The notes under the pieces: model-generated
Seen by the model: only the letters and a program-made list of their open reading frames with translations
The model's database searches: none
Told to the model about the DNA's origin: nothing
Virus record (IMG/VR): IMGVR_UViG_3300036769_000405
Source of the DNA: an uncultured virus (IMG/VR IMGVR_UViG_3300036769_000405)
Lineage: Duplodnaviria > Heunggongvirae > Uroviricota > Caudoviricetes
Strand: one strand, 5' to 3'
DNA length: 60,686 bases
In this document: positions 1 to 60,686 of the stretch, in pieces
Layout: each line of letters starts with the position of its first letter
How positions within the stretch are numbered: the first letter of the stretch is position 1
Position numbers and translations under genes: made by a program

Positions 1-231
1 TCTGGTAATTATGTTGTTGAATTATCACTTGAAGATGACACATTTTCTTGTGCTGATTTTATTTATGACTCTTCGAAGATTTCAACGCTTCACAATACAA
101 ACTTCAGTCCTACTACTACTACCAGCAATACACAGGCTTATGTGAAACAGTCTGCTAAATGGTATGCTAAGTTGGTATATTCTGAAACGACCAACGATGT
201 AGCAGGTATCCTGTTCATGCAGATGAACTAA
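1..231 (+). CDS. Partial (5'-truncated) pilin-like protein, paralogue of 358..1017
   Basis: Frame 1 is open from base 1 to TAA at 229-231 and ends AKWYAKLVYSETTNDVAGILFMQMN. This resembles SAFKSTLVYAEDGTTDVVGIILVR near the end of the next ORF. Confidence 0.7.
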   Translation, partial: SGNYVVELSLEDDTFSCADFIYDSSKISTLHNTNFSPTTTTSNTQAYVKQSAKWYAKLVYSETTNDVAGILFMQMN

Positions 232-357
232 CATGTTCTAAGTTTTCTACAGAGAACGAAGTATCCCTGATACTTCTAGTACCTGTATAGTATCGACGTT
301 ACATTAAGTCATGCTTAATTAAATAAGATACTATCCAATATGAAAGGAGAGAACTTT

Positions 358-1017
358 ATGGATGAGGCAAAACTTTTAACGCACATGTCAGTTTCTGCAA
401 TTTTATCTGCAATGGTGTTAGCAGCTGCCATAGGTCTGATCGGAGTTGGTTATACTATTTGGGCCTACTTCTCTCGACAAGATGCAGCTAATCAACGGAT
501 GGCAACTTATGCCAATTATACTGCTTTTGATAATACGACTGTTCGAGGTCAGGAAGTCATTAGTCTTCTTGAAAGTGATCTTGACCTCTTTGTAATTATA
601 TATGACGGAACAAGTTCCGATAAAACAATTGATAATATGAAAGTAAGTAGCAATCCACGTGCTATCTATTATTCTGATGTATCAGGTGTTAATAATTTTA
701 ACTTTGGTTCTATACAATCAACAAGTAATGCAAACACTACATGTGCTAATGCATTGACAAGATTAAAAAGTCTCGGTAATAAAACACCTAGTACATTATC
801 AGTTACTTACAATCTTAATAACGTAAGTCATTCAGACCTTATAGCTTATTTTACAGATGCAAGACTTGGTAAAATAGCTAAAGATAACAAGGGTAATCTA
901 ATCAATACAGGTACATACTCAGCTTTTAAATCTACACTTGTTTATGCAGAAGATGGTACTACTGATGTTGTAGGTATTATTCTTGTTAGAGCAAGTGCTG
1001 ATGTTACATCATATTAG
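358..1017 (+). CDS. Pilin/pseudopilin-like membrane-anchored protein
   Basis: RBS GAAAGGAG precedes ATG 358. One N-terminal hydrophobic helix, then YTAFDNTTVRGQEVISLL, a motif I recall from Firmicutes Tad-type pilus clusters. Confidence 0.55.
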   Translation: MDEAKLLTHMSVSAILSAMVLAAAIGLIGVGYTIWAYFSRQDAANQRMATYANYTAFDNTTVRGQEVISLLESDLDLFVIIYDGTSSDKTIDNMKVSSNPRAIYYSDVSGVNNFNFGSIQSTSNANTTCANALTRLKSLGNKTPSTLSVTYNLNNVSHSDLIAYFTDARLGKIAKDNKGNLINTGTYSAFKSTLVYAEDGTTDVVGIILVRASADVTSY

Positions 1018-1029
1018 GGAGGTGATACT

Positions 1030-1572
1030 TTGAATGTAAATGAGGGTATCACACTCACAAAGATGGCAATTGGAGTTTCATTAACTGTACTTTTACTTGG
1101 AGCTGTCCTTGGTGTATGGTATTTAATGTCTTCGCATGAGAGTAAACTTCAAGCTTCTATGGAGACAGCATCATTATCAGCTGCTACAGAGAGATTATAT
1201 GAGTTTCAAGATATGTCTCAGACCGCTGATGTTACTGGTGTTTATGAAGATCATCCATTGGTTACAAATGTATGTAATGCTTTAAGTGAATATAATGAAG
1301 ATAGTTTATTATTCATTTATGTAACAGTAAAAGATGGCAATTCTTATACTGATACACATTATTATACTTACAATGGTGTCTCTTTAAACTCTACAAGTTT
1401 ATCCTCGTTTCCTGGACATTCTTCAGCTACACAACTTTATAGTGGAACAGAAATACCTGTAACATATGCAGTTAAACAACTACTAACTTATTCACAATAC
1501 AGATGTCATGTCGAGTTAGGTAATTATAATAGTACCTATACTTACATTGTCGTAGAAGTATTGTTAAATTAA
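1030..1572 (+). CDS. Pilin-like membrane-anchored protein
   Basis: GGAGGTGA RBS and TTG start; one N-terminal TM helix (MAIGVSLTVLLLGAVLGVWYL); similar size and architecture to its neighbours. Confidence 0.5.
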   Translation: MNVNEGITLTKMAIGVSLTVLLLGAVLGVWYLMSSHESKLQASMETASLSAATERLYEFQDMSQTADVTGVYEDHPLVTNVCNALSEYNEDSLLFIYVTVKDGNSYTDTHYYTYNGVSLNSTSLSSFPGHSSATQLYSGTEIPVTYAVKQLLTYSQYRCHVELGNYNSTYTYIVVEVLLN

Positions 1573-1584
1573 GGAGGTGATTGT

Positions 1585-2238
1585 ATGGGATTAAGTGATT
1601 TAAATTCAGATGAATTCGAGTCTATGTTTGAGTTGATAATCATTATTATATTTATGTCCTTTGGAATATGGGCAACGACTTTAATGGTTAAAGACATGGC
1701 TGCTCATGTAGAGTTAAGTAATCATCCTGACAAGATTGCAATAACTTCTACAATACATTATGCAGAAGATCCATTTTGGTATACGGGTTACCAAGCTTAT
1801 ATGTTCTCTTGGCATATGGACGAACTTTCAGATGAATCATTATCCTATGTTGGGGGCTCTATGAGTACTGGAATGGCTTCAGCTAGATTAGATGGGACAG
1901 ATAACAATCATGTAACCTTATCTACATTGACTACAGACTCTTCAGGGAATACTACACGAATAACACAATTCCTTACTTGGAGAAATCAGATGATAACTGG
2001 TACAGGTAATGGTTCTACAAAAAGTGTTAAAAAGACTTTAGCTTCTTTAGTTAGTGCAAATCAACTTAGCAAACTATACAGAGGTACTTATTTAAACTCT
2101 GATGGAAAAGCGTTAAAGTTTCATTTGGAACTAACAGATTCTTATTCTAATAATAAGGATTTAGGAAGCTCACCAACTACTGGAGGTAAAACATTCAAAT
2201 GGGTTCTAGCACCATATTACCGCTCGACGAGCGAATAA
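1585..2238 (+). CDS. Pilin-like membrane-anchored protein
   Basis: AGGAGGTGA RBS; N-terminal TM helix (FELIIIIIFMSFGIW) followed by a Ser/Thr-rich domain. Confidence 0.5.
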   Translation: MGLSDLNSDEFESMFELIIIIIFMSFGIWATTLMVKDMAAHVELSNHPDKIAITSTIHYAEDPFWYTGYQAYMFSWHMDELSDESLSYVGGSMSTGMASARLDGTDNNHVTLSTLTTDSSGNTTRITQFLTWRNQMITGTGNGSTKSVKKTLASLVSANQLSKLYRGTYLNSDGKALKFHLELTDSYSNNKDLGSSPTTGGKTFKWVLAPYYRSTSE

Positions 2239-2537
2239 ATGGAGTCATTCATGACTCACCAGATATACTATACAGATTAACAAAACTTGAGACACCTGAG
2301 GATCAACCAATTGAGATTGTGTCTGAATTACCTGCTGCTGTAGATCCTGATATAATTATTGGATATGTGCAGCGCTGGGTTGAGATACAACATTATTTCA
2401 ATAAGGATGTACGTATTTATGCGTGGTCTTATAGTACAGAATCAGAAAAATATGTTATGGGTTGTGTACAGAATATGTCTCACGTTTTTGTAACAGTATT
2501 ACCTATGTATTTAAAGGAGAACAAACAATATGCGTGA
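2199..2537 (+). CDS. Hypothetical protein
   Basis: 112-aa ORF with a GGAGG RBS upstream; fills the gap in the operon. Confidence 0.6.
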   Translation: MGSSTILPLDERINGVIHDSPDILYRLTKLETPEDQPIEIVSELPAAVDPDIIIGYVQRWVEIQHYFNKDVRIYAWSYSTESEKYVMGCVQNMSHVFVTVLPMYLKENKQYA

Positions 2538-2982
2538 TATACCTGGTACAATAATAGGTCTTGTTCTTGCATTTGTTCTTTGTGTTATCATGCCATTTGT
2601 TAATGTAACAGTTCAGGATGAGATGTTAGATCGGAGATACATTGTAAATGATGTAACTAATTTCTTGGATGAAGTTATAGATAGCAGAGAAGTAACGGAC
2701 GCTATGCTTGATGAATTAAACGTTAATCTGGCGTCCTATGGTATGACTGTAGATTATGAGATTAAGCATTATAAAAGAAGTGTTAACGTGGATCCTTTAT
2801 CAAGTGATGATTATTATGTCACCTACATTGAAACTGATGATATCAGGAATTATGAAAAAGGTGATAAAATAAGTGTTCATGTTTACACTGTTGGTTACAG
2901 TGCTACACAGTCAGTTGCTCATAAGCTTACACAAATGTTCGTTAAAGAACTCGACACCACAATAACAGCACGTGTACGATAG
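2530..2982 (+). CDS. TadE/pseudopilin-like membrane protein
   Basis: N-terminal TM (IIGLVLAFVLCVIMPF) then VTNFLDEVIDSREVT...LASYG, reminiscent of conserved proteins in clostridial Tad-type clusters. Confidence 0.5.
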   Translation: MRDIPGTIIGLVLAFVLCVIMPFVNVTVQDEMLDRRYIVNDVTNFLDEVIDSREVTDAMLDELNVNLASYGMTVDYEIKHYKRSVNVDPLSSDDYYVTYIETDDIRNYEKGDKISVHVYTVGYSATQSVAHKLTQMFVKELDTTITARVR

Positions 2983-2993
2983 GAGGAAGAATC

Positions 2994-4079
2994 ATGTCAA
3001 GACATGTACATATTCTTTTATGGAGTCCTCTTATGTTTGCCGTGCTGTTTTTTGTGTTTTGGATACGCATTTATCAGAACGAATTAGTAGCATTTGAGGA
3101 ATATGTTCTTGATATACAGTCTAACTATGCATCTGATTCAGCGATTGATGAATTACTGGTTGCTAGTGATTTGAATCAAGATTATGCTAATGGTGATTTC
3201 GTAACACTTGAACCATCATTAGCTGAAGAAGATTTTGCACATACATTATGCTTAGACTTTGGTTATATTCCGACAGATTCCACATTGGAACTTGTCAAGA
3301 ATAATAATATCAGAGCCTTACTTGTTTGCACATATGATGGCATTTATGCTTATTATATGATGCAGACTGAAACACATTCTTATGAATTAAAACAGACGCC
3401 AAAGATTCCATACTTCTATACAGATCCTGATACTAATACACAGTACTGTTTAACTCTGGATGAAAATAAAGGATATTGGGATTACTATGATGCCTCAGGT
3501 AATTATAAACTTCATAAGTATGATTATTATGATAACAAACCAACAAAAGATCTTCAATTAACTGCAATTAATGAGCAAGTAGCAGATGTATTAAACTGGG
3601 TACTCTATGAATCTTATTCAGGTGGTGATTCTGATTTAACAGTAAGTATACCTGCACTTTCTGAAACTGTTCGTGGTGAACAACCAGTTAATGCTCCTAC
3701 TGTATTAGCTGTCATTGATGGAAATATAAAAGTATTCTCTACAACAATAACTGCTGAAAGTATTGGTGGTTCACAGCTTGAAGAAACTAATCAAGTCATT
3801 GGATACACATTGAAAAATGCGCCAATATATAAACCATATACAGATTCTAACGGAGTTGTTTACTATGGAGATGAAGCACTTGCCAAATGGAAAGCATCTG
3901 GAGAAAATTCATCTGAGTACATTGAAACAACATTAAGCGGAACATTTTATGCTTATTCTTCGTGGTGGCAATCACACTCCTATATGAAATCTGGTGGTTA
4001 TATCAGTAAAGGGCAATATTTCGATTCAGTTTTTGAAGCAGCTAAGAATGGTTATAACGATTTAAATACATGTAATTGA
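2994..4079 (+). CDS. Membrane-anchored pilus-cluster protein
   Basis: AGGAGG RBS; N-terminal TM helix and large extracellular domain; lies in the pilin-like operon. Confidence 0.5.
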   Translation: MSRHVHILLWSPLMFAVLFFVFWIRIYQNELVAFEEYVLDIQSNYASDSAIDELLVASDLNQDYANGDFVTLEPSLAEEDFAHTLCLDFGYIPTDSTLELVKNNNIRALLVCTYDGIYAYYMMQTETHSYELKQTPKIPYFYTDPDTNTQYCLTLDENKGYWDYYDASGNYKLHKYDYYDNKPTKDLQLTAINEQVADVLNWVLYESYSGGDSDLTVSIPALSETVRGEQPVNAPTVLAVIDGNIKVFSTTITAESIGGSQLEETNQVIGYTLKNAPIYKPYTDSNGVVYYGDEALAKWKASGENSSEYIETTLSGTFYAYSSWWQSHSYMKSGGYISKGQYFDSVFEAAKNGYNDLNTCN

Positions 4080-4090
4080 GGTGATAAAAC

Positions 4091-7000
4091 ATGAATACAT
4101 TTAAACGCAAATTAGCTAAACTTTTAGCTTTTGCAATGATCATAGGTTGTATTGATTTATCATGGCTTGATCTTTCAGAACCTTTAACTGTAATAGCTGC
4201 AACTGCAACTGATATTACGGACTCATACAAAGCCTATGCAGATATACAGAAAGTAACTGATACAACTACAAGCAATCTTAAAAGCTTGTTACATTATGAC
4301 ACTGAAGTAAGTACTAAAGATACAACTTCAAGTCCTAGCTCAATATCCGCTACAACTTTCACATGGAATTCTAAAGATGTAACTGATGGTATATACACAT
4401 TTAATCAAAGAAAGATTGAAGCAACAGCTCAAGTAAAATCTGGTAATTGGCTAAATGATACAGTTTATGAAGCGACAACGGGAACACCTACAACAGAATC
4501 TTTATTTGTTACAGCTGGTGGTACACAATGGATTGTAGATTTGCAGTATCGCTATATAAGTGCTCCATATGTAAGAACTTATACTTTTGATGCTGTATCT
4601 ACACCTAATTATCGATACTATTCTTTAGGTGATGTTGATACTTCAGTAGACTTATTTACAAATGGAACACTTTCAAAAGTAACTTATACAGCACAAGCTA
4701 AAGTTCCATATGACATAAGCCCATCTGTATATACAGGTTACAGTAAGATAGTTGGTAGTGGTAAGGTATATAATTATGCCTACAAATATTTTGAGAAAAA
4801 TACTCAAGAATCTCTAGATAATCCAGAAGAGGATCCTGATTATAAAACAGTAGATGTAAGTGGAATTAATGGCGCTAAAGGTGGTACTATAACGTTTTAT
4901 ACAGCAGATGGTTGGGATGAAAATAACTGGACAAATAAAGTAGCGCCTGTCAGTAAAATAATCTCTAGTAATGATTACTCTACAGGTAGCACTGATTATG
5001 TGACTCCCGATGTAGCTCAAGCAATTCTTGTGAAGCAACACGCTTTTGATGCTATTCTTGAAATTATGGATATGTGGGAAGAGCAGTGTGATAATTATCG
5101 TGCTGATCAAGGTGTTTACGATACAGATCCTGATGCTTCTGATACTGATGAACTTGATTCTGATAACGATGATTCAAGACCTGACGAATTATCTTTCATG
5201 TATACATACTCAGGATTAGCCCGACATACCACCATTTACGAATCTGCACCAGGTGTTTATACACCTGCTACACATGGTGATACTACTGTAAGTAGCGATT
5301 TTTGGAATCCTGTTTTCGTATCTTATTTGTATGATTGGAATTCATATTATGAACACAACGATATGGATAAGACTTACGGATCAACGCATGCTCAACTTGG
5401 TTATGTTAAAGATGTTGGTGCTTGGGACAAATCGGTTTTTTATAATAATGTAACAGAGCAAGTAAATGAAAGTGTAGCTCGTGGTACAGAAGTTAATGCT
5501 ACTCAAATAACTGGAATATTTGCATTAGACCCTAGAGACTCGGCAATAAGTTTAAACTATTCTGGAGCCTATGATACTTGGGATGACACCACGTTAGGTA
5601 ACTTTAAATTTGCTAGTATTATAGCACAAAGTGCTGGATCAAATGTATGTATAGCATTATCTGATTATAGTAAAGTTTATGCTATTAGTGATGGCTTAAC
5701 TAATAACGGCTACTCTAAAATGGAAATAAGTGACGATGCATCTTTAGTAGGTAACTTAACTAACATTAATTATAATTTTCATGACTACGGGTTTGTTGAA
5801 GAAGCTTATTTGTACTATCGTTCTATTTATTCTATAATGTTAAATTATGGAAGCCTATTTTATTATGATGAGGCTAAAGCATTATTTGCTGGTGCTCCTG
5901 GATTTCCAATCTTATCTTCTGCAAGTGATATTAATGCTTATAATGCAGCTGTTAATAAAAACTTAGCAGCTTTATTTGGTCACGGTAATGAAAATCAGAT
6001 ATTATGTAGAGTTTCTATTCCATTTGCTATATTTCCGATTGGTGGTGATTTAGATGGAGAGATGGAAGACAGTACATCTGGACAGTCCTCTAATATGTCT
6101 GTCACAGTAACTGATTTCATAGTACCTGCTAGTGTTGAGCCATCTTATATGTATCTAGTTACTATGTATGTTACAATTGGCGGTTATAAAAATAATATGA
6201 CAGAGGATTCACCAGGAACCAAAACATATGCTACAACACGACATGCTGATGGTACTACAAAGAACTCTGCTGGCACTAGTTCTTACGATGAATGCGTAGC
6301 TTCTTATAATGAATCGGGTGCGCTTCCGACAGATTACACTGACTGTATTTCTTATGCAGCTAAGAAATGTTCTGTATGTAATGGTACTGGTAGTCATTCT
6401 ACTGGATTAACAACAGACTGGACTGGAGTTCCTGGGGCATGGACTGATTCTTGTGGGAGTACATCAACAGCACAGATACCACCTACAACAAGTCACACTT
6501 GTGTAAATTGTACTGGAACAGGAGAAGAACCTAATTCAAATCACGACCCAACAACTCATACTCATTATATACAGGGTAAGAATGCTGTTGAGACTAGTGG
6601 TGTAAGTGATAATAATCATGAAGATAGAATTTACAAAGAAACTTGTGAAATAACGTCTACACACGGTGTTGTCAAATCAACAAATATGTGGACTGAATCT
6701 CCAAGAACGATGTCTGCCTCTACATCATTTAAACAGTTGTTTGAAAATGTGCAATGGCTTGATATTACAGGATACAAGTTGTGGCAAATTAACAATATGA
6801 CTGTTAAAGGATTAGGTAATATTTTATACTTCCCAGTATCAGCCTCTAACTACAACGCCAAATCCACGTCAGCTTCAGCTATTGTTTCACAAGCTGTTAC
6901 TCAAATGGGTTATGAGTGTTATAATATTAATGATAATGATATACTCAATATTATTGATACAAATACTCATTACTCAGGAAATAGTACAACCTTTACAACC

Positions 7001-10000
7001 TGCAGTACTGTATCTGGATTACAAACTCATGGGCGTGTAGCTAACTCATTCTATACTGGATCGAGTGGTAATTTAACCACAAAGTATAAACAGAAATTAA
7101 GAATAAATACATCAGCAATACGACCTAAAATTAATAGTACTATCTATTATTATAGAACTTCAGATGTGCCTTATTTAAGCCTAGGATCCTATGTAAATAG
7201 TAGTTATAGCGCTTTTAAATTATCTTCAATAGATGATAATGATAATGTGCATTTTAAGTATTATGCTACTCGACAAGGTGGTCGTAGCCATACAACATTC
7301 TATGGATTTGTTAATCAGGCATTAGCATTAACTCTATATTATGCTTCACCTAAATACGAGTCTGTAACTAGTTACTCATCTTCTTACAATAAAATAGGTT
7401 ATGGTAATAGTTTACTTATACAAGGTGATTATTTAACTATAGATACTGTTGATGATAATTATATCACATTAGCCGGTGATTATTACAACACTTGGTTAGA
7501 GAATGCCGGTGCTGTACAAACTTCAAGTAATGCAACAAGCGGCAAGTACGCTTTAATGCCTGATGGTTTTAATAGATTATCTATATATGCTTCTACCTGT
7601 AGATGGATACCTGCTCGCTTATCAGTTATATTAGCCAGAAGTCCTAAACAAAGTGTTTATGGTACAGATGTTATAAGTAATGATACTGATTGTTTCATTA
7701 TACATACCTATTGTCGTGGCATAAACACAAATACACATACAGTTTGGGATTCATTAGGTGGAACAGGGGCACCCGGTGCCACAACTGGATCATCATCTTG
7801 TAATGGTTCTAACTGTTATATGTATTATAATGTAGGATTAGAAACTGATAAAGGTTCAGTAAATCCTAACAGAAACACAAAGACAGTTGTATTAACATTA
7901 AGTTCTAATTATACTGAAAGTCCTTATCACTATCATACAACAACATCATTGACTTATGATAATACTCAAGTAATTGATTTAGCTGAATTGTTGTATGAGA
8001 ATAAAGGATATTATGAACAATTCAAAAATGATGAGGGAGAAAAGTGTACAGTATCTTCTGATGGTGTTATTCACATTAAGATGAATAAGAAGCGTCTTAG
8101 TGAGGGAATGAATACAGCAAACACGGCAACTGTTGCTAACACTAATATTGCAGATAATATGCCTTATATTGGATATCAATCACAAGGTATTGATGATAAG
8201 GATATTAGTAAGACAGGTACTGAAACCAATAAGCAAAAAGGCTATACAGAAGGGTTTACTACCAATTTTGATAGAACAAAAGCTTTTGGAAATTACACAG
8301 CAAATTCAGGAAATATCAACTTTACAACTTTTAATCCTCTTTATGCAACTCCTAGTTCAAATATCCTAAGGTGCGGTGTAAAAGAAACCACAGATACGGC
8401 TTATCCTACAACTTACGACAATTGGATAAAACGTTATCCTTATCTGATTAATCTGAATATAAAACGTTATCAAGCTAATAATCTTTATACAACAGGTTAT
8501 ACAGATGTTAATTACAGTAAAGTTGGAGAATTAGCTAAAGAGATTTCATATGGACCGGCATTAAGGACTGGTACAGGAACAGGATCTAATGAGAAGATAG
8601 TGTTAAATGCACACTTCTTGAAAACTGGATCTTACGATAAATCACCTACGAATGAGATTGTTATTTACAATCCTGTTGCAACAGAGTCTGCTCGAATCGT
8701 TCCTCTAAGCACTTACCTACCTGATGGCGGTAATACTGGAACAAACTCTAGTAATCAACGTGATTACAATACAGCTTACTTAGCTAGCTTCTTAAATTAC
8801 ACTAGACGTGATACGCGACTAGAATATAAGTATGTTATGGATACTACATCTACAGGTAATACAGAACAATACTTGACTGGTACAGGTATCATGAATCAGT
8901 CTAGTAAGTCTACGAGTCAGATTATATACACTATGAAAGAGGCTTCTAGTACAAACACAACAGCTTATACAATGTCTGATTATACTGTATCAGTATCGTC
9001 TAACAACACCTGGTCACACGATAATAATAGTGATTGGAATGATGTATATGTTGTTGAGAAGTCAGGACTGTACGATATGTGCAAGGTTTTTACAGATGAT
9101 AATTTTGCATCAGTATCTATTTATTTAAATACTGGTGATATAATTAAATTCTCTAAATCAGCACACGCAGTTTTATATAAGCCAACTAATGATTATTTAT
9201 TAACTTGGTCAGCCTTCACGGAAGCATATAAAACTTTACAGAAGACAACTACAGATACAAGAATCTCTAGTTGGACAGAAGATCAGATCTCTACAGGATT
9301 ACCTCTTTACAAAGGTATGTCTATGATTATTGGTGCAGATAACTGGCAATTGAAATCTGGCACAATGTATAAGTTATCTTTAACAGTTTCTAACACTTAT
9401 GAAGCTGGGTACAAAGGCATTGCTGATGCACTAAGTATTGGTAATATCAACGACATTACTGTTTATTCTGAAACCTCTATAACAGATAAAAAAGCTAATA
9501 CTACCACATATAACTGGTATCTTGAAGCTAACAGTGATGTTGTATTAACAGGTATTCCAATTACTGTAAATAAAGATTGTTTCTTGTGGTCAGGCATTAC
9601 TTTCGAAACACAGGAAGTTGTGTTGTTTAACCTTTCTGAGAATGGTACTACTTGGAGTGGAGATGTTTCATCTTATGATTTCTTCTATAATAAATCTGTA
9701 AGTTATTCAGATTTACAATCTAAGAGTCAGACATTCTACAATACTAAGTTAGTAGATGTTCGTGGTTCAAAGGTGGTAGCAGGTTCTGTATTGACTGCCC
9801 AGGGATTCTACTTGGGACTTAGAGACCAAACAGTTTCGATTAGTTTAAAATCATCTGCTCTGAATAATCCACACAAAGTTCCAAACACATATTGGAAATA
9901 TTATGTACTTGGTTGGGAAACAACTGAGGGACAGATTATTAAGAGCATAAATGATGATGTCTTGAATGATCCTGAATGCAGGTTGAAAGTTCCAAGTGAT

Positions 10001-12790
10001 ACAACTTACTTCGATACTGGTTATGTTACAGTAGCTATGTTAGACGATGCTGCTAAGAAAGGTCACTTAGGTATATACAGAACCGAAAGTGGTTCCTATG
10101 GTTTAATTGATCTTAATTCTGATGGTACATTCACACGTGAGTCAAAATATACTGGATACTCTGTACCTAATGGATATTTCGATACAATATCATTTGGAAC
10201 ATCGACTACTTTAACAACAGGAACTGTAATGCCTAAAGCTTCTACAATGAACAGTAAGAGCATTGCTAGTAAATCCTACGAAGTTGTTTTCACAGCTACT
10301 CAAAGTTCTGGACTAGCTTATGATGTTAAATACTCTCAGAATACCGAGCATAAGTGTTCTAAGGGTACAAGTGATGATTGGAATAGTGAAACTGTTTCAG
10401 TTATTACATTTAATGAGACAACTTACAATCAGGTATTTGAAGACTCAATATCACTTGATGATGAGTTCACAATTTACTGGGATAATTATACTCAATTAAA
10501 TTTGAATGAATCAAATACTCGTTCCTATACCGAAACCAGCAAAGTGCTAGGTGTTGGTTGGGATAATCTATCAAAAGACTCTCAGACGGATGTTCCGTGT
10601 TATTCCGATTGGAATACTGTAAAAACCAATACTTACTGGCAAACTGTTGATTACTCGTCCACTACAAATGCAGGAAGTGTTACTGATACAACGAAATGGA
10701 TATATAATAAGTATGTTATTTTCAATGTAGATATGTATGCTTTCACAACAGGTTCATCGTATGTCTATGATGAATCTCTTGGTGATCAACAAGGTAGTTA
10801 TGTTTGGGACCCTACAACACCTGCTTATGATGCAAATGGTAATCCGAACAATATAGTTTATATTCCTGCTGGTCAGAAAGTTTACTTAGGGTACTATGTA
10901 GTTAATGGATCACAAGGTGATGATAAAGGTCACTTTGTTGATTATGGATACAATTATGGAAGTACAAATGATCCTAACACTGATTATTATACTTATCATT
11001 TTTGGTGTCCTTTATCTAATGGTGAAGCAGATGATATTGGAACTGTACAATTTGTTGTTAATGCTATTAATTCGGTGTCGACTGATAAAGCTGGCGGTAC
11101 ATCAAATGGTAATAAACGATTGATGCAAACTTATACGGGTAGTGGTACTAGTAGAGTTTACTCTAAAACAACCGTAATAGCTTTACAGAGATACGACGGT
11201 ACAAGTAAAATAACAGATGAATGGGGTAATGCGGTTGTAAATGCTGTAGGTTTAAATGCAACTAATAATGTTAAAACTATTAGTGGAGCAGCAGCTAACT
11301 ATGGGTCTCTTACGATAAATTATAAGGATTCTTATGGTCGTTATGAAAATGCTATTAACTCAACTTCATTCTCTATTGTCGGCAGAGTTGGTGCTTTGAC
11401 CATTGTAGATAGTGGTGACCCTCGTTATCAGGATTCTTTCAAAGTATCTGATGCTTCCAGTCCATATGCTATTTCACCTATAGTTAGACTTATCACTAAG
11501 TATTCTAACATTAAGAATGAAAATGGAAGTCAGTATAGATATCTTACAGATATCACTGATGTTCGTGGAAGAAATCTTGAAGTTGAGAATTCATCAACTG
11601 GTTATGTAGTCGCTAAGAACGGTGATACCTACGGTGATAATATCTGGTATCAGGAAAACATTACAACAGCTTCTAACTATGCTTTAAGATTCATTCTACC
11701 TGCGGGCTCTGATTTCAATATTCATTCTGAACTTACAGATACTTTAACAACATCTAAGATCGGGTATGAACTCTATTGTTCATTGGAGACAATAGGTAAT
11801 TACTATGGCTCATCTGGTACAAGAACCACAACTGACTCTACTGCTTATGTTAACAACAATTTGGATTATGGACAAACTAAGTTACAAATACACCCTATGT
11901 ACATTGCAGTTGATAGTAAAGGTAACTTCCAAGCAGTTGATGTTTATATGCGTAAAGGTACATCTTATTATCTTATTAACGCAGGTAGTGCTTACGCTTC
12001 TAGTTCTGCAGAATCTTCATCAACAGCCAATGTAAATTCAACTAAGAATGGTAAGGGTTCTCCTTATTACTTAGAGGATGCTTTTGATGCCACATACACT
12101 TCAAGTATAGATACCAATACTGCTGGTGTAATTGGTAATACTTTCAGTCTTGATCAGAATATGTTACGTCGGTTGGTTACAGATTCTGAAGCACAAACTA
12201 CTTATAATGTTTTACAAGCAGCAAGTAATTATGCAGGTAATTCAGCTGTTAGTAAAGGTATTACTACTAGTTTGTTGAACTCTAATACTTATGGTACAGA
12301 TGGTATTGGTGGTGAAGGACTTGACTACTCATATATCTATGGTAATGCTCAAATGTTCTTCTTACGTGAGTATAATAGAACATTCATAGGTGGTACTACG
12401 CTGGCTTTGAATGAGAAAGTTCTTAATAACGATTTCGTTAAGAATATTACCACGAATGCTGAACGCTATGCACAAAAATGGTACTTTGGTATTGGCTTAC
12501 CTGCATCAGCTGTATTTGTTCCTCATGGTGAAGTTTGTAATGAAAAGAATATTTTATCCGGTAACTTCTATGTTTTATGTGTAATAGATGTTTATGCTAT
12601 CGGTGAGAAATGGGCTGTACATTATGAGTCTGAACTCTCTAAGGAAAGTATTACAATAAATGGTAAGACTTATTCTAGTAGTGTATGGAATGTATACTCA
12701 TCTACGTTTCCAGATGTAATCCCTGTTTGCATGTACGACGCAAGTCGAACAACAGCAGCAGGTGATCAGGATACACAAGGCAGTCATTAA
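4091..12790 (+). CDS. Giant secreted Ser/Thr/Tyr/Asn-rich surface protein (putative adhesin), 2,899 aa
   Basis: Signal-peptide-like N terminus (MNTFKRKLAKLLAFAMIIGCI), beta-rich composition, an acidic DxD patch and two CxxCxGTG motifs. No LPXTG or C-terminal TM anchor seen. Confidence 0.75.
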   Translation: MNTFKRKLAKLLAFAMIIGCIDLSWLDLSEPLTVIAATATDITDSYKAYADIQKVTDTTTSNLKSLLHYDTEVSTKDTTSSPSSISATTFTWNSKDVTDGIYTFNQRKIEATAQVKSGNWLNDTVYEATTGTPTTESLFVTAGGTQWIVDLQYRYISAPYVRTYTFDAVSTPNYRYYSLGDVDTSVDLFTNGTLSKVTYTAQAKVPYDISPSVYTGYSKIVGSGKVYNYAYKYFEKNTQESLDNPEEDPDYKTVDVSGINGAKGGTITFYTADGWDENNWTNKVAPVSKIISSNDYSTGSTDYVTPDVAQAILVKQHAFDAILEIMDMWEEQCDNYRADQGVYDTDPDASDTDELDSDNDDSRPDELSFMYTYSGLARHTTIYESAPGVYTPATHGDTTVSSDFWNPVFVSYLYDWNSYYEHNDMDKTYGSTHAQLGYVKDVGAWDKSVFYNNVTEQVNESVARGTEVNATQITGIFALDPRDSAISLNYSGAYDTWDDTTLGNFKFASIIAQSAGSNVCIALSDYSKVYAISDGLTNNGYSKMEISDDASLVGNLTNINYNFHDYGFVEEAYLYYRSIYSIMLNYGSLFYYDEAKALFAGAPGFPILSSASDINAYNAAVNKNLAALFGHGNENQILCRVSIPFAIFPIGGDLDGEMEDSTSGQSSNMSVTVTDFIVPASVEPSYMYLVTMYVTIGGYKNNMTEDSPGTKTYATTRHADGTTKNSAGTSSYDECVASYNESGALPTDYTDCISYAAKKCSVCNGTGSHSTGLTTDWTGVPGAWTDSCGSTSTAQIPPTTSHTCVNCTGTGEEPNSNHDPTTHTHYIQGKNAVETSGVSDNNHEDRIYKETCEITSTHGVVKSTNMWTESPRTMSASTSFKQLFENVQWLDITGYKLWQINNMTVKGLGNILYFPVSASNYNAKSTSASAIVSQAVTQMGYECYNINDNDILNIIDTNTHYSGNSTTFTTCSTVSGLQTHGRVANSFYTGSSGNLTTKYKQKLRINTSAIRPKINSTIYYYRTSDVPYLSLGSYVNSSYSAFKLSSIDDNDNVHFKYYATRQGGRSHTTFYGFVNQALALTLYYASPKYESVTSYSSSYNKIGYGNSLLIQGDYLTIDTVDDNYITLAGDYYNTWLENAGAVQTSSNATSGKYALMPDGFNRLSIYASTCRWIPARLSVILARSPKQSVYGTDVISNDTDCFIIHTYCRGINTNTHTVWDSLGGTGAPGATTGSSSCNGSNCYMYYNVGLETDKGSVNPNRNTKTVVLTLSSNYTESPYHYHTTTSLTYDNTQVIDLAELLYENKGYYEQFKNDEGEKCTVSSDGVIHIKMNKKRLSEGMNTANTATVANTNIADNMPYIGYQSQGIDDKDISKTGTETNKQKGYTEGFTTNFDRTKAFGNYTANSGNINFTTFNPLYATPSSNILRCGVKETTDTAYPTTYDNWIKRYPYLINLNIKRYQANNLYTTGYTDVNYSKVGELAKEISYGPALRTGTGTGSNEKIVLNAHFLKTGSYDKSPTNEIVIYNPVATESARIVPLSTYLPDGGNTGTNSSNQRDYNTAYLASFLNYTRRDTRLEYKYVMDTTSTGNTEQYLTGTGIMNQSSKSTSQIIYTMKEASSTNTTAYTMSDYTVSVSSNNTWSHDNNSDWNDVYVVEKSGLYDMCKVFTDDNFASVSIYLNTGDIIKFSKSAHAVLYKPTNDYLLTWSAFTEAYKTLQKTTTDTRISSWTEDQISTGLPLYKGMSMIIGADNWQLKSGTMYKLSLTVSNTYEAGYKGIADALSIGNINDITVYSETSITDKKANTTTYNWYLEANSDVVLTGIPITVNKDCFLWSGITFETQEVVLFNLSENGTTWSGDVSSYDFFYNKSVSYSDLQSKSQTFYNTKLVDVRGSKVVAGSVLTAQGFYLGLRDQTVSISLKSSALNNPHKVPNTYWKYYVLGWETTEGQIIKSINDDVLNDPECRLKVPSDTTYFDTGYVTVAMLDDAAKKGHLGIYRTESGSYGLIDLNSDGTFTRESKYTGYSVPNGYFDTISFGTSTTLTTGTVMPKASTMNSKSIASKSYEVVFTATQSSGLAYDVKYSQNTEHKCSKGTSDDWNSETVSVITFNETTYNQVFEDSISLDDEFTIYWDNYTQLNLNESNTRSYTETSKVLGVGWDNLSKDSQTDVPCYSDWNTVKTNTYWQTVDYSSTTNAGSVTDTTKWIYNKYVIFNVDMYAFTTGSSYVYDESLGDQQGSYVWDPTTPAYDANGNPNNIVYIPAGQKVYLGYYVVNGSQGDDKGHFVDYGYNYGSTNDPNTDYYTYHFWCPLSNGEADDIGTVQFVVNAINSVSTDKAGGTSNGNKRLMQTYTGSGTSRVYSKTTVIALQRYDGTSKITDEWGNAVVNAVGLNATNNVKTISGAAANYGSLTINYKDSYGRYENAINSTSFSIVGRVGALTIVDSGDPRYQDSFKVSDASSPYAISPIVRLITKYSNIKNENGSQYRYLTDITDVRGRNLEVENSSTGYVVAKNGDTYGDNIWYQENITTASNYALRFILPAGSDFNIHSELTDTLTTSKIGYELYCSLETIGNYYGSSGTRTTTDSTAYVNNNLDYGQTKLQIHPMYIAVDSKGNFQAVDVYMRKGTSYYLINAGSAYASSSAESSSTANVNSTKNGKGSPYYLEDAFDATYTSSIDTNTAGVIGNTFSLDQNMLRRLVTDSEAQTTYNVLQAASNYAGNSAVSKGITTSLLNSNTYGTDGIGGEGLDYSYIYGNAQMFFLREYNRTFIGGTTLALNEKVLNNDFVKNITTNAERYAQKWYFGIGLPASAVFVPHGEVCNEKNILSGNFYVLCVIDVYAIGEKWAVHYESELSKESITINGKTYSSSVWNVYSSTFPDVIPVCMYDASRTTAAGDQDTQGSH

Positions 12791-12797
12791 ACTGCAT

Positions 12798-12831
12798 AAC
12801 TCCATTGGGTGTCACAGCCTAATGGAGTTTT
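12798..12831 (+). terminator. Rho-independent terminator after the giant ORF
   Basis: Inverted repeat AACTCCATTGGG...CCTAATGGAGTT followed by a T-run, 7 nt after the stop codon. Confidence 0.7.
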
Positions 12832-12915
12832 CTAATGGAATAAAATTTCCATTATTGATTTAAGTCACTATATCAACCTAGAAAGAATAATTATTTTTAT
12901 TAGGAGGTTTTTGAA

Positions 12916-13254
12916 ATGAAGGATTTTGTAACATGTGGAAGTTTAAAGATTGGTAACGGTTTTTCTGATATTGTATGTGATCCTGCTACTGGTGATTTGA
13001 TTTTTTGTGATGATATCAATGGTAACTGTGTGATGTCTAATATGTCTATCACAGACCCTATCAATACCGAGTATAGTCCAGCCGTAGACAAGATCATTGA
13101 ATCTACAGGAGCAGATGGTGTTATTATGTCAGAGACTTATCTGATTATCCTCAAAGACTTCGAGGCTGAGTATAGAGATTACACAGACCCTATGCAAGTG
13201 CTTCATAAGGTATCTTTTGATATAGATATCGTATATGAGGGTGAGATTGAGTAA
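12916..13254 (+). CDS. Hypothetical acidic protein, first gene of the RNAP cluster
   Basis: TAGGAGG RBS; 112 aa; no motif recognised. Confidence 0.7.
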   Translation: MKDFVTCGSLKIGNGFSDIVCDPATGDLIFCDDINGNCVMSNMSITDPINTEYSPAVDKIIESTGADGVIMSETYLIILKDFEAEYRDYTDPMQVLHKVSFDIDIVYEGEIE

Positions 13255-13268
13255 GGAGCTTTTAAAGC

Positions 13269-16200
13269 ATGTTTAAATATGAAGACGGAATTTTAAAAAT
13301 TCAAAAGGTTGATGTTCCTAAAATCAATGTTAATGTTATGACAGACTTGCAGGAATCCTATCAGAAGTATATTAGTGAAACTATACATCTTGATATGGAA
13401 TATTTGGCAGATGAACTGAAAAATCATGTCGGTCTTGAAGATGTAGATCTTGTTATTAAGGTAGAACCTTTGAAAGTAACTACATATGACCGATCACAAA
13501 CAAAGAATGGTCAGTGTTACTATCCTGTGCTTGGTTACTTTACAAGACGTGGACTTAAGGTTACTGATGAAGTTGAGATTCTACGTATACCTTACATGGA
13601 CGACTACGGTAAGATCAACGTTAATGGTGCAAGTAAAGTTGTACTGTCTATTCAGAGGTCAGCTGAAGATATTTCCTACACAATGAAGACAGATACTTTC
13701 AACATTGCTATGCCTTATGCTAATGTACGTATTATTGGTTCTAATAAGGCTATTAAGATGCAATATGGTCAGCACAGATATAAGATTGAAGAAATTATTG
13801 AAGCAATGCTCTGGGCAGCAGGTGATAAAACTTCACTGAGTGATATTTTCACAAACACACGACTTATCAATGCAATGGTTCTTGATTCAAGAATTGATTA
13901 TCAGTATGTTTATGAGAAAGTCGTGAACGAAACAAGAAGTAGTAACGCACCTGATACAGATCTTATTAGCAGGCTGAAGAGTAACCAATATAAGCTTGGT
14001 CCTACACGAAACGCTTTGAATGAGAATCTCAATCTGGGTCGTGCTATTGGTAAAACCCTATCAAGAGATGTTCTTTCTTATAAAGCTGGAACTCTTGTTA
14101 CACAGGATATAGTAACTGATTTAATACGAAATCAGGTGAATATTATTCATGTGCAGAATGATATGATTCCGGCTGGTTACTATCTTGCTCAAGAATATCC
14201 AATCATTATCACAACTATTCCTAAAGGAACAAAGAACTGTGAATTACTTAGAATGAAGTTTCCTGAGTATGCTGGTGAATTACACATTCCTGTTGATATT
14301 GAATTAGAACAAGAAAATGCAATCATAATATCTAGCAACCAGGAATTGAAAGCTGAGCAAATTGAGTTGTTAATTAATGGCGGTTACACAAGTTTAAACG
14401 TACATGCTTACAACTCTACAAAGGTTATTAAGTTTTCTTTTGAGCGTGAAATTGTTGGTAACTATACAGCACGGCTTGGTCAACTTACAACAAACATACC
14501 TGCCAGTAGAAGTGCTGATGAGTGGGTCTATTATTATAATAACCCTACACTTGAGTCTAATAACCCTGAGTTCTTAACTTGCCATGATCTCATTGCCATT
14601 GTATCTATCATGGGTGAGATTCTATTGACAAGACAATCAGTACTCCTTGATAGAGATACATCTTATTTAAAGAAAGTACTTATGATAAATGAGATTTTCT
14701 CCGAGACACTTCGTGCAACTATTAGAGAGTTTGTTAGTGCACATCACGTACAAGTTGAGAAGTTTATACAGAACTCGACATCGATGAATCCATTTTTCGG
14801 GTTAACAAAGAAATGGATGTCTCAGATGAACAAGGAGCGTTATCTTGCTCCAGCAGATACAATTAATTTGAGTGCAGAAGTTTCTCAGGTTTGTCACGTG
14901 TCCACGATACTTCCAAGTACTTCTGAAGTTGTGGATGAGCAGAGACATTTGGCAATGCCTTTTTATGGACGTATATGTCCGTATGAAACACCAGCAGGTA
15001 AAAAGCTTGGTATTGTTAATACTAAAGCAATTGGAGCAAGAGTAAAAGACGGTATTCTCTATGCTCCTTACAGAAAAGTAATTCCTACAGCAAATGGAAT
15101 CCGTATTTCAGACAAGATCACTTGGTTATCTGTAAAGGATGAATTAGGGTGTCGTTTTGGAGATATTTTATCTCTCAAAACTGATGCAAATGGTAACTAT
15201 GTTAACAATTACATCCTTGCTAGAATTCCTAATCCTGATATTTCTGATGAACCTTTTATCTTTAAGAATATCAGAGCATTTGATTTAGCAGGTGGTTATG
15301 TTAGTGCTGTTCCAGAACAGTTCTTATCACCAACTGCAGCTTTAATTCCTTTTGCTTGTAATGATGATCCAGTTCGTATCTCATATGGATTATCTCAGTT
15401 GCGCCAGGCAATCTACAATGTTAATTCTCAGAGACCTCGTGTTGTAACTTCTATGTATAGAGATATGTTTACATACTCTGATACTGTTAAGTATACCTCA
15501 TCGTGTGAGGGTACTGTTATTGAAATAAACAACATGGAAGCCAAAATAAGAGGTATTGAGGGAATTACTCACACTGTTCACATGCAGGGATCTGGTCACA
15601 TTGGTAGACTCGATTCAACTATTGAGTTGCATGTCAAGGTTGGTGATATGGTACACGATGGAGATTGCATTGCAGAAGCTCACAAATATCCCCAACCTTT
15701 TGTTGTACGAGCACCCTATGACGGAGTTGTTACAGCTATTGATGATCGGGCTATCACTATTGATAAAAGTGGTATGAACTCACAATGGATTAATATGGAT
15801 TCTACTGATACAGTAGCAATTCAAAATGGTCGTATTGCTGGACAGTCTGCTGTTTTTCTTAACCTGCATGTAAGCGTAGGTGATCATGTAAAGAAAGGTC
15901 AGATATTAGCAGATACCTGTGCATCCCGTGATGGTTTTTATTCACCATCTAGAAACCCATTGGTAGCCTACAGCTGTTACGGCTACAACTATGAAGATGG
16001 CGTCTGTGCTTTTGAGCGAGCATCTATTGGTTACACCAGTATTATTGCACATAAGCTTACAGAAGTTGTTAGTAAGAGACACTATCCTTATTCAAGGGCC
16101 TATATTACCAGTGGTTTTAAGTACTGCGGACCTGGAGATATAATTGGGCGTGTAGTCTCTAGAGAGAACATCAAAGATGAGCATGGTAATAAGAAACCTA

Positions 16201-17306
16201 TTAGGGCTACAAATAAAGTTCATGGCATTCCGATTGAAGTAAATACTCTTGACGATACACCGCGTTCTAAGACTTATGGTTTCTACGTGCTCGGCTTTAA
16301 TAAGTTAAAAGCTGGAGATAAAATGTCTGGACGCCATGGTAATAAAGGTGTTGTTTCAAAAGTACTTCCTGACTCTAAGGCTCCACAGCTTATGAATGGA
16401 AGGACTGTTGAGATTATTTTAAATCCTTGTGGTGTGCCTTCTAGAATGAATGTAGGGCAGATTAATGATACACACTTAGGTCTTGTAGCTGAGGTACTGA
16501 ATGTTTATATTGAATCGGATGCCTTTAATGGAGCAACAACAGAGGACATTAAATACCTTATGCGATATACGTGGACTTTGGCTAACACACCACAAATTGG
16601 TGACAATATCACTCATATCTACAACAAATCTGTCTTTGATCAGGTGTGTAATGCTTTTGATAAGTTACCGAAAGCATTTCATGAAGATGTTTGGAACAAC
16701 ATCGAAAACATTATTGATTGGCGTGACGTATTTGATCCAGATGGTTCTGCTACATTATATGATCCTGAAACAGATACATTCTTTGATGGTAAATGTACAA
16801 TTGGCTTCCCTATGTATAATAAACTTATGCAGGAAGCTGATGAGAAAATTAATTCTCGTGCAGGTATGCTTGAAGAGGACTATGCCAGAACATCATCTCA
16901 GCCTCAGAAAGGAGCAAGTTCTGCAAAAGGTCAACGTATGGCAGAAATGGAGTTAATGGCTCTAGCTGCTATGGGTTGTAGTAACTTTATTGATGAGATT
17001 CTTAATGAAAAGAGTGATAATACAGGAAGACGTACAAACGCCCATTTAAAGCAATTAGGGCTTGATGAACGTGTTGAGGATGATAGCTGTTACTCTAGGA
17101 GTGTTGAGAATCTTATATACTTGTTGGAGGGTTGTGGTGTTAAAGTCGATCTTCCAAAAGAGATTGTAGATGTATCTTATGCAACCTCTAAACGCAAATA
17201 TAGTTTGGATTTGCAGAAAGTTGTTAAAGAACAGCTTAAGTTCGAAGGAACTGCAAAAACAAATATAACAGACACAGCAACTTCATTTTATAATATCGAG
17301 GATTAG
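13269..17306 (+). CDS. rpoB: Divergent DNA-directed RNA polymerase beta subunit
   Basis: Motifs in the expected order: IPYMDDYGKINVNG, YGRICPYETPAG, GYNYEDG, GDKMSGRHGNKGVV, LNPCGVPSRMNVGQ, GQRMAEMELMAL, EKSD. Confidence 0.95.
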   Translation: MFKYEDGILKIQKVDVPKINVNVMTDLQESYQKYISETIHLDMEYLADELKNHVGLEDVDLVIKVEPLKVTTYDRSQTKNGQCYYPVLGYFTRRGLKVTDEVEILRIPYMDDYGKINVNGASKVVLSIQRSAEDISYTMKTDTFNIAMPYANVRIIGSNKAIKMQYGQHRYKIEEIIEAMLWAAGDKTSLSDIFTNTRLINAMVLDSRIDYQYVYEKVVNETRSSNAPDTDLISRLKSNQYKLGPTRNALNENLNLGRAIGKTLSRDVLSYKAGTLVTQDIVTDLIRNQVNIIHVQNDMIPAGYYLAQEYPIIITTIPKGTKNCELLRMKFPEYAGELHIPVDIELEQENAIIISSNQELKAEQIELLINGGYTSLNVHAYNSTKVIKFSFEREIVGNYTARLGQLTTNIPASRSADEWVYYYNNPTLESNNPEFLTCHDLIAIVSIMGEILLTRQSVLLDRDTSYLKKVLMINEIFSETLRATIREFVSAHHVQVEKFIQNSTSMNPFFGLTKKWMSQMNKERYLAPADTINLSAEVSQVCHVSTILPSTSEVVDEQRHLAMPFYGRICPYETPAGKKLGIVNTKAIGARVKDGILYAPYRKVIPTANGIRISDKITWLSVKDELGCRFGDILSLKTDANGNYVNNYILARIPNPDISDEPFIFKNIRAFDLAGGYVSAVPEQFLSPTAALIPFACNDDPVRISYGLSQLRQAIYNVNSQRPRVVTSMYRDMFTYSDTVKYTSSCEGTVIEINNMEAKIRGIEGITHTVHMQGSGHIGRLDSTIELHVKVGDMVHDGDCIAEAHKYPQPFVVRAPYDGVVTAIDDRAITIDKSGMNSQWINMDSTDTVAIQNGRIAGQSAVFLNLHVSVGDHVKKGQILADTCASRDGFYSPSRNPLVAYSCYGYNYEDGVCAFERASIGYTSIIAHKLTEVVSKRHYPYSRAYITSGFKYCGPGDIIGRVVSRENIKDEHGNKKPIRATNKVHGIPIEVNTLDDTPRSKTYGFYVLGFNKLKAGDKMSGRHGNKGVVSKVLPDSKAPQLMNGRTVEIILNPCGVPSRMNVGQINDTHLGLVAEVLNVYIESDAFNGATTEDIKYLMRYTWTLANTPQIGDNITHIYNKSVFDQVCNAFDKLPKAFHEDVWNNIENIIDWRDVFDPDGSATLYDPETDTFFDGKCTIGFPMYNKLMQEADEKINSRAGMLEEDYARTSSQPQKGASSAKGQRMAEMELMALAAMGCSNFIDEILNEKSDNTGRRTNAHLKQLGLDERVEDDSCYSRSVENLIYLLEGCGVKVDLPKEIVDVSYATSKRKYSLDLQKVVKEQLKFEGTAKTNITDTATSFYNIED

Positions 17307-17308
17307 AA

Positions 17309-17824
17309 ATGAAGAAAAAGAAAATAATAACAATTACAACAAAACTGTTTCAGTTAAAGATTTTCTGGAATGGTATGTATGTTTCGTTACAAATAGGAGT
17401 CCTTATTGGACTCCTAGCTATACGACTCTTCTCTCAACAGGAGACTGTACACAGATTTTGTTTGTTGGCTTTAATTATCGATATTCTTGCAATATTCATT
17501 GGATCTTTAAGTAGGGCTTCCATTAAATCAGAAGATGGTGTTTTACTCAATACATCTACACAAACTTCTGATTATCAAGAAAAGGAAACAATGGATGTTG
17601 AAGTTAAACATATGAAAAGTGCAGAAAAGTCAAATACTAAAAGTAAGACAGTTACAACAAGTAATGCTGTGATTCACAACAAAGTTGGAGCACCTGTAAC
17701 CACACCGGAATCTGCTAAAGAAGAAATTAATTCTGAACCGCAGAAAACAGAGGAGAAAAGTATGAAACCTGTAGAAGAGTTTACAGAAGAAGATTGGGAA
17801 AATTTATTTAACGGAGATATGTAA
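17309..17824 (+). CDS. Membrane protein with two TM helices and a charged tail
   Basis: Two hydrophobic segments followed by a K/E/T-rich low-complexity C terminus. Confidence 0.7.
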   Translation: MKKKKIITITTKLFQLKIFWNGMYVSLQIGVLIGLLAIRLFSQQETVHRFCLLALIIDILAIFIGSLSRASIKSEDGVLLNTSTQTSDYQEKETMDVEVKHMKSAEKSNTKSKTVTTSNAVIHNKVGAPVTTPESAKEEINSEPQKTEEKSMKPVEEFTEEDWENLFNGDM

Positions 17825-17826
17825 TT

Positions 17827-18363
17827 ATGCAAGGAAAAGTACATGTTGCTATAGGTGTAGCTTCAACATTCTTTTTAGTTTGTAAGTACCCTACTGGCTT
17901 AGAATTATTTGGTACTACAGTTTTACCTGAAATCGCATTGTTGACAGCAGCTGCTGGTAGTTATGCTCCGGATGTTGATTTAGGCAGAACTCATGAGGGT
18001 CAAAAACACAAGATTACAAACAAGGTAGTCAGTAAGGTTGGAGGAGGTCATAGAGGTATCACCCATACTTTATTAGTACCTGCTATTGTAGCAGTTATTA
18101 TGTTCCTAATATCTTATTTCTTGTCACCATATAAGTATATTGCTATGGTGCTTATGAGTTTGGTGTTTGGTTATGAAGTAGGATATTGTATGCACATCTT
18201 TGCTGACTTATTTAATGGTAAAGGTGTTCCACTGTTCTGGCCTATTATGAAAGGTAAAGTCCATATTATGGACTTACCGTCTAGCGGTGTTATTCCATGG
18301 ATATTTACCGCAGTGTTTGTAGCCATTATGGCTGCAATAATTTATGGAGGATTGTTAGGATGA
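17827..18363 (+). CDS. YdjM-like membrane-bound metal-dependent hydrolase
   Basis: Motifs H(6), APDVD, GHRGITHTL and MHIFADLFNGKGVPLFWP, with several TM helices. Confidence 0.85.
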   Translation: MQGKVHVAIGVASTFFLVCKYPTGLELFGTTVLPEIALLTAAAGSYAPDVDLGRTHEGQKHKITNKVVSKVGGGHRGITHTLLVPAIVAVIMFLISYFLSPYKYIAMVLMSLVFGYEVGYCMHIFADLFNGKGVPLFWPIMKGKVHIMDLPSSGVIPWIFTAVFVAIMAAIIYGGLLG

Positions 18364-19049
18364 TATTACGCGCCATTGTAAATGATTTGACTTGGACACC
18401 CTATGGAATACAATGTGCTGATTACAAGACGGCACACATTGTGCACAAGTTCCTTAGAGAGGCTGTCCTTGACAGACATATCTATGTAAGTAAGATAATT
18501 GGATTTACAGTTAATTCAAATAACACATTCAGAACACATTCTGGTATGTCTATTGCAAGACACAAACAACTTGGTGAAAGTTATCCTGAAATTATGGTTA
18601 ACTTGCTGGATAAAGTATTTTTAGATTCTACATCAGATTTCTTAGATACTTTATTAGTGGCAGGTATGAATACTGTTGTAGACCAACCTTTTGGGGATCT
18701 TCGTGATTACAAGGCTAAAACGCTTTATACAAACCCTAATATCTGTAGATGTTTGGATAAGGAAGCTGTTTTCCGTGTACATGTAAAGTATGATTGTGGA
18801 TATAAGAGTATGGCTGAGAACTCTAAATCTTTGAGCAAAGAGTTCTTTCCTTGTTATACAGATTATTCTCTTGCAGACTATGTAAGAGTATTACCGCTTA
18901 CACCTGGAGAATCATTAGTTCCTATCAGATACTATAATGGTGCTGATATTCAAACATTAAAAGATATTCTGACGAAGTGGTTTATTTATAAGCAGGAAAG
19001 TGGATTGAAAAAGGAGGAGTTATTATGGATGCAAAGTTTCACGCTTTAA
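18360..19049 (+). CDS. rpoA: Putative RNA polymerase alpha subunit, N-terminal (assembly) domain only
   Basis: ATGA overlap with a GGAGG RBS. Colinear motif resemblances: HKFLREAVL ~ GNALRRILL; ESYPEIMVNL ~ EDVTEIILNL; NPNICRCLD...VKYDCGYKSMAEN ~ NPDLHIATL...RGRGYVPAEEN. About 229 aa, immediately upstream of beta'. Confidence 0.6.
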   Translation: MILRAIVNDLTWTPYGIQCADYKTAHIVHKFLREAVLDRHIYVSKIIGFTVNSNNTFRTHSGMSIARHKQLGESYPEIMVNLLDKVFLDSTSDFLDTLLVAGMNTVVDQPFGDLRDYKAKTLYTNPNICRCLDKEAVFRVHVKYDCGYKSMAENSKSLSKEFFPCYTDYSLADYVRVLPLTPGESLVPIRYYNGADIQTLKDILTKWFIYKQESGLKKEELLWMQSFTL

Positions 19050-22000
19050 CGTCTGATGACATTAAGGACATAGGTCCTTTTGTTAAATCAAACGATAACG
19101 TGGATGCCTATGATCTTTTAGAATCTCCAAAGTACATGGAGTTTGAGAAAATGGGTGTCGAGCGTTTATTAGGTAGCACACATGTCCGCAAGGTTATTAA
19201 GCTCGTAGCTCCTACATTCAATCATGTACTGGGTAGAAGTAATTGTACATTATTACAGAAGATGTTAGGATTTGATCAGAAAACTTGGATTGGCATCGTA
19301 GAGATGAAGAAAGTTTTCGATATGGAATCTTTAAACTTCGTTGATATTGATGAAACGATGGATGGTGGAGATTATCTCTATGGTGCTCAGATTGCAGAAT
19401 ATTTCATCAAGAATCTTGACATTGAAAAGGAACTTATTGAGTGTCTGTATAATGTTGCAGGTGACTTTTTCAGAGTAAGTGTTGATCCAAGAGACGTGTT
19501 AACAATCAATAAAAACCCTGAAAACGGTACACACCTGGCTGACAAGTATTTCGCTCATTATGATCCAGTAGCTTTACAGACTGGTTATAAACGAGGTAGA
19601 GATGCTAGTAACTTTGAGTATGATTTTAAGAATCTGTTATTCAAAAATGAAGACAGTCGGCTCTCATACTTACTCAATATGAATCCTGATAAATCAGGAC
19701 TCTACGGAATGCTCAATTATTACATTGTTGTTATTCCTGAGGAAATGCGCCCTAAGATCGATAACCAAGAACATCGGTTGACGAAGCTCTATACAAAAGT
19801 TATTCACGCTAACTATGTTATGCAGACTAACATTAGTAGTATGTCACCAAAGGTTAAACGTCAATCATATTTATCTTTGGAGTTAAGTGTTAAGAAACTT
19901 CAATACAAAAATCAAGGAACCTCTAGGGATGTTACGCCGGATGATCTGTCGCTTCTTGAGCGTGTGAAATCAAAGAAAGGTCAAATCCGTATGAGGAATC
20001 TTGGTAAGAGACAGGATTATTCTGGACGTGCAGTTGTATGTATCAACCCATATTTACCATTGGATGTTATTCGAGTACCTCAGTTTATGTTACCGAAGTT
20101 ACTTGAATTCCATATCCTGCCATATCTTGCAAAGAATATTAAGCGAAACAATTACGAGGTTGCACACAATCAACATATGGCAAACATCTATGATCATCTG
20201 CGTTTAGGTAATCTTGAAACACCAGAAACCCGAACTGAAATGCTACGGATTATTAATGATGAGCATTTACTTGATAAAATTCCTGGAGTTCTTGGTCGTC
20301 AGCCAACCTTGCACAAACAGTCATTACAAGGTTTCCATTTGGAGATATCAGATCTGCAGGCTATTGAAGTTAACCCTTTAGTTTGTCCTGCATTCAATAT
20401 GGACTTTGATGGAGATCAAGCACACATTGAAATACCTCTGTCTGAAGCTTCTATTAAGGAAGTTAATGATTTAGTTCTAACAACTCAAAACCTGTTCTTG
20501 CCTAAGACTGGAGAATGTACAACTGAACCTAGACAGGATATGTTGTATGGTCTTTGGTTATGTACAAATAATTCATACAAGATTCAAAATCCAGTCCAGT
20601 CCTACAGTGATTTGAATGAAGTTAGAGACGCTGTTATTAAACATCAAATTAAGGTGTGGGATACAGTTACTGTTCTCAGTATTGGAGGACCAATTATTGC
20701 AGGAGATGCTGCTTTCATGGCATGTTTTCCAAAAGGAGATATTGTACCAAGAGGCACTATATCAGGTAGTGGTAAACTATCAGTTGAAGAAATTAACAAG
20801 AAATCTATCACGAAGTACATTGACTATATGTTACGTACTGACAGTTCTGGTAACTTTGTGCATAAGATTGGTACAGGACATGCTAGTACAGAAACTTTTG
20901 TTGGCACAATCAACGCCCTGGTGGAACTTGGCTTCAGAGTTGCTAGGCTTTACATCCCAAACATGTCTATGTTAATGGATAGTGAGCCAATACCAGAGTA
21001 TGATAAAGCTATTGATAAGTTCTATGATGATATGTCAGATATTGATCTTTATTACAATCTTGGCCTGGAGACATCAGACAATTACAAGATTGTATTTTCT
21101 AAGAACTTGGATAAGCTGAACAATACACGACGTGATGGTGTACTTGATAAACTTGGTAAAGACAGTGGTTATGTTAAACTTTCTGTCTCCGGTGCTAGAG
21201 GTTCTAAAGATAATTTACTGCAGACATTCTCTATCAAGGGACAAGTAAAGAAGAATTCAACAGAAGCTTTTGATGCTTTACTGGAGAATGCTTATGGTAC
21301 TCAGTTGACTCCACTTGAGCATTTTGTTGCAGCCTATGGTGGTCGACAGGGTCAGATTGATAAGTCACTTAAAACCGGTGATACTGGATATGCTATGCGA
21401 CAGATGTGGCATGCTACTCAAGGTATGATGATTACTTGTGAAGATTGTGGTACTACACGTGGTATTACGATTAAGAAGAGTGATCTCACTATATTTATCG
21501 ATGATGATTCTAATAAAGAAAAGCTGAATGCTGAAGTAGAAGATATGTTTGCTCACACAATCCTTGGACGATATAAGGTTGGTAGTAACAAACTAATTAC
21601 CGAAGCTGAAGCTAAAGCCTGGGCACACAGTAAAGATGTTGAGTCTATAGTTATTCGTTCACCACTTACTTGTAATAACCCATGCTGTAAAAAATGTTAT
21701 GGCATTGATTGGTCTACGAGAAAGCCTGCAGTTGTAGGATTACCTGTTGGAATTATTGCAGCTCAGTCTATTGGTGAACCTGGTACACAGTTGACTTTGA
21801 AGACATTCCAGCAGGGTGGTGTAGCTGGTCAAGCTACAGTTACGTCTGCATTTGATCGTGTAGATCACTACATTCATTTACATGATCTTGCTGATTTAAG
21901 CAAACGTGGAAAGTATCCTGGATATGATCCACTTGCTTGGGCTACTGGTCCGGTTAACGAAACACCAGCTTCTGATATCAACATGAAAGTAATAACAATT

Positions 22001-22552
22001 GGAGATAACAAAAAGAAACGTATCTTAGTTCCCAAGGATGTTGTTTTGAAAACAGAGGCTGTTAAGGGTCACGGTTTGTCCTATAAACATGGTGACTATG
22101 ATTTACGTGAGATTATTGCATACAGTGGTGTTGAAGCTGCTCAGCAGTATCTCATGTTTAAGTTATACGCTCTATATAAGAGTGAAGTAAAAATAAAAAC
22201 GATACACTTTGAAGTACTAGTTGGAGACATGACCCGCTACATGATTGTTGCTACAGATCGCAGTGATTTAATGGTTGGGCAGTATGCAACAGCTCAAGAG
22301 TTATATCGGGGAAATGTTAAAAATACTGAATACATACAAAGACTTGTAGGTGTAAAAGGGCTTATAAATGCTTCACATTCAGCTTTGGATTCTATTATTA
22401 TGGAATCACAAGTTGAGGGCCTATCTCGCATCTGCTTGTTAGGTATGTCCGATTCTTTAACTAAACCACTCAATCGTATGGTTCTAGGCCAATCTATCTT
22501 AGATGGTTCTGCTAAACCTGGTTTCATAGAAAATCGGAAAGAAAGTATTTAG
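19025..22552 (+). CDS. rpoC: Divergent DNA-directed RNA polymerase beta' subunit
   Basis: KKGQIRMRNLGKRQDYSGRAV, RQPTLH, catalytic NMDFDGD, SGARGS, bridge-helix-like KTGDTGY, Zn site EDCGT/RSPLTC/CKKCYG and AAQSIGEPGTQLT. Confidence 0.95.
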   Translation: MDAKFHALTSDDIKDIGPFVKSNDNVDAYDLLESPKYMEFEKMGVERLLGSTHVRKVIKLVAPTFNHVLGRSNCTLLQKMLGFDQKTWIGIVEMKKVFDMESLNFVDIDETMDGGDYLYGAQIAEYFIKNLDIEKELIECLYNVAGDFFRVSVDPRDVLTINKNPENGTHLADKYFAHYDPVALQTGYKRGRDASNFEYDFKNLLFKNEDSRLSYLLNMNPDKSGLYGMLNYYIVVIPEEMRPKIDNQEHRLTKLYTKVIHANYVMQTNISSMSPKVKRQSYLSLELSVKKLQYKNQGTSRDVTPDDLSLLERVKSKKGQIRMRNLGKRQDYSGRAVVCINPYLPLDVIRVPQFMLPKLLEFHILPYLAKNIKRNNYEVAHNQHMANIYDHLRLGNLETPETRTEMLRIINDEHLLDKIPGVLGRQPTLHKQSLQGFHLEISDLQAIEVNPLVCPAFNMDFDGDQAHIEIPLSEASIKEVNDLVLTTQNLFLPKTGECTTEPRQDMLYGLWLCTNNSYKIQNPVQSYSDLNEVRDAVIKHQIKVWDTVTVLSIGGPIIAGDAAFMACFPKGDIVPRGTISGSGKLSVEEINKKSITKYIDYMLRTDSSGNFVHKIGTGHASTETFVGTINALVELGFRVARLYIPNMSMLMDSEPIPEYDKAIDKFYDDMSDIDLYYNLGLETSDNYKIVFSKNLDKLNNTRRDGVLDKLGKDSGYVKLSVSGARGSKDNLLQTFSIKGQVKKNSTEAFDALLENAYGTQLTPLEHFVAAYGGRQGQIDKSLKTGDTGYAMRQMWHATQGMMITCEDCGTTRGITIKKSDLTIFIDDDSNKEKLNAEVEDMFAHTILGRYKVGSNKLITEAEAKAWAHSKDVESIVIRSPLTCNNPCCKKCYGIDWSTRKPAVVGLPVGIIAAQSIGEPGTQLTLKTFQQGGVAGQATVTSAFDRVDHYIHLHDLADLSKRGKYPGYDPLAWATGPVNETPASDINMKVITIGDNKKKRILVPKDVVLKTEAVKGHGLSYKHGDYDLREIIAYSGVEAAQQYLMFKLYALYKSEVKIKTIHFEVLVGDMTRYMIVATDRSDLMVGQYATAQELYRGNVKNTEYIQRLVGVKGLINASHSALDSIIMESQVEGLSRICLLGMSDSLTKPLNRMVLGQSILDGSAKPGFIENRKESI

Positions 22553-22564
22553 AAAGGAGATTCT

Positions 22565-22762
22565 ATGGTAGCGCTTGATACTAGTGGCATGTACTGGGAA
22601 GTTTACGATGACCAGGAGGCTAAAGATTTTGATTACATTGGTTATACTGATCTTAGTGGCACACCTGTTACGGATAAAGTTGCCGCTAATCTGGCTGCAC
22701 AGGTTGCAGAAATTAAACGTACTAATGGACAGCGTACTGAAGTACGTGTCTACAGGAGATGA
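22565..22762 (+). CDS. Small hypothetical protein (65 aa)
   Basis: Strong GAAAGGAG RBS directly after the beta' stop. Confidence 0.65.
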   Translation: MVALDTSGMYWEVYDDQEAKDFDYIGYTDLSGTPVTDKVAANLAAQVAEIKRTNGQRTEVRVYRR

Positions 22763-22766
22763 GATT

Positions 22767-23222
22767 ATGAACTTTAATTTAGGAGATGTTGTTATTCGAG
22801 ATGAGTTTGTTGAATTGATTGTTGATAAGCAGAGATCTTTACGCAGTGGCGGTAGTGTCACTTACTGCTGGGCAGAAAAAACTCTTCTCACTCTACCTGA
22901 GTTATTACATCTGTTAGCACCTGTTGCTAACAAATGTAGAACTATTGCAAGGGATACCACCAGTTTAAGGACTGGTGATATTGTTCTGGTAAATGAGCAT
23001 CCTTGTTTTGTTAACACAGATAACTCTAACGTTGATGTATGTATTACAGAAGATGGTACAGAAGTTATTTGTGTAAATTCTGAAACTTGTGTTATTCTTT
23101 TCAGAGAGAATTTGTTATACTTGTTAAACAGATTACTTAAAAAGTATGGAAACCTTAACAGCTCAATTGTATTAGAAGATGCTGATGTTTCCGGTTTGCT
23201 TTTGTTGAAAGGGGTTGATTAG
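22767..23222 (+). CDS. Hypothetical protein
   Basis: Start moved to ATG 22767 (AGGAG upstream) to avoid overlapping the 65-aa ORF. Confidence 0.6.
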   Translation: MNFNLGDVVIRDEFVELIVDKQRSLRSGGSVTYCWAEKTLLTLPELLHLLAPVANKCRTIARDTTSLRTGDIVLVNEHPCFVNTDNSNVDVCITEDGTEVICVNSETCVILFRENLLYLLNRLLKKYGNLNSSIVLEDADVSGLLLLKGVD

Positions 23223-23224
23223 TT

Positions 23225-23656
23225 TTGAGTTTAATGGATGATAGTACCATTGATCAGAAAAATGTTAATCTTTCCAATATCTTCTACGATACATTTGCAG
23301 AAGTTGTAAACTACTACAAAGATACCGATATGGAAGTATGGGAGGAAACCTGTACTATTGCATTATCAAACACAGCAGCCGAGGTAGGCTTATTTGATAA
23401 GTCTGATATCATCGCTGTTTATGATTTGGAATCACATTTACCTGTGATCATTACAGAACGTATTTATCGGGAGAACTATACATGGAACGAGTGGAGAAAA
23501 ATGAAGCGTTACATGCGTAACAAGACTTCTTGTATTAAACAGGAGTTAGGATTCAATATCCGAATCTCCTACAGTAAAGGGTACATTGATTACGTTCATT
23601 ACAAAGAGGAGTGGTGGCAATGGGCTTTAAAGCATCAGCAACAGCAGGAAGCTTAG
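23225..23656 (+). CDS. Hypothetical protein
   Basis: 143-aa ORF in the operon with AAAGGGG upstream. Confidence 0.6.
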   Translation: MSLMDDSTIDQKNVNLSNIFYDTFAEVVNYYKDTDMEVWEETCTIALSNTAAEVGLFDKSDIIAVYDLESHLPVIITERIYRENYTWNEWRKMKRYMRNKTSCIKQELGFNIRISYSKGYIDYVHYKEEWWQWALKHQQQQEA

Positions 23657-24432
23657 TAGTTCTTTTGTTTTTAACTCCGGCGACAATATACGCTGATACA
23701 GCAAATGACCTTTACGATCTTTACGATATGAAGTATGAAGACTCTATTCCCGAAGACGTTATTGATACTATATCAAGATACAATTATGCTCAGAAATATG
23801 TATCCATGTTTCAATACGTAGCTGTTTCAGAGTATGACACAGATTTAATCAATGCTAAGATTGATCAGTTAGAGAGTAATCTTGAATCTCTAACTGATCA
23901 GCTTTTGGCTGGTTACGATCTATCTATGGATGAAATATACACTCTTGAAGATGAATATAATGAAACTTACACTAAGCTTCAAGATGCTAAGGATTCATTG
24001 CAGACTGTTGAAATTGATTTTGATACACCTACAGTTGATAATACTCCCACTTACAGTGAGTATAAAGAAGCTTTGCAGAAAAAATCAAAATTAGTTACAG
24101 AGGCTGAGTTAGGTGAAATATCTGATTTAAGTTACCCTGTAACAACAGCTGCTTTAGAGTCTGATAGAACGTTTACATCTTTAACATTAGCTGTTGCTGA
24201 TGGTGCTACAATCACCTCTTTATTTAATGGTACTGTAGCTCTTACAGATGATAATAGTATAACTATAGATCATCATAATGGTATTTATACTTACTATGGT
24301 GGTCTTACAAGTTATTACGTAAGACCTGGAGATACTGTTTATCAAGGGCAATCAATAGGTACATCTGGAAACAAAGTAATTCTGAAGTTAAAGATTGATG
24401 GAAAGCTTGTAGATATTTCTAAGCTTTTCTAG
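23611..24432 (+). CDS. Secreted coiled-coil protein with a degenerate M23/LytM domain
   Basis: Signal peptide and coiled coil, then IDHHNGIYTYYGGL...VRPGDTVYQGQSIGTSG. The Zn-ligand HxxxD and HxH motifs are absent. Confidence 0.7.
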   Translation: MVAMGFKASATAGSLVVLLFLTPATIYADTANDLYDLYDMKYEDSIPEDVIDTISRYNYAQKYVSMFQYVAVSEYDTDLINAKIDQLESNLESLTDQLLAGYDLSMDEIYTLEDEYNETYTKLQDAKDSLQTVEIDFDTPTVDNTPTYSEYKEALQKKSKLVTEAELGEISDLSYPVTTAALESDRTFTSLTLAVADGATITSLFNGTVALTDDNSITIDHHNGIYTYYGGLTSYYVRPGDTVYQGQSIGTSGNKVILKLKIDGKLVDISKLF

Positions 24433-24440
24433 GAGGTATT

Positions 24441-25091
24441 ATGAAGACTTTTAAGATTTATGGTGAACCTTATGAGTTGTTTGATACGGCTTCTGAGGTA
24501 GTAGATGCTTATGCTGTGAAAGGCGAAGTTGTTGATGAAATACCTAAAGGAAAGTTTGTCGGTTATGTTACTATGGAAGATGGTAGCTTAATTGGTTGCT
24601 ATAAGAGATTCAATCCTTTGGTAATTATTATACCTATTTTATTAGTAGCTGTAATAGGTGGTGCAGTTTTGTTTTATTTAATTAATATGCAAGACAAGGA
24701 TGTATCTATTGGGGGATTTACTATTAAACAAGGTACAGATAATAACGTTATATCTTATAATGGTTTTATGGCTATTAGAGATGGAACTTTATCTGTTGAT
24801 TTTACAAATGGTGATTACCCATGTACAATACAAGTTGTTGCCGATGGAATCTCATGTGATCCTATTAGTGTTGCTGCTAATGAATATGTTGCAACTGTAC
24901 CTGCTACGTTCACAACTGATGCTGGATTAGTACAAGCGAAAATAATTATAACGACTGGTACTTCTACAGATGAAGAAGATGTTGTTATTGAGATTCCTGA
25001 TAACAATACTCCTGATAGTCCTGATTCAGGACTTGAAGGATACTGGAAAGGTGAGTACGTTTATGGAACAGATCTTAGTACCGCTAAGTGA
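24441..25091 (+). CDS. Single-pass membrane protein
   Basis: AGGAGG RBS; central TM (LVIIIPILLVAVIGGAVLFYLI) and beta-rich C domain. Confidence 0.7.
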   Translation: MKTFKIYGEPYELFDTASEVVDAYAVKGEVVDEIPKGKFVGYVTMEDGSLIGCYKRFNPLVIIIPILLVAVIGGAVLFYLINMQDKDVSIGGFTIKQGTDNNVISYNGFMAIRDGTLSVDFTNGDYPCTIQVVADGISCDPISVAANEYVATVPATFTTDAGLVQAKIIITTGTSTDEEDVVIEIPDNNTPDSPDSGLEGYWKGEYVYGTDLSTAK

Positions 25092-26232
25092 TAGAGATAG
25101 ATTCATTGTTGCACGGTGGGCTTATTCAGTTGGTTCACCTGTTATGTCAGATGCTGAGTACACAGTACTCTTACGAATGATGCAGCAAACTTTACCTAAT
25201 GATGAATATGTACAGCGGTCATGGTCTAGTGATCCCTGTCCGACAGCTTTGTTAAAAGCTATAGGGCGAGAAGACTTGATTTATAAAGTAGTTCTATCTG
25301 ACAAAACTGAGAGTATACCTAGTTTGAACACTGACTGGGAAGTTAAGAATGAACTTGGTAATGTGCATTGTAAAGGTACAGTATCAATGAAGCATGATGG
25401 TTGGAACATTCAAATAAATTACTACAATGGCAAGCTTGTCTTAATAAACACACGCGGTCGTTCTAGTGATGCTATTGATGTTACATCCTTGGCGGAGTTT
25501 GTTCCAAACGAGATTCCATTTAAAGGACCATGTAAAGTTGTTCTTGAGATGACAATCAGCAAGGTTAATTATATAACTTGTGCTAGGTTGTTTAACAATG
25601 TTAGTTCAAGATCAGCAGTTGCTACAGTATTATCAAAACCTGAATATTTTCACTTGTTAAGTTTCACAGCATTTGATGTTCACGGTTATAACTTAAATGG
25701 CAGATGCAAGTTCGAGGTTCTAAAGGAATTAGGTTTCAACGTACCTGCTTACTATGAAGTTAATTCTTATGATGAAATCATCATAGCAGCTCAACAGTTA
25801 AGTGAAGAAGAACCAGAGTATGATCAGCCTACGGATGGTGTCGTTTATGATGGAGAGTTCAGACGCGCAATTCGTCTCTATGCTTGGGAAGAACCAATTT
25901 ACTACTCATTTGTTACAGAGTATCTTGAACAGTATGGACCTTACAGGATATCACCATCAGTTATAATTTACCCTGTCTTACGTAAAGGTTCTACTCAGCG
26001 TCAGATTAGTATGACAAACTGGCAAAGAATTGTTGATTACAATTTGCAGCCAGGTGCACCTATTGCTTTCAGAATCGCTTCTAGTGCTACAGCAGATTTT
26101 GATGAAGATGCTACGCGACTAGCACATAAACAGTGGGAAAACAATTGGGAGCAATATCAGAAAACAATAAAAGAGAACGAGGAGATAAATAGATGTCAGA
26201 GACAATTATTCTTGCACTCTACATTAGTTTGA
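25063..26232 (+). CDS. ligA: NAD-dependent DNA ligase, N-terminal half (Ia, adenylation and OB-like domains)
   Basis: PVMSDAEY (subdomain Ia), IPSL, active-site MKHDG, NTRG, FDV and TDGVV. No Zn finger, HhH or BRCT. Start set at ATG 25063 (GAAAGGTGA RBS). Confidence 0.8.
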   Translation: MEQILVPLSDRDRFIVARWAYSVGSPVMSDAEYTVLLRMMQQTLPNDEYVQRSWSSDPCPTALLKAIGREDLIYKVVLSDKTESIPSLNTDWEVKNELGNVHCKGTVSMKHDGWNIQINYYNGKLVLINTRGRSSDAIDVTSLAEFVPNEIPFKGPCKVVLEMTISKVNYITCARLFNNVSSRSAVATVLSKPEYFHLLSFTAFDVHGYNLNGRCKFEVLKELGFNVPAYYEVNSYDEIIIAAQQLSEEEPEYDQPTDGVVYDGEFRRAIRLYAWEEPIYYSFVTEYLEQYGPYRISPSVIIYPVLRKGSTQRQISMTNWQRIVDYNLQPGAPIAFRIASSATADFDEDATRLAHKQWENNWEQYQKTIKENEEINRCQRQLFLHSTLV

Positions 26233-26681
26233 TCATCTGTGCACTTCTCTTGCTTATTGCTTATAGAATAAGTAACTACACTTTCGATAATGTTACTAAT
26301 GTCTATGAAATAGCAAGTAAAGATCTCGGTTCACTTGGTGTTTATGATGTAAGACTTCGTGTTTCAGTTAAGTATTGGATTTATGCTATTGAGACTCGTG
26401 TTTACCAACATGATACTAAAGTGAACTTAATAGACACACTTAGAACTTGGAATAAGGAATACAACAAAGATCCCGCGGGATTTATTTCTGACGGTATTGA
26501 AGCGGCACATTCTGATTTCCTAAGTGAGTTAGACAAGGCAAGAGAAGAGAATCGTAAGCCTAGTTTTAAGGTTTCAGCTGACTATGATTACCATGATTTG
26601 CCAAGTACTTTTAATTATAATGATCACATTGCGGCGAATGTACTTATTGATCAAATTGATATGTTATTAGGAGGAATTTAA
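26193..26681 (+). CDS. Membrane-anchored hypothetical protein
   Basis: N-terminal TM helix. Confidence 0.65.
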   Translation: MSETIILALYISLIICALLLLIAYRISNYTFDNVTNVYEIASKDLGSLGVYDVRLRVSVKYWIYAIETRVYQHDTKVNLIDTLRTWNKEYNKDPAGFISDGIEAAHSDFLSELDKAREENRKPSFKVSADYDYHDLPSTFNYNDHIAANVLIDQIDMLLGGI

Positions 26682-26682
26682 A

Positions 26683-26973
26683 GTGAATCAACAAGTAGGT
26701 ACTCCATGGACTTTTCAGGATTATGATTACCTGTATAAGCATTACAACACAGATGGAGCTGTAGCATGTGCAGATGTATTGCATCGCTCTGTGGATCATG
26801 TCGAAGCAAAGGCTGAGAAAATGTCTTTAATTCCTCAGGGTGCTTTCAAACAGTATGAGTTAGACCTCGCTTCCACTTATGGTAAAACTTTAGGTGGTGC
26901 TATGATCTTTCTCTTACCACACAGAACTACTTATGAAGTAAAGGAGTTGATAGAGTGCAAAAACAAGCATTAG
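26683..26973 (+). CDS. Small Myb/HTH-like DNA-binding protein
   Basis: WTFQDYDYLYKHY...ADVLHRSVDHVEAKAEKMSL fits the phage-type WT..E...L...Y....A..L.RS...V..KA pattern. Confidence 0.5.
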   Translation: MNQQVGTPWTFQDYDYLYKHYNTDGAVACADVLHRSVDHVEAKAEKMSLIPQGAFKQYELDLASTYGKTLGGAMIFLLPHRTTYEVKELIECKNKH

Positions 26974-27416
26974 TTTGTCTAGCTTTATCAATAGCTATCT
27001 TAGTTTGCATTTCTAGAGAAGCAGTTAAAGCTGACTCAGAAGAAAACACATTAAGACCAGTTAATGACTCAATCATGTGGGAAGATATTACATTTCAATC
27101 TTTTACACCTTGTTCTGTACTTGAACTCAGCGGTGAAGATTTATTAGTTTTTCCATATTGCGATAATGATGCATATATAACTGTAAAGAAAGTTTTGATT
27201 TCTGATAACGGTTTCTGGGATACTGTTGTATCAGAAATCACTAATGAAGAAAACATTAGGAACTGTCAAAACTATAGCTATGTCACACTTAGTAATGGTA
27301 CAACACTTGGTTATTTACCTATTGATGATGAATCAGCCTATGTGTGTTACACAAGTGTATTACCCAGTTCCTATGTTGAAAGTACTCTTGATATATTATG
27401 GAGTACAAGTTTATAA
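26955..27416 (+). CDS. Secreted hypothetical protein
   Basis: AAGGAG RBS; signal peptide ending VKA. Confidence 0.6.
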   Translation: MQKQALVCLALSIAILVCISREAVKADSEENTLRPVNDSIMWEDITFQSFTPCSVLELSGEDLLVFPYCDNDAYITVKKVLISDNGFWDTVVSEITNEENIRNCQNYSYVTLSNGTTLGYLPIDDESAYVCYTSVLPSSYVESTLDILWSTSL

Positions 27417-27955
27417 GTGATATGCATATCTATGATATCTCTAGTATAGAATGGCGACCTGAGTTTCCTAACTTAGATTTGTATGCCGTTAATCTTATTG
27501 ATTCATGGAATGCATTTACTGACCCTAAGGATATTGTTATTATTGTAGGAGATGTTGGTCATTATTGTCCACGTACTATTGAAGTACTAAAGAGACTCAA
27601 TGGTATTAAAATCTTAATTATCGGTAATCATGATTTAACTTGGGGAGATAATATTTACACCTGTGGCGTTTTTAGTGGAATACATCAAAGTATTGATCAA
27701 AACAATATACATGTACAACACATCCCAGAAAAATATGCAGGTGATTGTCAATTCTATATTCATGGGCATCATCACCGCTACAATATGCCTGGAATGTATA
27801 AAGCTTTGAGTCAGTATGCTAATGATACTTATAGGTTGAATTGCGCAGCTGATTTAAATGGAAACCACCCATGTACTATACAAGAATTAATGCTTAACAA
27901 AGAAGTGTTACTTTATAAGTACCATGAGATGGGTTTATTACAGGAGGAATCTTGA
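27398..27955 (+). CDS. Calcineurin-like metallophosphoesterase
   Basis: SDMH, GDVG, GNHD, H and HGHHH motifs in canonical order. Confidence 0.9.
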   Translation: MEYKFISDMHIYDISSIEWRPEFPNLDLYAVNLIDSWNAFTDPKDIVIIVGDVGHYCPRTIEVLKRLNGIKILIIGNHDLTWGDNIYTCGVFSGIHQSIDQNNIHVQHIPEKYAGDCQFYIHGHHHRYNMPGMYKALSQYANDTYRLNCAADLNGNHPCTIQELMLNKEVLLYKYHEMGLLQEES

Positions 27956-27956
27956 A

Positions 27957-28208
27957 ATGCAGGAAATTAACAATAACGAGGGATATTCACCAAAAATGGA
28001 TATGGCAGTTACACGCGCTGTTAATGATTGGTGGAACAGCTTATCAAAAGAAGAGTTATTACATTACATTGCTGAGCAGCCTACCATGACTGCTGATGCT
28101 ATCCGAAAAATGATGGGTAACATGAATTGTGTTCTTGCTTTTGACATTAAGTACGCTACAAGATCAAGTGAAGCTGTAGCTGATTTTCATACACAGGGAG
28201 ATAACTAA
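27957..28208 (+). CDS. Hypothetical protein
   Basis: AGGAGG RBS before ATG 27957. Confidence 0.6.
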   Translation: MQEINNNEGYSPKMDMAVTRAVNDWWNSLSKEELLHYIAEQPTMTADAIRKMMGNMNCVLAFDIKYATRSSEAVADFHTQGDN

Positions 28209-28222
28209 AGGAGTAGGTTATA

Positions 28223-28933
28223 ATGTTGAGAAAAGTAATAAGTAAGTTAGTAGCTGTAGTGGTTTTAGTTACTGTGATAATGTCAGGTAACACAGCATAC
28301 GGTTCAACGACTTATGATGTACCATCTAACAGTTCCTTTAAATCCTATATGGATTATGAGAAAATAACAAATAAATCTTCAGAACAATGGAAGTTACAAC
28401 AGTTATGTACAACAACAGGAAATGGGTTTAGAACCTATAACGGATACTATACCGTAGCTGTTGGTACTGGCTATAATGCTCCTGTTGGTACATACCTGGA
28501 TGCAACTTTAGATACTGGTATTGTTCTACATTGTATTGTTGGCGATGTTAAATCAAATAATGATACAGACGGAACTAATAAGCAAGATAAGAACAATAAT
28601 AGCGTTCTAGAGTTCATTGTTGATCAGAGTTTGATTAAAGTTTCTACAAACAAATCAGGTACTGTATCAACCATAGACGGTTTTGAGGGTGATGTTGTTA
28701 GTATCTGCGTCTACTCTAATAGTGATACAGCTTCAATTGATTGGTTAAGATCAGTTGATGATATGGAATCAACTAATAGTTATCTGGTAACAGATAAATA
28801 TTCAGTTGATGTTGGAGATATAACTTTGTATATTGTTGAGTTCGCCGCCCCTACTGATTTTAATACAATAGAAGTTAACAAAGATACATATAACTCACTG
28901 GTAGTAAATAGCTCAGTTATATCTTTAGATTAA
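28223..28933 (+). CDS. Secreted protein, possible cell-wall-active (3D/RlpA-like barrel) domain
   Basis: Signal peptide; FKSYMDY...YYTVAVGTGY...GTYLD...CIVGDVK pattern reminiscent of double-psi-barrel lytic proteins. Confidence 0.4.
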   Translation: MLRKVISKLVAVVVLVTVIMSGNTAYGSTTYDVPSNSSFKSYMDYEKITNKSSEQWKLQQLCTTTGNGFRTYNGYYTVAVGTGYNAPVGTYLDATLDTGIVLHCIVGDVKSNNDTDGTNKQDKNNNSVLEFIVDQSLIKVSTNKSGTVSTIDGFEGDVVSICVYSNSDTASIDWLRSVDDMESTNSYLVTDKYSVDVGDITLYIVEFAAPTDFNTIEVNKDTYNSLVVNSSVISLD

Positions 28934-28950
28934 GCGGTCAATGACCGCTT
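28932..28950. repeat. Perfect inverted repeat AAGCGGTCA-A-TGACCGCTT
   Basis: 9-bp arms with a 1-nt spacer, overlapping the stop codon of 28223..28933. Confidence 0.8.
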
Positions 28951-29016
28951 GTATTATTGAGAGTACTTTGCTCCCAGAGCACTGTATTTAAAAATACATT
29001 GGGAGATTATATTAAT

Positions 29017-29238
29017 ATGACTTTATTTAATTATGGGGATAAGGTAACTGCAACTGTTGGGAATATTGATTGTAACGGTGTAATAGTTTATGATGTAGAA
29101 ACTGAGAGTAAAGCTATAGCATCTATTGATTGTAATGTATTGATTCCGGTTGATGCTTGTAGTTGTATTTGTAATGTTGCTAACAATGTACAATTCAACC
29201 CTAGTAGGTTAGAATTATTATACAGGAAATATTTTTGA
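29017..29238 (+). CDS. Small hypothetical protein
   Basis: The ORF track starts at 28957 (TTG); ATG 29017 has GGGAG upstream. Start uncertain. Confidence 0.5.
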   Translation: MTLFNYGDKVTATVGNIDCNGVIVYDVETESKAIASIDCNVLIPVDACSCICNVANNVQFNPSRLELLYRKYF

Positions 29239-29247
29239 GGAGGTTTT

Positions 29248-30402
29248 ATGACACAAATTATTTGTAATAGATGTGGTAAGGTGCTTACAGATGAAGATGC
29301 ATACCAACTTACTGGTTCAGGTAAATTCTGTGATGCTTTCAAGGATGCTGATTTTTGTAGTGAATGTGCTGATTCTATTATTGAGTATAGTCTTAGTGTT
29401 AGCGATTTACTATCTGCGTCTGATTCAATTAAACCAACCTTAGTACCTAAGAGTTCTTTAGATGCTTGTGTTACTATTAGTTCCAGTAAGGAATCTTTGG
29501 AAGAACCTGTTCAGCTTTTACCTAAACATGCTTTTGATATTAAAGAAGCTTATACAAAGTACACAGCTGGTGAAGACTTAGATTCTATAGCACGCTATTA
29601 CGATATGCAAGCCTTTGTATTAAAAGATATCTTACGTAAGTATGAGTTATCAGATTGTGATTCAGATACATACACAATATCTTTACAACAGGTAACGGGT
29701 AATATACGTAGGTTATACTGCAATAATCGGTTATCACCAACATCTATTGCAGAAACATACGGTTTACGTACAGATGATGTTATTGCTGCAATTGCCGAGA
29801 AAATCCCTGAGACAAAGTGGCGTGATGATGCAGCAGTAGCTGCTCATGCCTACAGAGACAAACATTTTGGAAAAGATGCAATTGTTAAACTCTATGAAGA
29901 ATCAAGAAGTCTGGCTGAGATCGCTGATATAACCGGAACACAACGTAATGAAGTTATTACAATTCTTCTTAAGAGTATTCCTGAAGAGAATTGGAATGAT
30001 ACACTATGTACTGAGGATCGTATTCGAAAGAGTGGTAAGATAAGAAAGTACTCTACACGTGGATCTCTCACCGGACATGAAGAAGAAGCTATCAAAATGA
30101 TAGCTAGTGGTATAAAGCAAGTTGATGTTGCCAAAAAGTTTGATGTAACACAAGCTTCTGTTAGTAGACTTGTAAAGCGTTATAACATGGATACAGTTAA
30201 AGCTAATATAAAAGATAATACACGTGAAAGTGACTCTATTTTGACAGGGGCTGAACTAGTTGATAACACTGTTGTAGCATCATCTAAGATAGATATTGGT
30301 AAAGTTAAAGCACTACGTAAAGCTGGCTGGAGTTTGTCACAGATCGCTGATGAGTTCTACTGTGATGAAAGTGATATTAAGTGGGCTTTAGAACAAAATT
30401 AG
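29248..30402 (+). CDS. Multi-HTH DNA-binding protein with an N-terminal Zn ribbon
   Basis: CNRC...CSEC, then about five HTH-like units (LDSIARYY, PTSIAETYGL, SLAEIADITG, KQVDVAKKFDVTQASVSR, GWSLSQIADEF). Confidence 0.75.
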   Translation: MTQIICNRCGKVLTDEDAYQLTGSGKFCDAFKDADFCSECADSIIEYSLSVSDLLSASDSIKPTLVPKSSLDACVTISSSKESLEEPVQLLPKHAFDIKEAYTKYTAGEDLDSIARYYDMQAFVLKDILRKYELSDCDSDTYTISLQQVTGNIRRLYCNNRLSPTSIAETYGLRTDDVIAAIAEKIPETKWRDDAAVAAHAYRDKHFGKDAIVKLYEESRSLAEIADITGTQRNEVITILLKSIPEENWNDTLCTEDRIRKSGKIRKYSTRGSLTGHEEEAIKMIASGIKQVDVAKKFDVTQASVSRLVKRYNMDTVKANIKDNTRESDSILTGAELVDNTVVASSKIDIGKVKALRKAGWSLSQIADEFYCDESDIKWALEQN

Positions 30403-30414
30403 GAGGAATAAGTT

Positions 30415-31743
30415 ATGGCAGTTTTTGGTATAGACCTGGGTACTACTAACTCTCTTATAGGGTTAGAATCTACTGGGTATTTAAGTAATCTTATCCCTAG
30501 TTGTGTTAACATGGAAACAGGTGAAGCTGGTGCTTCTATGTTCGACAACATGTCAGCCGAGCGATCATACAAGGTTAATATGTCTATGGGTGTTGAAGGT
30601 ATTGTACCTCGTGTTGCAAGTCAGCATGTTCTTGAAGAACTTGCTAGGATGGCTCACAAAGAAACAGGATTAGACGTTAAAGACGTTGTTATTTCAGTTC
30701 CTGCTTATTTCAGTGACTCACAGCGTACTGCAACCATTACAGCGGCAACGCTTGCTGGACTTAATGTTGTCAGTTTGGTAAATGAACCAACAGCAGCCGC
30801 TATGTATATTGCAAAGAATAAAAAGAATCTCTTCGTTGTCTATGACCTTGGTGGAGGAACATTTGATTGTTCTATCATTGACAGTCGCTTTGGTACCTAT
30901 GATGTACAGGCAACATCCGGTCGTAATGAGGGTGGTGATAACTTTGATCAGTGTATTATGCAGTACTTCATTAAGAATGGTAATATTCCATTTAGTGGTG
31001 TTAGTAGTAAAATGGCACGTACTGCTTTACAGCATTTTGCTGGTAAAGTTAAAATCAAGCTTCAGCAGGCAAAAACTCCAATTACAGTAGATCTCTCACC
31101 TTGGTCTGGGGAAACAATTCTCTTCACACCGGAGGTCTATAAAGAGTTAATGAAAATGACTTTCAGTAAAACAATTGAATGTATGCTGAAGTTAATCAAA
31201 GCTTGGATTCCGGATAATGAATTATTCGAGATTCTATTGGTTGGTGGCTCTACACACTGTCCTTATTTGAGAGAGTGGATTGAAGAGTCTACTGGAAGAC
31301 CAACAGCCCCATTAACTTATGATCCTGATCGTGTTGTAGCACAGGGAGCTGCTTTATATGCAGATATTGTTGACTCTGGGAATATTGCTACACAAGTTTC
31401 CGATGTAACTAAGGAGTTATCTATAGGATTATTTGACGGTACAGTATCAACAATTGTTCCTGCAAACAGTAAGATTCCATTATCAGTTGAAAAGGTATTC
31501 TCTAACCCTGTTCCCGCTACTCAATTAATTCTTGATCTCTATCAAGGTGAATCAATGTTCGTTAAAGATAATGAATGTATTGGACACTTGGTTTGGGATT
31601 ATGATGGACCAAAAGATGTTAATGAAGGACAGGTTATTGTTACTGTATCTATTGATACAAGTGGTGTTATTACGTTTGCAGCAAATGAACTGCTAAAGCC
31701 AGCAAAGATCGTCGTACTAAAACGAGATAATGCACTGAAATAA
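30415..31743 (+). CDS. dnaK: Hsp70/DnaK-family chaperone, shortened (442 aa)
   Basis: GIDLGTTNS, VISVPAYF, NEPTAAA, VYDLGGGTFD and LLVGGST. A substrate-binding beta domain is present but no helical lid. Confidence 0.9.
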   Translation: MAVFGIDLGTTNSLIGLESTGYLSNLIPSCVNMETGEAGASMFDNMSAERSYKVNMSMGVEGIVPRVASQHVLEELARMAHKETGLDVKDVVISVPAYFSDSQRTATITAATLAGLNVVSLVNEPTAAAMYIAKNKKNLFVVYDLGGGTFDCSIIDSRFGTYDVQATSGRNEGGDNFDQCIMQYFIKNGNIPFSGVSSKMARTALQHFAGKVKIKLQQAKTPITVDLSPWSGETILFTPEVYKELMKMTFSKTIECMLKLIKAWIPDNELFEILLVGGSTHCPYLREWIEESTGRPTAPLTYDPDRVVAQGAALYADIVDSGNIATQVSDVTKELSIGLFDGTVSTIVPANSKIPLSVEKVFSNPVPATQLILDLYQGESMFVKDNECIGHLVWDYDGPKDVNEGQVIVTVSIDTSGVITFAANELLKPAKIVVLKRDNALK

Positions 31744-31757
31744 TATGAGGTATTATT

Positions 31758-32093
31758 ATGATAATTGGGGACGCAAAAATAGATTATGAAAATCTTAAGC
31801 GTTTTGTTGGGAGACCTGATGACCTTGTAACTTATGCTGAAAATCAAGTTCCTATTTGGGCTAGACACATTAAGTGTTTAGCCCAGAATCAGCGTTTCTA
31901 CATTGCTATACATTTACGAGGTGTTTTAACAATTTCATACAAAGTAAGAATGGAACTTGTAAATGCTCTAGTCGATGGTATAATCATTAAAGGTGTAATA
32001 TCAACATTTACACCGATAAATGATATCATCGATACTTGTAACAAAGAGGCTTTGATTGCAATGATTGAGCAAAGGATTGAAAATAATGTCTAA
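31758..32093 (+). CDS. Hypothetical protein
   Basis: GAGGT RBS; 111 aa. Confidence 0.6.
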   Translation: MIIGDAKIDYENLKRFVGRPDDLVTYAENQVPIWARHIKCLAQNQRFYIAIHLRGVLTISYKVRMELVNALVDGIIIKGVISTFTPINDIIDTCNKEALIAMIEQRIENNV

Positions 32094-32319
32094 CACAGAC
32101 TTATATAAAGAAGAGTTGGAAGAACTTACAGGTAAAATTTATAATGGTGATTTAACACCATTAGTGTTTGATTTACTAAAAGAATCTCCATACTTAGATG
32201 TTCTATTACATGAACTTACAGGTAAAGAGATTACTGCGAAACCTGAGGATGAAGTCCAGCAACCAACAGCCGCTCCTAAGTTTGAAGATTGGTTTAAAAA
32301 CTGTAAGCGGCTTAGATAG
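32086..32319 (+). CDS. Small hypothetical protein
   Basis: AAAGGA RBS before ATG 32086. Confidence 0.55.
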   Translation: MSNTDLYKEELEELTGKIYNGDLTPLVFDLLKESPYLDVLLHELTGKEITAKPEDEVQQPTAAPKFEDWFKNCKRLR

Positions 32320-32327
32320 GAGAATAT

Positions 32328-33800
32328 ATGATTATATTAACCAATCCTATAAATTTATACGGAAAGAAAGTTGTTGCAGATATTGCTACTAGAACAGGTA
32401 ACAGTACTGCAGATAATTATAGTTGTGGTTTAGGGCTAGCTTATAAAGTAAATAAGTTATGGCCGGATAATGATTCAGATGCAAACATGGAATCTCTATT
32501 TGAGGCTCAGGCTGATTTTGATGCAGATATTGTTCAACCAGATTTAACCGAAGAAGAGTATGACGAAGACATAATTGCAGAAAATCATGCTGTAGGTGTT
32601 AAATATAATCCGGCTGTTGATAAAACAAACTTCGATAGGTATTACAGGAGACTTGAAGATATTGCGAATGATTACCTTGAAAAGTATGTTGGAAACCTCG
32701 TTTTTTCTATCAGAACACATGATGATGGTATTCGGTCATATAACAGTAAGCATCGTGTTCAGAATGCTCTATTTAATTTTAGCGGAGAAGACGGTGATGA
32801 TTTCACCGAGTTGGCTGACTTGCAGCTTGATGTTAACGTTGATGATTGGTCTACAGAAGCAAAGAGTGTTGCTCGTGAAAATCTTCCATATGTTGTAAAG
32901 AGATTACATAATATGAGCATTTACACTGGGATTCATATGCTGAGTTTTGTATCAGCATATGAACGAGCTAAGATCAAATCTGAGAGAATTCGTTCAGCAG
33001 GATCAGTAAAAACTTTGAAGAAGAATGCTGTGATTGAGCAAGGTGTTTACCTGTGTGATAAGCAAGGTAATATCACAAAGAAAGTTCTAGTGCAAAATAA
33101 GAATCAGCGAGCTTCAGATATGTTTGATTGGATTACTGGTCGATCTAAACAATACCCAGAATACTTCAATGACTATCTGAATTATATTCACTATTGTAAA
33201 GTTTTGAACATTAATATTCTGGATGATGATATGACAAAGTACCAATCAGATTTTATAGATAAGTTGATCATTACCACTGTCACTCCTAATAATTGTTATG
33301 ACAGAAATGTTTTCAATGCTATTTTGAGTAATAGTACAACACTTACACCGTCTGATGATTACAATAGTGTTTTGGATAACACTGTTGAGGCATTTCAACA
33401 GATTTGTGACTCAGACCCTATCTTACAGGAAAGTATTTTACATCACGATTCTATCAAAGTTCAATCTTATATGAATGATGTTAAGTCCATATACAATACA
33501 TACATGCTTATGAGTAAAGGTATTCAGGTTGATCCTTCGAAGTTCTACTGGGATAGTGGATTTCTTTTTTATGCTGATAACATTGTAATCATGTCAGCAA
33601 ACAGTTTAAGCAACCCTGAAGATGCTCCATTTGAAAATGATGAGTGTATCTTCAGTGAACTTGGATTTGTTGTACAAGTCTCTAATCTGATGAGTCTCTA
33701 TATAATGACTATACCTGTGGCTTTAGCTAACTTCAAGAATCGATTAATATATAAAGATTCTGAGTATAAGTATGTACCTTGGCGGAGAGTGGGATCATGA
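32328..33800 (+). CDS. Hypothetical protein (490 aa)
   Basis: AGGAG RBS and long ORF; no confident family. Confidence 0.75.
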   Translation: MIILTNPINLYGKKVVADIATRTGNSTADNYSCGLGLAYKVNKLWPDNDSDANMESLFEAQADFDADIVQPDLTEEEYDEDIIAENHAVGVKYNPAVDKTNFDRYYRRLEDIANDYLEKYVGNLVFSIRTHDDGIRSYNSKHRVQNALFNFSGEDGDDFTELADLQLDVNVDDWSTEAKSVARENLPYVVKRLHNMSIYTGIHMLSFVSAYERAKIKSERIRSAGSVKTLKKNAVIEQGVYLCDKQGNITKKVLVQNKNQRASDMFDWITGRSKQYPEYFNDYLNYIHYCKVLNINILDDDMTKYQSDFIDKLIITTVTPNNCYDRNVFNAILSNSTTLTPSDDYNSVLDNTVEAFQQICDSDPILQESILHHDSIKVQSYMNDVKSIYNTYMLMSKGIQVDPSKFYWDSGFLFYADNIVIMSANSLSNPEDAPFENDECIFSELGFVVQVSNLMSLYIMTIPVALANFKNRLIYKDSEYKYVPWRRVGS

Positions 33801-33872
33801 TACAAGTTTATTACATTGAAGATTTAACAATCGATATGATCGACAATTTAGTTGAGAAAGGTGTGGTTTTTG

Positions 33873-34376
33873 ATGTTGCCAGTAAAACTTCCTTACTACC
33901 CAAAAATACAAGCCACAATGAGAGAGACACGGTTCGGAGCAGTAGAAATAAGCGAATCGAGGATCTACAATAAACCAGTTCCTGATAAGGTTATTCTCCG
34001 TGTAGATACTCTCGAGTGTTTACGTGAAACCCTAGGAGATGAAGCTTTTATATGCAGAGAACTGCTCTATACTATTATGGCTGGAGAGCATCCGTTGTAT
34101 GATGTTAATGATGTATTTGCTTCTTATTACAGAAAGTATAAGAAGATTACTGAATATGTTAACAACATTTATTACTTCGGAGATTCTTCAATTCCTATTT
34201 TGGAAAGGTCTATACTTCCGTTACGTGAACAAGTAAATAAGTACAGAGATGAAACTCTACAGTATCTTGATAATGTGGGTGGAAAGTATTTAGTACAAAC
34301 ACATGATTTCCTGTACTTTGCTTTTAACTCTCAGGCAAAGATTCCGGAAATAAAAGGAGCTAAGAAGATATGTTAA
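33873..34376 (+). CDS. Hypothetical protein, possibly a degenerate PolA palm fragment
   Basis: GAAAGGTG RBS before ATG 33873; C-terminal YLVQTHDFLYF resembles PolA motif C; overlaps the polA start. Confidence 0.5.
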   Translation: MLPVKLPYYPKIQATMRETRFGAVEISESRIYNKPVPDKVILRVDTLECLRETLGDEAFICRELLYTIMAGEHPLYDVNDVFASYYRKYKKITEYVNNIYYFGDSSIPILERSILPLREQVNKYRDETLQYLDNVGGKYLVQTHDFLYFAFNSQAKIPEIKGAKKIC

Positions 34377-37300
34377 AATCAGGTGTATTTGTAACGCCTA
34401 AACAAACGTACACGGTTTACGAAATTATTGAAAGTGGTTTTCATAGAATCGATTTTATTAAGGGAAATGCTTCATTTCAGGTTGATGTGGAAGCCGTAGC
34501 TTATTCACAAGTTAGAAAAAAGAATGTATACTCTATAGGTGATTCTGAGATTTATGATGAATACCTTAAAGTTAAAGATACTATTGAGTCAGCGTACATG
34601 AAGACAACCAAAGAAGCTGTTTGGGAAAATGGTGTATATGTTACCCGATTACACTCAGTAAATGAGAAACTTGGATACACAATTGATTCTACGGTAGAGA
34701 ATGGTGTAACAACAGACTCTAGTCTTACATGTACTGGATTCTCTATTCATAGTTTTACAGTTGACCCATTGTATGGAATTAAGCTTGATCCATTGAACTT
34801 TAGTGAGTATCAAACTGTGCAGTTGTCTAAAGACACATTGCAGGCGGATACAGGGTCTTTATTTTATTCCTTGGATGTCTTAAAACGTCGTTATGATTTG
34901 AGACATATTGAAGAAAAAGATTATGTAGTTGCTACAGATATTATGACAGCAGCGAGACGCTTGGATGAATTTGATAAAAATGATTATCCGTTCAAAGGTT
35001 TTGATACAGAGACCACTGGAACTGATGTTTGTATGTATGGAGAAGATCATCTGGTTGGAGTTATTCTAGGTGCTGATCCAAATACAGCAACTTACTTCCC
35101 ATTTAGGCATGAGGGTGATTTCAACCTTCCTATATCTTTCCTAGCAAAGATTGTGGAAATAGTTATTAAGCATCAAGATCATAGTGTTGCACACAATAAG
35201 AAGTTCGATCGTGAAGTTATGTTAAAAGAAGGTTTTGACATTCACATTAAATGGGATTCATTACCTATTTCTATCATAATTAATCCAGTATTAAAGAAAG
35301 GTATTCACGGTGAAAAGAATCTTGCTTATGAACTGTTAGGTAAACACTTTCTGGAACTTGATGAAATTTTTATCAATCCAAAAGATATTAACTTTGCAGT
35401 TTTAACGCCAGATATTATTAAGTACTATGCTTGTCCTGATGGTACTAACGTTATCGAAATTCTTGTGGATCAATTCAAGAAGCTTCCTAAGTATCAATAC
35501 AAATTAGCTGAGTTGGAAAGTGATTTAGCTGATGTAAAAGCAGATCAGGAGTACTATGGTATTCGTGTTGACGTTAAACGTTTTGAGAAACAATATCAGA
35601 ATTGTAATTACATCATCGATATGCTGTTAAAAGCGTTCAGAACGTTAACACACGAAGACGGTAATATTAACAGTCCTCAAGTTTTAACAGACCTCATGTA
35701 TAACAGAATGCATTGTAAAGTTCTTCTACGAACAAAGACTGGGCAAGCTTCTACGTCTTCTAATGCTATTAAGAAATTAGCTAAAGTTAAGGCAAAAGAA
35801 CCAAGTAATATTACAGAAGACCTTGTTGATTTGAATGGCAAGGTAATCATCAAAGCTAAGGATTTGGCTAATTCAGCTTATCCTGCTTTAGTTATTTTAG
35901 CAAAGTACAAAGAGTACAACAAGTTGAAGACTGCATTTTATTCACGATTTGAAAGAACAATGAAAACAGGGCGTATCTTCTTTTGGATTAATCAGCAGGG
36001 TGCTGCTACAGGTCGACAGTCAAGCCCTATGCATCAGTTACCTCCTGATTTGAAAGAAGTTATATTGTCAGATTCTGATGATCGTGATTTTTGGGGTCCT
36101 GACTTCTCACAAGTTGAGTTGCGCATGATCGCCTACTTAGCTGGAGAAACAGAATTGATCGAATTAGCTAAAGATCCTGATAATGACATACACAGAATCA
36201 TTGGATCTCTTATCTCTAATAAGGAAATGTGGGCTATTACTCCGCAAGAGCGTTCTACTGGTAAGCGCCGTAACTTTGGTGTTGTTTATCTCATCAGTGC
36301 TATGGGTCTTGCTGGGCAGATCTTTGGTCCTGGTTACACAACAGAGAATGTTAAGTTTTGTCAGCAACAACTTGACGCTTTCTATCACAAGTTTAAACGT
36401 ATTGATCGTTACATCAAACACAATAGTGCTTTGGTACAACAACGTGGTTACATGGAAACAAAGTGGTTTCATAGGCGTCGTATATTCCCTGAGATATTTG
36501 ATCCAGACCTTGAGCCACAGAAGCGTGCATCTATTTTGCGTATGGGTAATAATGTCCCTGTGCAGGGAACGGCTGCTGATTATCTGAAAGTAGCTGAAGT
36601 ACAAATGAACAAATACATTCACCTTAAAGGTTGGGATGTTATTATGCCAGATGGATTCCCAAGAGTACGTATGATGCTCTCTATTCATGATGAAATTATT
36701 ATCTCAGCAGATAACTCTATTCCTTACGAAGAAATTATTGAAATGATTACTAAGTGTATGGAGACACCTGTTGAGGGAGCACCACCTTTCTTTGTACAAC
36801 CAGCAAGAATGGCTAACTGGGGTGAGCACAGCGATGATGCCGTAGCTATGCCTATTCGATACAGAGATCAAGTTATTGAAGATTATAACAAAACTGGAGT
36901 TTCTGTATTCAAACAATCATACTTTAATATTATCATTCCGGACGATGTTAAAGTAGAAGTAAATAAAGCAGATGCTAATGTTTCAGAACTTATCAACAAA
37001 TATACTGACAAAGTTACATTAAAGTTCAACCATGGAAATTATGGAGAAGACTTTACGGAAGAGCATGTTAAAGATGCTTTTTCTAAGTACATTCAGTCAG
37101 GGTTTACAACATACCGTATAGATAATTATATAGATCTTCTAAACAATTTTAGACAAAAGAAATTGCAGGACTATATGGATGATTTAATTCAGAAGTACGG
37201 TAGAGATTATAAGGTTGTTGGAGAACACGTTAGACATCCTTCTCTTACACACGAACTCCTAAACAAGTATGAAAAAGAGATTCCAGCTGATATGGAACAT

Positions 37301-37807
37301 GTTGACAGAATTACAGAAGCTGCTAGATGTTATATTGCTGATTTGGAATCCGGTAAAATTAGCAGTAAACTCACTTTCAAAGCAAACATCGTTGACAATC
37401 CATTGCCTGCCACAGACAAGGAATTGTTTGGTGGACAGTTGGAACAGTTAGTGAATGTTGATGAGAATGGTGATATTGTGTATGAGGACGATACTAGTGA
37501 GGACGATGATTACGGAGCTTTCTATGATGAAGATCCAGATGATATTATTGATCGTTGCAACAACAAACCACAATATGTATGGGAACTTGCAGATACAATC
37601 ACATTTGATGTACAGGACTTAACAAGTAAGGATGTGGATAAAGTATTATCTTATATCTACAAGCAACAACGTGCAGATGGCTTTTATAAGATTACCATTC
37701 TGTACAATAATCAAATAATAGATACTAAAATGCGTGCCGAAGAGATCAACATAGAAGAAGCAAATAATGTTGTAATATCTCTTCTACCTGAAAGGATGTG
37801 TTCTTAA
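34370..37807 (+). CDS. polA: Family A DNA polymerase with 3'-5' exonuclease and a long C-terminal extension
   Basis: ExoI GFDTETTG, ExoII AHNKKFD, ExoIII YACPD, TGRQSS, motif A DFSQVELR, motif B RSTGKRRNFGVVY, PVQGTAAD and motif C SIHDE. Confidence 0.93.
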   Translation: MLKSGVFVTPKQTYTVYEIIESGFHRIDFIKGNASFQVDVEAVAYSQVRKKNVYSIGDSEIYDEYLKVKDTIESAYMKTTKEAVWENGVYVTRLHSVNEKLGYTIDSTVENGVTTDSSLTCTGFSIHSFTVDPLYGIKLDPLNFSEYQTVQLSKDTLQADTGSLFYSLDVLKRRYDLRHIEEKDYVVATDIMTAARRLDEFDKNDYPFKGFDTETTGTDVCMYGEDHLVGVILGADPNTATYFPFRHEGDFNLPISFLAKIVEIVIKHQDHSVAHNKKFDREVMLKEGFDIHIKWDSLPISIIINPVLKKGIHGEKNLAYELLGKHFLELDEIFINPKDINFAVLTPDIIKYYACPDGTNVIEILVDQFKKLPKYQYKLAELESDLADVKADQEYYGIRVDVKRFEKQYQNCNYIIDMLLKAFRTLTHEDGNINSPQVLTDLMYNRMHCKVLLRTKTGQASTSSNAIKKLAKVKAKEPSNITEDLVDLNGKVIIKAKDLANSAYPALVILAKYKEYNKLKTAFYSRFERTMKTGRIFFWINQQGAATGRQSSPMHQLPPDLKEVILSDSDDRDFWGPDFSQVELRMIAYLAGETELIELAKDPDNDIHRIIGSLISNKEMWAITPQERSTGKRRNFGVVYLISAMGLAGQIFGPGYTTENVKFCQQQLDAFYHKFKRIDRYIKHNSALVQQRGYMETKWFHRRRIFPEIFDPDLEPQKRASILRMGNNVPVQGTAADYLKVAEVQMNKYIHLKGWDVIMPDGFPRVRMMLSIHDEIIISADNSIPYEEIIEMITKCMETPVEGAPPFFVQPARMANWGEHSDDAVAMPIRYRDQVIEDYNKTGVSVFKQSYFNIIIPDDVKVEVNKADANVSELINKYTDKVTLKFNHGNYGEDFTEEHVKDAFSKYIQSGFTTYRIDNYIDLLNNFRQKKLQDYMDDLIQKYGRDYKVVGEHVRHPSLTHELLNKYEKEIPADMEHVDRITEAARCYIADLESGKISSKLTFKANIVDNPLPATDKELFGGQLEQLVNVDENGDIVYEDDTSEDDDYGAFYDEDPDDIIDRCNNKPQYVWELADTITFDVQDLTSKDVDKVLSYIYKQQRADGFYKITILYNNQIIDTKMRAEEINIEEANNVVISLLPERMCS

Positions 37808-38223
37808 TTATGAGTTTGTTTGTGTACCTCGTAGCTTATATTTGGGTATTTTATAAGGTACCTGTAATAATTATTTATATTTTATCAAAACTCATTCACG
37901 CCGCCTATTTGTGGGTGACTGGTTATGACAAATGGTACCTCGGATTGGTACCATTTGGCTGGTTCTACTACAAGAAAGATTTGGCTGGTGTAGCAATTTG
38001 GATGTTAATTGTACAGACAATTCTTGAATTGTTTTTTCTTACATCCTACAATCTTATTGGACTCATACTTGTTATAATAATGAGTTCAATAACTAATTAC
38101 TCCTATGCAAATATTTATGTAGATGGAAGTAATCCCAAATTATATGCATGTTGTCCTTTTTACAAATATGCATACATGATTAAGGAGGTGATCACTATTG
38201 CAAGAAATGAATCAAGGGGATGA
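37798..38223 (+). CDS. Integral membrane protein
   Basis: Three to four hydrophobic helices with (L/C)xPF(G/Y) motifs, like 42797..43369. Confidence 0.65.
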   Translation: MFLIMSLFVYLVAYIWVFYKVPVIIIYILSKLIHAAYLWVTGYDKWYLGLVPFGWFYYKKDLAGVAIWMLIVQTILELFFLTSYNLIGLILVIIMSSITNYSYANIYVDGSNPKLYACCPFYKYAYMIKEVITIARNESRG

Positions 38224-39349
38224 TTATGATGAGTGGGACTTTGATGATGACGATGAAACAGAAGCCACCACAGCGACTGAATCCGATGTATCCGAGGGAG
38301 AGTATGCAGATGAAGCTAAGCAAAACACCAAGGCTGGTTTCGATACAATTTATGGAATCCCTAAAAATATCTTCTTTATTGGTTGTGCAATAGTTGTTGT
38401 AGCTTTACTTGCTTTAGCACTTATCATTATGCGATTTAAGAATAAATCATCAAGTTCTTCTAATACAACAAGTGATTATACTTACAACGATACTTATGTA
38501 GATACAACGCCAACAATAACTCAGTGTTATGATTCCAACGGTAATTTTATTGGATACTGTGAGGGATTGACCGATGGTTACTCAATATACGATAATGACT
38601 ACAATGATGTAGGATATATTGATGCTTCTGGTACGTCTATGTTTTATGATTCATCTGGAGTATTCCTTGGTTATTATACATCAGATACAGATGATTATGT
38701 TGTAGATTATACTACAACGAATGCATCTGGAAGTTACAGTGATTCAGACAAAGAATTACTGCGCAAAATGGGCTATACAGGCGACGAAATAGAAATAGCT
38801 TTAGCGACAGGTGTTTCAGTTGATGATCTCGTTGAAGCAGCCCAAGAGTTACGTGACGAGGAAGCAAAAGAAGCTTTACACAGAATGTCTGATGAAGCAA
38901 GTGAAGAGTTTCAAACAATTGTTAATAACTCTATTTACTGTATGCCTGAGGTTACATTTGATGGCTTTGATGTTTCAGTAGATAGTTCTCGACTTTATGA
39001 CGGATCTTATGTTGTAAATGCAGACTATGAAAAACTTCCTACATATGGTTATCAGTTATTCATTAAAGTGAAGATAGCGAATGGTACTTATGTATTCTAT
39101 CAGGTAACACCACAACGTTGGGAAACACTTCCTGATACGGGTAATATTGTTATGAAAGTATCATATTGTATGTATGGTACTTACAATGTTAATATGTACA
39201 TCACAGATTTGCAGGAAGTAGATGCTACACAACTAACAGTTAATCCAGAAGATTCAGGAGCAGATCTCAATGATATCATTGATGGATACAGTAGTACAGG
39301 AAATTCCACTGATACTGATTCTGATGAAGATACTGTAGAGACTTGGTAA
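38198..39349 (+). CDS. Acidic single-pass membrane protein
   Basis: AAGGAGGTGA RBS; acidic N terminus, a TM helix and short YD..G...GY repeats. Confidence 0.75.
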   Translation: MQEMNQGDDYDEWDFDDDDETEATTATESDVSEGEYADEAKQNTKAGFDTIYGIPKNIFFIGCAIVVVALLALALIIMRFKNKSSSSSNTTSDYTYNDTYVDTTPTITQCYDSNGNFIGYCEGLTDGYSIYDNDYNDVGYIDASGTSMFYDSSGVFLGYYTSDTDDYVVDYTTTNASGSYSDSDKELLRKMGYTGDEIEIALATGVSVDDLVEAAQELRDEEAKEALHRMSDEASEEFQTIVNNSIYCMPEVTFDGFDVSVDSSRLYDGSYVVNADYEKLPTYGYQLFIKVKIANGTYVFYQVTPQRWETLPDTGNIVMKVSYCMYGTYNVNMYITDLQEVDATQLTVNPEDSGADLNDIIDGYSSTGNSTDTDSDEDTVETW

Positions 39350-39358
39350 GGAGATCTT

Positions 39359-40036
39359 ATGGGAAGATTTATATTTAATACATTTAAAGCTTGTATGCTT
39401 GGCATCTCAGCTTATTGTGCAATGGCTGTGTTCTTAATTCTCTATAATGGCGTGCCACGAATTGGATTTCTATTATCGTGTAGTTATGTTTTATTACCAT
39501 TGCTGCTTATGGCAATGTGTCTTTTCTTTGGAACACGTGAAAAAAGAATCATGAAGATTGATGATTGTGAAGAATACTACAGGAAAATAAGCTGGTTGAA
39601 AAAAAAGCATTTAGTTTTGCTTGTTGTGCTTCAGTTATTCTCAGCTGTGTTATTTGTGCAGTATAACTATACAAATTTCAATAAGCTTGAAACACTATAT
39701 CCAAAAGCTGTTGATTATCTTAATGATTACATGAGTGCAACAGATACTACGTTTATATTACTTGAAATGACACCTACGTGGTATACCGAAAGATTATATT
39801 ATGCGGCAGATTTATACGTTGAAGTTGAAGAGTTGGATACTACAGAGTATGAAAATCAAGCAGACAAGTTAGTAACTGATTATAACACTTACTGGAGTAT
39901 CCTTAACAATCGCCGGCTTATCGGAATAATTATAGCATTAGTCCTCGGGACTAATACAATGCTTTTACAAAAGTATCAGCATTACAAAGCAACAATGTCT
40001 TTCTTAGAAGACAGAGAACAATCGAAATCTTCGTGA
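39359..40036 (+). CDS. Integral membrane protein
   Basis: About four hydrophobic helices. Confidence 0.7.
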   Translation: MGRFIFNTFKACMLGISAYCAMAVFLILYNGVPRIGFLLSCSYVLLPLLLMAMCLFFGTREKRIMKIDDCEEYYRKISWLKKKHLVLLVVLQLFSAVLFVQYNYTNFNKLETLYPKAVDYLNDYMSATDTTFILLEMTPTWYTERLYYAADLYVEVEELDTTEYENQADKLVTDYNTYWSILNNRRLIGIIIALVLGTNTMLLQKYQHYKATMSFLEDREQSKSS

Positions 40037-40809
40037 GGTGTGAAATGGTTGTTTCTATGTATCGTACTGACTTGCCTGAGTGGGTCATGAATAACATGAA
40101 AATGTTATGTCCTTATTGCGGTGCATTCTTAGTTGACAACAGTGATACAGGGGTTACAACAGCACGTTGGTGCTGTAACCCTAAGTGTCCTGGTCACATG
40201 ATGCATAAAGCAAAAGTTTTAGGTGATTACTTCGGAGTTAAAGGTTTTGGTCCTAGGACTGCTCTTGGCATTATAAAAGCTAAGAGATTTCAATCCCATT
40301 TTGACTTCATTCCACACTGGTTTGGAGATAAGAAACCTTTAGCTTCTTTACCTGATATAGCAACATTATGTTGTATTGAAGATTATGGACAAACAACTGC
40401 AAATAAAGAACTTGGACATTACAGTTCTTTTGAAGAGTACTTCTCAACTTGTTTATACCCTAATCAATTATTAGTAGAACATAAAGATGAATTACTGTAC
40501 GGTGAAAAACTGTTTACTATAAAACCGCCAGTATCTGCTAGAAAGATGTATGTTATGGGTACAGGATCATTTCATGGTTATAACAGTCGTGATGATTTCT
40601 TTAGGCTTATCAATGACGCCTATGGGATGTATATCAATGTTATACAAACAGGTAAAAGGAAGACTGGAATCTCATACTTAATTAAAGAGTATGATGCAGT
40701 TGATCACTCCAAGTCTAGAATTGCACGTGAATATGGAATCCCTGTAGTAACTCCGGCTGAGTTTCTTTCCATTATTGAGGGTAAATGTGCATATCTTCCT
40801 GAAGATTAA
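40033..40809 (+). CDS. NAD-dependent DNA ligase, C-terminal half (C4 Zn finger, HhH, BRCT)
   Basis: CPYCG...WCCNPKCP Zn finger; GVKGFGPRT and IEDYGQTT HhH-like motifs; BRCT-like GTGSFHGYNSRDDF...SKSRIAREYGIPVVTPAEFL. Confidence 0.8.
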   Translation: MRCEMVVSMYRTDLPEWVMNNMKMLCPYCGAFLVDNSDTGVTTARWCCNPKCPGHMMHKAKVLGDYFGVKGFGPRTALGIIKAKRFQSHFDFIPHWFGDKKPLASLPDIATLCCIEDYGQTTANKELGHYSSFEEYFSTCLYPNQLLVEHKDELLYGEKLFTIKPPVSARKMYVMGTGSFHGYNSRDDFFRLINDAYGMYINVIQTGKRKTGISYLIKEYDAVDHSKSRIAREYGIPVVTPAEFLSIIEGKCAYLPED

Positions 40810-40833
40810 TATTATTTGTATGGAGGTATTATC

Positions 40834-41196
40834 ATGAAGATATTTCAGTTTATTGCTGAATATTGTCAGGACCTTGTTGAAGAATCAAGACGTGCTAAAT
40901 CTCTAATTGATTTATCAGAGTTTCCACACGATGGATTTGCTGAGGATGTAGAGGGTAATAAAGTGCCTGTCGTTTACATTGATGGTGAAAGTGTTCCTGT
41001 AAGTGATTTCTTTACAATGGACAAAAGTGATTTTGTTAACATTTGGAAACTGCCTAACGCCGGTAATACGTATGATGAATACACAAGTGTTATGGAAATA
41101 CTTGAGGGGGCTGAGGCTCTTAACCGTATTCGAAATACAATTCTGGCTGAGCAGGAGAGACTGGCTACAGATGTTGAGTTAGTCTCGTCTATATGA
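40834..41196 (+). CDS. Hypothetical protein
   Basis: GGAGGT RBS before ATG 40834. Confidence 0.65.
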   Translation: MKIFQFIAEYCQDLVEESRRAKSLIDLSEFPHDGFAEDVEGNKVPVVYIDGESVPVSDFFTMDKSDFVNIWKLPNAGNTYDEYTSVMEILEGAEALNRIRNTILAEQERLATDVELVSSI

Positions 41197-41987
41197 TTAG
41201 CTTTGAGAAATATTCATCCAAGACTAAGATTCCAGACGCAGATTATGTATTTGATAAGACTGATAAATTATACGATTTGTTAAGCTTACTTACTCCTAAG
41301 TTTAAAGGTAATTGGTTGATTATTTTAATCGATCCTAAACTTAAGTTTGTTAAGGATCTGATACAGAATCATAATATACCTACTTGGGTGAATATACTTA
41401 TTTATCTCAATTCAAAAAAGCTTGAAGAAGTTGTAGTACAACACCCTGATTTACAACCAAAAGAAAAGAGTAAGAAAGAAACTTTTAATGACATGATAGG
41501 TAAGCTTAACCACTTAATTGATAAGCGTGCTAAAGCAACTTTGTTTGCTGCCCTATCTGTCAACATGAGTGATCTTGAAGAAACTCTTACAAAGTTGGAT
41601 TCAGAATGTACTGGCGATACAATTACGTATAAGCAAGTACAAAATGTTATTAATTACACTAAGCGTGTTTATGCTTCTGATGTAATAAACGCATTCTTAC
41701 TAGGTGATGCAAGACGATGGTCTTTGTATAATTCTATTGTACAAGAACTTGGCATGGAGTATAGCTACTATGCAATGTACAAGTACGTCAAAGGATTACT
41801 TAGTGCAAAAGGAGATTATCTCCAAAATAAAGATGTGAAACAGTTCGTAGTTAAGAAGATTGAAGCGCCTAGAATTTGTTATGCTTATGTACTATTTGCA
41901 AATTCTACAAACTACTATCAGCTGTATTGTATTCTCTATTCACTTGAACATAGAAGTGATAAATCTTTACATCGCTTCGTTAATTAG
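41193..41987 (+). CDS. DNA polymerase III delta (HolA)-like clamp-loader subunit
   Basis: IDKRAKATLF...NMSDLEETLTKLDS...TITYKQVQNVI...VYASDVINAFLLGD resembles the HolA lid/collar pattern (L..EL.KL...IT...V...VF.L.DA...GD). Confidence 0.55.
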   Translation: MISFEKYSSKTKIPDADYVFDKTDKLYDLLSLLTPKFKGNWLIILIDPKLKFVKDLIQNHNIPTWVNILIYLNSKKLEEVVVQHPDLQPKEKSKKETFNDMIGKLNHLIDKRAKATLFAALSVNMSDLEETLTKLDSECTGDTITYKQVQNVINYTKRVYASDVINAFLLGDARRWSLYNSIVQELGMEYSYYAMYKYVKGLLSAKGDYLQNKDVKQFVVKKIEAPRICYAYVLFANSTNYYQLYCILYSLEHRSDKSLHRFVN

Positions 41988-41998
41988 GAGGTTTTTAA

Positions 41999-42781
41999 AT
42001 GTTAATTTATAGTACTAAAAGATTAGTACCTACGGATGTTAACATGCTGGTTATTCGTGCAAAAGATAACATTGGATACTTTTATATCCATCGTGCCCTT
42101 TATGATCAGGCAGTCGTTATAAATGATATTTATGGAGAAGATCCAAAAATGCTTATCAAAGCGATTACAAACAAAGATGAATCCCGTGATGATGTAGATT
42201 ATTTCTTGGAAAACGCACCGTCACCTATTAATATCTTTGGACCTTTCTTGTTGCTGGTTAAAGAACCATTAACAGAGTTCGAAGATATGATTGGTGCAAT
42301 ACATGTTATGTCCGGACCACTACATTTACGCAACATGCTTAAGATTCCATTTGAGATGCGTAATATGATGCCAACATTCTCATTATCAATAAAAGATGAG
42401 TATCAGTTAGCATGGGATCGATTCTTCCAAACAACCTTACCCTACTCTGTAGACATGTTCCATATGCCTGGAATTAGTCCCATGAACGGTGTGCAAACGA
42501 CAACAATTGACCAGCCAAAGGAAGAAGATCAGGAGCCTACTGGTTATGAAGACTATGGTATTGATCAATCTGCTCTGGACTTCCTTATGGGAGATGATGA
42601 TCCATTTGCAGATTTTGATGAGTCATCTTCAAATGAGGAAATAACTACAGATGATGATGATCCGTTTGCAGGAATGTCTGATACAACTGAGCAAGTATCT
42701 GTACCGGAACCTGAACCTGAACCTGAACCAAAACCAACACCAGAAAAAGTATCAGGCGTTGATGCATTATTAATGTTATAG
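41999..42781 (+). CDS. Hypothetical protein with an acidic, Pro-Glu-rich tail
   Basis: AGGAGG RBS; two DDDPFA motifs and a PEPEPEPEPKP tract. Confidence 0.75.
   Translation: MLIYSTKRLVPTDVNMLVIRAKDNIGYFYIHRALYDQAVVINDIYGEDPKMLIKAITNKDESRDDVDYFLENAPSPINIFGPFLLLVKEPLTEFEDMIGAIHVMSGPLHLRNMLKIPFEMRNMMPTFSLSIKDEYQLAWDRFFQTTLPYSVDMFHMPGISPMNGVQTTTIDQPKEEDQEPTGYEDYGIDQSALDFLMGDDDPFADFDESSSNEEITTDDDDPFAGMSDTTEQVSVPEPEPEPEPKPTPEKVSGVDALLML
42704..42733 (+). repeat. Coding hexanucleotide tandem repeat (CCTGAA)n
   Basis: CCGGAA CCTGAA CCTGAA CCTGAA CCAAAA, encoding PEPEPEPEPK. Confidence 0.85.
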
Positions 42782-42796
42782 GAGGAAGTTTTTACA

Positions 42797-43369
42797 ATGA
42801 ATGATACAACAGCTTTGTTTTATGCAATCGGAATTTATCTTGTTTTCCTGTTTGCTATCTTTTGGAATTACGGTATGTTCACAAGCACCATGTTGCTGTG
42901 GACAAGAAAGATCGATGCCATTCAACATTCTAAGAAACCTATTAAGAAATTATCAACCGGTGATAAGTTGAAATGTTACATACCTTTTTATCAAGCTTGT
43001 TTGGTACACAAGTCAGTCTACAGAAGTTATGGACCGTTTCAGATTATGTCGATATTCTCGGCAGTTGGGATACTATGGAATCTATTCAATAAGTTTGTGT
43101 ATGCTATCAATGGTTATGTTATGTTCTTCTCGAGCATTTTAATGATCATTTGTTTAATTATGTTTTTCTTAGTGTATGCAATCATTACAGCAGATATTGC
43201 GAGAATGTATGGGTTTAGCTGGTTTACAGTTGCACTGTGTTTTTTATTTCCACACCTTGCTTGTACTTACCTACACAATAATATACCTACAAAGATGAAA
43301 GCCATGGTCAAGGAGGAAACGTTCAGTGAACACAATGGAAATACCTACATTAAGCAGCGACATAACTAA
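42797..43369 (+). CDS. Integral membrane protein
   Basis: Several TM helices; CYIPFYQ and IARMYGFSWFTVALCFLFP motifs. Confidence 0.7.
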   Translation: MNDTTALFYAIGIYLVFLFAIFWNYGMFTSTMLLWTRKIDAIQHSKKPIKKLSTGDKLKCYIPFYQACLVHKSVYRSYGPFQIMSIFSAVGILWNLFNKFVYAINGYVMFFSSILMIICLIMFFLVYAIITADIARMYGFSWFTVALCFLFPHLACTYLHNNIPTKMKAMVKEETFSEHNGNTYIKQRHN

Positions 43370-43631
43370 CGAACACATTTCTATGCCGTATCCTCATGTT
43401 AGAGTTCTCGAACCTAATGATGCTATAGCCTTAATTTTGCCAGAACTGCCAACAGGTGATTTGCCTGTTGTATGTGAATTTAATGGAACCTGTCGACAGA
43501 TAGGTTCCATTAGAGCCTCAGCTACAATACTGAACAATCTGAGAAAGATTTCTGCTATAGAGTATTACAAGGTTAAAGGAGATTCTAAGTTGATAAATTC
43601 ACCTTTAGATGCTGTGGAGGTCTTGATGTAA
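43326..43631 (+). CDS. Hypothetical protein
   Basis: AAGGAGG RBS and GTG start. Confidence 0.6.
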   Translation: MNTMEIPTLSSDITNEHISMPYPHVRVLEPNDAIALILPELPTGDLPVVCEFNGTCRQIGSIRASATILNNLRKISAIEYYKVKGDSKLINSPLDAVEVLM

Positions 43632-43843
43632 TGGATGCTTTATTGTTTATGATATTAGCATTAGTATTAGTTGTTCGAATAACAAACGCTCCAGAAACAA
43701 CAGATACTAAAAGTACAGTTACTGTTGAGGAAACAGTTGCTGTACAAAATGTTGAGCGTGTTGCTAAGCTGAATGATTCTTTTTATGAAGACCCTCATGC
43801 ATTTAGTGAAATTATAAATGCTCTAGGTTTTCCAAAGGGGTAA
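43631..43843 (+). CDS. Small secreted or membrane-anchored protein
   Basis: TAATG overlap; hydrophobic N terminus. Confidence 0.6.
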   Translation: MDALLFMILALVLVVRITNAPETTDTKSTVTVEETVAVQNVERVAKLNDSFYEDPHAFSEIINALGFPKG

Positions 43844-43846
43844 AAT

Positions 43847-44173
43847 ATGAATGCTATAATTGTACTACTTATAATAGATACCATTATACAGTTAATCACT
43901 TGTCACTTTACTCTATGGTGGTTAATTAGTTTTGTTTGCCGCTTACTATTTTGTTGTAGAATAGTTGGTGCTACATTCAAAGTTAAGAAATTGGCGATAG
44001 GTGAACTTGTTGCTTTTGGATGCATGTTGCTATTCAACATGTTATTTGCAAAAAATGGTATACCATGGATACGTCTTATACTTACACTGTTATTCTCAGC
44101 AATAGCTGTGGGTCTTGAATACCTTGATGATTTAATGTATGTCTATGTGATTGAAGATGAAGATGATGAATAG
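43847..44173 (+). CDS. Small integral membrane protein
   Basis: Three to four TM helices and an acidic tail. Confidence 0.6.
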   Translation: MNAIIVLLIIDTIIQLITCHFTLWWLISFVCRLLFCCRIVGATFKVKKLAIGELVAFGCMLLFNMLFAKNGIPWIRLILTLLFSAIAVGLEYLDDLMYVYVIEDEDDE

Positions 44174-44209
44174 TCTTTAATTATATGGAAAACACTAGGA
44201 GGTTTTAAC

Positions 44210-45196
44210 ATGAATAAATGTACAGATGTTACGTTAGTTGAGAAATTATTCTCGGGAGATTTACTTAAGGTAACTATCGATGGGGTTACTGAGGCTTTAT
44301 GGATTTTTGATTATTCAGAAGCTTTGAAGTTTGTTAATGAAGACGTTATTGTAGAATACCGTCAGGATATTTATAAGGGTGAAATGCGACAGTTTATTGC
44401 TACATTCGTTAAACCCTGTCTTGTAAATACACTTGAAAAGGAAGATAACATCAAACTTTATTGTGAGCAAGTCGACAACTTTTCTAATTTATCATTTAAT
44501 GAAATTGAAATAGGAGAAACACGTCCAGGCTGTATTGTATACTGCATATCTTGTGAATTCAAATCCAGTTCAGCAGCTGTTTGGCAGGAACTGGTTATCC
44601 GTGATCGCTCTATGCATGTTGCTAAGTTACGTTTGTTTGATTATGATAACAAGGCAGCTAACTTTGCCGGTCAGTATGTAATTACTGAGTTGTCAAGAAA
44701 CAAGTTTGGTTTTCAGTCAGATATGATTTCACCAGTTCAAGGTGAATGCCCTCCTAATCCGGAGATCGACATTGCTGAACAGTACATTAAGAATTTCTTC
44801 TTAACAGATGCCAATGCTATGGAGTATATTAACAAATACAACTTACTCAGTATTATGAAAGAACATATCGATTATGAGAAAGGTTATGGACTCATGCGAT
44901 TAGCTATGGAATTAGCTATGATAGATGCCTTGAAGAATATATCTAATGATGTTGACTTAACGTCTATCGCTGATGCTATTTTAGCCTCACATGGTTATGA
45001 GGTACGTGATTCAGTTTTATCTCATGTTGTAAACAACGTGCTGGTCGCTGCGAATGTTCACTGGGCAAACAAACAACTTGTCCTATGCCTACTCGATGTA
45101 GAATCAGGTGAAGACATTCCTGAACGTGTTGTTATGAAGCAGATACAGGATACTGTTGATGCACTACTCAGAGTACGTAAAGGACTTAAAGAATAA
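44210..45196 (+). CDS. OB-fold nucleic-acid-binding protein, YhaM/Cbf1-like with a degenerate HD domain
   Basis: CEFKSSSAAVWQELVIRDRSMHVAKLRLFD resembles the YhaM OB fold. The downstream helical region HIDYEKGYGLMR...DVDLTSIADAILASH lacks an intact HD. Confidence 0.45.
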   Translation: MNKCTDVTLVEKLFSGDLLKVTIDGVTEALWIFDYSEALKFVNEDVIVEYRQDIYKGEMRQFIATFVKPCLVNTLEKEDNIKLYCEQVDNFSNLSFNEIEIGETRPGCIVYCISCEFKSSSAAVWQELVIRDRSMHVAKLRLFDYDNKAANFAGQYVITELSRNKFGFQSDMISPVQGECPPNPEIDIAEQYIKNFFLTDANAMEYINKYNLLSIMKEHIDYEKGYGLMRLAMELAMIDALKNISNDVDLTSIADAILASHGYEVRDSVLSHVVNNVLVAANVHWANKQLVLCLLDVESGEDIPERVVMKQIQDTVDALLRVRKGLKE

Positions 45197-45215
45197 ATAT
45201 TTTAGGAGATGGGAT

Positions 45216-45728
45216 ATGAACGAAGATTTGTATGACTATACAGACTCTAACTCCGCTGAACAGTATAACACCTTGTTGCTATTGGACAGTGTATTTGAGA
45301 CAAACAAAACAGGAATCAGACCAGTATTTCATCTCCTCGGTGGAACTGCCTTATTGTTTCATGGAATTGTTTCAATATCTACGATAGATATTGATACAGC
45401 TAATAGATTGACAGACAGAGTGAGAGATTTGGTTGAACCTTTCATTAGTGATAATGCTAGTGAAGTCGCAACACTTGCAAAGCACTATACGTCTAGGTTG
45501 ATTCCTTATAAGCCTGAAGTGTTCAGAAACATGGATGTTTATTTACTTTCGCTGGAAGATTTAGTCATTACGAAGTTAGGTGCGGGTAGATTTAAAGATA
45601 TTGAGGATTTAACAAAGACTGATATTATGAGACGTTGTGATTTTGATAAACTATCTAAAATCATTATGGAAGAGTTTGATACATCTACGACAAGTAAGTT
45701 ACTAATCAGATTATCTAAATTAGATTGA
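45216..45728 (+). CDS. Nucleotidyltransferase (DUF6036/AbiEii-like superfamily)
   Basis: LLGGTAL...STIDID (GG + DxD) and SLEDLVITKL...RFKDIED motifs. Confidence 0.8.
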   Translation: MNEDLYDYTDSNSAEQYNTLLLLDSVFETNKTGIRPVFHLLGGTALLFHGIVSISTIDIDTANRLTDRVRDLVEPFISDNASEVATLAKHYTSRLIPYKPEVFRNMDVYLLSLEDLVITKLGAGRFKDIEDLTKTDIMRRCDFDKLSKIIMEEFDTSTTSKLLIRLSKLD

Positions 45729-45737
45729 GGTGATTTT

Positions 45738-46097
45738 ATGTCAAATTTTGATTCAAATATCACAAGTATTTTTGGTGAAGGAATGTCTCGTAGAGAATGT
45801 TTACTTAAGTGTTCTAATGCTTTAAAGGATTACAATTCTTTGATGAACATCGCTGGTAAAAATGCTTTTATTGATTGCACACTCTATTTATTAGCTAAAG
45901 ATAATGAAGAACAGCTTAGGCGTCTGAACTTTTGTTTCTCTGTTGATGAATTACTTGATGAGCTTAAGCATGTGCAGAAGCATAGTAATCTTGAACAGTT
46001 AGCCGAGAATTTGCATGATGATGTTAATCGAACAAGAAAGCACAATAGTGTTAAATATTTAGTAGAAAGGTTGTGTAAAGAAAATGCGCGGGTTTGA
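45738..46097 (+). CDS. Hypothetical protein, possible partner of the nucleotidyltransferase
   Basis: GAGGTGA RBS; small helical protein directly downstream. Confidence 0.6.
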   Translation: MSNFDSNITSIFGEGMSRRECLLKCSNALKDYNSLMNIAGKNAFIDCTLYLLAKDNEEQLRRLNFCFSVDELLDELKHVQKHSNLEQLAENLHDDVNRTRKHNSVKYLVERLCKENARV

Positions 46098-46695
46098 TAC
46101 TAAAGCTCTTATACTTTTTCCTAAGTGGGAAAATTACAATAGTAAAGGTGGTAACTACAAGTATCAATTTAAGAAAGCTGTAAGCAATCTCATTATGTAC
46201 TTGCAGAGTATGAATATTGAACCTCACGTGTTTTATACAGATGATGTTGCACGTGAGTTAAGAAACCCTGAGTTTGTATGGGTAAGTACATTAAGTAAAA
46301 CAGATCGATTTTTTATTAAGAATCATTGTGATGCTTGCAGTGATGCACTTTCCTTGCCAATGATTGAATTTGATAAAATATACAATACAGTCTTAGCTAA
46401 AGATCCCGGATCTTTAGATATGACAGAGAATGAACGTTTTGAAATGGTTCTTCGTCATGCTTCTAAGGCAGCTGCTTCTATTATTCCGCAGTATAGTATC
46501 GTTATACATTTTATGTTTCAGAACAGACAACAGTATAAAGTATCATCAAAGCCCGGGGATGGTAAGATCAGAATAAACGTGAGTGCTAATACATTCTCTC
46601 CTAAGGTTTACATTGGAGGGTCTGAAGAGGACGCTTGTGACTTGCTTGCCGTGCCTTATGCTAATAGATGCTTAGATGTGTGGGAGGTTAAATAA
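46084..46695 (+). CDS. Hypothetical protein
   Basis: 203-aa ORF with a GAAAGG RBS. Confidence 0.65.
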   Translation: MRGFDTKALILFPKWENYNSKGGNYKYQFKKAVSNLIMYLQSMNIEPHVFYTDDVARELRNPEFVWVSTLSKTDRFFIKNHCDACSDALSLPMIEFDKIYNTVLAKDPGSLDMTENERFEMVLRHASKAAASIIPQYSIVIHFMFQNRQQYKVSSKPGDGKIRINVSANTFSPKVYIGGSEEDACDLLAVPYANRCLDVWEVK

Positions 46696-47180
46696 TGGCA
46701 GAAGTGGATTACAAAGTATTAGTAGGTAATAACTTCACAGTAGAACATCAGGTAAACTTTTCAGATATAAAAGATCAGTTAAAAATGCCAGGTGTTTATT
46801 ATGATGAGAGAGCAAACATCTTATCTCTGAAGACAGACTTAACCAATTGGAATTGGTATTTTAATTATCTTGACTTTCAGCAAGTATCTTCTGTGAAACA
46901 TGCTGAAGCCCGCCCAACTTATTTGTTGGATTTGGGTTATGTACCTGTTGCTTACTTACCTAGTTGCTTTGTTAGTCTTGGTGCTAAAATCATGGAAGCC
47001 TTAGATGTTTCTAAGATTCCATATATCAAGTTGTCCCCTACAAGTTTCGCACTTAAGTACTGTAATATTATGACAGTCGATGCTTGGGTGCACAAAATGG
47101 ATGTTGCAGATATGTTAGATAAGAAACCTGAAGATGTTACGTCTAAAGATATTTTACGGAGGTTATTTGTAAATGAGTGA
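46695..47180 (+). CDS. Hypothetical protein
   Basis: GGGAGG RBS and TAATG overlap. Confidence 0.7.
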   Translation: MAEVDYKVLVGNNFTVEHQVNFSDIKDQLKMPGVYYDERANILSLKTDLTNWNWYFNYLDFQQVSSVKHAEARPTYLLDLGYVPVAYLPSCFVSLGAKIMEALDVSKIPYIKLSPTSFALKYCNIMTVDAWVHKMDVADMLDKKPEDVTSKDILRRLFVNE

Positions 47181-47874
47181 AATCACTGAATTTAAAACAG
47201 ATTTATCTTCATTAGAACCTTACATTCTTGGTAAGAAATTTACAGGTAAGGCTAAGAATGTTGCTCGCTGTAATAAGGATGTTCTGGAAGATTTTCTTAC
47301 TGCTCTGGAAGAAGATGAAATTGCTAAGGAATTCTTCAATGCTTATGAAATCTCAGGAGATTTCTATAAAACAATGGTAGACTTCAAGCACATCATCCCA
47401 AAAGAGTATCGTGATGAAGTATTCTATGCAGCGAAGATCGGAATGTACTACATGGAGATTCCGTCATTCTGTGTATATATTTTGCAGAAGTCTTGGAAGC
47501 TGTGTTACGGAATTCCTAATTTACTTTTCAAAGTAGTTCCTACAGCAGCTATCAAAAAGTTCTGTGAAGAGGGATACTTTATGGGTGGTTTATCTTTGAG
47601 AGACGTTGTATGCAATGTCTGTACAGAGGAATATGTACCACTAAGTTTTTATCATCCTAAGAATAAATTGAAGGATTTCTCAGAAATATATGTTCAGTCC
47701 GCTGATATGGTGGCAGCCGTACCACATGCTATTGCTGAGGGGTTGGATGATGCAAGCATTTCTGCTATCAATGTAACACCAAATGGTATGGAAGTCAATG
47801 GTATGCTATTACGTACCATGGCAAATCATGTTGGTGCTGTGAACAGCATCTATGATCTCCGGGAAGTATTATAG
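47173..47874 (+). CDS. Hypothetical protein
   Basis: GGAGG RBS; 233 aa. Confidence 0.7.
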   Translation: MSEITEFKTDLSSLEPYILGKKFTGKAKNVARCNKDVLEDFLTALEEDEIAKEFFNAYEISGDFYKTMVDFKHIIPKEYRDEVFYAAKIGMYYMEIPSFCVYILQKSWKLCYGIPNLLFKVVPTAAIKKFCEEGYFMGGLSLRDVVCNVCTEEYVPLSFYHPKNKLKDFSEIYVQSADMVAAVPHAIAEGLDDASISAINVTPNGMEVNGMLLRTMANHVGAVNSIYDLREVL

Positions 47875-50800
47875 CGAATCCTTACAAAGTACTGTACAGC
47901 AGTTCGAGCAGGCTTACTTAACACCGTTGCAGAAGTATAAAGATATATCTGTAATGCCTGCAGACCTAGTAAGCCTGCTTGCTTATGAGCACACAATAAA
48001 TCAACGTGCTGATGAATTGAAAGCTGTACATATTCCGCCATTATCTTTTGATGTAAAAAATAATGTTATTCAATATTATGATGCATTAGATAAACAACAA
48101 AAGGATAAAAAAGAGTCTATCATTGCTAATGCTCAAATGAAGAAAAATAATCTTATTGCTGAGCATGATCAACAAGTAAAAGATGCACATGTTTATAATG
48201 AGACACTTATAAATCCTATTCGTGAAAAACATGAAGAGTTGTTGTCTTATAAAGATGATCTCTCCTATGTATTCGAACATTATGATATATCACCACTTGA
48301 CATTGAAATTAGTGATAATATAACTGTAAATGAGTTTGAAACCCTAATTGATGAATCTTTAAAAACATGTCTTAAATATACCAGGAAAGAGAATGGTGTA
48401 TTCAGTAAACTTACGGCTCCTCTCAAAGGAGAAACGAATTTGACTTTTACGTTGTGTTATGTTTTAATAGCACTCGTTATAATATACTTTTGCTTACCTA
48501 TACTAACTGTCCCTGCTTTTGTGATATTATTTATGTCTGTTCATAATATGTATAAAGATATGGAAAAGTTACGTATAGCTAGAGCATTAATGACACAACT
48601 TGATTATAATCGTTTTGTACCACAAAATGAATTGAAGTCAGTTGATGAATTAGATACAAGCTTTGTTGATATTGAAATGCAAAAAGAACTTAGCGATATT
48701 AAGGATTATTCTATTGAACGTGATACTGCTATGAAGCAGTTAACTGAAGAAGTATCTTTGATCGCTAAGGAATGTGAAGAAAGTCGACAAAGAGTTACAA
48801 GTGCTTATGCTGAATGCATTGCACTATATGATAAAACTGCTAAACAAGTACACAATAAAATTGAAGAAATGTTGCATGATTACCATCCATTTCCTACAGT
48901 TCAAAATGATTCTGTAGTTATGTCTCATGTTTATACTTTAGGTAGACTTGAGGAACAATTAGATATAACAGCAACACTTCCAATGTTAAATATTGTTTTC
49001 AATGATGCTAGTCATGAAGTCGCTATAAATACAATGAAACTTTATTTAGCAAATGCATTGTTGTCTGTACGTGTAAAACAGTTGACGATCGAGATATTCG
49101 ATCCAAAAAATATGTGTGGAGATTTTACTGAATTCTTTACACCTGAGACAAAACCTTACATCAAGCCTAACAATATGTCACTTGAAGATTTGATGAAAAC
49201 TTATCGTGAATATTCTCAGAAGAATGTTTTGGAACTCGATAAGAAATCTATTGATGAATTCAATGCAGACGCTGAGAAGAATGAACTTGTTCCAAAAGAG
49301 TATAAACTGTTGTTGCTTATTTCCGAAACTTCTAAGTTAAGTGAGGGGGATCAGAAGAAGTTGTTCGGTGAATACTTTAAGTTTAGTGCTTCTACTGGTG
49401 TTATGGTTTGGTTATTGGATACGAAGCAGTGGCCTAATTCAATTTGGGTAGATGGTTCTTATTCAATGAAAGGTGAATGTATTAAATATACACCGTCTTT
49501 AGGAAGAGAGGCAACTGATACATTTGCAAAAGCCTTAGCTAATTACAAAGATAAGGGTATTGATTATGTTACCAAGTTCGGTAACGTATTTATTCCTAAA
49601 GAGAAGTGGTGGACATTTGACACAATACATGGAATTAAAATGCCATATGGTCTCGAGAATGGTGACCCTACCAGAGGTTTGAATGTTGCTCCTGAAATTG
49701 GTGATGCTAACGTACACGCTTTGTTGGGTGGTGCTACTGGTGCAGGTAAATCAGCTGCAATTAACCAGTTACTTATTTCGCTTATTTGTATGTATCCTCC
49801 TAGTGAATTGCAAATAGTATACATCGATTTTAAGAACGTTGAAGCAGCAAAGTTTACCAAAGGATATGACTTAAAAACAAATGAATGGTACACACCTGAA
49901 AAAGAACAAGCGTTACGTGAATCTGAAACTTATTATACACGTTTGTCAAGGATTCCACATTTACGCATTATTTCCGGTACAACCGATGGGGAATATGCAC
50001 TGTCTGTGTTTGAATTTCTAATGCAGGAAATGGCAAGACGTCAGCAGATTATCAATAAATTTGGTGTTACGAAGATTGAGGAAATGAGAAATCAGATCCT
50101 AGCAAAATATAACACAGAACATAATGGTAATCCTAAGAAGGGTTCTTGGGCTGACATGCGTAAAGACTGGAATTGGTACAAGCCAAATGTATATGATAAA
50201 TATGGCGATTTACCTCGATTGTTAGTTATCTTTGATGAGTTTCAGGTTATGTATAATCCTGAGTTTGTTGATGATAAAATTATCAATCAGATCAATGGTA
50301 AGATAACAGCTATAACTAAACTTGCTCGTGCCATGGCTGCTCACTTCTGGTTCACATCACAGTCTATGAAAGGTACTATGTCAAAAGATACTATGGGTAA
50401 CTTTTCTTTACGTGGGGCTTTAAGATGTGATGCCGATGTCTCTAATGAGTTGTTAGGAAATAAAGCTGCTAGTGAGATAAATGCTAAGTTTGGTTTCATG
50501 TATACCAATGATTCGGCTGGTCAGAATAAAGATGCTAACAGATTCTGGCGTGTTCCATTCCTTGATGAAAAGAATATGCCAAGTTACATTGATACTTTGA
50601 ATAATATGCTTGAACCATTTAATGAGAAGCATTTAATGGCAGAGTTCTATGATGAAAAGATTCTTGTTCCAGCTACAGTTATGAATGATTGGTACGAGAA
50701 TTATCCTGATACATTCAGTAGTCCAGACACATTCATTCTTGGAGAGCGCGCTAACTTTTCTACGAATAAAGCACCTGTAGCAATTTCTTTACAAGAGGAC

Positions 50801-51439
50801 GGTGGGGAGAATGTCATGATTGCTGCCTTTGATAAGATGGATATGTTGAACATGACATTAACTCTCGTTAAGCAGTTGAAGAGAAAAGAAAATTGCTCAA
50901 TAATTATGAATGTACAGGATATTGATACTCATACATTACTTGATGTTGAAAACCTTGTTGATGAAAAATTTTTAAGTCTTAGTTATCCAAAACAAGATCT
51001 TTATGAATTTGTAGATGCACTGAATACTATGGTTGAACGTAGATTGGAGATAGGCGGACCTTATAATCCTGTTTATGTCTTCTGTGTACAGTGGGAGAGA
51101 GCGCCTCATATATCAGTAGATATAGACTACAAATTTGGAGATAAGTTTAAAGATTTACTTCGTAAGGCTCCTAATGTTGGTGTTCACTTTGTATTTAGTT
51201 GCCGTGAGAAGTTAGATATGCAACGATATATTCCAGCTGCTTGTAATCATAGGGTAGTAGGACTTATGCCTAAGGATGCTGTATTCTTTGTTGAGACAAC
51301 TAAAGTTGAAAAGCTCCCAGACTCTAATGCAGATAAAGGTTTGTTTGCATTCTATGAATTTGGTACAACGCTTATTAAGTTTAGAATATATCAACATGAA
51401 TACACAAAGACTGTTAAGTCTAGAGAAATCGTTATATAA
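47852..51439 (+). CDS. FtsK/SpoIIIE-family ATPase, EssC/EccC-like (type VII secretion-like)
   Basis: Coiled coil and TM hairpin, then HALLGGATGAGKS (Walker A), YIDFK, LPRLLVIFDEFQ (Walker B) and LARAMAAHFWFTSQ, flanked by degenerate ATPase-like segments. Confidence 0.85.
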   Translation: MISGKYYSESLQSTVQQFEQAYLTPLQKYKDISVMPADLVSLLAYEHTINQRADELKAVHIPPLSFDVKNNVIQYYDALDKQQKDKKESIIANAQMKKNNLIAEHDQQVKDAHVYNETLINPIREKHEELLSYKDDLSYVFEHYDISPLDIEISDNITVNEFETLIDESLKTCLKYTRKENGVFSKLTAPLKGETNLTFTLCYVLIALVIIYFCLPILTVPAFVILFMSVHNMYKDMEKLRIARALMTQLDYNRFVPQNELKSVDELDTSFVDIEMQKELSDIKDYSIERDTAMKQLTEEVSLIAKECEESRQRVTSAYAECIALYDKTAKQVHNKIEEMLHDYHPFPTVQNDSVVMSHVYTLGRLEEQLDITATLPMLNIVFNDASHEVAINTMKLYLANALLSVRVKQLTIEIFDPKNMCGDFTEFFTPETKPYIKPNNMSLEDLMKTYREYSQKNVLELDKKSIDEFNADAEKNELVPKEYKLLLLISETSKLSEGDQKKLFGEYFKFSASTGVMVWLLDTKQWPNSIWVDGSYSMKGECIKYTPSLGREATDTFAKALANYKDKGIDYVTKFGNVFIPKEKWWTFDTIHGIKMPYGLENGDPTRGLNVAPEIGDANVHALLGGATGAGKSAAINQLLISLICMYPPSELQIVYIDFKNVEAAKFTKGYDLKTNEWYTPEKEQALRESETYYTRLSRIPHLRIISGTTDGEYALSVFEFLMQEMARRQQIINKFGVTKIEEMRNQILAKYNTEHNGNPKKGSWADMRKDWNWYKPNVYDKYGDLPRLLVIFDEFQVMYNPEFVDDKIINQINGKITAITKLARAMAAHFWFTSQSMKGTMSKDTMGNFSLRGALRCDADVSNELLGNKAASEINAKFGFMYTNDSAGQNKDANRFWRVPFLDEKNMPSYIDTLNNMLEPFNEKHLMAEFYDEKILVPATVMNDWYENYPDTFSSPDTFILGERANFSTNKAPVAISLQEDGGENVMIAAFDKMDMLNMTLTLVKQLKRKENCSIIMNVQDIDTHTLLDVENLVDEKFLSLSYPKQDLYEFVDALNTMVERRLEIGGPYNPVYVFCVQWERAPHISVDIDYKFGDKFKDLLRKAPNVGVHFVFSCREKLDMQRYIPAACNHRVVGLMPKDAVFFVETTKVEKLPDSNADKGLFAFYEFGTTLIKFRIYQHEYTKTVKSREIVI

Positions 51440-51442
51440 TAA

Positions 51443-51471
51443 TTACAGGGTTGTTGTGTACAACCCTGTAA
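51443..51471. terminator. Hairpin after the ATPase gene (terminator or operator)
   Basis: TTACAGGGTTGT-TGTGT-ACAACCCTGTAA, perfect 12-bp arms; no + strand U-tract. Confidence 0.55.
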
Positions 51472-51494
51472 AACAAACTGAAAGCAGGTACGTT

Positions 51495-51626
51495 ATGTTA
51501 AAGAAAATAAACACATCTCTTGGAATCATTGCCATTGTTGGTTTATTATTCTGTGGTGGTGTATTCCTCTATACACATTTTAGTAATATTGAAAACAGTC
51601 ACATTGTGCAACAGTTGGGAGGTTGA
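51495..51626 (+). CDS. Small single-TM peptide (43 aa)
   Basis: MLKKINTSLGIIAIVGLLFCGGVFLY; this is the 3' part of the 51276 ORF, with CAGGT upstream. Confidence 0.5.
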   Translation: MLKKINTSLGIIAIVGLLFCGGVFLYTHFSNIENSHIVQQLGG

Positions 51627-52858
51627 TTATGGATATTAGATTACGTAATACAATCTTAGGAATTGTTCTTGCTGTTGTATTAAGTGTTGTGATTGTCTTT
51701 GAATTTAAGCTTGGTTTCACAATGTTGTTTGATGCACAAGTTCAAAATTCTACTGACTATATTGCTATTGCAAAAAGTGTTGGTAGTGCTTCCGTTTCAA
51801 TTGATGAGATTATCGCATACGATGAAGTTCCGTTTGAAGATACTGATGGTGATGTTATCCAGTTGGATAATTACGATGTTAAGATAAAAGTCGATGGAAC
51901 AATGACAGATAGTTCCATGAGTTCCTATGGAAAGTATACCTGTAGTTCATCTGATAATTCAGAATCTTATTTATTAACTGTAGAATTCCGTTCAGCAAAT
52001 CTATCTCAATTCAGAGATGCCATTGCCGAGTATTGGTATGGTGATGTAAATTATTTACTTGATGTGTGTGATATTGATACATCATCAGGTGATTTAATTT
52101 ACTATCAAAGTTCTTCAACATCTGGGAATGTCCCTGTCGTATTTGTTGGTCGAACTGGACTATATTATATGTTCATTGAATGTAATGATGGATACATGAT
52201 ATTATCAGCAGCTAAACCTTTCATACTAACAGATGAAAAGGTAACTGTTCATTATGGTGACCCTTCCGCAAATCCGATGCTTGCACATACTTATAGTAGT
52301 TATGAAACATGGGCGGCAGAGAACACTATACGTGAGTTGTTAAATGGTGATGATAACACCACTGTAAATAACCCTTATGTATCGAGTAGTGTTATTGATG
52401 ACGGAACTACATACACCACAGAAGCTGATGATGCAATTCGTAGACAGATGGTAGCTTTAGCTAGTTATACATTCGGACCTGATGGTAAATCAAATGAAAC
52501 TTCTTACGTAGTTGATATTACATCAAGCGATGCTCAAGCTTCGAAGTGGACACTTACATCTACAGAATATTCTTACGAACACGCTGGTCTTAAGATTTCT
52601 ATGTTAAGTGGTAAGCGTTCTTCTACAGAGTTTTCTGTTAGTGGTAATATCAATAATACTATTGAATCATCAAGACCTTATGTTATTGTAGTTAAGTATC
52701 TTGATAGCAATAATGAACTTCTTGGATTAAGTGTTATTGATAAACGTGAGGAGCCTTTAGCACCTAGTGGTGTTAGTACATTTTCTACAACTATAACACC
52801 TGCTAAGAACAATATTGATATTCAACAAATAACGTCTGTTATGTTTGAGGTATACTAA
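51623..52858 (+). CDS. Membrane-anchored protein with a C-terminal FxLYD-like Ig domain
   Basis: N-terminal TM; C-terminal VSGNINNT...VVKYLDSNNELLG...LAPSGVSTF. Confidence 0.7.
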   Translation: MIMDIRLRNTILGIVLAVVLSVVIVFEFKLGFTMLFDAQVQNSTDYIAIAKSVGSASVSIDEIIAYDEVPFEDTDGDVIQLDNYDVKIKVDGTMTDSSMSSYGKYTCSSSDNSESYLLTVEFRSANLSQFRDAIAEYWYGDVNYLLDVCDIDTSSGDLIYYQSSSTSGNVPVVFVGRTGLYYMFIECNDGYMILSAAKPFILTDEKVTVHYGDPSANPMLAHTYSSYETWAAENTIRELLNGDDNTTVNNPYVSSSVIDDGTTYTTEADDAIRRQMVALASYTFGPDGKSNETSYVVDITSSDAQASKWTLTSTEYSYEHAGLKISMLSGKRSSTEFSVSGNINNTIESSRPYVIVVKYLDSNNELLGLSVIDKREEPLAPSGVSTFSTTITPAKNNIDIQQITSVMFEVY

Positions 52859-52859
52859 C

Positions 52860-53312
52860 ATGAGTAAAACAACTGTAAAGTTACTAGGTTTTTATGTAAT
52901 CATATTAATAATTGTGTATGCAACAATTGGTGTGCTTTATTTGTTAACATCTAATAAAGATGTAACTTCTATCACTGTGGAATATGCATCACCAGACGTA
53001 ATTAAAACAGTAGCTCATATAACTTTGGATAGTGAGAAATATGAACTTATTTACGAAGATGATGATAATGATATAGCTTATTATCGAGTACTGGATAGAG
53101 ACAACCTTGTTTCTGTTGGGGATACTGTTTATACAATTAATGGTGATGAAACAACAGTAACTGCTACCGATGTTTATGGATTCTATGTAGAATACAATGA
53201 AGTATTTTATCCCGGGATGTCTGGTAGTGTTATTATAAATTCTACTGGTAATTCAGTTGGTTATGTTAGTAGACTTGATAACAGTGAATTCGTTTATTGT
53301 ATTTGGAATTGA
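52860..53312 (+). CDS. Membrane-anchored protein with a trypsin-like serine protease motif
   Basis: N-terminal TM; FYPGMSGSVIINSTGNSVG resembles GxSGS/P. Confidence 0.55.
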   Translation: MSKTTVKLLGFYVIILIIVYATIGVLYLLTSNKDVTSITVEYASPDVIKTVAHITLDSEKYELIYEDDDNDIAYYRVLDRDNLVSVGDTVYTINGDETTVTATDVYGFYVEYNEVFYPGMSGSVIINSTGNSVGYVSRLDNSEFVYCIWN

Positions 53313-53323
53313 GGTGATTTCTT

Positions 53324-54025
53324 ATGAAGAAGTTACTGTCCATGCTTGTAGCTCTATTTATGAGTTTACTTAATGGTACAGACTATATCATTACTGCAGA
53401 TAAACCTTATACTGAAACTTATTATACTGTAGATGAAGCTGATCCTCCTGATTACAGAACGTACTATGGAACTGTCTCAACTTCTACTGCAACTGAGAAT
53501 TGTAAGACTACCAATTACTCTGCTGATGGTAAACATGTCGATAATTCACAAGGTTATTGGTTTGTGAACAACAGAACTGTGTCTTTAGAAACTGTTGATA
53601 GTTATCAAGTTGCTCATCACGTAAACAATGATCCATTAGGTGACGTTGATTATTATGTTGCTCAGGGATGTTTTACAGATGGTAGTTATATTATCATGCC
53701 ATATACTGGAACATTACAATCTGAAAGTTTAACTAATGATTGTACTTCCATGGTTGTTTATTGCACAGCTTTAAGTGGTGTAGAATACAAATTAGTAATT
53801 AGTAACATGAGTTGTTGGTACTGTGATGTAGGACGTGTTGATTCCCCTACATATCATACAAGTTCCGAACAGAATGGTAAGAAGTTTCAGGCAGGTAATG
53901 TACTTGGACGTGCTACGTCAAATACAACAATAAAAGTGATTCCCATCAGTAATGGTTCTTCTATAGGTACAGCTACTTTGTCTGAATTCTATAGTGGAAC
54001 TTATACTTCACCTGATGAAACTTAG
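53324..54025 (+). CDS. Secreted protein, possible degenerate M23-like fold
   Basis: Signal peptide; IIMPYTGTL and GKKFQAGNVLGRA segments. Confidence 0.5.
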   Translation: MKKLLSMLVALFMSLLNGTDYIITADKPYTETYYTVDEADPPDYRTYYGTVSTSTATENCKTTNYSADGKHVDNSQGYWFVNNRTVSLETVDSYQVAHHVNNDPLGDVDYYVAQGCFTDGSYIIMPYTGTLQSESLTNDCTSMVVYCTALSGVEYKLVISNMSCWYCDVGRVDSPTYHTSSEQNGKKFQAGNVLGRATSNTTIKVIPISNGSSIGTATLSEFYSGTYTSPDET

Positions 54026-54048
54026 TTGAGAGTTCCAAATATAATTGC

Positions 54049-54077
54049 TATAAAACGTTTAACGTTTTATATATAAT
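54049..54077 (+). promoter_or_regulatory. Palindromic operator next to a TATAAT box upstream of the WXG100-like genes
   Basis: TATAAAACGTT-T-AACGTTTTATA (54049-54071) directly followed by TATAAT (54072-54077). Confidence 0.5.
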
Positions 54078-54187
54078 TGTAGATAGACTGGAAAGAATAT
54101 CTGCAAGCAACCAAGTAAGTTGTAGAGATTTGAGTCGCCACTTATCTCTAATATAACTTATATAAAATTTTGACGGAGGTAAGTATT

Positions 54188-54484
54188 ATGTCGAATGGTC
54201 AGATGACTCTTGATGTCGAAGCCGTTTCCGCTGCTGTCAATCAGATTGACTTAGCTATCGGTGACATCAAGACGCGTAACGAGAAGTTCCTTTCCCTGCT
54301 TGAGGAGAAGAACAACGAGACTAAGGGTAAGTTCTCCCTTATTAAGAGTCTGAAGGAAAGAGTTACTGATGAGGAGAAGAACATCAGTGCTGCAATCGCG
54401 GCTACTGAGTCGATCAAGGAATCTATCCGGAAGTACACTGCTATGGCTGAGGATGCAGATGATGATTCTGCATTCAGACGCTAA
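54188..54484 (+). CDS. WXG100/ESAT-6-like small helical protein
   Basis: 98 aa, helix-turn-helix layout with central TKG; N-terminal MTLDVEAV; near the EssC-like ATPase; GGAGGT RBS. Confidence 0.55.
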   Translation: MSNGQMTLDVEAVSAAVNQIDLAIGDIKTRNEKFLSLLEEKNNETKGKFSLIKSLKERVTDEEKNISAAIAATESIKESIRKYTAMAEDADDDSAFRR

Positions 54485-54507
54485 TCAAATCAAGGAGGTA
54501 AGCTGAC

Positions 54508-54864
54508 ATGGCTGGTAAAGGACCTTTAGATGTCGTACTGGACATCCCGGCAATTAACGAGATCATCGTATTTGCCAATCAGTACAAGCAGGAAGTAAGT
54601 GAGAAAGCAGACACGATCAGAACTCTGTGTAAGCAGATGACTGAGAACGAGTCTCTTAACGGTGGAGATGGTGAAGAAATTAAAGCCAGCTTCAAAGAGA
54701 TCGCTAAGGGATGCAATCAGCTTGAGCAGTCTGTTGATCACATCGTAGCTGTTCTGAATTCTAAGCTTGATACCATGATCAAGATGAACAAGGGCACGAC
54801 TACGGGAGCAGCTTCTGATGAAGCTAAGAAAGCTTCTAACAGCATGGGTGTACTCAAAGAGTAA
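54508..54864 (+). CDS. WXG100/LXG-like small helical protein
   Basis: 118 aa with central SLNGGDG between amphipathic helices; AAGGAGGT RBS. Confidence 0.6.
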   Translation: MAGKGPLDVVLDIPAINEIIVFANQYKQEVSEKADTIRTLCKQMTENESLNGGDGEEIKASFKEIAKGCNQLEQSVDHIVAVLNSKLDTMIKMNKGTTTGAASDEAKKASNSMGVLKE

Positions 54865-54886
54865 AATTAACCCTGTTGCAGTTTTT

Positions 54887-54913
54887 GGGAGGGTCATACT
54901 TAATGACCCTCTC
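54887..54913. terminator. Hairpin after the WXG100-like pair
   Basis: GGGAGGGTCAT-ACTTA-ATGACCCTCTC. Confidence 0.55.
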
Positions 54914-54970
54914 ATTCTGAGTTATAGACTATACTAAATTAACAACTTGAACTTAAGGAGAAGTTAAACT

Positions 54971-55591
54971 ATGTATGAAATCAATACAGGACGTTTGGAG
55001 CCAGCGGTATTTGATAGGCTCTATGAAGGATATTTACTCAACTCTAAATATGGGGAAACAAATGTTCCAGACAGTGAGAAAAGATCTGTTTTGGAATACA
55101 TACTTAAGCATTGTACAGATGAATGTGCTTATGTTTGGTACAATAATTTCGTATTAAGAAAATCTGTAAAATGTATCAGTAATGAGTCAGGTTTAGCAGC
55201 TCATGAAATAAATGCTGAGAAGTCTAGATTCTCACGAATGATGAATAACAGCATTACAATCGAAGCTCTACGTTTTGGTACGGAAGCTGCTAAGAGAAAA
55301 GAACAGCAAACTCGGGCTATTGTTGGTGATACTTCATTAGCCCTTAACATAGCAAATGGTAATGTAGACATCAAGTCTGTAGAAAAAGATGTCAAGATAC
55401 CATTTGCAAGAGTATTTGTAAATGATACTAAGATACCTAGACACGTGGTTTATTGCTTATCAAATATGGGTATCTCTACTCTACAGGAACTTATTGATTC
55501 AAATATACAATGCATTGAAGAATGTTACGACATAAGTGAAAGTATTGCACAGAGCATTGAAACATTAAGAAACCGATGCATTCGTAGCTAA
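54971..55591 (+). CDS. Sigma-region-4-like HTH fused to a degenerate RNAP alpha-CTD (paralogue 1)
   Basis: Colinear with 55612..56229 (MYEI...L.P.VFD.LYE...YGE...D.EK..VL.YIL...YVW..NF); C-terminal IPRHVVYCLSNMGISTLQELI. Confidence 0.65.
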   Translation: MYEINTGRLEPAVFDRLYEGYLLNSKYGETNVPDSEKRSVLEYILKHCTDECAYVWYNNFVLRKSVKCISNESGLAAHEINAEKSRFSRMMNNSITIEALRFGTEAAKRKEQQTRAIVGDTSLALNIANGNVDIKSVEKDVKIPFARVFVNDTKIPRHVVYCLSNMGISTLQELIDSNIQCIEECYDISESIAQSIETLRNRCIRS

Positions 55592-55611
55592 ATCAAAAGG
55601 AGGACTATACT

Positions 55612-56229
55612 ATGTATGAGATTGCTGAAAAAGATCTAACACCTGAAGTGTTTGATCTCTTGTATGAGAAGAAGCAATATAAAGTTTTATACGGAGAATC
55701 ACAGTTGTCTGATGATGAAAAGGTTGCGGTTCTTAAGTATATACTGAACAAAGTTCCGGATATAACCGGTTATGTTTGGTTCAAAAACTTTATACAGAAA
55801 GTAACAATGAAAAAGCTTTGCGCAGAACTCGACATTACTATGGATGAACTCAGATTGCAATTCCGCAAGTTCACTACCTATTGTGATTTTCCGGATATCA
55901 AAATAGCATTACGTGAGGGTGTGGATGCGGTCAATAAGTATAATTTAGAAATAGCACACAAGCGTGAAAATATCCTGCAACTCTATGAAATTGCTAATGG
56001 TAGATTATCAATTAGTGAAATGACACCTGGAAATGAGAAGTATTGGTGTGATATTCAAGTAATTCAATTGAATTTATCTACCAGAGCAAAGAACGCTTTA
56101 ATTCACAATGGAGTGAATACTATTGCTGATTTACTAAAATTGGATAAACAATCCGTAAAGAGTTTCCGGAACGTTGGTACTCAAACAGCAATTGAAATTG
56201 AACAGTTGAAAAATCGTTGTACTAAGTAG
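55612..56229 (+). CDS. Sigma-region-4-like HTH fused to an RNAP alpha-CTD (paralogue 2)
   Basis: C-terminal LNLSTRAKNALIHNGVNTIADLLKL...FRNVGTQTAIEI matches alpha-CTD (LSVRSYNCL..AGI.T..DL...RNFG.KS..EI). Central TMKKLCAELDITMDELR is HTH-like. Confidence 0.8.
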   Translation: MYEIAEKDLTPEVFDLLYEKKQYKVLYGESQLSDDEKVAVLKYILNKVPDITGYVWFKNFIQKVTMKKLCAELDITMDELRLQFRKFTTYCDFPDIKIALREGVDAVNKYNLEIAHKRENILQLYEIANGRLSISEMTPGNEKYWCDIQVIQLNLSTRAKNALIHNGVNTIADLLKLDKQSVKSFRNVGTQTAIEIEQLKNRCTK

Positions 56230-56265
56230 TTATAAAAATAATTTATATAAAGGAGATTTACTTTA

Positions 56266-59031
56266 ATGGAGATTAAGAAAAGACTTATCACACAAGGGGC
56301 TAGTGAGGTCAACGCTGTATTGTTGAATGATGAGGGTGAGGAATATCCAGTATTCCTCGAATCCTTGCACAATACAATTATCTTTCCTACACTGATGGAA
56401 AGTGGTTACGTTCTTGAAAGTTTGCCTTATGGCCTTATTAAGAATGGTGTATCTTTTGATCAGTTACCAATTGAGAATTACACAGTAACTCCTGTTGAAG
56501 AGGAGTTGATGTACAACTCTATTGGAGTTAAGCTTGATTATGATGAGTTGAAGAAACACATCATTGTCACGGCAGCAAAGGGTATGGATACCCCACCTAC
56601 CAATTACACAATCTTCACTAGAGAAGATTTATTAAAGTATCTTGATGCGACAGCTTCTGCTACATTGGAAGAAGATTACATGCCACTGAACTATTTTGTG
56701 GCACCGGAAGCTCGGTTTTCTATCAAAGAGTATAAGAGTCCTGAGAACTTTAAGTATATCAACCTGATTAGTAACAGACGTGAGATGTCTTTATCAAAGT
56801 TTAATAAACTTATTAATACTTTGCTTCAGATCAATCTGCCTGCTAACTATACGCCAATGGATGTTCTCGACGCTTACTTTGCTTGGGGTATGGATGGTCT
56901 TAATATGCCTATCATCAGCAGACGACGCGAGTCAAGACCATTCAGGTTAAACACAAATAGAAACATCAATGCACCTATGGTCAATAAGACTTATGGTTTT
57001 GTTGATGGAGCAGGTAACCTGTTGACGCCTAAGAATCAAAGAGATGTTCCTTGGAGATTGAGTAACAAGGATCCTAAGTTTGTTGAAGCGCTCATTGCTG
57101 GGATGCAGATGAATGATACCAGATTGGTTGAATTTAGTGCACCGGCAAAGCAGGAAGTAACAATTCTGGAGGGTGTTGAATTCAATATTCAGTACACAGA
57201 TGAAGTTCTTGTTATGCAACTTCAGACTTATCCATCTATCCGTGTAACATCTCCAATAAGTATTAACGAAGTTCTTGATCTCCGAAATGCTTTGCCTAAC
57301 AACAAGGAAGCTTTGTATGAGCACTGTACGATTGATGCACTTGCTCACATGCTCTATGATTACAGAAAATCTACAGTCAAAGTTTCTTCCTATGATGCAT
57401 TAAAGATTGCAGGTTGTAATCCATCTACGGTTCTCAATTATATCGTTACAAAATATGATATGTCAAAAGAGAATCGGATGACAACGGAAGATGCGGCACC
57501 ACAGATTTTTGATTTTGATATCGAGAATTACCTTGCAGGTAACTTTGTATCAGACGATGTTAAGATGTTCCTTGATGATGTAGTATCAGGTGTATTCAAC
57601 ATTGATGAGATCGAGAAAGGTAAACAGGCAGAAGCTTCTGTAAACACTACATCAGTGTATCGTGAAATCTATGCGATACATAATGTCATGGGAATCAGTT
57701 TGCAGGATATCTACGACAAGTTTCGAATGGTCGACAATACTACAAGAGTTATTACGTTCAGCAATGGTGAACTCCAGCATACGATGGATGTCTCACCGCT
57801 TATCTATAGTCTTACTGGTTACAAGCGTGACCTTATGCACTACGACCTGGAGAATGCAAAGAACTGTACGTTTTTTACGTATGTAACTCTTGTTGCTAGA
57901 GAGGTTGGAGATGAGCGTGCACGAAGACACGTAGGTATGGAATTTTACATGGTTAATAAGAAGTATGCAGCCGTTAAAGAAATTCTATCTGACTTATCTA
58001 AACGTTATGAAGATAAGGTCACAAATATGATCCCGGATATCACAAAGCAGGCTTCTCAGTTACGGTTGGTTGATATGTTTACACTCAGCCGCTATTTTGA
58101 AATTGCTTTGAATGGTACAATTACGTGGCCGAATATCCTTGGTGGAACAGTTGAACCTGCAATGCCAAGTACTATCGAAACTGCAAGAAAGTATCTTGAA
58201 AGAAAGATCGAAAATATTACATCTTACTGTTCATTTACAGCCAACACGTCCAGTGTTAGAGATCTGACTTTCAATGCATACTGTACAAATGCATACATTA
58301 CTCCTGAGTATGTTATTCCAAGAAGCAATGCTCCTATCAGAGAAATTCCATTCTACGCTGCCTGGTTCGATTGGCAACATCAATCACCAGCTGTTTGGGA
58401 GCAGTTAGTAAACGCTAACGTTATCTCAGTAGATTTCCAATCTTGGGATTCGCGCTATGCTCATGAGCAGTTTGTTCAAAGAGATATCTTCAGTCTCGAC
58501 TCTAAGGACTCTTTATTGTATTATTACACGAATGCTCAGGAAGAGGTGCACAACTACCCAAGTGATAAGGATTTTATTGCAGTAACACATCCTGTGGATT
58601 ATATGTTTCCGGGATTAAATGTTGACAAAGATCCATTTGAAAATGTGGAAACATTACCTATCCATCGACAGGGTGACCCTATTGTTAGACTTGGAATAAC
58701 TCACAACATTACAAAGAAAGATTATGCTGACAAGCTGCTTCCATCGGAATCCATTGAACAGAAAGAATCTTATATTAGACAGTTTAAGGGATTCAGTGCT
58801 GAAACATTAATCCTTGTTCCTAATGTGTTTGAAAAGATTCCGGATCAGAAAGCAAATACATTAACTGTTATGGCAAAGTCTGAAACAGTTTATGTTCCTG
58901 AAACAAATGACGTTATGAACTTCAGACGCATCACAGAATTGGATCAGAGCATGTATGCTATATCACATATCTGTGATAGGACTTACATTCTTCGTGCGGC
59001 TGACGGTAAGCTTTGGGAGGTACGTATTTAA
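56266..59031 (+). CDS. Large hypothetical protein (921 aa)
   Basis: AAAGGAG RBS; coupled to the second PolA by a TAATG overlap. Confidence 0.8.
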   Translation: MEIKKRLITQGASEVNAVLLNDEGEEYPVFLESLHNTIIFPTLMESGYVLESLPYGLIKNGVSFDQLPIENYTVTPVEEELMYNSIGVKLDYDELKKHIIVTAAKGMDTPPTNYTIFTREDLLKYLDATASATLEEDYMPLNYFVAPEARFSIKEYKSPENFKYINLISNRREMSLSKFNKLINTLLQINLPANYTPMDVLDAYFAWGMDGLNMPIISRRRESRPFRLNTNRNINAPMVNKTYGFVDGAGNLLTPKNQRDVPWRLSNKDPKFVEALIAGMQMNDTRLVEFSAPAKQEVTILEGVEFNIQYTDEVLVMQLQTYPSIRVTSPISINEVLDLRNALPNNKEALYEHCTIDALAHMLYDYRKSTVKVSSYDALKIAGCNPSTVLNYIVTKYDMSKENRMTTEDAAPQIFDFDIENYLAGNFVSDDVKMFLDDVVSGVFNIDEIEKGKQAEASVNTTSVYREIYAIHNVMGISLQDIYDKFRMVDNTTRVITFSNGELQHTMDVSPLIYSLTGYKRDLMHYDLENAKNCTFFTYVTLVAREVGDERARRHVGMEFYMVNKKYAAVKEILSDLSKRYEDKVTNMIPDITKQASQLRLVDMFTLSRYFEIALNGTITWPNILGGTVEPAMPSTIETARKYLERKIENITSYCSFTANTSSVRDLTFNAYCTNAYITPEYVIPRSNAPIREIPFYAAWFDWQHQSPAVWEQLVNANVISVDFQSWDSRYAHEQFVQRDIFSLDSKDSLLYYYTNAQEEVHNYPSDKDFIAVTHPVDYMFPGLNVDKDPFENVETLPIHRQGDPIVRLGITHNITKKDYADKLLPSESIEQKESYIRQFKGFSAETLILVPNVFEKIPDQKANTLTVMAKSETVYVPETNDVMNFRRITELDQSMYAISHICDRTYILRAADGKLWEVRI

Positions 59032-60362
59032 TGGCTATTGATATTAACCGTTTTGAATTACCTATCACACCAGCTGAGGCTCGTGATTACATTCAGAGAA
59101 ATACCGATAACTTCGGTATTTTCTTTGATGTTGATCGTTGCTGTGAATTATCCGCAATTCTACAGTTGGATATGCTTGATACAATCAGGAAGTTGCGTAG
59201 GCTTAGTTCAAACCCTATGTTGAGCCTGGATAATAAAGATTCTGTTATTGATACACTCATTAAAATGGGTGTCAGTAAGACAGAATTTTTTGACAGCAAA
59301 TCGCGAAACATTATTTTTACAGAAGCAATCCGAAAGTCTATTTTAGAAAACGGGAAGTACAGTGAAGATGTTCACGAATTTGTTAAAGGATTTAGTGTGT
59401 ACGCTTCGGCTAAAAGAAATAAAGGTAATATTGAGAATTTTGCATTCCGTCAGCCTCAGTCTATAGCTTTATCAAAACTGAATCACCGTATGTCCCTTGG
59501 TCGACCAAATTGGAAGTTGTTGAATACCAGTAGGATTGCAGCTGAGAATCCTGGCATTCAAGGTATCCCAAGAACTATGGGTGATATTGTGTGTGAGCCA
59601 AAAGGTTATACTCTTATACGCTGCGATTCTGGGCAGATTGAACCACGTATCAACTTCTCTTACTTCATTAGAGATGAATTGATTATGGATTTGATCAACT
59701 TCTACGATGATGCTTATTTTGGGCTTTTGATATATTGTCTAATGACACCGGAAGAAGAAGAAGCTTGCCGAGTTAATTTTGAAGCAAACTTCAAAGAAGT
59801 TGAAATCACTGACGAAGTAAAAGATAAACGTCAGATGTTAAAGAAGCTTACAAATGCAGGGTCTTACGGTTCTAGTAATTTGTCTGGAATTGATCCAGCA
59901 CTTTCTAGTAGTTATGAGAAAAAGATCATCAATCATCCTGCAAGGTTGGCTTTGGAGGCCAGAGTTCGTGAAGCAGTAAATCATGGTGAAGAAACTTTCT
60001 ATGGATTCTTTGGAACTCCTGTAACCCCGGATGCTACTGAAAAATATTCAAAGGGTGATAAAGGTTGGACAGAACATGTTATCCGTTGTGGGATTAACAA
60101 TCCCGTACAAACAACAGCTTCAGAACTTATGATGTTTTCCGTGAACAAAGCACGTGAGATTTTAAGTCGTGCTAAGGATTCTCATATTTGTTTTTATAAG
60201 CACGATGAAGCCTGCTTCTATGTTTCAGACGAAGATATGGCTAATGGCATTGGAGATGAATTACAGGAAATCACTGCTTACAATGTTAAAGGCTGGCTAC
60301 CTATTCATTCAGATCCACTTGTTGGTATTAAACCAAGCGGTTATCCTTCTTACATTTTGTAA
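59031..60362 (+). CDS. Second family A DNA polymerase, polymerase domain only
   Basis: TSRIAAENPGIQGIPR, motif A CDSGQIEPR, motif B RQMLKKLTNAGSYG, NNPVQTTASE and motif C KHDE. No exonuclease motifs. Confidence 0.85.
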   Translation: MAIDINRFELPITPAEARDYIQRNTDNFGIFFDVDRCCELSAILQLDMLDTIRKLRRLSSNPMLSLDNKDSVIDTLIKMGVSKTEFFDSKSRNIIFTEAIRKSILENGKYSEDVHEFVKGFSVYASAKRNKGNIENFAFRQPQSIALSKLNHRMSLGRPNWKLLNTSRIAAENPGIQGIPRTMGDIVCEPKGYTLIRCDSGQIEPRINFSYFIRDELIMDLINFYDDAYFGLLIYCLMTPEEEEACRVNFEANFKEVEITDEVKDKRQMLKKLTNAGSYGSSNLSGIDPALSSSYEKKIINHPARLALEARVREAVNHGEETFYGFFGTPVTPDATEKYSKGDKGWTEHVIRCGINNPVQTTASELMMFSVNKAREILSRAKDSHICFYKHDEACFYVSDEDMANGIGDELQEITAYNVKGWLPIHSDPLVGIKPSGYPSYIL

Positions 60363-60373
60363 TTCTTCCTAAG

Positions 60374-60436
60374 ATAGGGGTTGTTAACAACCCCTATAGT
60401 ATTAAACTTATAATGAATGCTTCATTCATTATAAGT
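60374..60436. repeat. Two adjacent perfect inverted repeats
   Basis: ATAGGGGTTGTTAACAACCCCTAT (60374-60397) and ACTTATAATGAATG-CTT-CATTCATTATAAGT (60406-60436). Confidence 0.85.
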
Positions 60437-60610
60437 CTAACTGAAGAAACTAGAAATGCATTAAGTATGTTATAATTACGTACACACTATACAAAGAGAA
60501 TCTTTGTGTTATTTATGTTGTACCTAAATGCGGTGTTCCAGATAACATTTTATGTTTTTGTATTTAAAAATTTACATTTGTTACAAATTGCAATTTTTAC
60601 AATCAGCATT

Positions 60611-60686
60611 AACAGTTACTACATTAGGTACATAACTGTTGTAATTAAAGAGTAACTGTTGTAATTAAAAGTCTAGTAATTAAAAG
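60611..60686. repeat. AT-rich direct repeats (iteron-like)
   Basis: TAACTGTTGTAATTAAA at 60633 and 60653 (20-bp period), partial GTAATTAAAAG at 60676 and an inverted core AACAGTTA at 60611. Confidence 0.75.

Follow-up and report, generated by a model that had tools for sequence, protein, structure and literature searches.

Genes A and B of a gut mobile element encode tandem sigma region 4-like/alpha-CTD fusion proteins that probably steer transcription

Two adjacent genes of a gut mobile element, here called A and B, are, to judge from sequence comparison, a diverged tandem duplication of a free-standing protein composed of sigma region 4, a long helix and an alpha-CTD. The two proteins probably steer transcription, and nothing ties them to the polymerase that the element itself encodes. 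The reading we favour, with a probability of roughly 40%, is that A and B are transcription adaptors whose sigma4-like half serves for protein contact, most likely with the host RNA polymerase (RNAP), B binding AT-rich DNA and A being a DNA-blind modulator. In what follows, the window is the whole stretch of DNA that was analysed (60,686 nucleotides); the element it belongs to measures 185 kb or more. The 'Inocle' giant elements came into question as its element type, and no link was made, since the term 'RNA polymerase' occurs nowhere in the Inocle paper.

On bacterial promoters the upstream half is occupied by two polymerase modules next to each other, sigma region 4 and the alpha-CTD. One protein family consists of copies of these two alone, lacks any polymerase-building part and is widespread in gut phages. 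This mostly phage-borne family appears to be unstudied: a full-text literature search returned no paper on a sigma4-linker-alphaCTD family and no curated model of it was found. The features of the A/B region are the following (positions in the window).

54889..54911, + strand: hairpin with a 9-bp stem, GAGGGTCAT-ACTTA-ATGACCCTC, read from the sequence
54955..54960, + strand: Shine-Dalgarno AAGGAG of gene A, 10 nt ahead of the ATG
54971..55591, + strand: gene A, ATG-initiated ORF of 206 aa, degenerate sigma4-like/alpha-CTD-like paralogue
55067..55279, + strand: A residues 33–103, sigma-region-4-like domain with the recognition-helix stretch GLAAHEINAEKSRFSRMMNNS
55394..55588, + strand: A residues 142–206, degenerate alpha-CTD-like domain
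55596..55603, + strand: Shine-Dalgarno AAAGGAGG of gene B, 8 nt ahead of the ATG
55612..56229, + strand: gene B, ATG-initiated ORF of 205 aa, sigma4-like/alpha-CTD fusion
55612..55797, + strand: B residues 1–62, N-terminal extension and first two sigma4-like helices, the best conserved part between A and B
55708..55920, + strand: B residues 33–103, sigma-region-4-like three/four-helix HTH with the recognition-helix stretch DITMDELRLQFRKFTTYCDFP
55921..56034, + strand: B residues 104–141, long linker helix (104–128) and loop, taken from the structure model
56035..56226, + strand: B residues 142–205, alpha-CTD domain in which R158, N161, N187 and G189 are kept

The initial annotation had proposed two paralogues of about 205 aa at exactly these ORFs, and the BLASTP comparison bears this out: A and B align over their full length without a gap, with 56/205 identical residues (27%) and an E value of 8e-25. 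Identity reaches 47% in residues 1–32 and again in residues 33–62, against 16–20% in the three later segments. B was modelled with AF2 from a 23-row alignment (mean pLDDT 92.7, pTM 0.72), and a single-sequence prediction (pLDDT 53) was set aside in favour of this alignment-based model, which accounts for both domains within the ~205 aa of the protein. Because canonical family members dominate that alignment, the fold does not count as evidence separate from the homology. Co-folding the two proteins scored 0.00 twice, the mark being 0.32, and, run without controls, gives no answer either way.

Ribosome-binding sites are strong for both genes. The hairpin at 54889..54911 separates the upstream 118-aa gene from gene A and is a possible terminator or processing site, so that A and B may open a new transcription unit; its poor T-run kept it from being called in the terminator scan. 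RNA-library contigs covering the upstream genes end at 54795 in 2 runs, which is a weak hint only. Scans for sigma70-type promoters and terminators between 53000 and 60686 stayed at chance level, and the recurrent CTATANTAT-like motif was not enriched near gene starts (5 observed, 6.2 expected). The downstream 921-aa ORF could be assigned to neither a family nor a PHROG, and the Atlas offered no lead for it. Pieces matching A/B at 99+% identity were found in 4 gut RNA libraries and some contigs span the A/B junction; these pieces establish presence in the libraries, and transcription is not proven thereby. Depth over A/B was ~2–5, compared with 26–40 for the upstream genes. The contigs leave positions 54808–55009 and 55818–56322 uncovered.

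The alpha-CTD is clear in the second protein. Residues 147–198 of B match Pfam PF03118 (RNA_pol_A_CTD) with E 3.4e-12 and 46.3 bits (cut-off 23.8), and RpoA chains, matched at the CTD, make up 20 of the 21 matches of B to PDB sequences at E<=1. Residues 142–205 of the model superpose on the B. subtilis alpha-CTD (1z3e_B) with Z 9.4 and an rmsd of 1.3 A over 64 aligned residues in VIA-align; Foldseek gave a TM (target) of 0.79 and an rmsd of 0.9 A. Both motifs LNLSTRAKNAL and FRNVGTQT are present in B, and the R and N of LSTRAKN and the RNVG motif, on which the initial annotation had based its assignment, were rightly singled out. We take the DNA-contact residues of the alpha-CTD to be, in E. 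coli numbering, R265, N268, N294, G296, K298 and S299. In the alignment R158, N161, N187 and G189 of B fall on the first four of these positions, and Q191 and T192 stand where E. coli RpoA has K298 and S299; 4/6 contact residues are therefore kept. Among 21 other family members the six positions are occupied by R in 21, N in 18, N in 17, G in 20, K in 12 and S in 17. The first protein had been described as more degenerate, and this too was confirmed: A has no Pfam match and carries H158, Y161, D187, S189, S191 and I192 at the same positions (0/6 kept), while it retains the fold-determining hydrophobic positions L163 and T170. The residues predicted to bind the minor groove and UP elements are retained in B only. 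Neither protein has a Pfam match to the N-terminal assembly domain (RNA_pol_L/RNA_pol_A_bac), and the rpoA equivalog models of NCBIfam reach only the CTD part of B (39.9 bits, cut-off 277).

The HTH ahead of the alpha-CTD had been likened to sigma region 4. This likeness stands on profile and fold comparison and fails in Pfam, where Sigma70_r4 (PF04545) matches neither A nor B even at E<=10; of the two HMM searches suggested with the annotation, that with RNA_pol_A_CTD succeeds for B and not for A, and that with Sigma70_r4 for neither. Sigma70_r2 has no Pfam match in A or B at E<=10 either. By hhalign, residues 33–104 of the A+B profile match the PF04545-positive region of relatives with a probability of 96.7% and E 3.2e-10, cross-domain controls giving 0.2–0.3%. 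Residues ~28–102 of the B model superpose on domain 4 of many sigma factors (VIA-align Z 7.3–8.1, rmsd 1.2–2.5 A over 57–73 residues), and about 30 sigma domain-4 structures match B at Z 5.6–8.1, a Z of 7–8 being a middling value for small helical domains. The family consensus of the recognition-helix stretch is G.TRERIRQI..KA.RKLRHP. Where this has TRERIRQI, B reads TMDELRLQ and A reads AAHEINAE, and the net charge of the recognition helix is +1 in both proteins compared with a family median of +4. The residues predicted to read the -35 element are lost in both A and B. Lacking sigma region 2 as well as the alpha N-terminal domain, A and B can be ruled out both as sigma factors and as alpha subunits.

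The fusion itself is not peculiar to this element. The A+B profile matched a profile of 8 relatives with a probability of 98.9% (E 1.3e-17, 167 columns). B alone reached 98.8% against the family profile and A alone 90.3% (E 1.5e-6), collinear over 157 columns, and all 40 shuffled controls remained at or below 0.7%. PF04545 and PF03118 were both found in 7/8 long-stretch HMMER matches, and both domains were covered in 10/80 kept viral loci. The architecture is found repeatedly in phages and further mobile elements whose hosts are gut bacteria of the Clostridia type, with the genes placed among phage replication/modification modules in 5/5 loci examined; relatives L002, L003 and L010 carry an added N-terminal XRE-type HTH. 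A word-index search returned only A/B itself, and a search of viral contigs gave no close relative. HMMER against 1.84 billion representatives likewise found no close orthologue, only A and B lying below E 1e-30, so that the pair may belong to the fast-evolving accessory genes and not to the core functions. RNAP beta is encoded by 0/10 viral records with family members, 4 of which are rated 100% complete. Conversely, of 26 viral records that contain a beta' relative and could be searched, just 1 shows an alpha-CTD match, and this match is sub-threshold. These counts go against the co-occurrence with RNAP genes that had been named as a check. An origin of the fusion as a complement to the polymerase of the element is not supported, the same architecture being present in ordinary phage contigs.

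The polymerase genes of the element lie elsewhere in the window, A and B being 33 kb away from the conserved beta-beta' gene block.

13269..17306, + strand: RNAP beta, divergent bacterial-type, 1345 aa (Pfam Rpb2_6 E 5e-35; BLASTP against E. coli RpoB)
19025..22552, + strand: RNAP beta', divergent bacterial-type, 1175 aa (Rpb1_5 E 3.6e-33, Rpb1_2 E 2.3e-25)

The divergence of beta' is seen in its score against TIGR02386 (388.8 bits, cut-off 963.5); relatives at 31–56% identity exist in public metagenomes, one at 56% on a 243-kb contig, one at 42% and several at 31–32% on contigs of 170–180 kb. The beta subunit had been called flap-less. The gene is indeed there, and in HMMER local alignments its flap region has 79 residues to the 120 of B. 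subtilis beta, 82 to the 124 of plastid beta and 73 to the 114 of cyanobacterial beta, so the region is about 40 residues short, which 40 being judged by eye. This shortening fits a missing flap tip. A MAFFT global alignment of the flap with E. coli was set aside for this length comparison, being unreliable because it had aligned to the E. coli SI2 insertion. The CTD-less alpha of the initial annotation could not be recovered, no alpha N-terminal domain being detectable anywhere in the window, nor any alpha with or without CTD. Pfam returned no alpha in 53 ORFs at E<=0.01 or in 18 ORFs at E<=5, the ORFs between 37.8 and 54 kb having been scanned at E<=0.01 only. NCBIfam gave nothing on 12 ORFs, the ESM Atlas no usable match, and a regular expression for a GNALRR-like motif no hit. 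The 215-aa and 250-aa ORFs flanking beta' had 0 phmmer matches in the PDB, and searching there with a profile of 4 sequences built on the conserved 250-aa ORF brought up only E 0.04 matches to a GTPase.

Minimal phage sigmas and T4 gp33 are phage proteins of small size that use a sigma4-like HTH to dock on the flap (PMC7824862). By analogy, the sigma4-like half of A and B would have given up DNA reading to become a protein-contact module, holding its partner much as sigma region 4 and T4 gp33 hold on to the tip of the beta flap. The host polymerase is the most likely target, because the phages that carry relatives have no polymerase of their own and because the beta of the element appears to have no flap tip. 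B would then tie the host polymerase, through its alpha-CTD, to AT-rich upstream DNA of element promoters; alternatively, it could occupy such DNA in place of sigma4. A combines the same contact half with a DNA-blind C-terminal domain, and might for that reason vie with B for a single site, acting as a modulator or switch. We infer that redirection of the host RNAP, the alternative raised in the initial annotation, fits the evidence better than complementation of the element's own polymerase.

A and/or B could instead be plain DNA-binding regulators, in which an HTH of changed specificity and a helix-hairpin-helix act on operators of the element and RNAP contact is inessential. Both domains are DNA-binding folds and most family members keep both DNA-reading surfaces; moreover, the genes of the family have early/replication genes as neighbours, a placement shared with phage regulators, and the XRE-type HTH of some relatives points the same way. 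What makes this explanation somewhat improbable is A, which has neither canonical DNA-contact surface (0/6; helix AAHEINAE), together with the low charge of the recognition helix of B (+1, family median +4) and the fact that conservation between A and B is best in residues 1–62 and not in the recognition helix.

In the explanation closest to the initial annotation, A and B would serve the element's own polymerase as detachable subunits for upstream-promoter recognition, supplying an alpha-CTD and a sigma4-like module in trans. In its fuller form, an alpha-less, trimmed-flap polymerase would have placed upstream-promoter recognition on detachable, interchangeable factors, B being a trans-acting module for AT-rich elements and A a DNA-blind switch of promoter class. 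In favour of this view, known multisubunit RNAPs of phages are alpha-free and rely on unusual initiation factors (PMC7598289). The element does encode a divergent beta and beta' with no alpha detectable in the window and a flap region some 40 residues short, B keeps alpha-CTD DNA-binding residues, and the 62 N-terminal residues are conserved between A and B in the way a shared partner would call for. However, the architecture predates element-encoded RNAP and does not depend on it (beta in 0/10 phage records), and among the 26 viral records with beta' relatives the alpha-CTD match is limited to the single sub-threshold one. A and B are also remote from the beta-beta' block, at 33 kb, and in 125 related loci the 15,173 ORFs lying up to 10 kb from beta' include none that is A/B-like, the syntenic position being beyond the reach of these loci. 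Despite the beta' relatives at 31–56% identity in metagenomes, A/B has no close orthologue in the 1.84 billion representatives. Finally, loss of the flap tip would leave the element's own enzyme without the canonical docking site of sigma4. We consider both forms of this proposal unlikely. If it were true, it would mean that a modular 'plug-in alpha-CTD' mode of promoter recognition had been recruited from a phage regulator family.

The alpha-CTD is also a hub for activators, and its host binders in low-GC Gram-positives include, for instance, Spx-type regulators. The alpha-CTD-like domains, especially that of A, might thus be decoys that titrate host alpha-CTD-binding factors and disable activator-dependent transcription of the host. 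The best structural match of the CTD of B is a B. subtilis alpha-CTD in complex with Spx (1z3e_B, Z 9.4), and A has kept the fold positions L163 and T170 while losing the DNA contacts. That match mirrors the fold and not the Spx interface, and we hold a decoy function to be quite unlikely. Decay of functionless duplicates of an acquired phage gene, which the divergence (27% identity), the lost canonical residues and the absence of orthologues might suggest, is very improbable in view of intact, indel-free frames of equal length, strong ribosome-binding sites on both genes, the confident predicted fold of B (pLDDT 92.7), the selective conservation of the N-terminal third and the pieces present in 4 RNA libraries.

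The pair amounts to a natural dissection of the family design: B appears to keep the alpha-CTD DNA contacts alone, A neither DNA surface, and both the N-terminal third. This makes A/B a good system for the role of the sigma4-like half that does not read DNA, be it polymerase capture, sigma competition or decoy. A second question raised here is how a divergent beta/beta' enzyme with a short flap and without a detectable alpha finds its promoters.

Compared with the alpha-CTD of RpoA (PF03118; 1z3e_B, 1lb2, 3k4g), B shares the fold, the Pfam match and the equivalents of R265, N268, N294 and G296. It differs in having Q and T for K298 and S299, and in lacking the alpha N-terminal assembly domain to which the RpoA CTD is attached; in A, all six contact residues are changed. 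Compared with sigma70 region 4 (PF04545; 2h27, 4cxf, 6dv9_F, 7ye1_F), B superposes and the A+B profile is homologous through the relatives, but the Pfam match is absent and the -35-reading residues are replaced. Without regions 2/3, A and B would have neither the core binding nor the -10 recognition of sigma70 factors.

A likeness over the whole protein exists with the fusion proteins of phages, gut Clostridia and Patescibacteria, which have the same collinear order of N-terminal motif, sigma4, long helix and alpha-CTD, a similar length (~190–290 aa) and, like A and B, a mobile-element context. Within this PF04545 + PF03118 family A and B are outliers at 13–24% identity, both with a degenerate recognition helix, and they form a tandem pair of which one copy is DNA-blind. 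They also reside in an element with its own beta and beta', whereas the viral records of the relatives have no beta (0/10), a contrast of context and not of protein. Phage proteins modelled in BFVD as 'RNA polymerase alpha subunit C-terminal domain-containing protein', such as those of Rhodococcus phage Finch (A0A2P1JY10) and Mycobacterium phage Mithril (A0A5Q2WLP1), are stand-alone, alpha-CTD-bearing proteins of 120–240 aa whose Foldseek scores with B are weak (E >= 0.024) and mostly concern a single domain.

T4 gp33 and the minimal single-HTH phage sigmas, as presented in PMC7824862, where a gp33-flap structure is cited, are small proteins whose sigma4-like HTH grips RNAP, instead of reading DNA or in addition to it, and they provide the analogy for A and B. 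The tether of gp33 is the sliding clamp, and that of B would be DNA, through its alpha-CTD. The likeness is a functional analogy only.

Two paralogues of about 205 aa had been proposed in the initial annotation, and genes A and B bear this out, as their products (206 and 205 aa) align end to end without gaps (56/205 identical, E 8e-25). Both lie on the + strand, which carries almost all of the coding sequence of the window (G+C about 35%).

Features of the A/B region
54889–54911, between the upstream gene and A/B: hairpin with a 9-bp stem
10 nt 5' of A, + strand: strong Shine-Dalgarno sequence AAGGAG
54971–55591, + strand: gene A, ATG start, 206 aa
8 nt 5' of B, + strand: strong Shine-Dalgarno sequence AAAGGAGG
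55612–56229, + strand: gene B, ATG start, 205 aa
Starting 36 nt 3' of B: 921-aa ORF without known function

Residues 147–198 of B match Pfam RNA_pol_A_CTD (E 3.4e-12; 46.3 bits for a cut-off of 23.8), and 20 of the 21 matches of B in a PDB sequence search (E≤1) are RpoA chains aligned at their CTD. The AlphaFold2 model of B built from a 23-row family alignment has a mean pLDDT of 92.7 and a pTM of 0.72; the single-sequence model (pLDDT 53) is not confident. The C-terminal domain of the former (residues 142–205) fits the B. subtilis alpha-CTD (1z3e_B) at a Z of 9.4 and an rmsd of 1.3 Å over 64 residues; Foldseek gave a TM of 0.79 and an rmsd of 0.9 Å for this domain. No match at all was obtained for A in the Pfam scan. 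The E. coli alpha-CTD was aligned into the family alignment in order to locate the DNA-contact positions, which we take to be R265, N268, N294, G296, K298 and S299 (E. coli numbering). They are occupied by R, N, N, G, Q and T in B and by H, Y, D, S, S and I in A; in the 21 other family members, R is found in 21/21, N in 18/21, N in 17/21, G in 20/21, K in 12/21 and S in 17/21. Judged from these six residues, the predicted minor-groove-binding surface is kept at its core in B and wholly lost in A. These data confirm an alpha-CTD in the second copy, including the DNA-contacting R and N, and a more degenerate first copy, which has 0/6 contact residues.

An HTH resembling sigma region 4 had also been described. 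Neither protein was matched by Pfam Sigma70_r4 with the threshold relaxed to E≤10, hence an indirect test of this likeness was needed. A profile of residues 33–104 of A+B was compared with the sigma4 region of eight relatives, along with two cross-domain controls. The N-terminal parts matched with a probability of 96.7% (E 3.2e-10) vs 0.2–0.3% for the controls, and the C-terminal parts of A+B and the same relatives matched at 98.4% (E 5e-15). In an exhaustive structure comparison, residues ~28–102 of the B model matched domain 4 of CnrH, SigK, SigL, SigW, SigE and primary sigmas (rmsd 1.2–2.5 Å, 57–73 residues) with Z 7.3–8.1, values which are middling on the tool's own scale within a consistent list of sigma domain-4 matches. 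The resemblance is thus supported by profile-profile comparison and by fold, and not by Pfam. Where the family consensus for the recognition helix is G.TRERIRQI..KA.RKLRHP, B has DITMDELRLQFRKFTTYCDFP and A has GLAAHEINAEKSRFSRMMNNS, and each of the two helices carries a net charge of +1 vs a family median of +4; this predicted sigma4 recognition helix is degenerate in A and in B. The recognition-helix region, linker and CTD are 16–20% identical between A and B, vs 47% for residues 1–62, their best-kept part.

HMMER, run with the A+B profile on 1.84 billion representative proteins, gave 273 matches at E≤1e-3. The majority contain several alpha-CTD repeats, and nothing other than A and B fell below E 1e-30. 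For eight matches the alignment formed one long stretch, and 7/8 carry both PF04545 (Sigma70_r4) and PF03118. The A+B profile matched these eight with a probability of 98.9% (E 1.3e-17) over 167 collinear columns. As single sequences against a profile of 21 relatives, B scored 98.8% and A 90.3%, with forty shuffled controls at ≤0.7%. With two canonical members as queries, one locus with phage-like neighbours was recovered from a Clostridia MAG and 300 relatives from IMG/VR, which confirms that phages carry the family; among the 80 kept, 10 span both domains and 70 are matched in the sigma4 part alone. At 5/5 loci examined, the surrounding genes serve replication and DNA modification (helicase, primase, polymerase, SSB, exonuclease, methyltransferases). 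The fusion is not covered by any NCBIfam model: of 23 members, 22 are matched by rpoA models via the CTD only and 20 by sigma70 models. PHROGs gave no match for A or B, and a full-text literature search for such a fusion found no relevant paper. In BFVD, some small phage proteins carry an automatic alpha-CTD annotation; their Foldseek scores are weak. Together, these results place A and B, as a new tandem duplicate of unusual degeneracy, in a recurrent and apparently unstudied family of sigma4/alpha-CTD fusions.

The strongest non-self matches (P0003, P0006, P0009 and P0020) are proteins with 3–6 tandem alpha-CTD repeats, P0003 having 6 in 1171 aa; some tandem alpha-CTD proteins add Sigma70_r4 and HARE-HTH domains. 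In these, the alpha-CTD module is put to yet other, uncharacterised uses. An extra N-terminal XRE-type HTH is present in the phage family members of loci L002, L003 and L010 and in protein P0152, and a Cys-rich, zinc-ribbon-like N-terminal segment in P0061 and P0132.

Four gut metatranscriptome runs from four studies (X1–X4) yielded contigs with 99+% identity to this stretch, inside A, over the A/B junction (55546–55696 in two runs, 55509–55729 in one) and in the 921-aa ORF. These contigs indicate presence in RNA libraries, nothing more. Two small genes upstream of A had a k-mer depth about ten-fold above A and B in 3/4 libraries, which may hold DNA and in which contig depth gives no ranking of genes. 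These two genes, 54170–54484 and 54508–54864, directly 5' of A, encode small helical proteins of 104 and 118 aa and are located 3' of an FtsK/EssC-like ATPase gene (47852–51439); the arrangement recalls WXG100-type substrates, a likeness that no family match backs.

A and B belong to a remarkable element with its own RNAP genes, both very divergent and bacterial-type.

RNAP genes of the element
13269–17306: beta, 1345 aa
19025–22552: beta', 1175 aa

The exact B sequence occurs on 5 contigs, the longest of 184,686 bases. The window also encodes an Hsp70, an M23 peptidase, the FtsK/EssC-like ATPase, a family-A DNA polymerase and NAD ligase pieces; no phage structural PHROG was matched. The beta' is at most ~30% identical to GenBank phage proteins; relatives in public metagenomes reach 56% (a 243-kb contig), 41–42% and 31–34% (eight contigs of 169–180 kb). 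A syntenic beta/beta' block occurs at loci L083–L094 (contigs of 99–243 kb, beta' 31–56% identical), the common order being giant ORF, 112-aa ORF, beta, YdjM(-like), 250-aa ORF, beta', M23, ligase, Hsp70 and PolA. This conserved gene order points to large phages or plasmid-like elements of a common lineage, apparently an undescribed one, which is absent from IMG/VR at beta' similarities of 31–56%.

Several other genes of the element deserve mention. The ligase appears split between 24970–26232 (adenylation domain, PF01653, phrog_3869 positions 24–279) and 40033–40809 (C-terminal part, positions 507–653). Two ORFs resemble family-A DNA polymerases: 34370–37807 (1145 aa, PF00476, E 1e-56) and 59013–60362 (449 aa), whose match is confined to a small piece of the polymerase domain (profile 290–347, E 4.5e-6) and which overlaps the last part of the 921-aa ORF. 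The 2899-aa ORF at 4091–12790 has no Pfam, NCBIfam or PHROG match, and its C-terminal third is kept in the related elements L084 and L094 (28–33% identity). Another candidate transcription factor is a 384-aa protein (29248–30402) that is matched by several HTH models (HTH_23, E 2e-8; HTH_7) and, weakly, by Sigma70_r4 (E 0.004). Finally, 15585–15920 (beta residues ~773–884) encodes an extra lipoyl/barrel-sandwich-hybrid-like segment just N-terminal to the conserved NYED block (RnfC_N, E 4e-9; also Biotin_lipoyl_2 and NQRA_N), apparently inserted or duplicated when compared with E. coli beta.

The initial annotation viewed A and B as complementing a CTD-less alpha and a flap-less beta. No alpha N-terminal domain was found among the window ORFs scanned, so "no alpha detectable" is a better wording than a CTD-less alpha. 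The flap region of the element's beta, counted between two well-aligned blocks, has 79 residues vs 120 in B. subtilis, 82 vs 124 in plastid and 73 vs 114 in cyanobacterial beta; the corresponding 226 residues of E. coli beta, which comprise both flap and SI2 insertion, are reduced to 83. The flap region is thus shortened, and the missing segment, judged by eye only, would be the one holding the flap-tip helix. RNAP beta was found in 0/10 viral records with two-domain family members, 4 of them rated 100% complete (control: 14/14 cellular genomes positive). Conversely, 26 viral records with a distant beta' relative (of 49 loci) gave one sub-threshold alpha-CTD match and none above the cut-off. 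From these two counts, the family at large is distributed independently of the RNAP cluster. The present lineage may or may not follow this pattern; at 125 related loci the 10 kb on either side of beta' contain no A/B-like ORF, a span that stops short of the A/B syntenic position, 33 kb away. The domain observation stands, and its interpretation is partly supported.

Since canonical members keep both DNA-reading surfaces, the ancestral protein probably acted on DNA resembling a UP element plus a −35 element. In A and B, the N-terminal extension and the helices preceding the recognition helix are conserved and the recognition helix itself is decayed. This pattern, with the precedent of the sigma4 fold gripping the beta-flap in sigma factors, minimal phage sigmas and T4 gp33 (excerpt of PMC7824862), leads us to propose, tentatively and with a probability of roughly 40%, that the sigma4-like half makes a protein contact instead of reading DNA. 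Its most likely target would be the host RNAP, whose flap is intact; B would link polymerase contact to AT-rich DNA through its alpha-CTD, and A would be a DNA-blind competitor or switch. Ordinary operator-binding regulators are an unlikely alternative. Less probable again are trans-acting subunits of the element's own RNAP, that is, plug-in alpha-CTDs for an alpha-less polymerase, given a family found apart from beta. An alpha-CTD decoy for host activators seems improbable, and decaying duplicates, each with a strong Shine-Dalgarno sequence, most improbable.

With no alpha found, the element RNAP resembles the phage multisubunit polymerases described without alpha and omega in an excerpt of PMC7598289. 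Sigma region 2 and the alpha N-terminal domain are absent from the A/B architecture, so that A and B differ from a sigma factor by the first and from the RpoA alpha subunit by the second. On the preferred reading, that of a protein-contact module, the relevant likeness would be that of their sigma4-like half to the fold described as gripping the flap in sigmas, minimal phage sigmas and T4 gp33.
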